A DNA stretch of 64,000 bases from Octopus sinensis. Lineage: Eukaryota. The notes beneath the pieces are model-generated. The model saw only the letters and a program-made list of their open reading frames with translations, was not told where the DNA came from and ran no database searches. The stretch spans positions 45,322,001-45,386,000 of the forward strand of contig NC_043014.1 in NCBI RefSeq assembly GCF_006345805.1. Reading direction: 5' to 3'. How positions within the stretch are numbered: position 1 is the first letter of the stretch; each line of letters begins with the position of its first letter. Position numbers and translations under genes: made by a program. Below are positions 1 to 64,000 of this stretch, one piece after another.

Positions 1-119
1 GGGTTCGGTCCCACTGCATGGCACCTTGGACAAGTGTCTTCTACTATAGCTTCGGGCCGACCAAAGCCTTGTGAGTGGATTTGGTAGACGGAAACTGAAA
101 GAAGCCCGTCGTATATATG

Positions 120-174
<55 letters not shown>

Positions 175-385
175 TAGTGTGTCTGTGTTTGTCCCCCCCA
201 ACATCGCTTGACAACCAAAGCTGGTGTGTTTATGTCCCCGTAAATTAGCGGTTCGGCAAAAAGAGACCAATAGAATAAGTACTAGGCTTACAAAGAATAA
301 GTCCTGGGGTTGATTTGCTCGACTAAAGGCGGTGCCCCAGCATGGCTGCAGTCAAATGACTGAAACAAGTAAAAGAGTAAAGAGA
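1..385 (+). mobile_element. SINE family A (tRNA-derived, CORE-like segment, internal (TA)n/(TG)n), 5' end cut by window edge
   Basis: GGTTCGGTCCC B-box, GCACCTTGGACAAGTGTCTTCT segment and GTAAAAGAG tail; near-identical to more than 10 other copies in the window. Confidence 0.9.
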
Positions 386-697
386 TTAACTACATACATC
401 ATAGTATGATGGTCTATAAATAGAAAGTTGTATATGTAAAAGATAAAAGGCCAGCATGAATAGCCAGAAAAAAAGTTAGTAATGTCTAACAAATGAACTA
501 ATTGAGTCTGCTCTACTATTCTCTCAGTATATTGCTTAGCAGTTTCTGAACTCAAATATTTCTTCTGATTTATCCAAAGTAGCCAAGAAGGTGACCAATA
601 CCATATTTGGCTATGTCACTTCAGATCAATGACCTGACCAAATCTCTCACCACCAACCCCCAGAGGTTTACTCAGCAGCTTCATACTGCAACCTTAA

Positions 698-913
698 CCC
701 TATAGTGTTCGCATTATTCTGCCAAAATTAATGCTCTTTTATCCAAATTGTTTTGAACTAATCATGCATTATCTTGTAGCTATGAGATTTTGATGAGGTA
801 GCTATTAATTTTTAAAACAATATTGTAGGGATGGTGTGAGAGGCCACATCCAGCCAGTTTGACCATAAAACAGGCAGAATACTTTTGGCCGGATATGGCC
901 GGTTTAAATACAA
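698..913 (-). mobile_element. piggyBac-type MITE family P1, one end eroded
   Basis: TTAA-CCCTATAGTGTTC terminus; reverse complement aligns by eye to 1146-1367 and to the outer element at 20836-21282. Confidence 0.7.
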
Positions 914-1145
914 ATAACATTATCTGCAACAATTAGAAGACAACTAACATTTCCAATGGGGCCACATTGACATACCCTTGAAATGCCTACAAGATGACCA
1001 CAAAAATGTCTTTGTACATCACATGGTTGCAAAATTCCCTTCCACACATATTGCTGATGGCTCTCCTAGTTTCTAGTCAAGAGTGCTTCTACTAACTTTC
1101 ATAATCTTCCTACACACTGTTTCACATCCAAGATTACTTTGTTAA

Positions 1146-1367
1146 TCCTTTAGCGTTTAAACCAGCCAAATCCGGCTCAAATATTTTACATGTTTTACAT
1201 TCAAAAGGCCATATTTAACCTCTCACACCTAACCTACACTAACATTCTGAAAATAAATAATCACATCATTGAAACCTCAAAGCTATGACATAATGCATAA
1301 TTAATTCAGAACAGTTTGAATAAAAAAAAGTATTACATTTCACAGAATAACCTGAACACTTAAAGGG
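1146..1367 (+). mobile_element. piggyBac-type MITE family P1
   Basis: TTAA at 1142-1145 and 1368-1371; termini TCCTTTAGCGTT...AACACTTAAAGGG. Confidence 0.8.
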
Positions 1368-1675
1368 TTAAACATCACTCCTAAAGCTAAAGCCATATAT
1401 TTCCTGCTTGTTTTACTCCCTAGTCCACATTACGCACACAAAAGTAAAAGTTATCCAGAAGTCACTCTTTCAACTCCACTTGTCTCACCATCATATGCAT
1501 ATACTTCAAACAGACACTCTTGAGACATAACAAGTACTCACCAAACTCTCCAGTCTATCTGTCTCTGGAGATTTACCATACATTAATGATATCTCGAAAT
1601 CTAAGTCAGTAAGGCAACTTTGAGCAGGTTAAGTGATTACATGGAAATTATTTAGCTTATTCCCTCCTGTTATGA

Positions 1676-2235
1676 CTCCTAGCTCCAAGGGAGTCTCTAC
1701 ATGGTCGTTTAAACTGCTGGAAATAGCAGCCAAGTCTACCTTAAAATACTTCTTGCTGTCTAAAAAAGAAAAAAACACCCTCGGGTATGCAATACTACAT
1801 ATGTTATACCTTAGGGTTAGGTTAGGGTTAGGGTTAGGGTTGGTCATGGCTAGAGTGCTTTTAATTACATGTCTGCTTAACCAAAGCTGACCTAGGGCTA
1901 AGCAACAGTTTACATCTATGCTTGAGAAAAGCATGAACCTCACACAGTTTCATATCCCTTGCTCCTAGTTTCAAGGGAGTTTCTACATGGTCATTTAAAC
2001 TGCTGGAAATAGCAGCCAAGTCTACCTTAAAATACTTCTTGCTGTCTAAAAAAGAAAAAAACACCCTTGGGTATGCAACCCTACATATGTTATACCATAA
2101 AAAGAAGCAAGAAATGGTCATGGCTAGAGTGCTTTTAATCTGTCTGCTTAACAAAAGCTGACCTAGGGCTAAACAACAGTTTACAACTATACTTGAGAAA
2201 AGCATGAACCTCACACAGTTTCATTTCCCTTGCTC
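1676..2235. repeat. Tandem duplication (286 bp + 274 bp) of an interspersed repeat; copy 1 carries a (TTAGGG)n patch
   Basis: 1676-1961 aligns to 1962-2235 at high identity except 1811-1840 versus 2097-2114. Confidence 0.95.
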
Positions 2236-5041
2236 TTTGAATCTGGACTTGTGTCCCTATGTAAGAAATCAATATTATAGGTAATTACTTTTTCCCTCTT
2301 TGTTGGAAGTAGGAATCCTGAACTGCAAATTAGAAATGTCTCTTTCATTGTCCAAAGCTCCTATCTCCAATATTTATTATATGTGTCTACATCGCCAGCT
2401 GTTTTGCCACATTTAAAAACATGTTAAGCTTTAATGCATTAATTGCTATTATGCTGATCTTAATTCCTTCACAAAATACAGAATGCAATCAATATTTTTT
2501 GAACAAAAACTAAAATTTTAAAAAATAAATAAATTACTATTAAATCAATATGAATGAATTTCATAATTTATTAACATTATATCATTATACCAAACTATAC
2601 TTTGAACAAGCTACAATCATTATCCTTCCCATTTTGTTTTGCTCTTTAACAGGTTATTTTTACTAATTATAAATACCAACTCAATCTACATTTGCAGAAC
2701 AATCCAATTTTATTACAAAAAAAAACTTGCAACAAAAACCATGCAAAAATTACATCTATCTTATTCCCCATAGAAAAAATAAATGGAAAATACTTTTTTG
2801 TAACCTTTGTAAATTATATTTATTTTATCATTTATGTATGATTCTACAAAATATAATTTACAAACTTACTTATATTATTTATGTACACAGTTCTGGGACT
2901 ACGTTTTCCTAATGCCTACTTTCTCCTTTAAACGTTTTTCATAAATATGATTTTTATTATCTAAAATATTCAACACGACATTAATAATATTTATTTTAAT
3001 ATTTCATTATTGGTTATACATTTCAGCCATTCTATTCCATACAATATTTTCAAAATTTGTTGACTCAAGATTATATAGCCTTACACAAACAAAACCACAA
3101 TAACAAACAAAATGATACATAAAATGTCAAGCAAGGGGCATTAGGGAATATGTACAATTCATGTCTCTGTAATTGAGAAATACTCTACTATGTGTGGAAT
3201 TCATACTGATTTCTACCATCTGGAAGTAATGTTAACTTCAGAAAAAAAAAAAGGAAGAAAAAGAAAACCTTATTTATGTTATTTACATCACTTCTGAAAC
3301 TATTCACTGCAGCTTCTGGAAAATAAACATCAAATAGCCTCTACAAAGACTACCCACCACAACCACCACCATCAAAGGGGGTGACTGCTGTTCCATTCAA
3401 TATTATTGGTTTTTATCAGCCTAGAACAAATATATGTTTGGGAATAAATGATGAGTTATTTTCACAAAGAAACCAGTCTAATAGAAGCCAAGGAATTTTT
3501 GAAAACTCTACCACAAGAAGTTCTTTAAAATAACCAGACAGTGTTTTAAAAATAATTTCCTTAAAACAATTTTTTTTCCATCTTTTTTTCTCTTATAAAT
3601 AAATCTGAATGAAACACACAATTATAATACTATTTGAAGCAAACTTTTTATCTCTATAATTCAAAAAACTATTCAACACTACCACCACCACCACCACCAC
3701 CACCTCTTCCTCAATTAAATGTCTTCATTCATGTTTTCATGCTAATTAGATAGAAGAGTTTTAAATATTTCTCATATATCTTAATTTTATTCCAGTAATT
3801 CCATCTTTTTCAAGTATACTCAAACAACAAGCTAACCCCCAACTATGTCTTCAATTCTCTGCCAGTTAGCAACAACCTGATCATACATTTCTTTAGATGT
3901 CAATACAATTCAAACTATTTCTCCTATAAGTAGATTCTTCTCCTTTCTCTCAAATTTACATTGCAATCTATCAGACTTCTTTTTTATTTCCTCTGCTGCC
4001 TTTTCAATTCTTTCATTTTTGCTATGATTTGCAACTCTAAAAAAAAAACAAAAAAAAAAACAAACACATTTCTCATACATGCTTTGCTATATACTTCTGT
4101 CAATAACAGTAGAATTCCTCCAAATTTCTTACAGCTACATTGATCTTTAGCATCAATACTGATTGTATCAACTCAATAACAGAACATATCTAGTCTTTTG
4201 CATAACAAAATATATCTAATATCTTAGTCTGTATCATAATTGTATGATCTGAAAGAATTCACAACCTACAATAAAGATATTGGTTTACTAACATTTTGAC
4301 TAAAAATCCTCCGCATTCATTTACTCATATTTGTGCCAACATTCTATTGGGAAACTATTCTTTTCCTGAGCAATGCTACAGCTAGCTGTATCTGGATTAT
4401 GTATGTAGGTCAGCCATGTTCACTCATAATTCCCTGCTTCCAAGTTTCAGACTTGTACAGATATTGGATTCTATAAAAATCTGCCTATTTGCATATAAGA
4501 ACTCCCAGGAGGAACCCACTGCTGAATTCCACCATTAGTACTTGAAGAGCAGAACACTGAACATCTGTAAATATTTATATGGTTACCGCATTCATTATAA
4601 GCTGGAATTTAAAATAAAGATATATTCATATATTGAAACCTCTTAAAATAGTTTGAATACTGATAGTGAGATTTTCTTCAAACAACAAATACCCTGAATA
4701 ACTTATAAAGATGAAGAGGGAGTTTACTTTATTAAACTGAAAGGTTCAGAACCAAGGTCAGAAATGTTATCTAGAAAATGCTTTTTTTATACAACAACAA
4801 CCTGTTGTTCAGTTTTACATTAACCACTTACTTTTACTCATAACTAAACTTTTAAAAAAGTGTAAATTCTCTTTCCTGACATCAATCTTTTCACCAGGAA
4901 TTTCTCTTTTTTGCATATTTTCGAAATATAATGATTTTCTTATTTGCAATCAAGAGTGAAACATTTTACCAGTCCAAGTGTTACTAATGGTTTGTAATTT
5001 TCTATAAAATAAATTAACATCCTTTTCTGCTTGACTGCAAT

Positions 5042-5172
5042 ATTTGATATTATTCTGATGTCTTCATATCTGAACTTGCAACTTGGAGTTATGGTTTAGC
5101 TTGACTGTATCAAGATAAATCATAACTCCAAGTTGCAAGTTCAAATATGAAGACACCAGAATTATACCAAAT
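5042..5172. repeat. Inverted repeat/hairpin, 63-bp arms, 5-nt loop
   Basis: 5042-5104 is the reverse complement of 5110-5172 with 6 mismatches; loop CTGTA. Confidence 0.95.
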
Positions 5173-6672
5173 CTATTCAGTTTACTAAAGATTAACTTGC
5201 AATTTTTATATTTCCAATATTTTAAATAGATGTTTTGCATTTTCCATGTTAGCATAGATGAATCTACAACTCTAGAGTTTGAGCAAATATTTAGATAAAC
5301 TTTTTTATACAAACTACTTTAACTATGGATTAGGTATAATGTTCATTTTCTGCTAGGATGATAAAAGCAGGTAATATATCTTTAGCTCACCAAAAAATAT
5401 TTATTGGCATTACAGCAGGGGTTTTTTCCATTCAAGCTACACTATTACTCCTATGTACTTTAATAATCTTCATCCTTTACAACTGTAATACTTATATAAT
5501 ACTCATTATTTGGAACTTTTAATTCAGTCTGAAATTCATTTATATCTCAATCACTGAAACAAGACCATGGTATAAATAATTTTATCAATGGATACGCCAA
5601 TAAAAAAACAAATGCAATACAGATAGCAGTGAACTGGATTATTTATGATTCATAATGATAGCTGCATGGGCTGAAACAATATGAGTTAAATGACTTAATT
5701 AGAGACAAAGTCTAGAGCCAATGACAGAATTCAAATCACCTGCCCTTTGGTTAATAGTTTAACACCATACCACTTCAATTAGCTGCAAGTAAACTGAAGA
5801 ATATTATCATCATCAACATCTTCATTTTTACAACTGCTTTCCATGCTGGCACAAGCTCAATGGTTAGGCAGGATCCAACAGTTTGGAGGGCCATGTCTTG
5901 CTTCAGTGTCTCTGTCTTGATAAAGTCTTTCTATAACTAGATACCCTTTAAAATGCCAACAACCTTACAGAGTGTACTGAGGGTTTTTTCATGGCACCAG
6001 CGTTAATGAAGTTGCCTTGTAACCCACAAGACAAGAGTATCCTTTTGTCTGAGAGGGAGAATAGAAGATCGCGTAGTTGTTTTATGTAAGGTGTTGATAG
6101 GTTAATGTACGATGGGAGGATTATGGGTAAATTTGTTATTGAAAAGATTCATGGTTACAGTGCATTTTACATGGGTAGGGGTGGCTGGAGTGATGTCACA
6201 AAATGAGATATATGCGGTGGTGACAAGGTGCCAGAACATACCCTCAAGCATGTCCAAGAAGGTGAACAGAAGAGAATCATCGGAGGGGGGGGGGTAAGAT
6301 TGCAAGGGGAGAATGAAAAACGGATGTAAACAAGGGGTGGAGGTGGTTAGATTTATAAGAGGTGAATATAGTGAATGGTAAGTAGGAGTGAGGGTGATTG
6401 ATAGTAAATATAGGAGTGAGGGTGATTGATAGTAAATATAAGTGTATGGAGGCAATGATTAGAAAGATAGATGGATGTTAATTAGAAGTAGCTCAGAAGA
6501 GAGTGAGTAGTGAGCAACAGTGCAGAAATGCTAATATGAAATGGTTTGTAGTAACAGATTCTAATTTCATTACTTACAGCAGCAGAATAATACAGTAGAT
6601 AGGAGAATGATGGAGAGATGTGGCAGAGAGATGAACATGGTATTTTTAAATATATGATACTATATAGTTTAA

Positions 6673-6887
6673 TCCTTTTAATACCAACCCACTTGAGATC
6701 ACTAGTTCTATGATGCAAATTCTTGTTTTCAAGTAATCTAAATTACTTTCCAACAAAATTTCATGTTAATCTATATTCCAAACACCAGCTTAATAACAAC
6801 AAAGTTACTTTGATAAATTCTTTATTATCTTCAAAATAAATTGAAACAAAAACAGTGTATTTCAAGAGAAATATAGCAACAAAAGTG
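6673..6887 (+). mobile_element. piggyBac-type MITE family P3 (degenerate)
   Basis: TTAA at both flanks; TCCTTTTAATACCAAC...GCAACAAAAGTG; similar to 19778-19977. Confidence 0.65.
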
Positions 6888-7495
6888 TTAAAAAATTCTA
6901 ATGTTCATAAAAATTAGAATCCCTTTCTGTAATGTAATTCTCTTTAACAAAACAGAGAGAGAAAAATTGTCTTTACATACCTATATTTTAAAGTTGTCTA
7001 CATAAATTTTTGAAGCACCTAATTTTTAAAAGCAATTTCTAGCTTTATATTTCATTTTGAAATTTTCTAAATGATAAAATGATTTCTTTCACTTAATGTA
7101 TGACAACCCTTTGGAGAAAAGAAAAAAGAAAAAAAAAATTCACTTCTATTTATCAAAGCAATATCTGAAAGTTATATTTTCTATCGCAAAATACCAAATA
7201 ATATAGCACATTCTCTCAAGACCTAAAAACTATCAGATTTTAATCTCTGTTTTACTTTATAACCTCGTATAAAAGGTGTGTAACATATTTATTATGTTGC
7301 TATGATATTTAAAACAGATGTTACTATATCTGAGCCATAAAATATTGTTGTTGTTATATTCTATCGTGAGCAGAAATGTTGTCAAACCACTCCAAAAGAA
7401 TTGGATTATAACCAAGTTTTATTAATTTAATATCTTTTCTTTATTTGCATTATTTTCCAAACAGAGGACTTTGGAACATATGTCTATCCTACTTT

Positions 7496-7797
7496 AGTTA
7501 GTTAGTTAGTTAGTTAATTTGGCTCAAAAGCAAATAGCAAGGCCATGTAGGGGGACATGGAGTTAAGTACAGGGTGGTGTTCATGTAAAGAGTTCAGGCC
7601 ACTTGAGGTCAAGGGAGGCTTTGAACAAAGCGGTCGTCGGCATCTTCACCATCTCGTCTGGCAGCTTGTTCCACGGATCCGCAACCCGGACGGAGAAAGC
7701 TCCTCTCCTTCGATTGAGATGAAATCGTCGCAGGTAGAGTTTTTCGGAATGACCCCGCAGCCGACGCTCTGGAGCAGGAGTGAAGAACAGCTCTTTT
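7496..7797 (-). mobile_element. 5'-truncated CR1-type LINE 3' end with (TAAC)n tail
   Basis: Minus frame reads RGHSEKL...RRGAFSVRVADPWNKLP...FKASLD, the typical CR1 ORF2 C-terminus; flanked by an imperfect ~30-bp direct repeat. Confidence 0.85.
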
Positions 7798-8392
7798 GAG
7801 AGGTTACTTTGGAACATATGAATGTCTATCCTAATACCTAGGATAGACAAAAGGTCTGTCTTTTGGATATTTTACTATTCTGAGAAAATTTTTTCTTGTA
7901 GTTACATTTTTTTTTTTTTCAGTAGGAAGTAGCACTGAATATAATAATGCCTCCTTCCCCAATAATAAAACAATGTTTGAATACATGAAAACAAATTTGA
8001 AAAAAGGGAGAACAGAATTCCAAACAAGATAAACAGGAAAAGCTGACAATGGAGTAAACAGATACACTCGATAGCAGAGGCATCCACAACTTGACACCTG
8101 GAAATGTAAATTTACATGACATAAGCAAAAAAACCAACAACAACAATGCACACTTACACAATATTAATAAAAGTTCTAACAAAAATTCCTTTGCTACTAT
8201 TACAAACCAGAGGCTGAGTCCAGTCGAAGAAAGAGCTATGGCAGCAGCATGTCAGAAAACAACGTGCATTCCTGCCTAAGGAATTTTTCCCAAACACAAG
8301 GAAAGAGGTAAGTAATACTTGCAAAAGTAGAGAGGGATTTGACAAAGCGGGCATTACTAATATCATTATTGTTGTTGAGGCAGTAACCAGAC

Positions 8393-8600
8393 AAAACTGT
8401 TAGCACGCTGGGTAAGGGCAAAATGCTTAGGGGTATTTCATATCTTTACAATCTGAGTTCAAATTCCACTGAGATCCACTTTACCTTTCATCCTTTCAGG
8501 GTCAATAAAATAAGTACCAGTTGAGAACTGGAGTCAATGTAATCAACTTACCCCCTCCCTTGAAAATTCTAACCTTGAGCCAAAATTTGAAACTAATATT
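8393..8600 (+). mobile_element. SINE family B (tail type 2), degenerate
   Basis: GAGTTCAAATTCC B-box, CTTTCATCCTTTC-GGGTCAATAAAATAAGTACCAG core and CCTTGAGCCAAAATTTGAAAC tail. Confidence 0.75.
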
Positions 8601-10389
8601 ATTATTATTGTTGTTGTTGCTGTTCTTTCTCACTGTGATTAGTTACATTTTCACAGAGATCTGTATAGAAGATATTTTCTTCTAGTGTTACCATTATGAA
8701 AAAGAAGTTCCTTTGGTTTGTTTTCTTTACTAATAAGAAATTACCTGGAGTAGAGGCATGTCTTTGGTAAGTTTTGAAAGTATTACATGTTTTGACATTT
8801 GCAAAATTTACATCTTGAAAGATGGCTAACTTAGAAGTGTCAGAGCAAGGTGCATGACAGCTGTACCATAAACAAACATATTCCCAAACTATTAACCAAA
8901 CCTACAGAAAACATAGAGCCTTACATATGCAGGACATAAAAATAAACAATTTTGGAAAGAAAAACAGATTTAATGAAAAAGAAAATGCAAAAAACCCCCA
9001 AAAACATGAATAATGATAGCAATACTCCATCATTTGTAGAGAAAACACTGAGGTGACTCAACTCAAAGGAAAGTACCTTTCTATTTCAAAATATGAAGCG
9101 AGCTTCCTCATGCACTCTAAAGAAGAGTTGGAGGAAATCCTGGCCAATATGTAGCAGAATATTTATTCCAATGATTGAGGCAGGGTTTATGGAAGTGAGT
9201 ATCAAGTTTTGAAGGCAAGGACAAAGCAAGGACAAAGCTTTAAAACAATTTTCTTTTGCTAGTGAAAATATCAACTGTTTCAAATAAAATGTCTATTAAA
9301 ATCTTATTCCTTAATTTAAAATTCAAATTTCTTATCCAGCAAAATATTAAGAAATTATATCTCTTGTAATAACTGTCCACTAGAGGGACAACACAGGTTT
9401 GAAAAACTATGACTGTGAATTTGAAACAATCCAATCAAATTGTTGAGGAACCTCAAGGTGTTATTTTTATAAAGATATGCTTCTTCCACTAAATAGTGAG
9501 GAATTACTACTATGAAATAGCAGCTTGAAACCAATATTTACATCTCAAAGAATATATAAGAGATGGCTTGTGAATTTTGTGTGTAGTTAGAACTAAAATA
9601 TTTACTAAGTGTCACCTGTATAACACTAAGAATTTTCTTAATCTTTTCTTTTAATTACTAAACTACCAATTCTCTATGAAGAAAAAGAAAAAAGAAAAAC
9701 ACACATTCCACAAATTTCTTGCAAACCATAATTATTTTCTATCTATAAGAAATATCTTATAAAATGCTTAATTAATACATTGTAAATTATACCATGCTGA
9801 CAATTTCTAAAAAGAATGAAATGCATGATTATCACTGACTACAAATTTTAAGAACTTCATAATATGTAAGAAAAAAATAAGAAAAATTGAATATGTGTAT
9901 TCTGTGCATTTTTCTCTTACTACTTAATTTGAAATTCAAATCTCTAATCTATCCAAATATTATGAAAAATTGATTATCTCCCTTGCAATAACTGCACGCA
10001 AACAACACGTGTTTATGAATATCCACCAAGTGGATAGAATATAAATTTGCTTAGAAAAATCTAAAAGGTTAAATTCCTGTCATAGTAAAACAAAAAAGAA
10101 AAAAGACCCCAAATCTCATTTATAATTTTTCTAAGGAACAAAAAAAATATGATAGCTTTTATTCTACAATGCACAATTATCTTTTTTTCAAGCGGTATTT
10201 TTTTTTCTAGTAGCATTGTTTTTAAACTAGATGTGGAAGCAACTCAAAGCTGACTGTTTGATGTTAATCATTTTGATGTTAACTAATCATTCATAACACC
10301 GGTAAAACAAGATAAAACGAATTAAAAAAACTTTGAAATAATGTTTGAAGGAAAGTTTTCCTGTTCTGTAAAGTGAATTTTGGATGTAT

Positions 10390-10396
10390 TCTAATC

Positions 10397-10427
<31 letters not shown>

Positions 10428-10497
10428 AATAATAACAATGATAATAATAATAATGATAATAATGATAATGATGAAGATGATAATAATAATGATGATG

Positions 10498-10529
<32 letters not shown>

Positions 10530-10533
10530 GATG
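10390..10533. repeat. Compound trinucleotide microsatellite grading from (ATA)n to (ATG)n
   Basis: Directly visible. Confidence 0.95.
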
Positions 10534-10985
10534 CAAAAACTGTTGACAATGCATAGAATGCACTGCCCTAAGGCAGATATAGAATGACTTTATCTGCCAA
10601 GAAAAGAGGGAGGCTGTGGACTTTTACAACTGGCACTAACAATGAAGATTGTTGCAATTGGCCTAGACACCCACCTGAAAAACTCTGAGAACTGGATGTT
10701 AAAACTTGTCTCAAAACATGAAAACAAGAAAGCATTATCATACTCAGTAACAAAACAGGCAAATGAATATCTAAGTGAATTCCAAATACAACAAATTCCA
10801 GAATTAGACATACTAGAAACAAGTGCAGAAAAAGCTAAGCGCATGAAAACCCGTGCTACACTGCTGCCTTAGATATTTTTACTGATAAATGGCAAGGAAT
10901 CCTTCTCAATGGCAAATACCCAAAGAGAGCGAATAATGTAGATGTTGACAAAGCCCTTACCCATCAATGGCTAATGGCTTCCACT
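10531..10985 (+). mobile_element. R4/Dong-like non-LTR retrotransposon ORF relic (post-RT region)
   Basis: Reads KLLTMHRMHCPKADIE*LYLPRKEGGCGLLQL then KW...GKYPKR...VDKALTHQWL; matches the HPKADIERLYLPRKEGGRGL motif recalled for R4-clade elements, with CpG-decay changes. Confidence 0.75.
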
Positions 10986-11889
10986 TTATGGATGGTGTTG
11001 TCATCATTGATGGAATGTGGTCATCCAGGAATAGGAGCAGTTTCTACTGATATCCGGCCACATTTGAACTGGCAATGCCAGTGCTACACTATGTCATATG
11101 ATGGCACATGGTGACCATAAACTTCTTTCATCTCATCGGAAGTCTCTTTTGGTGTACGACCTTTCAAGTATAAGAACCTGATCACTGATCTGCATTCAAC
11201 TGCCTCCTTTATAACACCTTAGTCCACTTCAGCAGCCATAAAAGACAAACAATTACTAGTGGAAAGCTGCAATTTACAATGTGACATGTAGAGACATATA
11301 TAATTATACCTGCACAAGTTCTGTTTCCTGCAATAACCGGAAGTGGGTCAGGAAATCTTTAATGAATACCCATCGTGCATAAGCTCCCTCTTTAGCTATT
11401 AACTTATATATGTTTGTTGGTGGGGAACATAGCTTCTAAATATTATCTGTATAGCCAACATTTAATGATATCACATGTATCTTGGTTATATAATAGGTAC
11501 ATCATATCCAAGCATGTTATAAAAGGAGATTAAAAGTGTTGGAAATAGGAGGAGTATCTAGCCATACAATACTGCTTCAGAAAACCTGCCCTTGCCAGCA
11601 GGGAAAAACAGATATAAAAAGATAACAGTGGCAGTAGCAGACACTATGACAATAGTGATGATGATGATGATGATGACCTACATTTCATAGATTCAAAGTA
11701 TGTTGATAATAAAATACATATTGCTAACATTTAAATGACCACCAAGAATATTGTTGATATTTACTTTCGTAAAGAGAAACAAATTAATTATTCTGATATA
11801 TTGAATCAAGATAAAACAAGCACTGTGAAGTTGGTGACATAGTTCTGCCATTTAATATTCATGCTCCATGAACTATAAACAACAGCCAA

Positions 11890-12450
11890 TCCTGGAGTGG
11901 CAACTAGATACTGCTTCATTGTAGGACATTTCGACTTCTCTATATTCCACTCTCAATGTCACCCAGCTCACTCACTGAACAGCAGTGTGCAGGTAAGAAT
12001 GCTTCACCAGCACATATACAAGGTGATGTGACATTTAGTTAACAACTTCAAAAATGCAATAAGATCACTTTGATCTGACAATCAACATTCAGAAAACCAG
12101 CTTGCATAACCTGCATCAACAAGACTTTCATATTTCAATATCATATGAAGACCCTTGTAAAACAGGTAGAGCATTTCCCCTGGAAATCTCTTCTCAATCC
12201 AATGCATCTTCCAGATGGATATGGAAAGTAGAATTCATGTTGCTTTCAGAAGATTATCTCAGCACATCTTCAGAAACATAAGCTTACAACAAACCCAAAT
12301 TTCAAACTTTGGGTGTATCAAGCTATCAACCATTTCAACCTTACACTACAGATTAAAAAGATGGACCCTGTATTGTCAAAGCATCAAGAAATTTAGGTGC
12401 TTTCAACAGCAGAATCTTCGATCAATCACAGGAAAAGTACAGATGATGAA
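11890..12450 (+). mobile_element. RTE-clade LINE RT relic
   Basis: SRIHVAFRRL...STL.Y....WTLY..SIKKF..FQQQNLRSI motifs, frameshifted. Confidence 0.7.
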
Positions 12451-13154
12451 AAAGTCAACCCTAATACTTGCATTTATTACCAGAAAGATGAAAGGCAAAG
12501 TTAAACTCCAGTGGGATTTTAAATTCATACTATAAAAAGATATAACTGAAATTTCTGCCAATAATGAATGAAAAAATTTTAATAAATTATTATATAACGT
12601 CATTTCTTAAATACACGGATAAACATTTTTCATAAAAAAAAGTATTAGTATTTACATCATCATTTCTCATCACAATTCCCATCTTGTATTGATTGAAAAA
12701 TCTATAACATTACTCATTTGTTCAAAGTGTCTTTAACTCTATGAGATCATACATAATTATTCAAAAACAACCTTTCTGTAACCCATCCCTTTGTATCGCA
12801 GAGCTGTATGTTTTGCTGATATCATCTATTACTGTTGTATAAACCAATCATGTTGTTTCTTTGGCATGAGAACACCATTCACATCCTTTTAACTTTTAAC
12901 TTGTGCAATTTGTTCAAAGTAATCTTATAAGCATTACAAAGCAATTATATTTTTTAATTATTAGCAGTACCAATAGAAATTCCATGGCTCATTTTGTGTG
13001 TCAGCCATAATAATATCCTAGCATTTCTTTCATAATGCATCAGCAAATTTCTTGCTGCTTACTTGAAAAGTACTGCATTGATTTAGTAAGTAAGTCTACT
13101 ACAGTTTGATAATAATTTAAATAAATTCAAACTGTAATACTAATGATATGTAAG

Positions 13155-13360
13155 GTAAAATCATTAGCATACCAAGCAAAATTCTTAGCAGCATTTCATC
13201 TCTCTTTACATTCTGAGTTCAAATTCTGCTGAGGTCGACTTAGTCTTTTATCCTTTCAAGGTCAATGAAATAAGTACCAGTTGAGTACTGAGGTAGATGT
13301 AATTGACTTACTACTTCCCCTGAAACTGCTGGCCTTGTACCAAAATTTGAAATCAATATT
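13155..13360 (+). mobile_element. SINE family B (tail type 2), degenerate
   Basis: Same head, core and tail as 8393-8600. Confidence 0.75.
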
Positions 13361-13794
13361 TATGATATTCTTTATTAACAAGGAAAAGGTTTCTATTTGA
13401 CACTGTACCTTTTTAATATTTTTAATTTTTATGTACTATGGGTTAAAATATATAAATGATGAAATACTTGAACATTAATTAGACAATAAGTTAAATGCAT
13501 ATAACTAAATTAGGGGCCGATTAAGAAAACCAAATCTACAATTAATAAGCAAAATTTTTAAAAAACTGTTTGGAGTTGATGTTTTATTTTATCAAAATTT
13601 TACTTAGTAAGATAACTATTTGGGTATTTGGGTAGTCAACCTAGCTCTCTTTAATAAATCATATGATAATCTAAAGGTTACATGCAAACAGAAATCACTA
13701 AGTTTATTGGTCTCTTTTGTTGAACCATTATGTTACAGAGATGCAAATAAACTAACACTGGTTGTCAGCTGGTAGTAGTGGAGAATAAACACAA

Positions 13795-13975
13795 GACACA
13801 CACATATACATAAACAGTGGGCTTCCATACAGTTTCTATCAATCAAATTCATTCACAATGCATTGCTCAGCCTGGAGCTATAGTACAAGATACTTGCCCA
13901 AGGTGTGACAGAGCGGGACTGAACTCAAAACCATGTGATTGCAAAGTGAGCTTCTTAACCACACAGCCGTACCTA
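13795..13975 (-). mobile_element. SINE family A 5' half, degenerate
   Basis: GATACTTGCCCAAGGTG...GGGACTGAACTC...AACCACACAGCC aligns to family A in reverse. Confidence 0.7.
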
Positions 13976-14116
13976 GTAACTACATATTTAGAGGAACATT
14001 TTCCTTTTGTTTTAAATTTTGTTTAATATTGAATGAAACATTTCTTATGGTTATGTAACAGAACAGAAGAGGATGAACATTAGCCACAACCCTACTTACA
14101 CATTTTCTAATTTATT

Positions 14117-14326
14117 GCCAGCGCAGCCCCAACTGGCCTCTGTGCCGGTGGCACGTAAAAAGCACCCACTACACTCACGGAGTGGTTGGCATTAGGAAGG
14201 GCATCCAGATGTAGAAACACTGCCAGATCAGACTGGGCCTGGTGCAGCCTCCTGGCTTCATAGACCCCAGTTGAACCGTCCAACCCATGCTAGCATGGAA
14301 AACGGACATTAAACGATGATGATGAT
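14117..14326 (+). mobile_element. SINE/LINE-tail family C, 3' part with (GAT)n tail
   Basis: GTGCCGGTGGCACGTAAAAAGCACC...TTAGGAAGGGCATCCAG...AAACGATGATGAT; also at 19167 and 27921. Confidence 0.85.
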
Positions 14327-16179
14327 TCTGTTCTAATTTTGTGGCAAGATTAACATCTTAGGGTTTTAATAATTTTTATTCCAAGTTTATCTGAAGCTGT
14401 AGTTCATTTGCCATTTAATCACCTACTAAAATTACATGATTACCCAAAATTAACCACCTGTTTTGTGAGATTCCTGATATACATTGTCTGTATATCAGCC
14501 AGTAAATTACAAAGTCAGTTTCATATATTATGATCAGTGATGCAATGTCTCTCGGCAAACATAATTCTCAATAAATATCATGAGGATGCACAATCCGCTC
14601 GTGTAAATAGTAAAGGAACTGTGGAAATGATGTCTTTCTTTAGTTTGAAGTGATTTCTTCCATGGAAGAGCAATAAGACTGGCATTCCTATTCAGAAAGG
14701 GAAATATATTCCAACAACTTTATGTGATGAGAGCTGGGATAATCTTCTACTAAGAGATGCCTTTTAGAACAGGCATTGTATACGAGTCTCTGAAGTGAAA
14801 GGTTCTGCTCAAATTAGATCCAATCAACAGTCTCATCCCTCCATCACACCCATACCCATTCTTCTGTATCAGTATCCCAGATATTTTCTATCCTAGTTAT
14901 GTGTTGATCAAATTATAAGAATTGAATGAATGAATCATTCATTCTCACTACATATCCATAAAACCTCTTGCTTCTCTCTTGATGCTTTTCATTTCCAACT
15001 TAATTAACAATGAACAATATAATAATTTGCTTTTTATTCCCATTTTATTTAATTAAATAGCTTTTCATCTAGATTAATTTATCAATGAAAGGCATTGCTA
15101 TATTCTGAAGAATGATGTTTCATAGCATTGTTTAACTACAACAATAAAATCAAGATTGAATTTCAATGTAAGCAGACCATCATGTTTTTAATAGAAAGAT
15201 GACAGTATCACAGTGAAGAGCTTTTACAACAGCAGTCAGCAACATCAAGCAAACAGTCATCCCAGAACAAATAAAAGCCTTATAATCAAGGAACAATGAC
15301 TCTTTTTTCTTGAAATGTTTACACCCAGTTTAGAAAATGTTTGGGGAGGCACAATCTTGTATGATTTTTTTCTTCTTTTTCTCTTTCTCTCCCCCTTTCT
15401 TTCTTTTTTACCTTTTTAGATTAACTATTTGCAATAGTTACAACTAAATGAAATACAATTTATCAAGGTTAGATTTTCTTTTCAGCATTTGTCAATATTT
15501 TACTAAAGTTCAACAGATATGAAGAACTTGATGGTATTAGCTCTATACGGTTTGCACACTCTCAATGATTTAATTCCAAAAGCAAAAGCATAAACAATAT
15601 TGTGCATGATATAATAATGGCTTATTCTCCCCCACAGCCATCTCCCCCACTCACAAAATATATTGGATTTTCTTCATTCTTTCCAGTTGTTTAACAATGA
15701 CTTCTGTATTTACTCCAGAAAAGGTCAGCATAGAGTGATTAGAAGAACACCCACCCATTACAATTCACACAGAACAATCATACTGAAGCCTCTTTATTCA
15801 CAGAACAAAACGTATACACGGCTTAAACAAACAGTGTCATAATACCTCATTAGAAACTCATCTAATTGTTCATGTTTTGAATTCCTAATTAAATAGATTT
15901 GTATATTAATTTTCTTTTGACTAGATACAAGCTAGACAATTCTCAAGAGAGAAGAAACAGTGTTGTGGTGTTATACCTTTCCCAAGGGTTTTAACAGTAC
16001 AACTGGAGTGAAATTATCTTCAGCCAGAAATCAAAGCAACAATCAAGGTCTTCATTGTTATTCTACATTATGGATTTATGGATTATAAGCATATCTGATA
16101 AATGCTTATGTAATTAACAGCAACTAGTGATCCACTACAGCAACAAAGGCAATATATATAGTCTCAGCTTTTTCTCTTA

Positions 16180-16620
16180 GATTCAGTTGTGGCATATGAG
16201 ATCAATTTAGGAACCACACACAAGCAAGTGAGACACACTTTGGTGCAATATGAAAATAATCAAGATGGTCATCGATAGTTTTTAAAATGTTTCTTGGGCC
16301 ATCCTACAAGAGAACTCCACAGAGCAGCAAATACACTACATAATATTCATCTCATGGTGACATCAAAGCTGTGATGGAAGAAATATCACACCAATGCTCA
16401 TAAGCCCAGGTCTGTCAAGTACCTCCATTCTAATCTATAGAAACCATAGGGAACATGTATGGAATAGCTCAAATTGGTAGCTGTATTTTCTGCACTGAGT
16501 TGATGTTTCACATTCATAGACTAGACCAGGGATTACAATAGCTTTGTTAACTTCTTTAATAGTTCGATGTTGTGGTCATTCTGCACTCATGTACAGAGTT
16601 ATCCAACTGCTTGACTGGCT
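16180..16620 (-). mobile_element. RTE-clade LINE 3' relic
   Basis: Minus frame AIVIPGLVYECETST...FELFH resembles the RTE VIPTLLYGCETWT...LEQFH motif. Confidence 0.55.
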
Positions 16621-16904
16621 TTGATAATTTTAGTTAAAATTTCCTTTTTCTAAAATACATTAGATGATATGACACTAGCTAGATATTTGAACACAACATC
16701 TAGGTTCTGCCCTGTCTTTCTAGAAAAATGCGCAGTCAACTTTTCCAGTAAATGATGTAGCATGTATATCATCATTGTTTCAGTATCCATCCATGCATGC
16801 ATGTGTCAGACAGCATTCACTGAAGCACATTTTCTGCAACCAGATTTTCACACGACCAGACAGGTTTTTATGGAAGATTGGAAACAAACGATGCCACTTG
16901 TATG

Positions 16905-17068
16905 CCACAGGAGCAGGGCTGTGTGATAAGTAGCTTGCTAACCAACCACATGGTTCCGGGTTCAGTCCCACTGCGTGGCATCTTGGGCAAGTGTCTTCTG
17001 CTATAGCCTCGGGCCGACCAAAGCTTTGTGAGTGGATTTGGTAGACGGAAACTGAAAGAAGCCTGTCG

Positions 17069-17105
<37 letters not shown>

Positions 17106-17328
17106 ATATGTTTGTGTGTCTGTGTTTGTCCCTCTAGCATTGCTTGACAACCGATGCTGGTGTGTTTACATCCCCGTCACTTAGCGGTTCGGCAAAAGAG
17201 ACCGATAGAATAAGTATTGGGCTTATAAAGAATAAGTCCTGGGGTCGATTTGCTCGACTAAAGGCGGTGCTCCAGCATGGCCGCAGTCAAATGACTGAAA
17301 CAAGTAAAAGAGTAAAAGAGTAAAGAGT
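16905..17328 (+). mobile_element. SINE family A, full length
   Basis: Complete head, internal microsatellite and (GTAAAAGA)n tail. Confidence 0.92.
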
Positions 17329-17502
17329 ATCATGGTGACACTTGTTTACAACTATCATGCAATGTCGAGACAAGAGGGCACAAGCACACACCCCCCACAC
17401 ACACAGACATATATTTAATGAACTCTTTCAGTTTACATCTACCAAATTCACTCACAAGGTTTTTGTCTGTATGAGGCTATAGCAGAAGACACTTGCCTAA
17501 GG

Positions 17503-17862
17503 TGTCGGTTGTGAGAGTAAATTCAATAACTGTTTATTCATAGGTGCTTCGTACAAGGGATTTGCTTTCAGTAACCATCTGCACAGCAGTGCGTAGTTCG
17601 CCTTCTCTCCCATACACGTGAGGTTCAATAACCTCTGGAGACAATGCATGTGGTATCACAGTGGGACAAAAGTCTGCTGTGAGATCCTGGCTTCGAAGTC
17701 TTGCTTGGCGTCAGTGTGAAAAGAATGAGAGGGAAAATGCTGTTGTCGTTTCCTTAAATAATGGCTGCAGGTGAGATCTCGCTTTTGTCTCGCGTATGGC
17801 AATGTTTGCAGGTGAGATCCCACTGTTTCAAAATGGTGCTGGCTTCTTTGTGCCTCGCTACA
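17503..17862 (-). mobile_element. Probable solo LTR inserted in a degenerate family A SINE
   Basis: TGT...ACA termini; AATAAA on minus near 17535; GC-richer than flanks; SINE sequence on both sides; no TSD. Confidence 0.45.
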
Positions 17863-19166
17863 AGCTTCTTAGCCACATAACCCAATGTTTCTGAGGAATT
17901 ATTTCTAGGAAGCAACTAAAAGCATTTGTCAAGTATAGATATAGATATATAATTATTATTCAAGATAAGTTTTTCTTTAGCCATTGACGCTTATTGGTAA
18001 ATTGACTAACGATGAAGATATTTTACAACAGAGAATCCTAACAATAACTGAACACAATTATTTTAAAGCTAAGAAAAGTAGATATAACAATAGATTGTAT
18101 CTGAAATAAAAGACTTAAAAAAGACTTTGCTCTGATTCAAATTGAAATTTTTCTTCTTTACTGTTACTCTTGATTCTTATTTCTATTCAGTTAATTAATA
18201 TGTTGATTAAAAGGTCATGTACCTGTCTATATAATATTAGGCTTCTGAACTTATAAAGAAATAAAAATTTATTTAATCATTAGAAAAAAGATGCTCTCAT
18301 TGATAAATGTCATATTTGTAGAAATATAAAAAAAATAGTTATTTTAGATCTTGTGACATTTAGTTTGATACAACAATTACATTGTTAAGTCTCAGACTAG
18401 TAAGAAAATTGTAAAACTCTTGAAATGAAAGAGAATGTAGAACATACAAATTTAGGACTTGATCACTGTTGCTACTAAGAACAAGGCTTTGCCTATGTAA
18501 ATAAATATTAACAATGACCAGGCTTAGAACCTAGCCTTATACGTTAACTGCCTGAATATGGCTTTTAGTTAAAAGGTGAGATAGTGTGAGCAAATATTCC
18601 CCTGATACCTAGATTAGACAAGTCTCTTTGAAAATGTCATGAACTTGTCACTAAATACAATGAAATAGAGAAGGCTACAAGGAATGGAAAGAGAGATCAT
18701 TACAACTCTAACTAAATCTTATATACTGACTTCTGAGAATATAAATAATTGCATTTGAAAGATTCACAAAGACAATGCATTATAATAAGATACTAGATAA
18801 TTGATAGAACTGTAGACAGAATTCTGTGACTGGGATTTGAGTTTCTTGCTTGAATAACAGACTTACAATTTTAATAACTAGAGAAATGTTCTGGTTAGCA
18901 TACATGTAATTTTAGGCAATTTTAGTTTAGCATTCTTGGAATTTCACTACTAAGATAAATATCATTATATAATGTACAATCTCAAAACAACATTTTTCTT
19001 AATATATACATAACACCCTCTCCTTCAATTAGAGATAAAGGTTTGGAAATGTGGATTAAATTTATGCTACTACATTTGTGAATGACTTATGAATACAGGG
19101 GCAATAAATATTAACAATCAAAACTGAGTTTTGCACTGAAGAAATTTATTTTTATTGATAAACTTC

Positions 19167-19584
19167 ATAATCATCATCATCATCATCGTTTAACGTCCGT
19201 TTTCCACGCTAACACAGGTTGGACAGTTCGACTGGGTTCTGGGAAGCCAGGAGGCTGCACCAGGCTCCAGTCTGATCTGGCAGTGTTTCTACAGCTGGAT
19301 GCCCTTCCTAACGCCAACCACTCCGCGAGTGTAGTGGGTGCTTTTTACGTGCCAGGGGAGTCTGGCAGTGACCACGATCGGTTGGTGCTTTTAACGTACC
19401 ACCAGCACGGAAGCCAGTCAAGGCGGCGCTGGCATCGGTCACGCTAGGATGGTGCTTTTTACGTGCCACCGGCACAGAAGCCAGTTTAGGTGGTGCTGGC
19501 ATCGGCCACGTTCAGATGGTGCTTTTTATGTGCCACCGGCACAGGTATCACAACTACTATTTCCATTGATATTTATTTCGATGT
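19167..19584 (-). mobile_element. SINE/LINE-tail family C
   Basis: Reverse complement of 14117-14326 and 27921-28270; (ATC)n tail; internal GTGCC(A)CCGGCAC repeats. Confidence 0.88.
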
Positions 19585-19645
19585 TCATGTACATCAAAAT
19601 AAATATCAATGGAAATAGTAGTTATTATACCTGTGCCGGTGGCAC
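19530..19645. repeat. Fold-back inverted duplication, 55-bp arms, 6-nt loop
   Basis: 19530-19584 is the reverse complement of 19591-19645 with 3 mismatches. Confidence 0.95.
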
Positions 19646-19777
19646 AATTAAAAGTATGTATAAAGCAGCTATGATTTATTATGAAGAGGCCTTATTGTAC
19701 GGCCAGTGAAGACTGAAGTGCAATGCTTCCATAAGCTCATGGGCTTATTACATGCATGAGATATTTTCTCCCTTTAA

Positions 19778-19977
19778 CCCTTTTGATACCAACTCCTTGA
19801 AATTACCCCTTCCTGTTTTAAAGTGATCTAAATTAAAACCTTCCTTTAAAATTTATGCTAATTTGTTCCAAACACCAACTCAAAAATGACAAAGTTATTC
19901 TACTAAATTTTTCATTATTTTAAAAATCAATTAAAGCAAAAGCAATGTATTTCAACAAAAATATGGTTGCAAAAGAG
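19778..19977 (+). mobile_element. piggyBac-type MITE family P3
   Basis: TTAA 19774-19777 and 19978-19981; CCCTTTTGATACC...GGTTGCAAAAGAG. Confidence 0.7.
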
Positions 19978-20121
19978 TTAAACTTTTGAGAGTTGGGATA
20001 ACAGAAAAGACACTTTGATTCTACAACTAATTAGATGTCGTAGCATGAAATAAGGTGAAAATATACAACCTGAAAACGACCAAATAAAATTATGTGTAAA
20101 ACCAAAACGTAAAAATATAAT

Positions 20122-20340
20122 GTTAAGTTAAGTTAATTTTTTGGCTCAAAAAGCAAAAAGCAAGGCCATGTAGGGGGACATGGAGTTATGTACAGGGTGG
20201 TGGTCATCGGCATCTTCACTATCTTGTCCGGCAGTTTATTCCATGGATCCACAACCCGGATGGAGAAAGCCCCACTCCTTCGATTGAGATGAAATCGTTG
20301 CAGATAGAGCTTTTCGGAGTGATCCCGCAGCTAACGCTTG
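20122..20340 (-). mobile_element. 5'-truncated CR1-type LINE 3' end with a ~53-bp internal deletion
   Basis: Aligns to 7496-7797; (TTAAC)n tail. Confidence 0.85.
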
Positions 20341-20835
20341 AAATTTAGATAATTTTTTTGTTTTACTCTAATAGATAAAAACTATCTGTGGAATTTTATT
20401 TATTATCTGATGAGGAAAATAAATTTCACTCACTTCAACATTTGTTACAATAAAAGTCCTCAAGATTATAACATTAACTTTAAAATCTTATCCCTCAGAA
20501 CTTGGAAGATGGAAAAAAATTGCAGATTTAAAATTTTTACCAATTATTAAATTTCTTGTTTAGGTGAGCACAAAAATGTTTTCTCTAACATTTGTGGCAA
20601 AATCCACCACAAAAAAAAAAAAAAATGTTAATAATTCCCAATCTAAAATATTTTTTTCTACTTTTTAACTGCCATTTTAATCCAGAAAGATTGACAGTTA
20701 ATATAATTTAATCTCATATATTTCGTGTCTGCCTTTTATGGCAATTTCCTCATGGATTTCATGCCTTAATAAACTTATTAGATCTAACAGAATAATTTAG
20801 CTTGTCAAAACCTTCACAATGTTAATTTCCTTTAA

Positions 20836-21282
20836 CCCTTTAGCATTTAACCCTTTCGTGACCAACCCGGCTGAAACCGACTCTGGCTCTGAGTACAAAT
20901 GTTTTGTTTTCATAAGTTTTGAATTAAAATCTTCCACCAAACCTTAGTCATAATTTATGTTCTTAACACTAGCTGAAAGATAACTAAGTTATTTTACTAA
21001 ATTCTTTGTTATATTTAAAGTAATTGAAACAAATACAGAGTTTTTTAAAAATTAATACAGTAACAAAAGGGTTAAACCAGCCACATCCAGCCCAAAATAT
21101 TCTACCTGTTCCATATTAAAACTGGTCACATCTAGCCTTTCACACCTACCAGATAATGTAAATTAAAACATAAACAATCACATCACTGAAATCTAAAAGT
21201 TACAAGATTAATACAGGATTAATTCAAGACAATGTGAATAAATATGTGTTAGATTTGACAGAGTAATCTGAATGCTAAAGGG
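20836..21282 (+). mobile_element. piggyBac-type MITE P1 interrupted by MITE P2
   Basis: CCCTTTAGCATT...AATGCTAAAGGG termini; TTAA/TCAA flanks. Confidence 0.85.
20851..21071 (+). mobile_element. piggyBac-type MITE family P2 nested in P1
   Basis: TTAA TSD at 20847-20850 and 21072-21075; CCCTTTCGTGAC...GTAACAAAAGGG; reverse complement of 34520-34742. Confidence 0.9.
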
Positions 21283-21547
21283 TCAATCACTGACAACTTT
21301 TCCATGTTTGCTTTATACCAGTATAATAACCATTGTACTAATTGTTGCAGTTAATGGTTGCCATTTCTTAACAAGAAATATTTCAACAAAGAAAAGAATT
21401 CTTTTACAGATCATATAAAATTAAAATAAGGCTTTACAAGCCCTATAAGGTCAGATGTATTAAATATATCCCGTGCAGTTGTATAAAAGCTTTATAGTTA
21501 TCAACCCACAACTTATTTATTACTGTCACTAAAGTCAATATATATTC

Positions 21548-21705
21548 TTTTCTACTCTAGACACAAGGCCTGAAATTTTGGGAGAGGGGGCCAGTTGATT
21601 AAATCGACTCCATTATGCAACTGGTACTTAATTTATCAACCCCGAAAGGATGAAAGGCAAAGTCGACTTTGGCAGAATTTGAACTCAGAATGTAAAGACA
21701 GGCGA
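21548..21705 (-). mobile_element. SINE family B (tail type 2)
   Basis: CTGGTACTTAATTTATCAACCCCGAAAGGATGAAAGGCAAAGTCGAC core in reverse. Confidence 0.8.
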
Positions 21706-22409
21706 AAAGTCAATATATATTAAAATATGACTCAAACATTTGTTAGACATAACAAAAATGTTTGAAAGGGCAACTACATCTGAAAAAGTAACTGAAGAAA
21801 GCAATTAAAAGGGTTAGAGTCTTACAATATTGTTGAGAAGAAATGTGTATGTTATTTTTAAAATGGAGAAGTTTTCATTAAATTAGTTTCAGTATACTAG
21901 TCTCAGCACTCCAGTTTTATGAACAGAAAATATTTCTGGTCAAAGGCACTCTAAGAAGTTTTAATCTAAACAATATCAAAATAACTACCTCAGAACATAT
22001 AAAATTACAGAAATTTTCTAGTTAAAGTACATGTGATTTGGCATTAACATTCTTGGAATCTTGCTTCTAAGATGAAAAGCTGAATATTTAATCTCCAAAC
22101 AACTTGCATTTTTTTTTCTAATTTAGACCCTATTGAATTTAAAATGTAAAATTAAAAATTCAATTTTTTTTCAATGTAATATATATATGTAATATGTGGA
22201 AGTAGATGTTAATATGCTTGCAATATATATAATCATTAAAATGCCTAGAAACAGGATATTATAAATTATACTTTTTCTTATATCTCAAGCTGATAGATGA
22301 CCTGCTATTCAGAAATCGTATAGAAATGCATTGAAAATAGAAACCAGATATTGAATAAGATCAAGTTATACAGAAAATAGAATGGAGCACTATAATACAC
22401 ACCCACACA

Positions 22410-22800
22410 TATGGCTGTGTGTGTGATTAAAAAGTTCGCTTTGCAACCACATAGTTTTGAGTTCAGTCTGTCAGGCACCTTCGGCGTCTTCTATTATAGC
22501 TCTAGAATTATCCAAGCCTTGTGAAGGGATTTTGTAGACAAAAACCCAAAGAAGTCTTGTGTGTGTACCTGTTGTATGTGTGTACTCGTTCGTATCTCTT
22601 TATCTCGACATTGCATGCTAGTTGTAAAATGTCAGTGTCTAATAAGTGGTATCATTCATTTGTAATCTTCCATGAAAACTTGTCAAGCCAATGTGCTGCT
22701 CGTGTTCAAAGGAATAGGGGAAATATTACTTGGCTTGGAAACAGACAGGAAGAGCATCCAGCCGTAGAAAATCTACCTGAGTGAATTCCGACTAACTTAT
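22410..22800 (+). mobile_element. Old SINE related to family A head
   Basis: TGGCTGTGTG...GAGTTCAGTC...GGCACCTTCGGC.TCTTCTATTATAGC...CCTTGTGAAGGGATTTTGTAGAC. Confidence 0.55.
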
Positions 22801-23773
22801 GTACCCATGGAAAGTTCAAGCAATAAGTCATGCATGTAATAGCCCATAAGCTTATGGAAGCATTGCACTTCAGTCTTCATAGTGGCTGGCAGTATGATCA
22901 CACACACACACACATCATAGGGTTTGAGGTTCAACCTCACTGAATGGCCTCTTGAGCTGTCATGCATGGAAAATGAAAAGAGGTTCACCTACCTTCCTCT
23001 CTTGTCTTCACCTGTCTAGTAGTAATCTCTCCGGCAATCCTACCCTACCCCTATCACCCAGTATAAGCAGCTGCTATCTGACCAACCCGTGAGTGAAACC
23101 ATTGATGTCCATTCATGATGCCTCCAGCGGGCAAGAAGAGCCTGACCTTCACCTCTCTTGCTTCCTCTTCCGGTCAGTCTCTTAACCATTGACATCAGGA
23201 CCCTCTTCTTCTAGCTCATCCCCACATGCCCTCCTGATCTCAAAGACCACCTCCTCACGTCACTCCATGTCAAAATCTACCGCCCACCTGGGTGGGAACC
23301 TTGAATGTTGTGATCTTCTTAAGCTGGGAACCTCATTCTCTTCCTCCTCTTCACACTCATCATCCAACGAAGTGACAATCTTACAAACATCCAAAACATG
23401 ACATGGCATTCCATCCACAGAAATGTTGTTATTAGAATTGATTGCCGTCACTATTCCTCTGTTCCACTGAGTTGTGCAGTGTGCCTTTGATGGTTTGACT
23501 CAGATTTCATCTCCCACCTCCACGAAGACAGGGCCTCTCTCTTCTACAGGGCATCTCAATGGTTTTTTTAGGATGCCACCATTCATATTTGAATATTGCT
23601 CTATGTGGCATGGACTTTTCAGCCTGTTCTGATTGGGGTGACATGTTGCACCAGAAAACTGCTTCCAGTTGCGAGACATGTCCCCTCACCACCATGGCCT
23701 TAAAGAGGAACCTATTCTCAGACCAGGGACCTGGTCTGAATACTAAAAGCACCCAAGGTACCACGTAGCAGTG

Positions 23774-24256
23774 TTAAACTGGATGACAGAATAAGTCTAC
23801 CACCCAAATAGTTTCCTTCAGATGCCTCACAACCTCTGTGGCAGGCACTACAGTCTCATGCACTAAGATGTCATCTACATAGGAAGTGGTGGCCCTTCTT
23901 ATCCTATCCACCTTTCCCAGGATGGATTTGAGCACTGTCGCTATGATCTTTGGTGCAGACTTCAGCCCAAAAGCCAACCATGTCAAACAATATGTCCAGC
24001 TCTTGTATCGCACCAACTGATACTGCCACAGTTTGTCGCTCACATGGAGCTGGAAATATGCTGACTTCAAGTTGACGATCATTGCTGCCTTAGTTGACTG
24101 TCTCCATATGTGCAGCATCTCATCGCAGACGTCAGTGGCCTCACCACCTGTGTGGCACAATACATGTCCATTCATCCCCTGAAAGTCCAGTACCGGTCTG
24201 ACTTTCCCCTTGGTTGGCTGCACCACTGCCACTAGAGGTAGTACTCTGCTCACCAC
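23774..24256 (-). pseudogene. Gypsy reverse transcriptase fragment
   Basis: KVRPVLDF...LKSAYFQL...TYCLTWLAFGLKSAP...SYVDDILV. Confidence 0.9.
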
Positions 24257-24839
24257 CTCCTACTCCCATAGGATAAGAACACCTTCTTTAATCCACCTCT
24301 CTACTTCTTCTTCAAACTTGCTCTTAGCATGTCCTTTCAGGATATGCTGGTAGCAGCTCACCCTGTTCTTCAGTGTCAGAGGCTCCTCTTTCCAGCATCA
24401 CTTTATTGTCCACCGCTGACCATCAAACGCTGTCCAAAAATCCTTGTCTTCAATGGTGTAGAAAGTGCAGCTCCTTGTAGAGCTCTGCTTTCGCTCACAT
24501 CCCTGACTCACAGCACCAAATGAAACTATGTCTCCTCCAACACTGACGCCTCCAAAGTGATCGATCACCATTACCACATCAATCCCATCTACCATGTAGC
24601 TGATCGCGATCGCCTGCAGCCTTAGCATTATGCCTCGCACTGCTATCTCCACATTGCTCCTACCCTAGCATTTGATTTTGCTGCAATTTACCACCAAAAT
24701 ACTACTCATTCTTTTCCATTTTTTGTCACTTTTGGGGTCACAAGAGTCATCATGCAGTCCATGTCCATGAGGGCTGCACAACATGTTTCTGCCAAACTCG
24801 ACCTCAACTAGGGGCAGCAACTTTACCAACGCCTCTACT

Positions 24840-25310
24840 CATTCATGGGGGAAGTTTGAGAGGCAGCAACTTCCCCATAGCCTTTTCCCTGGCCACAATT
24901 TCAGGTAATATGCCCAGGCTGTTTGCACCGGTAGCAAACTGGTCTGGGCTCTGCGCAATCCCTGACACTTAAAACACTGGCCTGTGAACGGCCACTGTCG
25001 TTCCACAACAGGCCTCTTTTTGTCTTTCCCCGGCCGTTGCGGGCTTCTGCAGCCACCATCACCACTGCCTTCCACCCAGTGTTTTGTGTCAACATGCAAG
25101 CTTGAATGATGATTTCACTCATTGCCATTTTTTTACCACCTGGAAATTGCCGCAGTCGCACCGAAATGTCATCAGGAAAGCCATTCATGAGGGCCAGTCA
25201 CGCTACCTCCTCCAGTCCCTCTTCAGTGAGACCAGACAATACAACCAGCCTCTGTACCTCCACAGGATATTCGTCAACTTGTTCCCCCTGTCCATCTGAC
25301 TGTTCCCAGC
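24840..25310 (-). pseudogene. Gypsy gag fragment with CCHC zinc knuckle
   Basis: GEQVDEY..EVQRLV.LSG...*LALMNGFPDDISVRLRQ and CYRCKQPGHI; frameshifts and stops present. Confidence 0.7.
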
Positions 25311-25318
25311 TTAGCCCA

Positions 25319-25392
25319 AAGTGCCATGCAGTAGGACTGAGCCTGGAATCACGTGGGTGAGAAGCAGACTTCTTACCTCACAGCCACACCTG
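25319..25392 (-). mobile_element. SINE family A 5' fragment truncating the Gypsy element
   Basis: AAAGTGCCATGCAGTAGGACTGAGCCTGGAATCACGTGG...CACAGCCAC. Confidence 0.65.
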
Positions 25393-27920
25393 CATCATCA
25401 TTATCATCATCATCATCATCAACACATTTCAACTGTAGTACAAGACAATCACATTCCTCTAACATTCATTGCAGCTTTCAGAATCAATTCTGGTTCTGTA
25501 ATCAAGTGATTAATTCTAGCTGTAACTTAGAAAGCAAAAAAAAAAAACTGGAAACAGATATTGCAAGGCATTTCATTTGATACATAATCAATTCAATCAA
25601 TTCACCACCCTGGAATGATACTTTATTTATCGATCCCCCCCACCCTAAATAGTTCTACACACTGTATTGGGGAGGGGGCAAAGTGCAGGCAGTGAATGAC
25701 AAGCATATAAAGAATATGTTTCCAGATCCTTTTTGAAGAATGATTGAAACTAAAATTTAATTTATTTTACAAAATGCTCACATGAGTATTGAAATTAGAA
25801 GATAAAATATTTAAAACTAAAATTTAAGTTTAAAAAATGTCTAAATCTCCAAATGGCAAGTTATTGTTTAGATTGTTATAAATTATGAAATATTTTCCTC
25901 CAATTGATGTCAGTTTAATTTTTAGATTCAAAGAAAAAAATTAGACGTTCATTACATTCACTTAAAATGCATGCTAATCAAGCATAAAATGAAATGAACC
26001 AACCATTCCGATTAAACGTAATCCTGTATTCTCTAATGGATATGTTAACAGTAACATCAAACAAAATTGTATATAAAAAACAGAAAAAGAAATCAATAAA
26101 AACATTAAGAAAAAAATTAATTATAATTGATTTCAGTTTAGCTGTTTGGATTATTTTGATACACATACTAATGAAATGAAAATAGAAATGGGTGTAAAAA
26201 TATCTTAAGGAAAGGAGTCTAAAAAGAAATTCAAACAAGCTGTTGGGAAAAAAACCAAAAAAAGTATAAAGATAAACTGAAAATGTTCTATGCTAGCAAA
26301 ATCCATAAAACTGCTAATTCCTTTATTGTTAATTAGAGAACTTCATTTAAAGATATTTAAAAGCTTAACAAATAATTATGTTTTATAAGTTTTAATTACA
26401 ACTTCTCAGGTAATCAAGCAATATACTTTAGCAATTATTTGTTTTACAATTAACCATAAAGAATATATCGGATATCTACTTAAGCACTCTATTAGCCTCT
26501 ATTTTTGTTCCTGGGAAATTCTCAACATTTCTGACAAGCTTCCCAACAAAAATGCTACAAGCCATAACTTGTAAATAATTATAAAACATGTCATTAAAAA
26601 ATGCAGAAATTTGAATTAAAACATCAGTTATAATTAATGACCGGGAATCTGATATTTACCAACAATCAAAAAATATAATCAAAAAGGAAGCACCATCCCT
26701 TGTACAGGAATTGATTCAAAATCTATAAAATCTGTGCCTTTATTCTGGTTCCTCTTAGAATCATACATAACTACCAAAAAATAGCTATTTTAATAGTTAT
26801 AAAACTCGTCTATTCTAGATTCTTCCATTGCATTCTCTGGTGAATTGACCTATTGGTTAACAGTTCATCTTTGTTTACATTCATTCTGTTCATTGCTTTT
26901 ATAAAATATTTAATACAGTGAGCACGTTCAATGATTTTAGCTTATGATTAACAGTTTCTGACATTGGTATAATGCTACATTGCTTGAGAGGAAGGGTTAT
27001 AGTCAATTATACACGTACCCAATACTTGTTACTTCTTATTCCATCAAGTCTGGAAGGATGTACACTGATTTTGGCATAATTTGAATTCAGAAAGATAAAG
27101 GCTCACAACTAAATACCTATGGGTATTTTGTTGAATCTTCAGTCATTCTAATGATCTTTTCCTTTTTTTATTCCAAGGTGAACTGGCACAGTCATTACAG
27201 CATCAGACAGCATGCTTTATGCTATTTATTTCAACTCTCGGTACCCTGAGTTCAAATTCTGCCAAAGATATCTTTACTTTTCATTCTTTGAGGGTCAACA
27301 AAAATGCACCAATACCAGGTGGCAAATTGGCAGAACTGTAAAAACCTTGGACTGGATGCCTGGTAGTATTCGCTCCAGCTCTTTGCATTCTGAGTTCAAA
27401 TCTCACCAGTCCTCAGTCAAACCACCCAACCCATGCCAGCATGGAAAGCAGACGTTAAATGCCGCTGCCAATGCCAACGCCACCGACAATGACACCACCG
27501 CCACCGACGACGATGACGATTCTTTACAACATTAGTTTCATCATCATTTACTGCTAGCTATTTACTGTCTGAAAATTTCCACTAGATTTCTGCTTTAATG
27601 CATTAATTTCATTCTTTTGATTTCTTTCATATATCTTTATGCACAAGATGTGCAGTTCCCAATGGCAATGGTTACAATTTTTTACCATCTTCTTCTATAT
27701 TCAGTATCTGAAATACCATACTTTGGTATTGCCTGGACTGAGTTCCCCATTGACAGGCTGCTGGTATGTGCAATCCTAGCTAGTTTCATTTCAGTCTTCT
27801 AATTTGGATGGTCAAAGTTGTGATGTTGCTTTGGAGCAGTGGTTAGCAATGCTATACAGTTTACAGCAGACATGATGTTCAATCCCCGTAGGTGATGTTA
27901 CAGCTTTTCTCATTTCCTTA

Positions 27921-28270
27921 TCAAAATAAATATCAAATGGAAATTGTAGTTGTGATACCTGTGCCGGTGGCACATAAAAAGCACCATCCAAACGTGGCCG
28001 ATGCCAGCACCGCCTTGACTGGCTCCTGTGCCGGTGGCACGTAAAAACCACCAACTGATCATAGCCGCTGCCAGCCTCCCCTGGCACATAAAAAGCACCC
28101 ACTACATTCACGGAGTGATTGGCGTTAGGAAGGGCATCCAGCTGTAGAAACACTGCCAGATCAGACTGGAGCCTGGTGCAGCCATCTGGCTTCCCAGACC
28201 CCGATCGAACCGTCCAACCCGTGCTAGCACGGGAAACAGATGTTAAACGATGATGATGATGATGATGATG
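27921..28270 (+). mobile_element. SINE/LINE-tail family C with (GAT)n tail
   Basis: Aligns to 14117-14326 and to the reverse of 19167-19584; a tRNA-like A/B-box pair lies just upstream (27832-27895). Confidence 0.85.
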
Positions 28271-31200
28271 ATTCTATCATTTATCATACCTTCTTCAATT
28301 TTTATCCTTTTCTTTTCATGTCTTTCTCTCCTCATTATTTTCCCTTTTATCCTTCATCCCTTCTCATATTTCTACTCTTCTTATTCTTGCTCAAGTTACT
28401 AATTTTTTTCTCTTTTTATAATCTTGTTCTTCTTTCTCATGGTGTGTACTCCATATTCACTTAATGCTGATACAATTTTCTTTCTGTTCTTTTGAAATTT
28501 TCCCACTGCCCTGCTCCTTCCCAAGTACCCATCACTTTTCCTGTTCAGATTAACAATGGAACTTCTATATAGTTACTCCACTTGCAGCCAAATTTCCATC
28601 AGCAAGCACCTTATAGATTTTAAAGGAATATCTAAAGACCAAAATTTTAAGCTCACATGCCTACAGTAGAAGTGAAGTAGTCAAGGCTAGAATCAATATT
28701 TCAAAAAAATACTTGATTTGATTAGCTGTTTCTGTATCATAAAATCTGCTGAAACAAAATTGACTCTATTATTCAATAACATAAATTGATGATTAAATGT
28801 TTAAATGTCTGAGATGAGTTGTTAATAAGATTATATTTTTCCAGATTATTAAGCACATCTTTATAGATGCAAAAAAAAAAATTTAACAGTATTTACAACA
28901 ACACCTTCACTAAAGATGACGTTAATAGACACACAAATTATAATCTGAGATAAAAAAATTTTTTTAGCATAGATATTAACCCACTAACTTGTAGACTAAA
29001 TCAACCCTACTATTTGTCAAATACTATTTCATTGAAATCAAATAGATGAAAGGGATATGATTTCAGAGAATGATTGATATAAAACTAAATGCTGTTTAGG
29101 TATTTTGTTTGGTGATCTACTAATTCTGCTATCAACTTGCAATAACAGATAAATAAAAAGATAATCATTTAACCTATAAGCTACTACTCAGAACTCCTTA
29201 CAATCAATATGGAAAAAATATTTCTTTATTATACTGTAGTTATTTTTTCCTGAGTCTTAACCAAGTTGGCTATGGCCAAGCTAATGAAAACATAATCATA
29301 TCCATTACTATTAAAGTCTGATCAAGGAAACCATCGCATAAGACTCAGTAACCAAAACAGCTCTGGCATGTAGAGTTGAACTTAACTAGGTTCCAATTAG
29401 TTAAATTTTCAATCAACATGATGTCTTACTTCTGGATATTTACATAGTCCCAAACATGAATCAACCTATGAAGCATTTTTTTGAAAACTGAAAACAGTAA
29501 TATTCTTATTTTGGAAGTAAAAGGTTTCTATTTCAAATACAATTGGCATATCTAGATAAGTGTGACCATTCCCATCAACTTCACTGTCTCATAATTTTCA
29601 GGAAAAAAAAATGAATACTTTTTAATTAAATTTTTGATAGATACGCTTTAGATGGCGCACATCTTAATTATAACAGAAATTATGTTGAAAATTTTTTTCC
29701 AAGAGTTGGGTGAGGAGTTTTGGAAATTTCACACTAGTTGGTTTCATTTCTCATAACTTCCATAACTGTGTAGGTATGCCATATAATCTCATATAATCTA
29801 TAACCATATTTTCAACAAGGAGTAAGATATCTAGTGATAATCAGAGATTGAAGTGATCAAAATGTGTGGCAGAAATATATATATATATTGGAAATATATA
29901 CTCTCCTCCATCCATCCAGGTCAGGGCCTTGCCCAGATCAATGTAACTCTTCCATACCAGATGTTTCAATCAAGCCATGAAGCATGAATGTCTGGTTCGG
30001 GTTTTAATCATATTGGTCTTTCACTAGCTGAAATATCTGCACATGCCACAACTACAAATGATAGCAGTGATTCACTAACTGAACTGGTTGATCCTAGCTA
30101 TTGACAGTTTGTTGTTATCTCTTCAGCCACACAGCATATAGTGATATTCACTATTGACTCAGTAAGTTCATCTACTGAAATACCTCACATCCACCATGCT
30201 GCACCCCATGATTTCAGTACACCCTAGCATGGGTGGTAACAAATTATTTAGCCCATAGCTGGGACCCTGACAAGGGCTACCACTCTGGTCAGAGTAGACC
30301 TAGAAACAATAGCAGCTAAGAGATGGTTCCACATTCATCAAATCAATGAAACTCTTGAACCAGGTTCTTGCTACTTGATGCAGTCTAAAGTCATATCCAA
30401 ATGACATTAATTGTCCAAAAAATAAAAACACTCAATAATATCAATAAATTATCTCAGATATTCAATAACTTAACTTATCTTATATTTTCAATGATCCTTT
30501 GTTATGACTCATGATTACTTCATTATCCTAGATGTACAGCTGTACAACCTAACTTCCAATCACTTTCCATTCATAGAATGTAATGTCCTATGAATCTCTT
30601 AGGAGTGCAATATCACACTTTTTATTCTGATATACATATCTATATCAAATATCTTATCTGCAATACAAAACAACTATTTATACAACACAGAAGAGGTAGT
30701 GATTTGAATAGTTAGTCGTTTGCTGAGCTGTCACTATCATTATATTTAATCCTCATGTATAGAAAACAAACCTTGCCTGATGAATAATACTCTATGAGCA
30801 GCTGTTAAATAAGGGCCACAGAACAGAAATTAAAGGATAGGGGTTTAAGTAACGGAGAAAATAAATTATAAACAGAGAATGAGTGTTAGTTAAAGTATTT
30901 AGTAATAACAACATCTAATATATAGCAATATAGAGAAAAAAAAAGCAAATTATTGGTTTATATATAAAGTGATTAAACTAAACTCCCAAATAGTTACAGA
31001 ATATTTGAGATATTTGGCATTCACAGATATTTTAGAAACAAAGTTTATCACTACAAGCCAGGAATATTTTTATTTTTTATTTTTACTAAGGCAAAAATTG
31101 ACAATCTGCAGGTGATATCAGCATCATTATTGTCATCACAACCAGCTTCACTGGCGCCAGCAGCAGCAGTGGTATCACCGTCATCATTTTTACATCTGTT

Positions 31201-31686
31201 TTTATTTCCACGATTGCAAGGTTTGGACAAGTCTGCTCTGGGCACAGTGCCTTACTGCTTGCAATCACTTGTCATCTCCTTCATGAAGTTCAGCATTATA
31301 AGATCAGCCTTCACCACTTTTCCTGAGTCTCCCTCATCTACAGAGTCTTTCCAGTTGGATCACTTAGTAATTCTTTAGCCAACTATCATCCTCTATATGC
31401 ATGGTTTGTACCTATTTTATTGAACCTAAGAATGCATACAAAATTCAGTCAGAGCCAAATTTAGACAAAGAATATACAGTAACATGATTAAATAGTTTGA
31501 GGCACTTAATCCAATATATGGTTTCTGCTGCACTGATAACAGCAATAGCAAAAAAATTTTTAATACAACATTAATACCAATATTTCTTTATTCAGTAAAT
31601 GGAATCAATTAACAACCAATCAAAAATTTAGTAGAAATTCTTTAAATATACCTCCTGAAAATAACATGTGACTTACAAATATATAA

Positions 31687-31875
31687 CATACCTATATCTA
31701 TCTATTTGTGCATGCATGAGTGTGTTTGTGTGTGTGTATGTGTGTACATGCATGTGTGTGTGCTTGTGTGTGTGTATGTGTGTACATGCATGTGTGTGTG
31801 CTTGTGTGTGTGTGTGTGTGTGTGTATGTGTGTACATGCATGTGTGTGTGCTTGTGTGTGTGTGTGTGTGTGTGT
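31687..31875. repeat. (TG)n microsatellite with recurring TGCA/TACA interruptions
   Basis: Directly visible. Confidence 0.95.
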
Positions 31876-31892
31876 AATACACCTGTTTGTAT

Positions 31893-32304
31893 TACTCTTT
31901 TACTCTTTTACTTGTTTCAGTCATTTTGACTGCGGCCATGCTAGAGCACCGCCTTTAGTTGAGCAAAATGACCCCGGGACTTATTCTTTGTAAGCCCAGT
32001 ACTTATTCTATCGGTCTCTTTTTGCTGAACCGCTAAGTGACGGGGACATAAACACACCAGCATCGGTTGTCAAGCAATGCTAGAGGGACAAACACAGACA
32101 CACAAACATACACACATATACATATATACATACATATATATGACAGGCTTCTTTCAGTTTCCGTCTGCCAAATCCACTCACAAGGCTTTGGTCGGCCCGA
32201 GGCTATAGTAGAAGACACTTGCCCAAGATTCCATGCAGTGGGACTGAACCCGGAACCATGTGGTTGGTAAGCAAGCTACTTACCACACAGCCACTCCCAC
32301 GCCT
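31893..32304 (-). mobile_element. SINE family A, full length
   Basis: Reverse complement of family consensus. Confidence 0.92.
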
Positions 32305-33934
32305 ATATGTATATGTATTGGTAAAAAAAATTTACTGCAGAAAACTAGATTGTTTTTTCTTTTATGAAACTATACATTAATATCTCCAACCAAAATGAAT
32401 GCAGGAATAAATTCTATGGAGAAAATATCTCATTCAAATTACACTATAAATTTTGTTCCTTTGTATCAGTGAGTTCCAGCTATAGAATCACAAGGGCAGC
32501 ACCACTTGGAGTTTTCATATCCAGGTAGGAAATCAAAAGAGAATCAGCTTGATTAGATGCATGTTTTTGATTTTTTTTACCAAGTGTTGTATGATTTTTT
32601 TTTTCTTTTTCGAAGGAAAAACACAAGCGCCAAAGATACAATAGAAGCAAAAATATACCTGGTCAACTTGAAAGACTTGAAAGAAAGACATCAAAGAATA
32701 TGATTCAGAACTGACAAAAATCAATACGTAGGAAGTTAAGTATTAGTTACATAATTGAGTTATAAGCTACAACCATTTTAGTGTAACAAGTGTTAATGTT
32801 TCAATGTCTAGAGATAAAAGAGAAGAGAGATTATATAACTTTACTATTATATATTATTACATACATACACACACATACATATGATAAAAACGTGAAAAGG
32901 AACAAAACATATTCATTTCTTCTTCTAATAGTGTACAGAGGCAGTGTAGATCTGTTATATCATTTATATCAATTAATTACCAGTCTCTCGAGTTGGGTTT
33001 AGACAGAATGGTTATGTTACAAAGCAGGCATATCAAGCATCACTACGAAATTCCTCAGACTATGCTCTAAGATCCATCACATGTTCTTAATTAAACCAAA
33101 GCACAAGTTGGACATTACGTAACCGATGTACTTCTCACAGATAAAAAAAAAGTACTCAGGTGAAAGGTATTAACGAATTTGAATATGCCGAAGTCAAAAG
33201 TGGTATTGAAATTATGAGACACTGAAGAATTTTATAGAATATATATATATATATGATGCTCAGAGATTCATTTCAAGTAAAAACCAAACTAAAGTTAAAC
33301 TTTTACAAGTCTGTTGTCATGGTAACCAGTATTCATGAACATGAGTCATAAGCCAGTTTACATAACAAGCCTATAAAACAGTTTTAGCAGCTCCATATGC
33401 ATTCTATGTGGTCTATCAAGCATATTCACTATCAAGAGTCTATGACTAACACAATTACCATTAAATCAATGCTAATAAAAACAACAACGTAATTCTAATA
33501 ATATTGGACACGGGATCAAAACAGTGGAAGGCAATGTTGCGTGATAAACACTTTATGAGCAAAGTGTCAAATAAGAGTTGCAAAGTCAGTAAATTAGGAC
33601 ATAGATCTCAAGTAACCGGGGAATATATTTAAGAGGATGTGGATTAATCTTAAAAAAAAAGCAACAAGTAAGACTTGAAATAAGAACAGGAAAGAGAAGT
33701 GAAATCCTGGATTATTGATTCGAATCTTTACAATTTAATAAATAAAGTATTTATTTGTTTACAAAGTACTAATGTACTTTTAATTTTAAAGTTTTATAAA
33801 ATCTACTTATTATTTAAGCTCGACTCATTTTATCAATTTTTATTTGCTGAACTACTAAGTTATGGGCAAAAGTAACAACACATATGCACACATTTATACA
33901 TACACTCACTCACACATATATACATATACATATA

Positions 33935-34338
33935 GGCGCAGGAGTGGTTGTGTGGTAAGTAGCTTGCTTACCAACCACATGGTTCCAGGTTCAGTCCCAC
34001 TGCGTAGCACCTTGGGCAAGTGTCTTCTACTATAGCCTCGGGCCGACCAATGCCTTGTGAGTGGATTTGGTAGACGGAAACTGAAAGAAGCCTGTCATAT
34101 ATATGTATATATATATATGTGTGTGTGTTTGTGTGTCTTTGTTTGTCCCCCTAGCATTGCTTGACAACCGATGCTGGTGTGCTTACGTCCCCATCACTTA
34201 GCGGTTTGGCAAAAAGAGACCGATAGAATAAGTACTGGGCTTACAAAGAATAAGTCCTGGGGTCGATTTGCTCGACTAAAGGTGGTGCTCCAGCATGGCT
34301 GCAGTCAGATGACTGAAACAAGTAAAAGAATAAAAGAA
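33935..34338 (+). mobile_element. SINE family A, full length
   Basis: Starts GGCGCAGGAGTGG; complete body and tail. Confidence 0.92.
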
Positions 34339-34519
34339 TACATATATACATACACACAAACATATGCAAGCATGGGCAGCCCTCATTCCCCCCCCCCCCC
34401 CGCACACACACACATATTCTTCTGTACAGTTCCCATCTCCTAAATTCTACTCATTAGTATTGGTCAACTTAAGGCTATAGCAGAAACCGTTTGCTTGAAG
34501 TGCTACAGAGTGAGATTAA

Positions 34520-34742
34520 CCCATTCGTTACTGTATTTATTTTGAGATGTTTTGTGTTTCTTTCAATTACTTTAAATATGACAAAGAATCTAGTAAAATA
34601 ACTTAGTCATAATTCAGCTAGTGTTAGGAACATAAATTATGACTAAGGTTTGGAGTGGAAGATTTTAATTCAAAACTTATGAAAACAAGACATTTGTACT
34701 ACAGAGCCAGAGCCAGTTTCAGCCGGGTTGGTAACGGAAGGG
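34520..34742 (-). mobile_element. piggyBac-type MITE family P2
   Basis: TTAA 34516-34519 and 34743-34746; CCCATTCGTTAC...GTAACGGAAGGG. Confidence 0.9.
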
Positions 34743-34962
34743 TTAAACTGAAAACCAGGAAGTTGTGGAACAAGCTTCTTAACTACACAATCATGCTTGT
34801 ATCTTATGAATGCTGTTTACTCTAAAACAATAAGAGTAAAATCAAATACTTATGTTTTTCTCATTATTCAAATTTGAATTTAAAAGTCTAGACTTGATTT
34901 TTTTTTAAACTTGTGTTTTGAATTAACATATGCAGTTTATTTTGCACAATCAGTTCCATATA

Positions 34963-35171
34963 TTTACTCTTTTACTTGTTTCAGTCATTAGACTGCGGCC
35001 ATGCTGGAGCACCGCCTTTAGTCGAGCAAATCGACCCCGGGACTTATTCTTCGTAAGCCCAGTACTTATTCTATCGGTCTCTTTTGCCGAACCGCTAAGT
35101 GACGGGGACGTAAACACACCAGCATCAGTTGTCAAGCAATGCTAGGGGGACAAACACACACACAAACGTAT

Positions 35172-35202
<31 letters not shown>

Positions 35203-35373
35203 CATATATACAACGGGCTTCTTTCAGTTTCCGTCTACCAAATCCACTCACAAGGCATTGTTCGGCCCGGGGCTATAGCAGAAGACACTTGCCCAAGATG
35301 CCACACAGTGGGACTGAACCCGGAACCATGTGGTTGGTAAGCAAGCTACTTATCACACAGCCACTCCAGCGTC
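34963..35373 (-). mobile_element. SINE family A, full length
   Basis: Reverse complement of family consensus. Confidence 0.92.
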
Positions 35374-36193
35374 TATGAACATGAAACTAAATTCTACAGA
35401 TTTTTGCATATACTGTGCACAAACATGTGTACATTCAATATTGCACACAAAACTGGGGAAATGAGAAAAAAACAGAACAGATAAATTTTTTGTTCTATAC
35501 TTTTAATTCAACAATGTGTATTATAAAGGAAACACATGTAGTAAGGTTTTTAGTTTCCAGATGCTGGTTGCAAAGAGAGAGGAAAACCAGGATAACATCC
35601 TTACTATGATATAACATCCTTACTATGATGACTTTACCAAATCCTTTGTTAGAATATTTGTTAAAATACATTGCCTTTGTTTCAATTAATTTTGAAAGTA
35701 ATGAGAATTTAATAAAATAACTTTTCCATGCATAAATTAACACAGAATTCTTAAACAGGAAGTTTGTATCATAGAACCAGCGGAAGGAGAAGGCAGTCTT
35801 AGATGAATGGTATCAAACAGGGTGAAGCCAAGAATTACTTTAATTTTCTTAATATCATTAACATTATATTTCACTGACATTACATAATGTTTAAAGAAAA
35901 AAACATTTTAAATAATGTTCCAAAATCCAGATTATATGATAATTATTACAGTCTTCCATTCTCAATGGTAGAGTCATTCTTGGAGAAATGTGCATATTAG
36001 ATCAATTCCAGTACTCAACTGGTACTTGTTTATCAGCCCTGGAAGGATGGAAGGTAAAGTCAACATTGGTAGGATTTGAACTCAGAACATAAAGGCATAC
36101 ATTTCTGTTCTTGCATGAGTTAGGTGGGTCTTCACAGTCCAAATCAGATCTATTTGACATTACTGCCCTCTTAGATGCATTGATGTGTTAGAA

Positions 36194-36390
36194 CAGTGGT
36201 TTTCAACCAGGGTTCCACGGAACCTTAGGGTTCCGCAAGAAGTTACAAAACTGCTAAAATCGGCAGTAATTTTTAATTCTCCTGTGCAGATATGTGTGCA
36301 TAAGACTATTAAATTATTGCACAGGGGTTCCTCAAGCCAGTGGAATGTTTCCTTGGGGTTCCGCTCCAGCAAAAAGTTTGAAAAGCACTG
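36194..36390 (+). mobile_element. hAT (Charlie-like) MITE
   Basis: CAGTGGTTTTCAA...TTGAAAAGCACTG termini; 8-bp TSD TGTTAGAA. Confidence 0.92.
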
Positions 36391-37920
36391 TGTTAGAAGA
36401 CCATGTTCTGCTTGGACATTTCATTTTTGGCTTCGTTTCTATGGCTGGATACTGTTCCTAACTCTAAACAATTTACAGAGTGTACTGGGTGCATTTTATC
36501 ATGGCACTAGCACTAGGAGATGATTTGTAAATATATTATATTCCACGATATTTTGCCCAGTTCAACGAAATCAAAATTTGACATATTTTGAAGGAAAAAT
36601 GCATTTATGTTTCTCGCTCTGCCATGAGCTTAAACTTAGTTTTCAAGCTTACACATGATTTCGTGATTCACTCCTCTTGGGGAAAGAAATATAAGAGGCT
36701 CGCTCTATCAGGATTTTTAAAGAAAAAAATATAGGTATCTGTTTCCTAGTAATATAATCATTCCTTTGTGGTTTGACTAAAACTACTTAAAACAATATTT
36801 TCCAATTGTATATGATGTCACACAAAACTTTATATGATCTAACACAGAGAAAAGATGGCAGCACTCCAACAGGAACATAACTATATGGATTGAGGCCAAC
36901 AATAGAACCTACATGCAGGCATTCAAAACTGCTAGAATTAACAGCGAGATTTCTCTCAACTCAAACCTTCCTATCTTATATACATTAAGTAGTGTAATCT
37001 TGGAGATTCAGAAAGATTGGATGATCATAGCTGGAATGCTTTTGAATTTGTGCAAAAGTTCATTAGATAGACCTGTTTGATTAGTGCTTACTGGAGTCTA
37101 AATAACAACAGTAACTGTATGGTTTTAGACTAATTAAACATTATATATCTTCACATTATGCTTTTCTTAATTTATTTAATTTAACAATCATCATTTCCCC
37201 CAGTTTACAACTGAGGCATAGTGAATTTACAGAACACCCTACAGATGTACAATGTTAAACAGGAATTTTCTATACTCATAGAATTCTTAGATTCAGTAAA
37301 GGTTTGTTTTTCCCGGTCCAGAATGGTGAAAGCAGAAATGAATTCAAATGTAAAGAATAAAAAGCACTGGAGTTAGCATACAATAAACATATTATAGTGT
37401 ATTAGAAACAAGTCACACAAAATGAAAATGCTCCAACCACTAGCCCACAGATTTGCTCTTTCCCTTCTCCTCTCTGTTATAATAACTTCTGATGTTCTGA
37501 ACTAAAAAGCTGCATGCTACTTCTACCTAGGCTCTTCCACTTTCTTGCATCCTTATCCTTTTCTGGTTCACTCAACTAAATTTCACACTTAACCCACTTA
37601 TTCCTCTCTAATGATCATTAACTAGAAATTCAAGTAAAATATCAATCTTAGAATTCTGAGGATACTGCTTCCTCTAATTTAAAAAAGAAAAAAGAAAGTA
37701 ATTTTGCCTCTTAAAGGGAAGGCGGGATAAACTAATACACCAACAGCCATCTTCGCCTGTGAAACCTGAAAGAAGACAGCAAAGATCTCTCAATTCTAGG
37801 TATCCCTTATTGGGATAGAGTGTGAACCAAAGAGGTGATGAGAAGAGCCGGCATGGAGAGTTTGCAGGATGTGGTGATGAAGTGGCAGATATGGTTTACT
37901 GGCCATGTGCTATAAATACC

Positions 37921-38337
37921 TATTTCTTTACTACCCACAAGGGGCTAAACACAGAGGGGACAAACAAGGACAGACACATGGATTAAGTCGATTACATCGA
38001 CCCCAGTGCGTAACTGGTACTTAATTTATCGACCCTGAAAGGATGAAAGGCAAAGTCGACCTCAGTGGAATTTGAACTCAGAACGTAACGGCAGACGAAA
38101 TACCTATTTCTTTACTACTCACAAGGGGCTAAACACAGAGGGGACAAACAAGGACAGACAAAGGGATTTCAGTCGATTACATTGACCCCAGTGCGTAACT
38201 GGTACTTAATTTATCGACCCCGAAAGGATGAAAGGCAAAGTCGACCTCAGCGGAATTTGAACTCAGAACGTAATGGCAGACGAAATACGGTTACGCATTT
38301 CGCCCGGTGTGCTAACGATTCTGCCAGCTCGCCGCCA
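37921..38337 (-). mobile_element. SINE family B (tail type 1) with a ~184-bp internal tandem duplication (dimer-like)
   Basis: Two head-to-tail units; 16-bp direct repeat ATGTGCTATAAATACC at 37905-37920 and 38338-38353. Confidence 0.92.
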
Positions 38338-40766
38338 ATGTGCTATAAATACCGCAGGAAAGACATGTTATTATCGTGATGGAATGGATGCTGGAAAGAG
38401 GAAAAAGACTGAGCGGAAAAAGTAAGGAAGATGTGGTGCAGTATGTTCCAGGATGGCATGATAGAGATGGGAGTTGGTCCGAGTGGAGAGTAGAGGAAAG
38501 CAAGCAATCAGGATGTTTAGAGAAGGTTTGTTGCCTGTTGTGCTGACAGCACTGGAGGATCTAAGAGCTAAGAAGAACACGCATGACAAAGTAGCTAAAT
38601 ACAAGTGCAGATGTGGTCATACAGAGAAGTATGCTTCACACTAACATGGTTCCTGATTTGAATCCTACAGCGCAACTGCCTTTAACAAAGTCTACTCTGT
38701 TGTAAACATTTAGATCAGGTCTTGAGTTTGAATACAACATATTCCCACCAATTTCAGAGACCCTGTAAAAGGTTATGGGTGTTATCTTTTCCTCCTGCTA
38801 TTAAATTATTAATGAAAAAAAAAGTTTTGTGAGTAGATGGAAACTGTGTGGAAGCCCATCAGATGAACTGAACCTATTATTGAGTGACAAACTTAACCTC
38901 ACCTAATTTGACATAACCACTAATCCCTTGGGGGTGCCTTTAGGAGATACACATTGTTGCAAGTATTTGAACCAGGTCCAAATCTTCATATCTTAGTGTA
39001 CTGCAGAGTAATTTGTTCCTCCGAAACAAACTTAGACACTGCACTGAAGGCATGCTGAATAAGAGAAACCTTGCTTAAAAACAGGTAAGGGTTAGCAACA
39101 AGAAGGGCATCTGGCTGTAAAACAATGCCTCAACAATATATTCATCTAACTCATGCTAGCATTAAAAAAAAGAAGTAAAAACGAACTTCAATTTTGCACT
39201 GAAAACTTTCTATATATCTAAACACCTCTAAAATAATATAAGTCTATCAAGGGAATCATCTATGTGGTTGCATATCATGCTAGAAATAACAGCTAAGTCT
39301 CCTTCAAATCACATCCTATCGTCTTAAAACCGGGCACATTAGAGAGTGTAGTTCGAGAGAGGTGTAGCACGAATGGAATGAACAGCACATTCCACCACTC
39401 CCACCTGGTTCAGGTGTGCAAAATTTCTCCTGACCCACAGTGTTGTGAACTCTTGTTCTTGATATACAAAAAAATAATTATGGCAAGATCCTTTTGGTCA
39501 TAGGCCTACCCGACCAGAGTAGACCTGGAGCTATACAAAAACATAAGTTCATATATATTTCATAGAATCAACTTCGGGGCTAGTTGGGAGAAGTTAAGTA
39601 CCAGTCGAGTATACAGGCATCCAATTTCGCTTTAAATTCAAAACTTTATAAAACTATAACTATGATTGTATATTTAATCCTTAAATTAATATCTAAAATT
39701 TAATACATCTTTACGGTCTGAATTCAGATCTCGCTAAGCCAACTTCCATTCTTTCAAAAACGATATATAAAATTTTCAGTGGTGTTGATTAAATTTAGAA
39801 AACATTATAAATCTTTTTTTCATTTCCTTTCTTTTCTTCTTTTCATTTAAATAATTAGCTATTATCTGTTAACGTCTCTTAAAGTTAATATTTCTCATTA
39901 ATTAAAAAGATATGCAAATGCAAGGGAAATAACTTCCTATCAAAGTCTGGAAATCGGTTTCAAATATAATGAATTAACGAAGAACTATAAATATATATAT
40001 TGTAACTATTTATAAAGTTTGAGGTTTACTGTAACTATTTTTGTTGTCAGAGTCCCGAGTTAGCCTTGACACGCGCACACGTATGATCAAAGGGGTAACC
40101 ATCCAGTCGTTTTTGTTCAAATATATATATAAATATAATATATCGAAAAATACACCATCCAGTGTGCCTTTCCTTCTTTCACAGTAGGGTGTGGTTTGGC
40201 TGCTATTTCTAGCAGGTTGAAGAAACTCCGTAGAGGTTTATACTATTTACAGAAATTGCAGGTTTTAGATATACGCAGACATGGAAACAAACTATATATA
40301 TTTTCTCTTCGGGTAGAAACGTAGATGAAATAAGCAATCTTCAAGGGCATGCTTGCAGCTGATTCTATTCTGAGTTCATATTCATTAAGAAATTCCTTTT
40401 CCAAACACCAATTAAGGATTTATTCGATATATAAATGTGAACTTATACGTAAGAACTAAAAAGTGAAACCTTGTCGGTGCCTGATAAATATCCACTACTT
40501 TTCACTCGTGGAATGTAATAGATTTATTTTTCGAAAACAGGAAGAGATTAAATATCTAATTAATTTAAGTTTAACGAAATTAATGCAAATATGCTACACT
40601 GATATATTTCGTTATTTACATCGGATAAGTTGTGTAGGAATGATGACATCATACTCCTGTCATTCTCAGTACAAGTCAACACGAGCTTCAAAGTGATGTT
40701 AGAAATAGCAGCCAAATCTCCTGAAATAAAACTTTTTTTGTCATAAAAAAAAACAACAGAAAACTA

Positions 40767-41189
40767 GGATCTTTTCCTTTTGAACGGCAGTTTGTAACAT
40801 AATTTCTAGGTAACTAAAAAGTTTTAAACTTCGTATACTGGTAGAATGTGTTTATAAAATATCATTTTCTCTTGGTAGTATTGAGAAAATTCTAAAGTTT
40901 GTAAGATATTTCGTCTGAAAATCCGAGCATTTCGGCAATTTTAACCAATCGACTACCTCCATTTAACTAAAATTATTTGCTGCGTCTAAAACTGAGACAT
41001 CCTGTAACTAACCCTAAACCTCCTCCTAACCCTAACCCTAAATGTTTTTTTCTTAATTGTTAAATTAATTTATTTTCCATTGCTTTAGTTTTTTTTTACA
41101 CGTGTAACAATTAAGAAAAAAAAATTTAGGGTTAGTTACAAAGTGTTTAGTTAACTAGAAATTGTCTGCCGTTCAAAAGGAAAAGATCC
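40767..41189. mobile_element. Merlin-like non-autonomous DNA transposon, variant subfamily
   Basis: TIR GGATCTTTTCCTTTTGAACGGCAG at both ends; 8-bp TSD GAAAACTA (40759-40766, 41190-41197). Confidence 0.85.
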
Positions 41190-41966
41190 GAAAACTAGAT
41201 AATGTAAGCCCGGCGGAGGTAAAAAAATATGCCCACCACCCGTTTTCGGCGTAACAAAAAGCTTAACCCTAACCCTAAACACCGAGTGTGCGTATTCTTT
41301 ACCTTTGCCATGTAGCCCTAGATTCACATTATCTGGAGAGAGAGAGAAAAAGAAAAAAAAGCGAGATAAACTCATTAGAGCGCCGAACAAAATACGACTA
41401 CGTTTCTTTACGTCCTTAATTCAAATCCTGTCAGTTTTTTTCGCCGAGGTCGATAAGGTACCAGTTAAGAACTGGAGCCGATTTAATATTCCTTTAAAGC
41501 ATCCTATATCCATATAGAAATATAATAGCAGACGCTCCATCAGTTAAATAAAATTTGTAAGTAATTTTTTCTGGTTGGTAGCAGAACCGTCTTAACAGCA
41601 TTATAGGCCCCCGAGTAAAATAATGCACTGGGGCTTCCACATACACAACCGCACCATACACAGATTATCATTGTGCCCGCTAAGCCCATGGGGCCCAGTG
41701 TGGTGTGCCTTACGAAGGCACTGGAAGGGAGACAGAAACATGCTTTATTTTAAGTAAATTGTAATGTGCGGGTGTAAAATTTATACATATTAGAAATAAC
41801 GAAAATTTAAGTCTGGAAAAATCTTTATATAATTATCTACACGTTTATTCTTTCTCAATATATCTCACGTTGTGCTCTGCTTAAATTATGAGGTTTTATT
41901 GGGTTTTAAAGGTGGATAATGCATTCACAAATACGTGTGCAGTTTCACAAACATGTATGTTTATAT

Positions 41967-42167
41967 CAGTGCTTTTCAACCTTTTTGCTGGAGCGGAACC
42001 CCAAGAAAACATTTCACTGGCTCGAGGAACCCCTGTGCAATAATTTAATTGTCTTATGCACACGTATCTGCACAGGAGAATTAAAAATTACTGCCGATTT
42101 CAGCAGTTTTGTAACTTCTTGCGGAACCTCTGGACTATACTGGCGGAACCCTGGTTGAAAACCACTG
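41967..42167 (-). mobile_element. hAT (Charlie-like) MITE
   Basis: Reverse complement of 36194-36390; degenerate TSD GTTTATAT/GTCTATAA. Confidence 0.9.
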
Positions 42168-42415
42168 GTCTATAACAATGTGTTTGGGCAAACAATCCAC
42201 ATAAAAACGACTAAAACCAAGAACCGAGGCGCGGACAGAAGCACATTAGCGATAGAATGGAGGCTGAAAGGCTCATGTCTTTGGAAATGAGAAGACATAA
42301 CTACAAAACTTCATCGCCATGAGCAACATCTTGTACAGTGCATTGATGGTAGACCATAAAAAATATCTTACGAGATAGCGAGAAAAAAAACTGACGTCTT
42401 TAACCGTGAGCTTTC

Positions 42416-42645
42416 AATACCTATTTCTTTATTACCCACAAGGGGCTAAACATAGAGGCGACAAACAAGGACAGACATAGGTATTAAGTCGATTACATCG
42501 ACCCCAGTGCGTAACTGGTACTTAATTTATCGACCCCAAAAGGACGAAAGGCAAAGTCGACCTCGGCGGAATTTGAACTCACAACGTAGCGACAGACAAA
42601 ATACGGCTACGCATTTCGCCCGGCGTGCTAACGTTTCTGCCACCG
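42416..42645 (-). mobile_element. SINE family B (tail type 1)
   Basis: Aligns to 38100-38337. Confidence 0.88.
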
Positions 42646-43092
42646 AACTCAATAGCATTACACAACTAAACGCTAAGCGCAGGGTTTAAAACTTATCAAA
42701 CAAATGCCCAAGACAGTACTTAACTAAAACACATGAGGGGCCCTTAGACTACAACGCATTACAATCTCAATTCCAAATGCCTTATGGGGGGGGGTAACTG
42801 AGTAGTGGATAGAAGACGCATTCGAAAGGATAAGAAGGCGTCCTAGAAGCGAATGGACAAAGCGTTCTAGATGCAAATGGAATCACCGTATTTAAAGCAT
42901 TAAGGACGCATTCCAATTTCAACAGCACATATTCAAGGCAAAAAGATGTTTAGAACATGCATTAAAGCAAGGGTTCTCGTAGCCATTCTATGTATATAAA
43001 AAAATCTTACTCTATTTTTGATAATTCAATATCATCAGGAATTATTTTTAAAAAATTAATATTTTGAGTATTGTAGAGGTAACCAATTTATT

Positions 43093-43473
43093 GCTCTTTT
43101 ACTTGTTTCAGTCATTTGACTGTGGCCATGCTGGAGCACCGCCTTTAATCGAGCAACTCGACCCCGGGACTTATTCTTTTGTAAGCCCAGTACTTATTCT
43201 ATCGGTCCCTTTTGCCGAACCGCTAAGTAACGGGGACATAAACACACCAGCATCGGTTGTCAAGCAATGCTAGGGGGACAAACACATACACACAAACACA
43301 CACACATATATATACATATATACGACGGGCTTCTAACAGTTTTCCGTCTACCAAATCCACTCACAAGGCTTTAATCGACCCGAGGCTATAGTAGAAGACA
43401 CTTGCCCAAGGTGCCACGCAGTGGGACTGAACCCGGAACCATGTGGTTGGTAAACAAGCTACTTACCACACAG
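43093..43473 (-). mobile_element. SINE family A, near full length
   Basis: Reverse complement of family consensus. Confidence 0.9.
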
Positions 43474-44540
43474 AATAAATTTTAACAACAAAATCTTATA
43501 TGCACCCTGGCTGAGAGCCACTTGCATTAAAGCATGAATATCTTCTCATTTAGGACCCGAGGTGGTGTTTTTTTTTAAGACAATTTTTGGGGGCGGTATG
43601 GGAGCTCTTGTATGCCATCAAATACGATACGGTATATTAGAAGACATTACAACTTAGATGCGATCTGAATTATATTAGAAGACAATCTGTTCTAAATCAG
43701 TGTTGACAACATGCCTTAAAACGGTTCGATCCTTCCCAGAAACGACTGCAGTCGTAGCTAAATTAAGTAAATAAGTATAGAATTTACCATTAATTACTTG
43801 AAACACCAGAATGAAAATATATCAGCCTTGGATCTCCAGTGTGCTCATTGAAGGAAAGAAGAGGTGAATGAAATGGTCGAATGCATAATACATTAAATAC
43901 TATCGCATTTCATAGTGTTGGAAACAAGAAACCCTATTTTGCATACTTGACTTCTCTTTGGCACCCGATTTTCCGGGAAGAAATTCAATAAGGCTGATCA
44001 AGCAAGTTGTTGATACCTCTGATCCACAAGAAGTCAAACAATTCGGCTCTTTTGCCCCTGAAGTTTACAAGCCGAGTGAATGAATCCATACATTTCACTG
44101 TGGCCGATTTTAACATATGTTGCAAAAATTTCGTTGTGTACAAATTAACGAAGAACAACGACGAGGGAAAATAATTGACCAGCAAACTGATGATAGAAAT
44201 TCAACTTTTCAGAATCTATGCTTTAAAGTATTGACTTAAAATTTAAGCACAGGGGCATGCATTTTTTGCGGAGAAGGAAATGACCGATCCCGGCGCTTGA
44301 TTGGTACTTATTTTATCGACCTCGAATGTAAATCGCAGGATGTGCAATATCCATTCCAAGATAAATAAATTAGTATATTTGGTCAGTTTAAATAACTTGA
44401 TAAGTTATATAATGCCAAGGACCTATACTCCTTTAAGTGATGTTTGCATCCTAGTTCTCCGGTTTTTACCAGTATTCAGTGAAAAACTAAATACGTTAGT
44501 TTTGCATTGATGGATATTGGTATTTAAAATATTTATGAAT

Positions 44541-44920
44541 GAGAAAAAAAGAAGAAAATTAAGAAATTGACAAATAGACATCAGTTTATTCAAAGTCATT
44601 CAAATCAATAAAATATGGGAGTCTTATCCCTACAGCCGTTTCCATAGCCAATTAATTCAATTAGAGAAATTAAAATGTTCATATTGAAACTGGTTGAGTG
44701 TTTCATCAGGGGAGAATTTTCCAGAAAGGAGCTACATTCTAACATTCAGACTCAGATGTATGCGTTGGAATGTAACACGCTGGAATGTAACTCCTTTCTC
44801 GAATGTAACTTCTTTCTATAGAAACTGCTGTAGGGATAAGAATTTCATATTATATTGATTTGAATATCTTTGAATAAACTGATGTCTATATTTCAATTTC
44901 TCCATTTTCTTAATTTTCTC
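44541..44920. repeat. Degenerate fold-back element, ~105-bp arms and ~170-bp spacer (old MITE?)
   Basis: 44541-44647 aligns to the reverse complement of 44816-44920; spacer has three GAATGTAAC repeats. Confidence 0.75.
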
Positions 44921-44945
44921 AGTAATATATAAATTACTGGTGAAA

Positions 44946-45028
44946 GCCGGTTTCTAGGGTAAGTCTGGGTTTCTCGCTATAAACGTACCCGTTATGGCGA
45001 GAAACCCAGGGTAACTCTAGAAACCGGC
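44946..45028. repeat. 83-nt GC-rich hairpin
   Basis: GCCGGTTTCTAG...CTGGGTTTCTCGC pairs with GCGAGAAACCCAG...CTAGAAACCGGC. Confidence 0.9.
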
Positions 45029-45084
45029 GTGCTTCTCCGAATTTGTTTTTCTAAAATAAAAAAAAAAAACGATTATATATATAT

Positions 45085-45253
45085 GGAGTGGCTGTGTGGT
45101 AAGTAGCTTGCTTACCAACCACATGGTTCCGGGTTCAGTCCCACTGCGTGGCATCTTGGGCAAGTGTCTTGTGCTATAGCCTCGGACCGACCAATGCCTT
45201 GTGAGTGGATTTGGTAAACGGAAACTGAAAGAAGCCTGTCGTATATATGTATG

Positions 45254-45284
<31 letters not shown>

Positions 45285-45475
45285 CTGTGTTTGTCCCCCT
45301 AGCATTGCTTGACAACCGATGCTGGTGTGTTTACGTCCCCGTCACTTAGCGGTTCGGCAAAAGAGACCGATAGAATAAGTACTGGGCTTACAAAGAATAA
45401 GTCCCGGGGTCGATTTGCTCGACTAAAGGCGGTGCTCCAGCATGGCCGCAGTCAAATGACTGAAATAAGTAAAAG

Positions 45476-45477
<2 letters not shown>
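45085..45477 (+). mobile_element. SINE family A, near full length
   Basis: Family consensus, followed by (TA)n. Confidence 0.92.
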
Positions 45478-45542
<65 letters not shown>

Positions 45543-45569
45543 ATATATATAAAATCAACTGTATAGATA

Positions 45570-45720
45570 TCTTGAAAGAAACGTTAAAGAAAAGAGCAAG
45601 GAAGACTTTATTTGAATGGAAACCTATTAACGACCGCATTTTCCGCCGTGAGATTCCAATTCTGTTATGTAATAACAGAACAAATTTAGCCATGAAGTTA
45701 GGTGAAGAAGAATGAATCTA
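45570..45720 (+). mobile_element. LINE (RTE-like) endonuclease fragment
   Basis: KRARKTLFEWKPINDRI resembles the APE-domain LLEW.PVSDRI motif. Confidence 0.45.
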
Positions 45721-46149
45721 ACAACAACCAATTCCAGAAGAACATTATTCAAATTTTCCCCCCGCAACGTAAAACGACATCAACGCTCGATTAATAATCA
45801 CATTTGGGAAATTGCAAATTTCAATTTTTAAGTCCGGAGAATAACCGATTAAACTAACGCTAATGATGTATATTGTTAAATGAATATTTAATTCTTAAAC
45901 CACTGATTACTACTGTAGGCGTAGACGAAGCTATTATATGATTATTTTAAAAGAAAACACTAATGCAAATTCTATAACTTTCTCTAAGCTCAGAGGGAGA
46001 TACAGTTTTAAAAAGCTATCGGAACACTCTTTAGCAATACCTGCTCCTATTTTCTACAACTATAGGCTTTATCTATTCATTTATTTACAGCTAAGTAAAC
46101 AGGGCTAATTTTAAAGTAAATTTATTGACAGCAAGTTTGAATATTTACG

Positions 46150-46350
46150 ATATAATCTATAATAAAATAATCAAATCTATGTGTAATTGCAAAATGCTTA
46201 GCGGCATTTCGTCCGTCTTTACGTTCTGAGTTGAAATTCCGCCGAGGTTGACTTTGCCTTTCATTCTTTTGAGGCTGATAAGATAAGTACCAGTTCGAGC
46301 ATTGGAGCTGATGTAATCGAATCATTCCTGCTCCGAAATTGCTGGCCTTG
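46150..46350 (+). mobile_element. SINE family B (tail type 2); 3' part duplicated at 46894
   Basis: GAGTTGAAATTCC B-box, core and GCTGGCCTTGTGCCAA tail. Confidence 0.75.
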
Positions 46351-46484
46351 TGCCAATCATATGTGTAGATGCTTAAAGGCGGACGTTCGGAAAAGCAGTC
46401 ACGAATAAAATGGAATTGCTTTTTTTGTTTCAGAACTTTTTGACAGTTTATAGCATCCCACATTGCAAAAACATATATAAATTG

Positions 46485-46893
46485 GGATCTTTTCGGTTTG
46501 AACGGCATTTAAAAAAAATAATTTCCACGTAACTAAACACTTTTAAACTTCGTATACTGGTAGAATGTGTTTATAAAACATCTTTTTTCTCTTGGCTTTA
46601 TTGACAAAATTCTATGGTTTGTAAGATATTTGATGTTTTTTTCTTCAATTTCTGCAATTTCAACCAATCACTGACGTCTATTGAGGTAAAAAAAAACATT
46701 CAGTGCCGTACGAATATGTCCCTCGTTTAAGAAACAGATTGGGTTTATTTACATTTGTGAAGAAAAAAAGATACCCTTCCCCCCACCCCTAAAATAGATT
46801 GAAATGCAATAGATCGATTGTAGGATCATAATTATGGGTGACAATTTCATATGACACCGCTAGAAAAAACTGCCGTTCAAACCGAAAAGATTC
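46485..46893 (-). mobile_element. Merlin-like non-autonomous DNA transposon
   Basis: GGATCTTTTCGGTTTGAACGGCA...TGCCGTTCAAACCGAAAAGATTC; no 8-bp TSD, but flanked by a 234-bp direct duplication. Confidence 0.88.
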
Positions 46894-47113
46894 ACTTTGC
46901 CTTTCATCCTCTTGAGGTTGATAAAATAAGTACCAGTCGAGCATTGGAGTTGATGTAATCGACTCATCCCTGCTCCGAAATTGATGGCCTTGTGCCAATA
47001 TATGTGTAAATGTTTAAGGCGGACGTTCGGAAAAGCTGTCACGAATAAAATGGAATTTCTTTTTTTGTTTCAGAACTTTTCGACAGTTTATAGTATCCCA
47101 CATTGCAAAACAT

Positions 47114-47810
47114 GGATCTTTTCGGCCACACTTTTGGTGGAGGCACGGTCGACAAAATAATACCAGTAATATTCGAAGGTATATTACATAGGTTAAACCA
47201 TTACCACGGCGAAATTTAACATTATACTGAGTCAACAACAAAAAAACAACGGCAAAATATTGAACGTGTATCAATATATTTTTTCTGAAAGTTTTTATGG
47301 TTAAGCTTGCGTAGATGTGTCGGAACCTCTGTATTTAAGTAGTACTGAAATTTTTTACTGGCGTTAAAGTTGTGGCTTTGCAAGCTTGTCCATTCATGGA
47401 CCTTTTCAGTTTGAACGGCAGTTTTTTCTAGAGGTGTCATATGAAATTGTCACCCATAATTATGACCCTAGAATCGATCTATTGCATTTCAATCTGTTTT
47501 AGGGTTAGGGGTAGGGGAAAGGGTATCTTTTTTTCTTCACAAATGTAAATAAACCCAATCTGTTTCTTAAACGAGGGACATATTCATACAGCACAGAATG
47601 TTTTCACCTCAATTAGACGTCATTGATTGGTTGAAATTGCAGAAATTGAAGAAAAAAAAACAACAAATATCTTACAAAGTATAGAATTTTCTCAATAAAG
47701 CCAAGAGAAAAAGATGTTTTATAAACACATTCTACCAGTATACGAAGTTTAAAAGTGTTTAGTTACGCGGAAATTATTTTTAAAAACCGCCGTTCAAACC
47801 GAAAAGATCC
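47114..47810 (+). mobile_element. Composite Merlin-like element: 12-bp TIR stub + ~270 bp captured DNA + full unit (47398-47810)
   Basis: 8-bp TSD CAAAACAT at 47106-47113 and 47811-47818; captured part aligns to 56144-56406. Confidence 0.88.
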
Positions 47811-48430
47811 CAAAACATTTATAAATCGCGTTTTATTTTTTTAATACTTTCAAATCTGTCTTCTTCAAATGTTTCACCATTTCTTGTTCGCCCACCATGT
47901 TTGAATATGAATGTGTGAACATAAATGAGATTCGCCGGTCAATTTTTTTCTTTGCAATTTCTCTTGGTAATTTGTTGAATTGTCTAGGAAGTGGATTTTG
48001 GAAACACGCGTTGGGATCGGCAACAATAAAATATAGGCATGCAACCACATACTTATGTAATAAACTTACACACACACAACCACATTCTACTTTATTTTTT
48101 AAGCTCACTCCCCACTCAAAACTTTTGACTTTTATTCCCATTATGAACAAGTTTTCGAAGGAAGGGCATGGCTACTGACTGCTTTTTTTTTTTCGTCACT
48201 GAACGAAGTGGGTTCTGTTTAAAATATTAACTATATTCCATTCCCAGATAAGACATGTTTAATGGAAGATTTATAGGGAATGAGGGAAATGTTACCAGCA
48301 TGTTTCAGAAGTGATATCAAACAAGTTCGAAAACAGAAAACAAAAATATTTAAATCAGGTTATCACTAGTACATCAGACTTGTATAGTTTTGCTACTTTT
48401 TTGTTTTTTAGTAGGTTTGTCAATCTAGAT

Positions 48431-48615
48431 CAGTGGTTTTCAACCAGGGTTCCGCCAGTACAGTCCAGGGGTTCCGCAAGTAGTTAAAAAAACTGCTAAA
48501 ATCGGCAATAATTTTTAATTCTCCTATGCAGATATGTGTGCATAAGACTATTAAATTATTGCCAGTAGAATGCTTCCTTGGGGTTCCGCTCCAGCAAAAA
48601 GTTTGAAAAACACTG
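48431..48615 (+). mobile_element. hAT (Charlie-like) MITE
   Basis: CAGTG...CACTG termini; perfect TSD ATCTAGAT. Confidence 0.92.
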
Positions 48616-48713
48616 ATCTAGATGTTTAGTAGAACTCTATTGAAGAACAACAAACACATCGTGGATATGGGAAAAAGTTAAAATACTTTTAGTCAATCAT
48701 AACGAAAAGAACG

Positions 48714-49010
48714 TGTGGAGGCACGTGGTTAGAGCAGCGGACTCGCGGTCGAGGGATCGCGGGTCCGAATCTCAGACCGGACGATGTGTGTGTCGATGAG
48801 CGAAACAACCTAAGCTCCACGCGGCTCCGGCAGAAGGTAATGGCGAAACTTCTGCTGACTCTTTCGCCACAACTTTCTCTCATTCTTTCCTCCTGCATCT
48901 TGCAGCTCACCTGCGACGGACCGGCGTCCCGTCCAGGTGGGAGACCTATACGCCAAGGAAACCGGGAAACCGGCCCTTATGAGCCAGGCATGGCTCGGGA
49001 AGGAACAGAC
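48714..49010 (+). mobile_element. SINE family D (tRNA-derived head, CpG-rich), only copy in window
   Basis: GTGGTTAGAGC A-box-like and GGGTCCGAATC B-box-like motifs; 13-bp TSD AACGAAAAGAACG at 48701-48713 and 49011-49023. Confidence 0.85.
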
Positions 49011-49433
49011 AACGAAAAGAACGAAGCTTCGTTTTCTTTAAATGCAGATTTAGGTGTGGAGCGAATAAGCTTTAAAAATGAAGCCAAAACTGAAACACAT
49101 GCGAAAACTTAGACTACATCTGGAAAAGGCAATCCTACCGTTGCCAATAAAGAAAAAGCTAAAACAAAAAACAATTTTTAAGCGATTTACAAGTATTTTC
49201 CAATGTGGGATACAATAAAATATCGAAGAATTCCCTTCCCCCAGACACATTCCATTCCATTCGTGACAATTATTCCGAAAGTCGGTCAAAGCTCTACTTT
49301 ATACACAATTCTGTAGAGAATTTCATGAAGGTCGAACTAATAAATAGTTGTTTTGGTGACCAGGAGTTACACTATATATTAAGCGAATTCATGAAAATCG
49401 AGGCATGCATTCACATGCTTATGTAATAAACTT

Positions 49434-50202
49434 ACACACACACAGACACAGACACAAAGACAACCACACACACACAGACAACCATCCACACACACACATA
49501 CAAATACAACCACACAACACACAGACAACCATCCACACACACACATACAAAGACAACCACACACACACAGACAACAATCCACACATACACAAAGACAACC
49601 ACACACACAAAGACAACCACACACACACACACATACACACACACACAAAGACAACCACACGCACACACATACACACACACAAAGACAACCACACGCACAG
49701 ACATACACACAAACAAAGACAACCACACACACACACGCACACAAAGACAACCACACACACACAAAGACAACCACACGCACAGACATACACACAAACAAAG
49801 ACAACCACACACACACACATGCACACAAAGACAACCACACACACACACACAACGACAACCACACGCACGCACACAAAGACAACCACATACACACACACAC
49901 GCACACACATACACACACAAAGACAACCACACACACACACGCACACACAAAGACAACCACACACACGCACACACATACATACACAAACACACACACACAC
50001 ACACAAAGACAACAACACACACGCACACACACACAAAGACAACCACACACACACACGCACACACATAAAGACAACCACACACACACGCACACACATACAT
50101 ACACAAACACACACACACACACAAAGACAACCACACACAGATAACCACACACACACACAAAGATAACCACACACACACAACATACACACACACAAAGACA
50201 AC
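49434..50202. repeat. ~770-bp minisatellite: AAAGACAACC units spaced by (AC)n
   Basis: Directly visible; generates the spurious CV-rich/HT-rich ORFs. Confidence 0.97.
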
Positions 50203-50491
50203 CACATTCTACTTCATTTTTTTTAAGCTCACTCCTCAACCTCATTTAAATATCTTTGTCTTCTGTTTTCGAACTTGTTTCATATCACTTCTGAAACATA
50301 CTGGTAACATTTCCCTCATCTCTCTATAAATCTTCCATTAAACATGTCTTATCTGGGAATGGAATATTCGGGGTCGATTAAATAAGTACCAGTTACGCAC
50401 TGGGGTCGATATAATCGACTTAATCCGTTTTTGTGTCCTTGTTTGTCCTCTCTGTGTTTAGCCCCTTGTGGGTAGTAAAGAAATAGGAATA

Positions 50492-50897
50492 TCTCTATAT
50501 ATAATCTTATATATAAAAGTGAAGTTGTGTGTCTGTCTCCTACGATTTAGATTCCTAACGACTCCCACATTTTGCGGTGCAGTTTAACCAAAAGCGGGTA
50601 TCTTATAGTCGTGATTCATATCGAGCCCTTCTGGGTATTAGCGCGCATCTACGATGAGTCTACGATTTAAAAAAACATTTACCATCATTTTTACCCATTT
50701 TAATGCATTTTTTTGCTATTATATAAGGGAAGTAACTCTCTAAAAATGTATTATTAAATCTCAGAACGTAAAAAGCTACAGTAACACCCCCCTTTGTGGT
50801 TAGCCGTATTGAGATGGCTATTATACTTTACATCTCTAAAAATGCTTATATAGTTATTTCCCTTACAAACCCGAGCAATGCCGGGCGATACTGCTAG
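50492..50897 (+). mobile_element. Non-autonomous Helitron
   Basis: A|TC 5' end, CCCG-AGCAATGC-CGGG 3' hairpin, CTAG|T 3' end; empty A|T site visible in the paralogous segment near 48230. Confidence 0.88.
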
Positions 50898-51467
50898 TAG
50901 TTAATATTTTAAACAGAACCCACTTCGTTCAGTGACGCAAAAAGTCTTGAAAATCTGGTTTCGTCACCAACTGTTATAAACTGTCCCCAAGAACAATTCA
51001 AACTAACAAAAATATGCACCCCGAAAACAAAAAGATACTTTTTAACCTCATTCTTCCGCCAGCCATGGCCATTTTTTCTGGCCATTTATCAAATATTTGC
51101 CAAATCTTATAAGATAGTTCCATAAACAAAGCTACTTACTGCTTTTTGCAGTTTTATATGCTTCCAGCTTGAATCGAGTGCTAAAGTCCGGCAAAATGAC
51201 GAACCCTGGTATCATCCGAAACCTCGTTCTTATGTCAGCTTCTGTCTTCGACAGACTCTTCAGCTCTTCGATATGGATGAGTAAATATGGAGGCATCGTA
51301 TCATGTGTGTGTGTGTGTATGCATGCGTGTATGTATGTATGTATGTATGTATGTATGATGTATGTATGTATGTATGTATGTATGTATGTATGTTTGTATG
51401 TACGTATGTATGTACGTATGTATGTACGTATGTATATATGTATGTATGTACGTATGTATGTATGTTT

Positions 51468-51599
51468 TTTTTAGTTGCCAATTTTGTACAAGACATTGTA
51501 GATCTTTAGCTGGGCTAAAAAGTCACATTCGATCACAGCACCAGTAACAGTCAAGCTTCGTGCAATGGCCATACTCGATAACGAGGGTCAGCTATAATA

Positions 51600-51630
<31 letters not shown>

Positions 51631-51740
51631 TGTATGTATGTATGTATGTACGTACGTACGTACGTACGTATGTATGTATGTATGTATGTATGTATGTACG
51701 TATGTATGTATGTATGTATGTATGTGTATGCATGGAAGTA
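51468..51740 (+). mobile_element. RTE-type LINE extreme 3' end (C2H2 finger, 3' UTR, (TATG)n tail)
   Basis: Reads SCQFCTRHCRSLAGLKSHIRSQHQ*, then a short UTR and TATG repeats. Confidence 0.6.
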
Positions 51741-52216
51741 TGTATGTTTGTGTGTCCGTCTGTATATATATAATGCACACAAAATGTAAATGAACTAGCA
51801 ACCCAATAATTCTACATATATAAAATTTCTTTTTGAATTTGTTAGCCAAAATAACAAACATTGTTATTTTTATTTCTTTTTTCCCCGGATTACATATATA
51901 TATTAGTATTCTCTTAAAATTGTTTTCACGATAAAATGATCAAATTACTTATAAAATTCATCTAAAGAAAAAATGGCGGAGAAAGATTTAGCAGACGACC
52001 AAAATTAGTCAAACATAATTTCCTGTTTTAGCCTCTCCCAGACTGCCTGGAAGAAACAGATGTATAAATTTACTTCCTAAATAAGTTGACAAAGATTTTT
52101 TAATGAAAGTTTTTTTAAATCGGAGATTTTAATTTATTTATTTTTATCTTGGGAATTTTTGATATATTACCGAACGATCGCCTTTTCAGTTTACAGTTGA
52201 TACCGATGTCTGACAA

Positions 52217-52613
52217 TCTTTATATATAAAAGTGAAATTGTGTGTCTGTCTCCTACGATTTAGATTCCTAACTACTCCCACATTTTGCGGTGCAGTTTAA
52301 CCAAAACCGGGTATCTTATAGTCGTGATTCATATCGAGCCCCTCTGGGTATTAGCGCGCGTCTACGATGAGTCTACGATTTTTTAAAAAATTTACCATCA
52401 TTTTTTCCATTTTAATACATTTTTTCGCTATTATATAAGGGAAATAACTCTCTAAAAATGTCTACGATGAGTCAACGATTTAAAAAAAAATTTACCATAA
52501 TTTTTTTCCATTTTTAATGCATTTTTTTTGCTATTTTTTTGCTATAACTCTCTAAAAATGCTTATATAGTTATTTCCCTTACAAACCCGAGCAACGCCGG
52601 GCGATACTGCTAG
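52217..52613 (+). mobile_element. Non-autonomous Helitron with a ~100-bp internal tandem duplication
   Basis: A|TC...hairpin...CTAG|T; aligns to 50492-50897. Confidence 0.9.
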
Positions 52614-53113
52614 TTTTACATAAATGTCATTTAAATTTGAGACCGAGTAATGATCATGAAGGCATATCGTAGGTTGAAACAATGTAACCCATTTCAATAT
52701 GTTTATATTCTAGCAGAAAAAAAATTCTATGAGAGCGAATTGGCCCGAGGCTATAGTAGAAGACACTTGCCCAAGGTGCCACACAGTGGGACTGAACCCA
52801 GAATCATGTGGTTGGGAAGCAAGCTTCTTACCAGACAAAATATAACTGCTTCCGATTTAGGTACAAGGCCAGGAATTTTCAGGAGTGAGGGTTAATCGAT
52901 ACTATCGAGCCCAGTAACTGATTGATACTTTATTTTATCGACCATGAAAGGATAAAACAGAAAACTGACATCAGCGGGATTTGAACGAAGATCGTAATAT
53001 TCGGAACAAATAAAGCAAAGCATCTTTTAACTGGCGCTCTTAACAATTCTGCCAGCTCACTGCCCTTAAAAATAAAACTAATAAAAAATGTAAAAAAATC
53101 TTTTATATTTTAA

Positions 53114-53630
53114 CTAGCAGTATCGCCCGGCGTTGCTCGGGTTTGTAAGGGAAATAACTATATAAGCATTTTTAGAGAGTTACTTCCTTTATAGATGCCA
53201 ATTCGGGCTTTCTTAGCCATTTCTGTTTTGGTGTCTTCAAGCCATGAAGTCGTTGTTCTAAAAGAACGCTGGTCTCCTTGACAACGCATTACGACGTTGA
53301 TTTCCTTACACTCCCTTCCCCACAGCTTCACGAGGGAGGGAAGAAGGGGGAGAAGCAAACACGGGTGCAGGTGTTTGAGCGTGGACGCCAACTCCGCCGC
53401 CATCGACACACGAAAAATTATGCATTAAAATGGAATAAAAAATGATGTTAAATTATTTTTAAAATCGTAGACTCATCGTAGACGCGCGCTAATAGCCAGA
53501 TGGGCTCGATATTAATCACGACTATAAGATACCCGAATTTGGTTAAACTGCACCGCAAAATGTGGGAGGAGTTAGGAATCTAAATCGTAGGAGACAGACA
53601 CTCACACAACTACAGTTTTATATATATAGA
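53114..53630 (-). mobile_element. Non-autonomous Helitron with a ~225-bp GC-rich internal segment
   Basis: Same termini in reverse; internal 53195-53420 absent from the other two copies. Confidence 0.88.
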
Positions 53631-53894
53631 TTTCTTTTTTACTAATAGTGATTTTAAATTTAGGCGCAAGGACTGACACTAGAAATGGAGAGGTAAATTA
53701 GAGAACTATATGCAGAGTGATTTCGTCTTAACATTCGGTTGCCATGCCACCAACACTGTTGGATAATTTTCGTCTGCTACTGATGTAGTTTTTATTTTTT
53801 AACACTGTACGTCTATAAGAGATACAATATAAGGGCAAATATCGAAGTTAATTAGGCTTCCACTGATGCAGCCGCTTTAAGCCTGATACATCGA

Positions 53895-53920
53895 ATGTTA
53901 TCTCTCTCTCTCTCACTCTT

Positions 53921-53978
<58 letters not shown>

Positions 53979-54052
53979 CGTCCGTCCGTCCGTCCGTCCG
54001 TCCGTCTGTCTGTCTGTCTGTCTGTCTATGTGTGTGTCTGTCTATCTATCTA

Positions 54053-54107
<55 letters not shown>

Positions 54108-54229
54108 CTGTGTATGTATGTATGTATGCATGCATGCATGTATGTATGTATGTATGTATGTATGTATGTATGTATGTATGTATGTATGTATGCATGCATG
54201 CATGCATGTATGTATGTATGAATGCCGTG

Positions 54230-54316
<87 letters not shown>
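53895..54316. repeat. Compound microsatellite (TC)(TCTA)(TCCG)(TCTG)(TATG)(TGCA)(TA)
   Basis: Directly visible. Confidence 0.97.
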
Positions 54317-54318
<2 letters not shown>

Positions 54319-54759
54319 GTAGTTGAAATTTACAGAAAAGCAAAAGACGAAGATAGGTGTATACACAACCAAACAGGTGTATTAGTTTGACGCTTGGGAA
54401 GGTGATATATATAGATGCACACATACACACATACGCATGTATGCACTCACACACACAGACACACAAAAACACACATTTTCTACAACAATTCTACAATTGG
54501 AAACTCTATAGAAACCCGTCGAGTGGATTGTACATGCAATTCAAAAGGTACAAGCGTTGCCATTCTGATTCTGCTTGCAAATTTACGTTAAGGGCATAAC
54601 TTGCCCGTGAAAAGCTCAGCATTGAAACCTAACTTTTTGAGCAGATACATTAATTCGATCAAACTACCGATTCCTCATCGTCAAATAACTGGTGTTGGTA
54701 GTGGTGGTGGATTATTTATTCAAACCTGAGATCTGGCATAATTCGAACTCAGGACGCAA

Positions 54760-54912
54760 TAGCTGAAGACACCTCCGAAAGGGGGGGGGGGCACGTCAAA
54801 ACGGTAGAGGAGTAGGGGCCGAAACCGGACGTGGTTCCTCCGGATGATGTCTTGAGCTAACTGGATCCTATAAAGGAGCTGTTGTGGTAGCAGACCACGA
54901 AACACGGTTGTA
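54760..54912 (+). mobile_element. 153-bp GC-rich insert, Penelope-like pLTR fragment with degenerate hammerhead-type motifs
   Basis: CTGAAGA, stem-loops followed by GAAAC, ends in GTA; flanked by a 46-bp direct repeat (54714-54759, 54913-54958; 42/46 identical). Confidence 0.45.
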
Positions 54913-55204
54913 ATTTATTCAAACCTGATATATGGCAGAATTCGAACTCAGAACGCAAAAGTATTTTATCCTTATAACTCTACTAATTTTCGTCATCATC
55001 CTCAGCTAAAATTTTATAAATCAGACGACGAAGTATCATCAGATTTTTGCGTCTTTTTATTTTATTTATTTATTCTTTTTTTAATTGATGAGTCATTAAA
55101 AATTGAAAAAGTTAGTTATGACGTCTGACGTCTGACGTAAGACGCAATAATGAAAGATGACGGACCGCAGCTTCAGAAAATTTTAGCCTTCTCATCAGAA
55201 ACCA

Positions 55205-55243
55205 CTACACACACACACACAAACACACACACAAACACACACA

Positions 55244-55290
<47 letters not shown>

Positions 55291-55367
55291 GCATATATAT
55301 ATGCATATATATATATGCATATATATATATGTATATATATGCATATATATATATATGCATATATATA

Positions 55368-55427
<60 letters not shown>

Positions 55428-55465
55428 TTTATTTACATATGTATGTATGTATGTATGTATGTATA
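55205..55465. repeat. Compound (CA)n/(TA)n/(TATG)n microsatellite
   Basis: Directly visible. Confidence 0.97.
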
Positions 55466-55924
55466 AACACTTTACTAATGATTGATTGTAAAACGAAACA
55501 TTTTCAACACCAAGAAGAGAAAGACCAATTGCTATTTGATCCAAGTTCAGCTCTGATTGAGCAGACTTATGGACCAAAAGTGGCTCAGCCGTGACCACTC
55601 CGTCTCATATTCAAACATGGTATACCCAATATTCTTCCTTTACCTACATTAGCAGAATGTGATTTAAGGGTCATTTATTTGACTGTTATGTCTAGTCTCC
55701 TGGACAAATTCTCAAATTCTGGAGGCAGAGTGTTGGGAACAGCTAATACTACATCATGGGAAAGAGAAAAGACATAGAAACGGGCTGGGGGTACATAGTT
55801 TGTTTTTTACTATTTCTGGGTCGCGAGGGGACATCGTTCTGGTTGCAGTCAATGTACATTATACAGTTTATAAACATATATAAAAAAACATACATACATT
55901 ACATACACACACACACACACACAT

Positions 55925-55983
55925 AAAGTGTTTAGTTACGTGGAAATTATTTTAAAAAACTGCCGTTCAAACCGAAAGGATTC
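55925..55983 (+). mobile_element. Isolated right end of the Merlin-like element
   Basis: GTGTTTAGTTACGTGGAAATT...CTGCCGTTCAAACCGAAAGGATTC. Confidence 0.8.
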
Positions 55984-56406
55984 AAATGGAGAATAATAGG
56001 TGGTTGGTTCATCAACTTTTAGACACTATATTATGTTAACTTATTTATTTATTTACTAAACTGATAATTACAATAACATACATACATATAACATTATTCT
56101 TTACATATAAGATATAAGATATCACGCTCGGACAACTTAGCTGGCCACACTTTTGGTGGAGGGAGGGTCGACAAAATAATACCAGTAATACTCGAAGGTA
56201 TATTACATAGGACAAACCATTACCACAGCGAAATTTAACATTATACTGAGTAGAAAAAATATTTTTAAAAAACAACTATTGAACGTGTATGAATATATTT
56301 TCCTGAAAGGGTTACGTAGATGCGTCGGGACCTCTGTATTTAAAAGTAGTACCGAATTTTTTTACTGGCGTTAAAGTTGTGACTTTGCAAGCTTGTTAGA
56401 ATCCAT

Positions 56407-57002
56407 GGATCTTTTCGGTTTGAACGGCAGTTTTTTCTAGCGGTGTCATATGAAATTGTCACCCATAATTATGACCCTAGTATCGATCTATTGCATTTCA
56501 ATCTCTTTTAGGGTTAGGGGTGAGGGGAAGGATATCTTTTTTTTCTCCACAAATGTAAATAAACCCAATCTGTTTCTTAAACGAGGGACATATCCATACG
56601 GCACAGAATGTTTTTTTTTTTTTACCTCAATAGACGTCAGTGATTGGTTGAAATTGCAGAAATTGAAGAAAAAACAACAACAAATATCTTACAAAGTATA
56701 GAATTTTCTCAATAAAGCCAAGAGAAAAAGATGTTTTATAAACACATTCTACCAGTATGCGAAGTTTAAAATTTTTTAATTACGTGGAAATTATTTTTAA
56801 AAAACTGCCGTTCAAACCGAAAAGATCCAGCTATCTTTATTTGCAATAATTTGTGAATATACAACTATATCCTATAATGGTTTATAATGTTTTATAAACA
56901 CATTCTACCAGTATACGAAGTTTAAAGGGCAATCTTTCTTTAAAATTTTTTAGTTACGTGGAAATTATTTTTAAAAAACTGCCGTTCAAACCGAAAAGAT
57001 CC
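56407..57002 (+). mobile_element. Composite Merlin-like element: full unit (56407-56828) + ~60 bp spacer + second right end (~56888-57002)
   Basis: 8-bp TSD GAATCCAT at 56399-56406 and 57003-57010 flanks the composite, not the inner unit. Confidence 0.88.
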
Positions 57003-57126
57003 GAATCCATTATTATATTTTTTTCAAATGTCGAACACATCAAAATATAAACATAAACACACACACACACACATACATTAAAAGTGAAACTTAAATAGGA
57101 ATTAAATAAAATTAAAAAAGTCTTGC

Positions 57127-57280
57127 CTTTACGTAATTTGAGAAGGTTTGTAAAATACATAGCTCCAAACTGGATAATGCTTTGGGGTTGAGACCGAAGT
57201 ACTTCGCGGGCAAAACCTTCCAGTAATGCCTCAAACCCTACCGGTACTCGGAGTTTCGTGTTAGAAAATGGTACAGACAT
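57127..57280 (-). CDS. SPA17: First coding exon of sperm surface protein Sp17-like RIIa (PKA-RII dimerisation/docking) domain protein
   Basis: MSVPFSNTKLRVPVGFEALLEGFAREVLRSQPQSIIQFGAMYFTNLLKLRK closely resembles the SPA17 N-terminus (recalled human MSIPFSNTHYRIPQGFGNLLEGLTREILREQP); acceptor TTTATCAG 7 nt upstream of the ATG; donor either AG|GCAAGA (exon end 57127) or AC|GTAAAG (end 57133); later exons not identified. Confidence 0.88.
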
Positions 57281-57473
57281 GATTAAACTGATAAATAACT
57301 GATATATATATATATTATTATAAATGTAGATATAAATAAAATATATATATGTGTGTGTGTGTTCTTATAAAGAGTATTTTTTAAAAAAATGGAAGCTTCT
57401 CTACAGTCAAAAGGAAATGTAACAACCTCAGCTAAGGTTTACAACAGAACGCTCATGCTGTTTTGAGGACGCC

Positions 57474-57486
57474 GTAACCTAGCAAC
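57474..57486. promoter_or_regulatory. RFX X-box in the putative SPA17 promoter
   Basis: GTAACC-T-AGCAAC matches GTNRCC(N0-3)RGYAAC exactly; lies in a locally CpG-enriched patch ~195 bp upstream of the ATG. Confidence 0.6.
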
Positions 57487-57816
57487 TGGATCGCTGAAAA
57501 CCGGATTAGCAGAATTAAATAAACGAACGTTACTAATCAAGCTCACTCACTCTATATCTGTTATTCTCGGTTATCGACAAAGAAATAAATATTAAAAAAA
57601 AACTGTCAGCCATTTTTTTTCTGTAACCGATCTGGCTTTTTTATTGAGCAGATGTTTGGATCAGAAGCGGTCCAGTCGTGACCATCCAATTTATTTTTCG
57701 GACATAGTGTATTTAGAGCAATATTGCTTAACGTATTCTTGTTATTTTTAAAGTTGTTTTTTTTAAATAACAGTATATGATTTAAGGGAGATTTAGCCAT
57801 TATTTCTAATTTCCTG

Positions 57817-58232
57817 GGATCTTTTCGGTTTGAACAGCAGTTTTTTAAAATAATTTCCACGTAACTAAACACTTTTAAACTTCGTATACTGGTAGAATGT
57901 GTTTATAAAACATCTTTTTCTCTTGGCTTTATTGAGAAAATTCTATAGTTTGTAAGATATTTGTTGTTGTTTTTTCTTCAATTTCTGCAATTTCAATCAA
58001 TCACTGACGTCTATTGAGGTAAAAAAAAAACATTCTATGCCGTATGAATATGTCCCTCGTTTAAGAAACAGATTGGGTTTATTTACATTTGTGAAGAAAA
58101 AAGATACCCTTCCCCCCACCCCTAACCCTAAAACAGATTGAAATGCAATAGATCGATACTAGGGTCATAATTATAGGTGACAATTTCATATGACACCGCT
58201 AGAAAAAACTGCCGTTCAAACCGAAAAGATCC
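57817..58232 (-). mobile_element. Merlin-like non-autonomous DNA transposon
   Basis: Both TIRs present; opposite orientation to 56407-56828; flanked by a 96/93-bp direct duplication. Confidence 0.9.
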
Positions 58233-58238
58233 ATATTT

Positions 58239-58381
58239 ATTTCTTTACTACCCACAAGGGGACAAACAAGGACAGACAAACGGATTAAGTCGATTACATC
58301 GACCCCAGTGCGTATTTGGTACTTAATTTATCGACCCCGAAAGGATGAAAGGCAAAGTCGACCTTGGCGGAATTTGAACTC
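58239..58381 (-). mobile_element. 5'-truncated SINE family B (tail type 1) inserted at the transposon end
   Basis: Core and tail align to 38100-38260; AAAAGATCCATATT is repeated on both sides. Confidence 0.8.
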
Positions 58382-58650
58382 ATCCATATTGTTTAAAAGA
58401 TCCATATTGTTTAATGTATTCTTGTTACTTTTAAATTTTTTTTTAGATAACAGTATATGATTTGAGGGAGATTTAGCCATTATTTCTAATTTCCTGGACT
58501 AATTCACAAAGAAATGAGAAATTTAATGTATTAAGAATTTATCTCATTTATTGATTTCTTTTGATATGGTATACGGAATTTTGTTGTGGGACGAAAAGAT
58601 TGAACTGAGTGGCAGAAAGACCAATTGTTGCTTGGTCCCAAAGTCAGCTG

Positions 58651-58860
58651 GGATCTTTTCGCTTTGAACGGCAGATTTTTAAAATAATTTCTTTGTAACT
58701 AAACACTTTTAAACTTTGTATACTGGTAGAATGTGTTACATAAAACAACTTTTTCTCTTGGCTTTCTTGAGAAAATTCTGTAGTGTGTAAGCTATTTATT
58801 GTTTAATTTCTTGCATTTCAGCAATTTCAACCAATCAATGATGTCTATTGAGGCGAATAC
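58651..58860 (-). mobile_element. Truncated older Merlin-like copy (one TIR)
   Basis: GGATCTTTTCGCTTTGAACGGCAG, then diverged internal sequence. Confidence 0.8.
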
Positions 58861-59186
58861 AATTTCTCCGGTTCTTTGTCAACAACATTTTCTGGCGGTG
58901 AGAGGAACAGATTTATAGTTGTGAAGGGTGGAAGTAAGGAAAGTGACAGAGTAAGAGAGTAGTCTTTCATTAAGAAGAGTATGGCAGGGAATGGTGGCAA
59001 GAGGAACGAATTAATAATAGGGTTATTGAGAAAAAGGGAGGATAGGGTTGAAAGATGATAAGATGGCCTGTGTAGGGGGAGGGTCTAAAGCTATCCTATC
59101 TTATAAGGATGAGTATCAATCAAAGGATTGAGTGAAAGGGGATGGGGAGGAACTCTGAGAGAATCACTAAATGAAGAAGTTTAGGG

Positions 59187-59548
59187 CAGTGCTTTTCAAA
59201 CTTTTTGCTGGAGCGGAACCCCAAGGAAACATTCCACTGGCTCGAGGAACCCCTGTGCAATAATTTAATAGTCTTATGCACACATATCTGCACAGGTGAA
59301 TTAAAAATTACTGCCAATTTTAGCAGTTTTGTAACTTCTTGCGGAACCCCCCCTGGACTGTACTGGCAGAACCCTAAGGTTCTGCGGAACCCCTGTGCAA
59401 TAATTTAATAGTCTTATGCACACATATCTGCACAGGTGAATTAAAAATTACTGCCAATTTTAGCAGTTTTGTAACTTCTTGCGGAACCCCCCCTGGACTG
59501 TACTGGCAGAACCCTAAGGTTCTGCGGAACCCTGGTTGAAAACCACTG
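59187..59548 (-). mobile_element. hAT MITE with a perfect 140-bp internal tandem duplication
   Basis: TSD GTTTAGGG on both sides; 59247-59386 identical to 59387-59526. Confidence 0.93.
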
Positions 59549-59730
59549 GTTTAGGGGTTCATGAGAATAAGATGAACAACAGAAGTATGTGAAGCGATGT
59601 TGAGGAGGCAAAGAAGCTGTGGGGAGAAGGCAGTGAGAGAAAATGAGGCAGAGGGTGGGTGCAGGATGGAAACTGCATCAGGTGGCACTATCAGAAAAGG
59701 CAACACCAAGAAGTGCAGAAAGTGGTTTCA

Positions 59731-59893
59731 GGCGCAGGAGTGGTTGTGTGGTAAGTAGCTTGTTTACCAACCACATGGTTCCGGGTTCAGTCCCACTGCA
59801 TGGCACCTTGGGCAAGTGTCTTCTACTATAGCCTCGGGCCGACCAAAGCCTTGTGAGTGGATTTGGTAGACGGAAACTGAAAGAAGCCCGTCG

Positions 59894-59925
<32 letters not shown>

Positions 59926-60160
59926 ATATATATATATATATATGCGTGTTTGTGTGTCTGTGTTTGTCCCCCTAGCATTGCTTGACAACCGATGCTGGTG
60001 TGTTTATGTCCCCATTACTTAGCGGTTCGGCAAAAGAGACCGATAGAATAATTACTGGGCTTACAAAAGAATAAGTCCCAGGGTCGAGTTGCTCGATTAA
60101 AAGGCGGTGCTCCAGCATGGCCGCAGTCAAATGACTGAAACAAGTAAAAGAGTAAAGAGT
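59731..60160 (+). mobile_element. SINE family A, full length
   Basis: Family consensus. Confidence 0.92.
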
Positions 60161-60746
60161 ATATAAAATAATAATCCAAACCATTCATATATCACATGCA
60201 ACAATAAAGTTTAATGTTAAAATAAATACAATTTTGATGTAGTTCATAATATTCTCTACTTCAAATTCTATTGTTTATATTTTAGCAAATGTTCATCTTA
60301 ACTACTAGAAACTATGCAAATGTATATACATTAAGATTGTGTGTATTGTAATTTTCATGTGTAATATTGTGTGATATTTCCATTTTAATGTATAATATTG
60401 TATGACATTGTAATTTTAATGTGTGATATTGTAATTTAAATGTGTAATTTCAATTCTGCGAGATGCATGTGTCACTGCTATAGCCATTACATTCAGTGGA
60501 ATACAGGAATTAAAGTAACATTGGTTCAAGAAGCGGAAAAAAAAAAAAAATTACTGAGGATTTTGTTTGACCTGACACAAATGGAAGTCCATGGAAGGTG
60601 ACATCGACCCAAATGACACCGCAGCCACAAGGCTTTCTCTCCAGGACTCTGACGATTCTACTGATATAACATGCTGGGCTAATACTTTGTCTTATCAACA
60701 TCAGAAGGATGACTTTCGCTGAATTTGAAATCAGAACGTAATGATC

Positions 60747-61150
60747 CAGAAGTGGCTGTGTGGTAAGTAGCTTGTCTACCAACCACATGGTTCCGGGTTC
60801 AGTCCCACTGCGTGGCACCTTGGGCAAGTGCCTTCTACTATAGCCTCGGGCCGACCAAAGCCTTGTGAGTGAATTTGGTAGATGGAAACTGAAAGAAGCC
60901 CGTCGTATATATGTATATATATATATATGCATGCGTGTGTTTGTGTGTCTGTGTTTGTCCCCTAGCATTGCTTGACAACCGATGCTGGTGTGTTTATGTC
61001 CCCGTTACTTAGCGGTTCAGCAAAAGAGACCGATAGAATAAGTACTGGGCTTACAAAAGAATAAGTCCCGGGGTCGAGTTGCTCGATTAAAGGCGATGCT
61101 CCAGCATGGCCGCAGTCAAATGACTGAAACAAGTAAAAGAGTAAAGAGTA
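60747..61150 (+). mobile_element. SINE family A, near full length
   Basis: Family consensus. Confidence 0.92.
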
Positions 61151-61200
61151 AAATACACAAGGTCTCTGTCCTCAACTCTAACAATGCTGAAAGTTCATAA

Positions 61201-61600
61201 GGCAAAGTAGTGGCTTTGAGGTAAGGAGCTTGCTTACCAACCACATGGTTCCAGGTTCAGTCCCACTGTGTGACACCATGAGCAAGTGTCTTCTGCTAAA
61301 GCCTCTGGCCAACCAAAGCCTTGTGAGTGGATTTGGTAGATGGAAACTGAAGGAAGCCCATCGTGTATGTGTGTACATGTGTCTGTTTGTGTGTCTGCTT
61401 GTGTGTCTGCTTGTCCCGCCACACCACCACTTGACAACTGATGTTGGTGTATCTACATCCCTGTAACTTAGCAGTTCGGCAAAAAGAGACCAATAGAAAA
61501 AGTAAGTACCAGGCTTACAAAAAATAAGTGCTGGAGTCGATTTGTTTGATTAAAGTCGGTGCCCCAGCATGGCCACAGTCAAACAACTGAAACAAGTAAA
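61201..61600 (+). mobile_element. SINE family A, older diverged copy
   Basis: Same layout, more substitutions, short internal microsatellite. Confidence 0.85.
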
Positions 61601-61899
61601 ATAACAGAATATAAATAGTCTAGTCAACAAAACTACAGCTAAGAAAACACCCAACCCATACGAAATATCAAATACCATCATCATTGTCATGGATATTCAC
61701 AGCTTAAGAAATGCCTCCCATATTGGCATTGGTCGAAGAGGTCTAGCTAATCTAGCATTTATTCTGCTCGGTTGCTTGTTATTGTCAGTATGAATTTACC
61801 AGTGATTTCATAATTCAGATGCCTGTGTGTTTTGTGTTTCACCTACGCTACACAGCTTATTCCCCTGGGACGAGGCACGCCTTCCCTTATCATTGTACA

Positions 61900-62125
61900 C
61901 ACATACAGATGTGTGTGTGTGTGTGTGCAAGTATTTATGTATGTATGTATACATACATACATACATACATATATATATACATCTGTATGTATGTATGTAT
62001 ATATATATATACACATACACACATATTTATATATGTATATATATATATATTTGTATACATACATATATTATATATACATACACACATATCTATATATATA
62101 TACATGTATCTGTATATACACACAC

Positions 62126-62174
<49 letters not shown>

Positions 62175-62268
62175 ATATATATATATATGTATGTATATAT
62201 ATATATATATACATACATACATACGCACATCTCTATCTATCTATCTATCTATCAATCTATCATCTATC

Positions 62269-62299
<31 letters not shown>

Positions 62300-62432
62300 T
62301 AACACAACACACACACATATCTATTTATCTATCTATCAATATATATTATACATTTATATATATGTATAGATATATATGTGTGTGTGTGTGTTGTTTATGT
62401 ATATATATATATGTATATATATATATCTATAT

Positions 62433-62463
<31 letters not shown>

Positions 62464-62591
62464 GTGTATATATATACATATATATACATATATACTTATA
62501 TATATAAATATATATAAATACATATATATTTATGTATATATGCATGTATGTAGATATCTATGTATATCTATCTATCTATTTATCTATCTCT

Positions 62592-62626
<35 letters not shown>

Positions 62627-63088
62627 GAGATAGATAGATAGATAAGATTGAGAGAAATAGAGAGTGTATGTGTGCAGTTGGGGGCATACAAATAGCCGCA
62701 TAAACAGAGAAAGCGAAATAGAAAAACAAAACAAACTAAGATGTCTCTAAATACCATTATATAAACATAGGCAGACTGAAAAGGTTGAGATAAAATGTTC
62801 TAAATACAGATTCTGTATGGATAAAGGTAAATAAAAGCAAAAGGTAGAATATATTTAGATGCAACAGCCTAGACCCACATACATGCACATGTGTGTATGT
62901 GTGTGTGTGTGTGTGTATGTGCCTGTGAAAGTGTGTGTTTCTGTTGTGTGCACATGCAAACCAAGATATATTAATCTAAATGTTTATATATATATATACA
63001 TATATATATATTACAACACACATATATATATATATATATATATTATATACAATATATATATACATATATATATATACAACACACACAC

Positions 63089-63119
<31 letters not shown>

Positions 63120-63163
63120 GGTATATATATAGATCGTTTAACATCCATCTTGCATGCATATAT

Positions 63164-63207
<44 letters not shown>

Positions 63208-63250
63208 TATATATATAATTATATATATATAATATATATATATACATATC

Positions 63251-63314
<64 letters not shown>

Positions 63315-63327
63315 TAAGCAATATAGG

Positions 63328-63358
<31 letters not shown>

Positions 63359-63677
63359 CAAACACACACACACACATATATATATATATATTATAATTTA
63401 ACATATATTTACAGGCCTAATGCAGCCTTCTGCTTCCCAGACCCCAGTTGAACCGTCCAACCCATGCTAGCATGGAAAGCGGACACTAAATGATCATGAT
63501 GATGATGATGATGTTCACACACACACATACATTTCATATATAGACAGACAGACAGATAGATAGATAGATAGATATACACATACACATATATATATATAGA
63601 TATATATATATATATACACATACATGTATCATCATCATCATCATTCAGCGTGATGATGATGATGATATATGTATGTG

Positions 63678-63722
<45 letters not shown>

Positions 63723-64000
63723 TGCATATACACACACATACACACACAGACATACACACACACGCACATATGTATGGTATGATGCATGATTTTTCTGAAA
63801 TTTTATAGCACCTCAGTCGTTTATCTGACACCAGAAGTTCATGCCTCATAATGCATACCATACACACAAACAACTGCACCTCCCATGACTACAGGTATAT
63901 ATTAATCTGTTTATATAAGAACGCATGTATACATGCATATACAGTTACGCGCACACACACACAAATACATATAAATTTATATGTGTGTGTATATCTATAT
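61900..64000. repeat. Low-complexity (TA)/(CA)/(TATC)/(TATG) field with a family C tail fragment at ~63415-63515
   Basis: Directly visible. Confidence 0.95.

What the first reader, a model, noticed from the sequence alone, without database searches (positions are those of the whole stretch)
46251..47828. Transposon flanked by a 234-bp direct duplication instead of an 8-bp TSD
Seen: 46251-46484 is repeated immediately after the element (46894-47113, continuing at 47819-47828 beyond the later composite insertion). Both duplication breakpoints coincide with the TIR ends, and the copies are roughly 10% diverged by eye. Known: alternative/sister-chromatid transposition in Ac/Ds-type systems produces tandem duplications with breakpoints at TE ends. 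Inference: this family generates host duplications.
Basis: partly seen in the sequence, partly recalled or inferred. Interest (0 to 1): 0.7.

Follow-up and report, generated by a model that had tools for sequence, protein, structure and literature searches.

The report
Transposon centred in a duplicated host segment
A small non-coding cut-and-paste transposon sits exactly between two copies of a 234-bp piece of host DNA instead of its usual 8-bp duplication. A second copy 11 kb away does the same with about 96 bp, so this family seems to create short host duplications through faulty transposition or break repair.

Summary
A (46251-46484) is repeated as A' (46894-47113 plus 47819-47828) at 93% identity. 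A 409-bp MITE (46485-46893) fills the gap, to the base on the left and within 3 nt on the right, and has no 8-bp TSD.

A' was later hit by a 697-bp chimeric relative (47114-47810) with a perfect 8-bp TSD, CAAAACAT. A second case was found: MITE 57817-58232 lies between a 96-bp segment and its copy. Three other family members have perfect 8-bp TSDs. None of 14 control repeats shows flank duplication.

A SINE runs unbroken across the left outer boundary, so no element ever sat or excised there. No second element starts either repeat. The maize Ac/Ds two-element signature (RET; Zhang 2013) is therefore not met, and the superfamily is unproven.

The structure fits three routes:
- a single-element hybrid-element or one-end-cleavage event using the element-free partner chromosome (preferred, about 0.45);
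- one insertion with target cuts 96-234 bp apart (about 0.3);
- other routes (small).

No outside copies or empty sites could be retrieved. I rate this a new variant of a known kind, of moderate interest.

The parts
46180..46356 (+). SINE-like dispersed repeat copy that spans the left outer boundary of the duplication (46250/46251) without interruption
   Evidence: BLASTN finds at least 9 other copies in the window. The multiple alignment shows GAGTTGAAATTCCGCCGAGGTTGACTTTGCC collinear with the family consensus, with no inserted bases at the boundary.
46251..46484 (+). A: left copy of the duplicated host segment (234 bp), ending exactly at the left TIR
46485..46893 (+). MITE1: 409-bp non-coding element with 23-bp TIRs (GGATCTTTTCGGTTTGAACGGCA / TGCCGTTCAAACCGAAAAGATTC) and no 8-bp TSD
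   Evidence: TIR scan. 93-95% identical to three other full copies.
46894..47113 (+). A' part 1: right copy of the duplicated segment; starts mid-SINE directly at the right TIR end
47106..47113 (+). 8-bp TSD (CAAAACAT), left copy, of the later chimeric element
47114..47810 (+). Later insertion, a 697-bp chimeric family member: 12-bp terminus GGATCTTTTCGG, then 272-bp segment X (47126-47397), then a complete MITE copy in reverse orientation (47398-47810)
   Evidence: The same X-MITE junction recurs at 56143-56828.
47811..47818 (+). 8-bp TSD (CAAAACAT), right copy
47819..47828 (+). A' part 2: last 10 bp of the right copy (TTATAAATCG, against ATATAAATTG in A)
57721..57816 (+). F: left copy of the second flank duplication (96 bp), ending at the left TIR of MITE4
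57817..58232 (+). MITE4: 416-bp full copy with no 8-bp TSD (ATTTCCTG versus ATATTKNT)
58233..58403 (.). Material between MITE4 and F': a later 5'-truncated SINE insertion (58243-58381, minus strand) with a roughly 14-bp TSD ATCCATATTKWTTW that includes the TIR end. It also holds an 18-bp junctional duplication, AAAGATCCATATTGTTTA, made of the last 8 nt of the TIR and the first 10 nt of F'.
58404..58496 (+). F': right copy of the second flank duplication (93 bp; 93% identity, K2P 0.070), preceded by the TIR terminus AAAGATCC
40767..41189 (+). Related subfamily element with a canonical 8-bp TSD, GAAAACTA (normal-insertion comparator)
56407..57002 (-). Full MITE (56407-56828), then 58-bp filler, then a second copy of its own terminal ~98 bp (56887-57002). 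The whole is flanked by a perfect 8-bp TSD, GAATCCAT (56399-56406 / 57003-57010).

Best explanation
The element is a MITE of a cut-and-paste family that normally makes 8-bp TSDs. The flank duplication is a by-product of the family's transposase acting abnormally on one already inserted element.

Proposed sequence of events (inferred):
1. MITE1 inserted normally at a local target hot spot at the right end of A (...ATAAATTG|).
2. While the insertion was still heterozygous, only one element end was cleaved, or the left end on one chromatid and the right end on another.
3. The freed right end was rejoined to the element-free partner copy of the same locus, 234 bp upstream of the original site. This happened either by transposase strand transfer (hybrid-element insertion, as for Drosophila P elements) or by synthesis copied from the empty homologue followed by end joining.
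4. Either route gives L-A-MITE-A'-R, with clean outer boundaries and no canonical TSD.

The same process produced the 96-bp duplication around MITE4.

Shown: the structure, the exact breakpoints, the missing TSD, the intact left outer boundary, recurrence within the family, and coeval dating. Inferred: the order of events and the use of the homologue.
For: - Both inner breakpoints fall at the TIR ends, in two independent loci with unrelated flanks.
- Neither of these two elements has an 8-bp TSD, while three relatives of similar age have perfect 8/8 TSDs. TSD decay therefore cannot explain the absence.
- The left outer boundary is collinear with the SINE consensus. This is as expected if that copy came from an element-free chromosome.
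- Flank duplication is specific to this family in the window: 2 of 5 elements against 0 of 14 controls.
- A/A' p=0.070+/-0.017 against 2 x (MITE1 to consensus) = 0.064+/-0.018.
- There are signs of break repair at this family's ends. Element 56407-57002 carries a duplicate of its own terminal ~98 bp, separated by 58 bp of filler, inside an intact TSD. That product is expected if the sister chromatid, which has the element, is the repair template.
- In both cases the irregular junction is the right one: an 18-bp templated-looking duplication in case 2, and terminus GATTC instead of GATCC in case 1.
- The family can pair non-cognate ends: chimeric element 47114-47810 moved with a 12-bp terminus plus 272 bp of foreign DNA.
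- Flanking duplications next to a retained single element are the known outcome of P-element hybrid-element insertion (Preston, Sved and Engels 1996 and Gray 2000, as cited in PMC3744419; product structure from my own derivation).
Against: - No intermediate allele (a simple insertion with an 8-bp TSD) and no empty site could be retrieved. The final structure is identical to that of a one-step insertion with widely staggered cuts.
- Two of five elements is a high share for a secondary event, although the window was picked because of this feature.
- The junction irregularities could be later mutations. GATTC also occurs in fragment 55972-55983, and the 18-bp duplication could be slippage.
- For MITE4, F/F' (0.066+/-0.027) looks older than twice the element's distance to consensus (0.024+/-0.011). 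The difference is only about 1.4 SD, and the consensus is biased toward M3/M4.
Confidence: 0.45

Rival explanations
1. One-step insertion with a very long stagger. The two 3'-OH ends of an excised MITE attacked opposite target strands 234 bp (or 96 bp) apart instead of 8 bp. Nick-primed strand-displacement synthesis then copied the interval on both sides, making in effect a 234-bp TSD.
For: - This is the simplest reading of L-A-MITE-A'-R with clean outer boundaries and no 8-bp TSD.
- The duplication age equals the insertion age for MITE1.
- Both known lengths are short.
- Long TSDs set by distant nicks are known for some retroelements (126 bp in R9, longer in Dualen; PMC9977147).
- An IS at the centre of a duplication has been seen in bacteria and is reported there as not readily explained (PMC11708052).
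Against: - I know of no precedent for eukaryotic DDE cut-and-paste transposases, whose synaptic complexes fix the stagger.
- It requires unwinding or displacing 100-230 bp.
- Transposase-made joints should be base-perfect, yet the right junction is irregular in both cases.
- It does not explain the element with its own end duplicated plus filler (56407-57002).
Confidence: 0.3
2. Two-element Ac/Ds-type alternative transposition (reversed-ends or sister-chromatid transposition).
For: - Both loci have a second family member just to the right: the inverted chimeric element inside A', and a left-end fragment at 58651-58853, 154 bp past F'.
- RET gives natural 116-1262-bp tandem duplications in maize (PMC3744419).
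Against: - RET predicts [TE-S][TE-S], with two same-orientation elements and shared TSDs. Here there is only a middle element.
- The left outer boundary is intact SINE.
- There is no t-footprint-t at the A'-R or F'-R junctions.
- The element in A' is inverted, sits 10 bp inside A', has its own perfect TSD, and is absent from A. It is therefore a later, independent insertion.
- MITE1 and MITE2 are the most divergent pair (K2P 0.073).
Confidence: 0.07
3. The events are unrelated. Either a pre-existing 234-bp tandem duplication was hit by a normal insertion at its junction, or unequal recombination occurred between flanking element copies.
For: Plain tandem duplications of 100-290-bp units are common in this window: 1676-2235, 37914-38288, 52360-52560 and 59246-59532.
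Against: - A normal insertion would leave an 8-bp TSD, and none is present in either case.
- Landing within 1 bp of the junction is about a 0.6% event, and it happened twice.
- Unequal recombination needs element copies at the outer boundaries, which are absent.
- A/A' is not older than the element.
Confidence: 0.05
4. Assembly artefact: two haplotypes, one with and one without the MITE, were stitched in tandem.
For: False local duplications at heterozygous insertions do occur in assemblies (general knowledge).
Against: - The copies differ by 7% plus indels.
- A' carries a 697-bp insertion with its own TSD, and F' is separated from its element by a later SINE. This is far beyond allelic divergence and shows a long independent history.
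Confidence: 0.03

Closest known systems
P-element hybrid element insertion (HEI) with flanking duplications in Drosophila (Gray, Tanaka and Sved 1996; Preston, Sved and Engels 1996; cited in PMC3744419)
   Same: A single retained element has a direct duplication of adjacent host DNA, with breakpoints at the element ends. It is a cut-and-paste element with an 8-bp TSD. When the target is the element-free homologue, the outer boundaries are clean.
   Different: It is known from dysgenic crosses, not from fixed genomic MITE copies. The transposase family here is unknown. No reciprocal deletion or intermediate allele was observed here.
Reversed-ends transposition tandem direct duplications of maize Ac and dhAT elements (Zhang, Zuo and Peterson 2013, PMC3744419)
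   Same: Natural short duplications (116, 147 and 1262 bp) bounded precisely by transposon ends and of similar age to the elements.
   Different: Those have two same-orientation elements, each starting a repeat, plus diagnostic TSD sharing. Here there is one element between the repeats and none at the outer edges.
[quoted passage not shown] 2024, PMC11708052)
   Same: A new element copy separates two copies of a duplicated segment, with no TSD and no flanking copies. The authors call it not readily explained.
   Different: That case is bacterial and a large-scale duplication seen in a laboratory evolution experiment. This one is eukaryotic, 96-234 bp, and ancient.
Long TSDs of non-LTR retroelements (R9 126 bp; Dualen; discussed in PMC9977147)
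   Same: The duplication length equals the distance between two target nicks, giving a direct repeat that flanks a single element.
   Different: That is target-primed reverse transcription, with no TIRs. The present family has TIRs and canonical 8-bp TSDs elsewhere.

Membership tests
MITE (non-autonomous TIR element) | Short (under 600 bp), terminal inverted repeats, multiple similar copies, no coding capacity | tested here: met
   409-422 bp; 23-bp TIRs; 4 full copies at 93-96% identity, plus a ~79%-identical subfamily copy, fragments and chimeras. Only short spurious ORFs are present. The 83-aa ORF found no homologue.
MITE (non-autonomous TIR element) | Fixed-length TSD on canonical insertions | tested here: met
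   Perfect 8-bp TSDs GAAAACTA, CAAAACAT and GAATCCAT.
hAT superfamily (Ac/Ds-type) | 8-bp TSD | tested here: met
   Three elements. However, 8-bp TSDs also occur in the P, Merlin and some MULE superfamilies (own knowledge).
hAT superfamily (Ac/Ds-type) | Short TIRs with a terminal YARNG-type motif (own knowledge of the hAT consensus) | tested here: not met
   The terminus is GGATCTTTTCGG in all copies.
hAT superfamily (Ac/Ds-type) | Autonomous partner encoding a hAT transposase (DDE/RNase-H fold with hAT dimerisation domain) | not testable with these tools
   No transposase-like ORF is evident among stop-to-stop ORFs of at least 75 aa. No outside copies were retrievable.
RET/SCT alternative-transposition tandem duplication (Zhang 2013) | Exactly two repeats, each started by a transposon copy in the same orientation | tested here: not met
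   There is only one element, between the repeats. The left boundary is intact SINE. Nothing is present at 47829 or 58497.
RET/SCT alternative-transposition tandem duplication (Zhang 2013) | First element flanked by matching 8-bp TSDs, with the middle element sharing one of them | tested here: not met
   No first element exists. The flanks ATAAATTG/ACTTTGCC and ATTTCCTG/ATATTGTT have no third copy at the outer boundaries.
Single-element hybrid-element-type flanking duplication (P-element HEI) | One retained element, a direct duplication immediately adjacent, breakpoints at the element ends, mismatched 8-mers on its two sides | tested here: met
Single-element hybrid-element-type flanking duplication (P-element HEI) | Derivation from a prior simple insertion at one of the two junctions, with a reciprocal deletion product | not testable with these tools
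   This needs other alleles or species, and none was retrievable.

The most novel reading that the evidence does not exclude
This family's transposase has a second, regular integration mode in which its two ends attack target strands about 100-250 bp apart. Insertions are then born with very long, variable TSDs, and later excision would leave plain short tandem duplications. That would make the family a direct, TE-encoded generator of the 100-300-bp tandem duplications that are common in this genome.
Probability: 0.25. Interest if true: 0.75.

Novelty: new variant of a known kind. Interest (0 to 1): 0.5.

Why it matters
Short tandem and near-tandem duplications are a major source of structural variation, and their origin is usually put down to slippage or unequal recombination. 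Here a cut-and-paste element sits precisely between the two copies at two independent loci, with no element at the outer edges.

This ties the duplication directly to transposase action on a single element. That outcome is documented experimentally for Drosophila P elements and, in a different two-element form, for maize Ac. It is rarely seen as fixed genomic copies in an animal-type genome.

If the family does this often, it offers a natural data set for separating hybrid-element events from long-stagger integration. It could also help explain the many 100-300-bp tandem duplications in this genome.

Tried and rejected
- **Outside copies or empty sites.** The exact TIR and a conserved 20-mer were scanned in metagenome and prokaryotic genome collections. 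Results were 0 hits, 0 hits, 0 hits, and one chance 23-mer inside an archaeal gene.
- **MITE-internal ORF protein search.** The 83-aa ORF was searched to pull contigs carrying copies, with no hits.
- **RT fragment search.** It found only relatives at 63% identity or less, without names, so the source species and its close relatives are not in the protein collection and the organism stays unidentified.
- **Six-frame Pfam search of 58854-63700.** The ORF listing shows nothing transposase-like.
- **Homology between the outward flanks of element ends 56828 and 58651.** This would have been an inverted-duplication signature. It is not above shuffled background.
- **A and A' as two independent SINE insertions.** Rejected: the shared sequence runs 128 bp beyond the SINE, and the two copies are 93% identical against 75-80% among SINE copies.
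- **A-MITE-A' as an LTR-like or TRIM unit.** Rejected: the same MITE occurs elsewhere with unrelated flanks and 8-bp TSDs.
- **tRNA and Rfam scans.** Nothing found.
- **Preston et al. 1996.** The paper is not held in the library.

Full report
**Setting.** The window is eukaryotic in character. It is 62% A+T, crowded with microsatellites, and carries several dispersed repeat families and a reverse-transcriptase remnant. It has no tRNA or Rfam hits. The organism could not be identified.

- BLASTN of 46251-46484 finds 46894-47110 at 92.3% identity, E=8e-87.
- A global alignment, made after removing the later element and one TSD copy, gives A=46251-46484 (234 bp) and A'=46894-47113 plus 47819-47828 (230 bp).
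- There are 16 substitutions in 229 aligned sites (93.0% identity, K2P 0.074) and 7 gap columns.
- Between the copies lies a 409-bp element (46485-46893) with 23-bp terminal inverted repeats, GGATCTTTTCGGTTTGAACGGCA and TGCCGTTCAAACCGAAAAGATTC.
- A ends at 46484, one base before the left TIR. A' begins at 46894, one base after the right TIR.
- The 8-mers on either side of the element (ATAAATTG and ACTTTGCC) do not match, so there is no ordinary TSD.

**The element family.**
- It is a MITE family. Four full copies are 93-96% identical: 46485-46893, 47398-47810 (reverse), 56407-56828 (reverse) and 57817-58232.
- There is also a related subfamily copy (40767-41189), plus end fragments at 55925-55983, 56887-57002 and 58651-58853.
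- Canonical insertions make perfect 8-bp TSDs: GAAAACTA around 40767-41189, CAAAACAT around 47114-47810 and GAATCCAT around 56407-57002.
- The family therefore behaves as a normal cut-and-paste element elsewhere. TSDs of this age are still intact, so the missing TSD at MITE1 is not decay.

**The 'later composite insertion'.**
- The element 47114-47810 is a 697-bp chimera. It consists of a 12-bp terminus (GGATCTTTTCGG), a 272-bp unrelated segment X, and a complete reversed MITE.
- It lies inside A' with its own TSD and is absent from A, so it arrived after the duplication.
- The same X-MITE junction occurs at 56143-56828. It is therefore a propagated chimeric form, and the transposase can use non-cognate end pairs.
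- Its insertion site is only 10 bp from the position in A' that corresponds to MITE1's left junction in A. This points to a local target hot spot around the palindrome ATTTATAAAT.

**A second case.**
- MITE4 (57817-58232) also lacks an 8-bp TSD.
- It lies between F (57721-57816, 96 bp) and F' (58404-58496, 93 bp), which are 93% identical (K2P 0.070).
- F ends at the left TIR.
- F' is preceded by the TIR terminus AAAGATCC. It is separated from the element proper by a later, 5'-truncated SINE insertion (58243-58381), whose roughly 14-bp TSD includes the TIR end. There is also an 18-bp junctional duplication, AAAGATCCATATTGTTTA.
- F and A are unrelated sequences, so the two events are independent.

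**Specificity.**
- The short-range direct repeats in the window were screened. Members of multi-copy families and head-to-tail arrays were set aside.
- The only pairs left are A/A' and F/F'.
- Flank-versus-flank local alignment scores are 350 and 151 for these two elements. They are 34 or below for the other three MITE-family elements, nine copies of a 420-bp repeat and five SINE copies.

**The outer boundaries.**
- The first ~106 bp of A belong to a SINE-like repeat with at least 9 other copies in the window.
- In the multiple alignment, the copy at 46180-46356 is collinear with the family consensus straight through 46250/46251 (GAGTTGAAATTCCGCCGAGGTTG|ACTTTGCC). No bases are added or lost.
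- A' begins in the middle of the SINE, directly at the TIR.
- So the ancestral state was a single L-A-R, and no element ever sat or excised at L|A.
- At the right outer boundary (47828/47829) there is no element and no repeated 8-mer. The sequence there, ATAAATCG|CGTTTTAT, is a 7/8 palindrome of uncertain meaning.

**Timing.**
- MITE1 differs from the four-copy majority consensus at 13 of 406 sites (p=0.032). Twice this, 0.064+/-0.018, equals the A/A' divergence of 0.070+/-0.017.
- The duplication is therefore about as old as the insertion.
- For MITE4 the figures are 0.024+/-0.011 against 0.066+/-0.027. This difference is not significant, and the consensus is biased toward M3/M4.

**Comparison with known mechanisms.**
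The documented Ac/dhAT tandem duplications (nine de novo, three natural of 116-1262 bp) have two same-orientation elements, each starting one repeat. The first is flanked by a TSD that the middle element shares on one side (PMC3744419).
- Neither locus here has that layout, and the SINE continuity excludes a lost element on the left.
- Unequal recombination between element copies would require three copies and is excluded for the same reason.
- A normal insertion into a pre-existing tandem duplication would have left an 8-bp TSD.
- An assembly artefact is excluded by 7% divergence and by the later insertions nested in A' and beside F'.

**What fits.** Three routes give exactly L-A-MITE-A'-R with clean outer edges.
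- (a) Hybrid-element insertion of a single element, as described for Drosophila P elements (cited in PMC3744419). By my derivation, if the left end on one chromatid and the right end on the other insert into the element-free homologue a short distance away, the product is [t...u]-TE-[t...u] with no footprint.
- (b) Cleavage at one end, synthesis copied from the empty homologue, then end joining to the element end.
- (c) A single insertion in which the two ends attack strands 96-234 bp apart.

**Preference among them.** I favour (a)/(b) at about 0.45, for three reasons.
- Element 56407-57002 carries a duplicate of its own terminal ~98 bp, separated by 58 bp of filler, inside an intact TSD. That product is expected when the template is the sister chromatid, which has the element.
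- In both flank-duplication cases the irregular junction is the right one: GATTC instead of GATCC in case 1, and an 18-bp templated-looking insert in case 2.
- The chimeric element shows that the family does use unconventional end pairs.

Route (c) stays a serious rival at about 0.3. It has analogues in long-TSD retroelements (PMC9977147) and in an IS-centred duplication in bacteria that its authors call not readily explained (PMC11708052).

**Limits.**
- All evidence comes from one 64-kb window: five elements and two cases.
- No further copies, orthologues or empty sites could be obtained.
- The superfamily is unassigned. The 8-bp TSD fits hAT, but the GG-initial terminus does not match the usual hAT motif, and no transposase gene is present.

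**Verdict.** The feature is real and recurs within the family. The specific Ac/Ds-type mechanism is not. I classify it as a new variant of a known kind, namely transposase-associated flanking duplication around a single element. Interest is moderate (0.5). It would rise if a genome-wide survey shows a regular long-TSD insertion mode.

Noticed in passing
56407-57002 (TSD 56399-56406 / 57003-57010): A full MITE is followed by 58 bp of unrelated filler and a second copy of its own terminal ~98 bp (which has an 18-bp internal insert). All of this lies inside one perfect 8-bp TSD, GAATCCAT. It looks like a break at the element end repaired by copying the sister copy and then end joining.
   Followed up: partly
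47114-47810 and 56143-56828: A chimeric family form: 12-bp terminus, 272-bp segment X, then a reversed MITE. The two X copies differ far more (K2P 0.17) than the attached MITEs (0.069). The 56-kb copy lacks the 12-bp terminus. X may be an older element hit twice at the same hot spot.
   Followed up: partly
47821-47836: The outer right boundary of the duplication reads ATAAATCG|CGTTTTAT, a 7/8 palindrome centred on the boundary. It could be a hairpin-type footprint or chance in AT-rich DNA.
   Followed up: no
46245-46250 and 57715-57720: The 6 nt just upstream of the left copy in each case (AGGTTG, AGAGCA) match the adjoining right TIR end at 4 of 6 positions. In case 1 that end is MITE1's own AGATTC (3 of 6 against consensus AGATCC); in case 2 it is AGATCC. 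This may be microhomology used in joining, but it was noticed after the fact and is weak.
   Followed up: no
1676-2235; 52360-52560; 59246-59532; 37914-38288: Plain head-to-tail duplications of 100-290-bp units with no element at the junction. One is 100% identical (140 bp x 2.05). No TIR remnants were seen at the three junctions aligned (1676-2235, 37914-38288, 59246-59532).
   Followed up: partly
e.g. 31884-32318, 33920-34350, 43091-43473, 45085-45476, 59730-60161, 60751-61159, 61209-61601, 16917-17323, 1-398: An abundant ~420-bp dispersed repeat (at least 10 copies, 77-94% identical), sometimes clustered. It was used here only as a control.
   Followed up: partly
46180-46356, 13176-13343, 8409-8583, 21562-21707, 42489-42619, 35996-36094, 37914-38288, 58243-58381: A SINE-like family of ~170 bp or more with 5'-truncated copies and roughly 14-bp TSDs. 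ARAGORN and Rfam give no tRNA or other match.
   Followed up: partly
about 22500-25600 minus strand (ORF 23774-24256); 10588-11111: A reverse-transcriptase-bearing retroelement remnant; its database relatives are 63% identical or less and carry PF00078. There is also a short ORF whose sequence looks LINE-like by eye (no search was run). Neither was examined further.
   Followed up: no
46768-46785; 40980-41030; 41260-41275; 1810-1845: Telomere-like CCCTAA/TTAGGG runs inside the MITE family and in other repeats.
   Followed up: no

What the first reader, a model, noticed from the sequence alone, without database searches (positions are those of the whole stretch)
47106..47818. Pack-type composite transposon: a 12-bp TIR stub plus a full unit moved ~270 bp of neighbouring DNA
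Seen: GGATCTTTTCGG (47114) fuses via GG(CC) microhomology to a ~270-bp segment. That segment matches the DNA directly left of the 56407 element (56144-56406), including a remnant of its TSD (CCATTCAT vs GAATCCAT). It is followed by a full unit. The perfect TSD CAAAACAT flanks the whole composite, whereas the inner unit has no TSD. Known: Pack-MULE/Pack-CACTA/hAT capture is well described in plants; I know no report for Merlin-like elements in molluscs. Inference: donor at ~56.1-56.8 kb (presumed SPA17 intron), with a ~9-kb local hop; a 12-bp end was apparently sufficient for transposition.
Basis: partly seen in the sequence, partly recalled or inferred. Interest (0 to 1): 0.8.

Follow-up and report, generated by a model that had tools for sequence, protein, structure and literature searches.

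The report
Chimeric MITE that copied a neighbour's flank
One copy of a small non-autonomous DNA transposon carries 272 bp copied from the DNA beside a sister copy 9 kb away; this is real, but it looks like a one-off repair accident of a kind already described in animals, and nothing shows that a 12-bp transposon end can move DNA.

Summary
A perfect 8-bp duplication, CAAAACAT (47106-13 and 47811-18), encloses three parts:
- a 12-bp terminal stub, GGATCTTTTCGG;
- 272 bp that occur only once more in the window, directly left of the unit at 56407;
- a full 413-bp unit.

Homology to 56143-56828 begins at a shared GG and ends at the last base of the right terminal repeat. A nearby paralogous segment (46250-46484) reads through the same site uninterrupted, so this is a true insertion site.

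- The 56-kb locus has no stub beside the cargo source.
- Repeat positions 13-24, which the stub lacks, are the best conserved part of the family.
- Only one copy of the composite can be seen.

The most likely origin is that an ordinary unit inserted at 47106 and later broke or excised. Tan et al. 2021 report this as the usual origin of single-copy animal Pack-TIRs. A two-end "composite insertion" is the main rival.

The source genome is in none of the collections, so genome-wide copy number could not be tested. I rate it a new member of a known kind, of modest interest.

The parts
47106..47113 (+). Left copy of the 8-bp target-site duplication, CAAAACAT
   Evidence: The paralogous uninterrupted site in D1 reads CAAAAACAT once.
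47114..47125 (+). Terminal stub GGATCTTTTCGG, positions 1-12 of the 30-bp terminal repeat. Its last GG (47124-25) is shared with the donor (56143-44), so this is the 2-bp junction microhomology.
47126..47397 (+). Cargo: a 272-bp copy of the DNA directly left of the 56407 unit, ending in the diverged copy (CCATTCAT) of that unit's TSD
47398..47810 (+). Full inner unit (413 bp). Its left repeat carries two changes (GGACCTTTTCAG); its right repeat is intact.
47811..47818 (+). Right copy of the TSD, CAAAACAT
56145..56406 (+). Source of the cargo: native left flank of the 56407 element, including its TSD GAATCCAT (56399-56406). No transposon stub lies to its left.
56407..56828 (+). Source unit (422 bp, perfect 30-bp terminal repeats)
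56829..57010 (+). Rest of the donor element: 58-bp filler of unknown origin (56829-86), a re-copied right end (56887-57002, unit positions ~325-422 with an 18-bp insert), and the right TSD GAATCCAT (57003-10)
46250..46484 (+). D1: paralogue of the composite's insertion region. It serves as an in-window empty site, reading ...ACATTGCAAAAACATATATAAATTG without interruption.
46894..47113 (+). D2: the duplicated segment into which the composite is inserted. It continues at 47819-47828 (TTATAAATCG).

Best explanation
This is a single chimeric copy of a ~420-bp Merlin-like non-autonomous transposon (MITE), and it was most likely made where it now sits.

Proposed steps:
1. An ordinary unit inserted at CAAAACAT (47106), producing the 8-bp duplication.
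2. That copy was later broken near its left end, or excised and re-synthesised from the sister chromatid.
3. The right-hand broken end used the homologous unit at 56407, 9.3 kb away on the same DNA, as repair template.
4. Synthesis ran leftwards through that unit, out of its left end, and 262-272 bp into its private flank.
5. The new strand was then released and joined to the 10-12 bp that remained of the left terminus through a 2-bp GG microhomology.

The result is transposon termini enclosing captured host DNA, that is, a Pack-TIR by structure. It has no demonstrated mobility, and the stub never had to act as a transposition end.

Shown: the anatomy, the TSD, the empty-site paralogue, the direction of copying, and the absence of a stub at the donor.
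Inferred: the existence of a plain precursor unit at 47106 and the repair pathway.
For: - Perfect TSD plus an uninterrupted paralogous site (D1) prove a bona fide insertion site.
- Homology to the donor starts at a 2-bp microhomology and then runs without a second visible junction to the right terminus. This is expected if the far side was resolved by homology inside the unit.
- The donor keeps cargo and unit and has no stub.
- Cargo and unit divergence are statistically compatible with one copying event: 7.6% versus 4.4%, Fisher p=0.12.
- The cargo has only two copies in the window.
- Terminal-repeat positions 13-24, absent from the stub, are the most conserved part of the family.
- Published animal Pack-TIRs are mostly single-copy and made by transposition-independent gap filling. 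57% lie within 15 kb of the parental copy, and median microhomology is 2 bp (PMC8277862). This case fits all three.
- Sibling copies in the same 12 kb carry other local-duplication scars. Breakage and mis-repair at ends of this family therefore look recurrent here.
Against: - No allele or orthologue with a plain unit at 47106 was available, so the precursor is hypothetical.
- The unit sequence shows no clear mosaic and only one derived site shared with the 56-kb unit. Nothing in the unit itself proves it came from that copy.
- The breakpoint is 10-12 bp from the terminus, whereas Tan et al. report breakpoints skewed towards element interiors.
- The cargo is somewhat more diverged than the unit, though not significantly.
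- Genome-wide copy number is unknown.
Confidence: 0.5

Rival explanations
1. Composite insertion by alternative (two-end) transposition with re-replication, as described for maize Ac/fAc. The right terminus of the 56407 unit, together with a second full terminus, inserted at 47106 ahead of a replication fork. The second terminus could be the unit's own left end on the sister chromatid, or the facing end at 57817. The unit and its distal flank were re-replicated for ~685 bp on one side and only 10-12 bp on the other. The forks aborted and the two ends were joined by 2-bp microhomology. In this reading the ~9-kb hop is real, but full terminal repeats performed it and the stub is a truncation product.
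For: - Published composite insertions consist of transposon termini plus their flanking DNA. They are joined internally at 0-4-bp microhomology, are flanked by 8-bp TSDs, insert nearby, and can leave the donor unchanged ('solo-CI'; PMC4270019).
- The cargo is exactly the flank distal to the terminus that would have been used.
- Facing termini exist today at 56828 and 57817.
- Flank duplications with a MITE at the junction (46250-47828 and 57717-58496) resemble the tandem direct duplications made by the same process (PMC3744419).
Against: - Known composite insertions have kilobase-long arms on both sides. A 10-12-bp arm would need an almost immediate fork collapse or heavy resection.
- No ~9-kb tandem duplication between donor and target is present in the window, so only the rarer solo form would fit.
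- The process is documented for Ac/Ds, not for Merlin or for animals.
Confidence: 0.22
2. A pre-formed Pack-type composite (12-bp left end + cargo + unit) arose at about 56.1 kb or elsewhere and was cut and pasted to 47106, with the 12-bp stub serving as a functional left end.
For: - A perfect TSD flanks exactly stub...right terminus.
- The stub is a perfect match to the terminal 12 bp.
- Local reinsertion is typical of cut-and-paste elements.
- Multicopy Pack-TIRs do exist in animals, though only 4 of 281 unique cases (PMC8277862).
Against: - There is no stub beside the cargo source at 56132-56143, and the donor is still occupied. Extra unobserved steps are needed.
- Repeat positions 13-24 are under the strongest conservation in 13 real ends and are missing from the stub.
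- Only one copy of the composite is in view.
- The same structure follows from known repair routes without this assumption.
Confidence: 0.1
3. The '270 bp + unit' block is an ordinary part of a longer repeat or segmental-duplication family that has further copies outside the window. In that case the 56-kb locus is not the actual donor, or the junctions are assembly artefacts in a repeat-dense region.
For: - The genome could not be searched.
- The region is saturated with repeats and local duplications.
- The two cargo copies differ by 7.6% plus 8 indels, so a closer third copy could exist.
Against: - The cargo/unit junction at 56406/56407 is a genuine insertion junction with its TSD partner at 57003-10 (p~3e-5 by chance). 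The cargo is therefore native flank there, not an internal element part.
- The cargo has only 2 copies in 64 kb, whereas the unit has 4 full and 5 partial or diverged copies.
- Copies differ by 4-8%, enough for unambiguous assembly.
Confidence: 0.1

Closest known systems
Animal Pack-TIRs formed by transposition-independent gap filling (Tan et al. 2021, Nat Commun 12:4280, PMC8277862)
   Same: Non-transposon DNA lies between parts of one TIR element inside the element's TSD. The parental copy is identifiable in cis within 15 kb. The breakpoint has 2-bp microhomology. The composite is single-copy as far as can be seen.
   Different: - The filler is not just host DNA. It is the flank plus the body of a paralogous copy of the same element, so one junction is hidden in homology.
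- The breakpoint is 10-12 bp from the terminus rather than internal.
- The family is Merlin-like, whereas the published set is 87% hAT and Tc/mariner, and Merlin is not named in that paper's main text.
Composite Insertions from reversed-ends or alternative transposition with re-replication (Zhang et al. 2014, eLife 3:e03724, PMC4270019)
   Same: Termini at both ends, an 8-bp TSD, an internal NHEJ/MMEJ junction, a payload consisting of an element plus its own distal flank, a nearby target, and a donor that can remain intact.
   Different: - The size is ~0.7 kb rather than 5-23 kb.
- One arm is only 10-12 bp.
- No associated tandem duplication spans donor to target.
- The transposon superfamily and the kingdom differ.
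Pack-MULE / Pack-CACTA / Pack-TYPE elements of plants
   Same: Terminal repeats plus TSD enclose captured genomic DNA.
   Different: - Those carry two recognisable terminal repeats and often gene fragments, are frequently captured in trans, and about a third are multicopy (as summarised in PMC8277862).
- Here one end is a 12-bp stub, the cargo is intronic and non-coding, capture was in cis, and no second copy is seen.
Abortive gap repair / filler DNA and P-element replacement (Drosophila P, maize Ac to Ds). From my own knowledge; not re-read here.
   Same: After excision, synthesis-dependent repair with template switches produces internally rearranged elements that keep short termini and carry foreign filler joined at microhomologies. 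Ectopic copies in cis are preferred templates.
   Different: There is no experimental evidence for this family, and the cleavage chemistry of Merlin transposases is unknown.

Membership tests
Merlin superfamily (non-autonomous derivative) | Terminal inverted repeats of at least 24 bp beginning 5'-GG (PMC8101967) | tested here: met
   The 30-bp repeat GGATCTTTTCGGTTTGAACGGCAGTTTTTT is perfect at both ends of 56407-56828.
Merlin superfamily (non-autonomous derivative) | 8- or 9-bp target-site duplication | tested here: met
   There are three perfect 8-bp pairs: CAAAACAT (47106/47811), GAATCCAT (56399/57003) and TAGTTTTC (around 40767-41189). An 8-bp TSD is also produced by hAT and P elements, so this feature is not exclusive.
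Merlin superfamily (non-autonomous derivative) | Mobilised by a DDE_Tnp_IS1595 transposase encoded by an autonomous partner with the same termini | not testable with these tools
   The window holds no transposase ORF. The genome is absent from all searchable collections.
Pack-TIR (structural definition of Tan et al. 2021) | Non-TE sequence flanked on both sides by sequence of one TIR element, with an identifiable parental copy of the captured segment | tested here: met
   The structure is stub (12 bp) + 272-bp cargo + unit. The parental copy is at 56145-56406. The cargo is not repeated otherwise in the window.
Mobile (multicopy) Pack element | Two or more copies of the same composite with different TSDs | not testable with these tools
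   One copy is present in 64 kb. Cargo and terminal-repeat patterns gave 0 hits in the collections scanned: cargo pattern in metagenome contigs, terminal-repeat patterns in viral, metagenome and prokaryote contigs. The source genome is simply not there.
Mobile (multicopy) Pack element | Both ends competent for the transposase | tested here: inconclusive
   The left end keeps only positions 1-12. Positions 13-24 are nearly invariant in 13 real ends (3 mismatches in 156) and 10/12 different in the stub. This argues against competence but is not a functional test.
Composite transposon (two complete elements bracketing cargo) | A complete element, or at least a complete end, on each side of the cargo | tested here: not met
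   Only 12 bp lie on the left. No second element is adjacent to the cargo source either: the nearest, 55925-55983, is a right-end fragment 160 bp away that faces the cargo.
Composite Insertion (alternative transposition + re-replication) | TSD-flanked termini, each followed by its own element and flank, joined internally by NHEJ or HR | tested here: inconclusive
   The right arm fits fully. The left arm is only 10-12 bp. No donor-to-target tandem duplication is present.

The most novel reading that the evidence does not exclude
The composite is one of several scars left by alternative (two-end) transposition of a Merlin-like MITE family in an animal genome. The others are two 100-240-bp flank duplications with a MITE exactly at the junction, and a unit with a doubled right end plus filler. 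On this reading, the 46-59 kb cluster would be a natural record of composite insertions and tandem direct duplications, products so far demonstrated mainly for maize Ac/Ds. It would also imply that a composite with a 12-bp end might still be mobilisable.
Probability: 0.2. Interest if true: 0.55.

Novelty: new member of a known kind. Interest (0 to 1): 0.3.

Why it matters
If the in-situ reading is right, this is a tidy textbook-style example. Donor, product and an internal empty-site control all lie within 12 kb. It shows how a DNA transposon acquires host DNA by mis-repair, and it extends animal Pack-TIRs to a Merlin-like MITE.

It does not change what is known about the requirements for transposition. 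It would matter more if genome-wide data showed many such composites or several copies of this one. That would point to a family unusually prone to shuffling intronic and possibly exonic DNA, here right next to the first exon of an RIIa/SPA17-like gene.

Tried and rejected
1. Finding the source genome or relatives, all without success:
   - The RIIa exon peptide gave only 73-75% identical hits.
   - The cargo 22-mer and terminal-repeat patterns gave 0 hits in the collections scanned: cargo in metagenome contigs, terminal repeat in viral, metagenome and prokaryote-genome contigs.
   - A unit-derived ORF had no protein relatives.
   - Copy number and orthologous-site tests were therefore impossible, and the negative cargo scan is uninformative.
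2. Source of the 58-bp filler and the 18-bp insert in the 56-kb element: only chance-level 9-15-nt matches in the window.
3. Mosaic or phylogenetic test of the inner unit:
   - Only one site is shared as a derived state with the 56-kb unit.
   - The inner unit is equally distant (4.4%) from the units at 56407 and 57817.
   - The test has no resolving power.
4. Reverse direction of copying (47 kb to 56 kb), or a shared 'long family' origin: rejected. The left TSD copy at 56399-406 lies inside the shared block and matches 57003-10 at 8/8.
5. End-bypass or transduction from a pseudo-end at 56132-43: rejected. That sequence (GACAACTTAGCT) does not resemble the stub.
6. Simple unequal crossing-over between units: this cannot place a flank between a stub and a unit.
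7. Rfam scan of the window: no hits. The cargo has no coding or RNA signal.
8. Mollusc or cephalopod origin: plausible (35% GC, SINE- and microsatellite-rich; Merlin is abundant in octopus per PMC8101967) but not verified.

Full report
**What is in the sequence.**
- CAAAACAT (47106-13) is followed by GGATCTTTTCGG (47114-25).
- Next come 272 bp (47126-47397), then a 413-bp unit (47398-47810), then CAAAACAT again (47811-18).
- The block 47124-47810 aligns to 56143-56828. Similarity starts at a shared GG, runs through the 262-bp left flank of the 56407 unit and through that unit, and stops at the last base of its right terminal repeat.
- The outer flanks do not align.
- The exact 12-mer occurs eight times in the window, always at a unit terminus apart from the stub. 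An 8/8 flank match has a chance of about 3e-5 at this composition.
- The cargo has only these two copies in the 64 kb.
- The junction microhomology is GG only.

**The element family.**
- The unit is about 420 bp with perfect 30-bp terminal inverted repeats, GGATCTTTTCGGTTTGAACGGCAGTTTTTT.
- Full copies lie at 46485-46893(-), 47398-47810(+), 56407-56828(+) and 57817-58232(-).
- Truncated copies lie at 58651-58853, 55925-55983 and 56887-57002.
- A diverged subfamily copy at 40767-41189 has a perfect TSD, TAGTTTTC.
- GG termini, a repeat of at least 24 bp and 8-bp TSDs match the published structural definition of Merlin (PMC8101967). The transposase link cannot be tested because the window holds no transposase.
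- Across 13 genuine ends, repeat positions 13-24 carry 3 mismatches in 156 positions, against 10 in positions 1-12. They are unchanged even in the diverged subfamily, whose left half no longer aligns. The stub differs at 10 of those 12 positions.

**An internal empty-site control.**
- The 237 bp left of the composite, together with the 10 bp right of its TSD (46894-47113 + 47819-28, "D2"), are a 93%-identical duplicate of 46250-46484 ("D1").
- D1 reads ...ACATTGCAAAAACATATATAAATTG without interruption.
- D2 reads ...ACATTGCAAAACAT[composite]CAAAACATTTATAAATCG.
- So something with this family's ends did insert here with an 8-bp duplication, after the D duplication arose.

**Direction of copying.**
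- The 56407 element carries GAATCCAT on its left (56399-406) and again at 57003-10.
- Between these lie the full unit, 58 bp of filler with no source in the window, and a second copy of the right end (56887-57002).
- The left TSD copy therefore belongs to a real insertion junction, and 56145-56406 is native flank.
- The composite holds the homologous junction in diverged form (CCATTCAT|GGACC).
- The information therefore flowed from the 56-kb locus, or its ancestor, to 47 kb.
- Left of the cargo source there is no stub: 56132-43 reads GACAACTTAGCT.

**Age.**
- Substitution divergence is 7.6% for the cargo (19/251) and 4.4% for the unit (18/411). The difference is not significant (Fisher p=0.12).
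- Other unit pairs differ by 3.4-5.9%, D1/D2 by 7.0%, and the 57.7/58.4-kb flank repeat by 7.2%.
- The inner unit is no closer to the 56407 unit than to the 57817 unit and shares one derived site with it. Only the cargo ties the two loci together.
- The event is old, and the copies are too star-like for a mosaic test.

**Mechanism.** Three routes give this structure.
It needs a stub next to the cargo at the donor, which is absent. It also needs an end that lacks the best-conserved repeat positions, and a donor that was afterwards restored.
- (b) In-situ gap filling. A normal unit at 47106 breaks or is excised. The right-hand end copies the homologous unit 9.3 kb away, reads out of it into its flank, and is joined to the remaining 10-12 bp at a 2-bp microhomology. 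This takes one insertion plus one repair event.
  - It matches the survey of 100 animal genomes. Single-copy Pack-TIRs there arise mostly by transposition-independent gap filling, 57% lie within 15 kb of their parent, and microhomology has a median of 2 bp (PMC8277862).
- (c) A composite insertion by two-end transposition with re-replication, as in maize. Such products are termini plus their own flanks, joined at 0-4-bp microhomology, flanked by 8-bp TSDs, inserted nearby, with the donor sometimes left intact (PMC4270019).
  - It fits the right arm exactly.
  - It requires a left arm of only 10-12 bp and the "solo" form, since no 9-kb duplication is present.

I rank (b) at about 0.5, (c) at about 0.2 and (a) at about 0.1. 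The remainder covers a third-locus origin or an artefact. In (b) and (c) the stub never acted as an end.

**Context that bears on this.** All four full units in the window are abnormal at one end.
- The composite itself.
- The doubled right end at 56.4-57.0 kb.
- D1-MITE-D2 at 46.25-47.83 kb. The MITE's expected TSD partner (ATAAATTG versus ATAAATCG) lies at the far end of the duplicated flank.
- 57717-57816 / MITE / a 3'-truncated SINE-like fragment / 58400-58496, with ATTTCCTG at both flank ends.

Flank duplications with an element at the junction are a known product of alternative transposition (PMC3744419). Unequal recombination between allelic insertions would also give them. I could not decide between these. 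Either way, breakage and mis-repair at ends of this family seem to have been frequent in this region. That makes a one-off chimera unsurprising.

**Setting.**
- An RIIa-domain first coding exon lies on the minus strand. The Pfam RIIa match has E=1e-12. The ATG is at 57280 and the likely splice donor at 57132.
- The donor element begins about 120 bp into the following intron, so "SPA17-like intron" is reasonable.
- The taxon could not be confirmed. The best protein matches are 73-75% identical and unnamed or annelid.
- The composition and repeat content are cephalopod-like.
- Merlin elements are reported as abundant in Octopus bimaculoides and as largely cephalopod-restricted among molluscs (PMC8101967; PMC10294476).

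**Verdict.** The label "Pack-type" is acceptable as a structural description. The claims of a hop of the composite and of 12-bp sufficiency are not supported. The phenomenon is known in animals. A Merlin-like example with donor and empty-site control in one window is a neat new member rather than a new kind.

Noticed in passing
window 46250-47828: A 237-bp direct duplication (D1 46250-46484; D2 46894-47113 + 47819-47828; 7% substitutions) has a full MITE (46485-46893) exactly at the junction. The MITE's own 8-bp flank ATAAATTG recurs as ATAAATCG only at the far end of D2. This looks like a transposon-junction tandem duplication or an unequal crossover between two nearby insertions.
   Followed up: partly
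window 57717-58496: The same pattern occurs a second time. A ~100-bp flank (57717-57816) is repeated at 58400-58496 (90% identical). The MITE 57817-58232 and a 3'-truncated SINE-like fragment (58233-58382) lie between the two copies. ATTTCCTG ends both flank copies.
   Followed up: partly
window 56407-57010: The donor element has two right ends: a full unit, 58 bp of filler with no detectable source in the window, then unit positions ~325-422 again with an 18-bp insert. The perfect TSD GAATCCAT encloses the whole.
   Followed up: partly
window 40767-41189: A diverged subfamily copy (right half ~81% identical, left half unalignable) has 22/24 conserved terminal-repeat bases and a perfect TSD, TAGTTTTC. 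It is the only structurally ordinary copy in the window.
   Followed up: yes
window 57133-57280 (minus strand): First coding exon of an RIIa-domain (SPA17-like) protein, MSVPFSNTKLRVPVGFEALLEGFAREVLRSQPQSIIQFGAMYFTNLLKL... (Pfam RIIa E=1e-12). The closest database proteins are only 73-75% identical, so the source species is not represented in the protein collection.
   Followed up: partly
window 23777-25197 (minus strand): Degraded retroelement with a reverse-transcriptase fragment (RVT_1, E=1.5e-5, below the Pfam cut-off) and a weak gag-type zinc knuckle.
   Followed up: partly
window 59246-59532: A 147-bp stretch (59246-59392) recurs 100% identically 140 bp downstream (59386-59532), the two copies overlapping by 7 bp, inside a repeat that also occurs at 36.2, 42.0 and 48.5 kb. 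This is a very recent local duplication.
   Followed up: no
window-wide, e.g. 58233-58382, 42414-42581, 37921-38265, 46227-46328, 46894-46964: A SINE-like repeat is present in at least 12 copies. A second SINE-like family is seen in translation as ...GYSRRHLPKVPCSGTEPGTMWLVSKLL.... There are long CA/TA/CATA-type microsatellite tracts (49.4-50.2, 51.1-51.8, 53.9-54.4, 61.8-63.9 kb). Rfam gave no hit at gathering thresholds.
   Followed up: no
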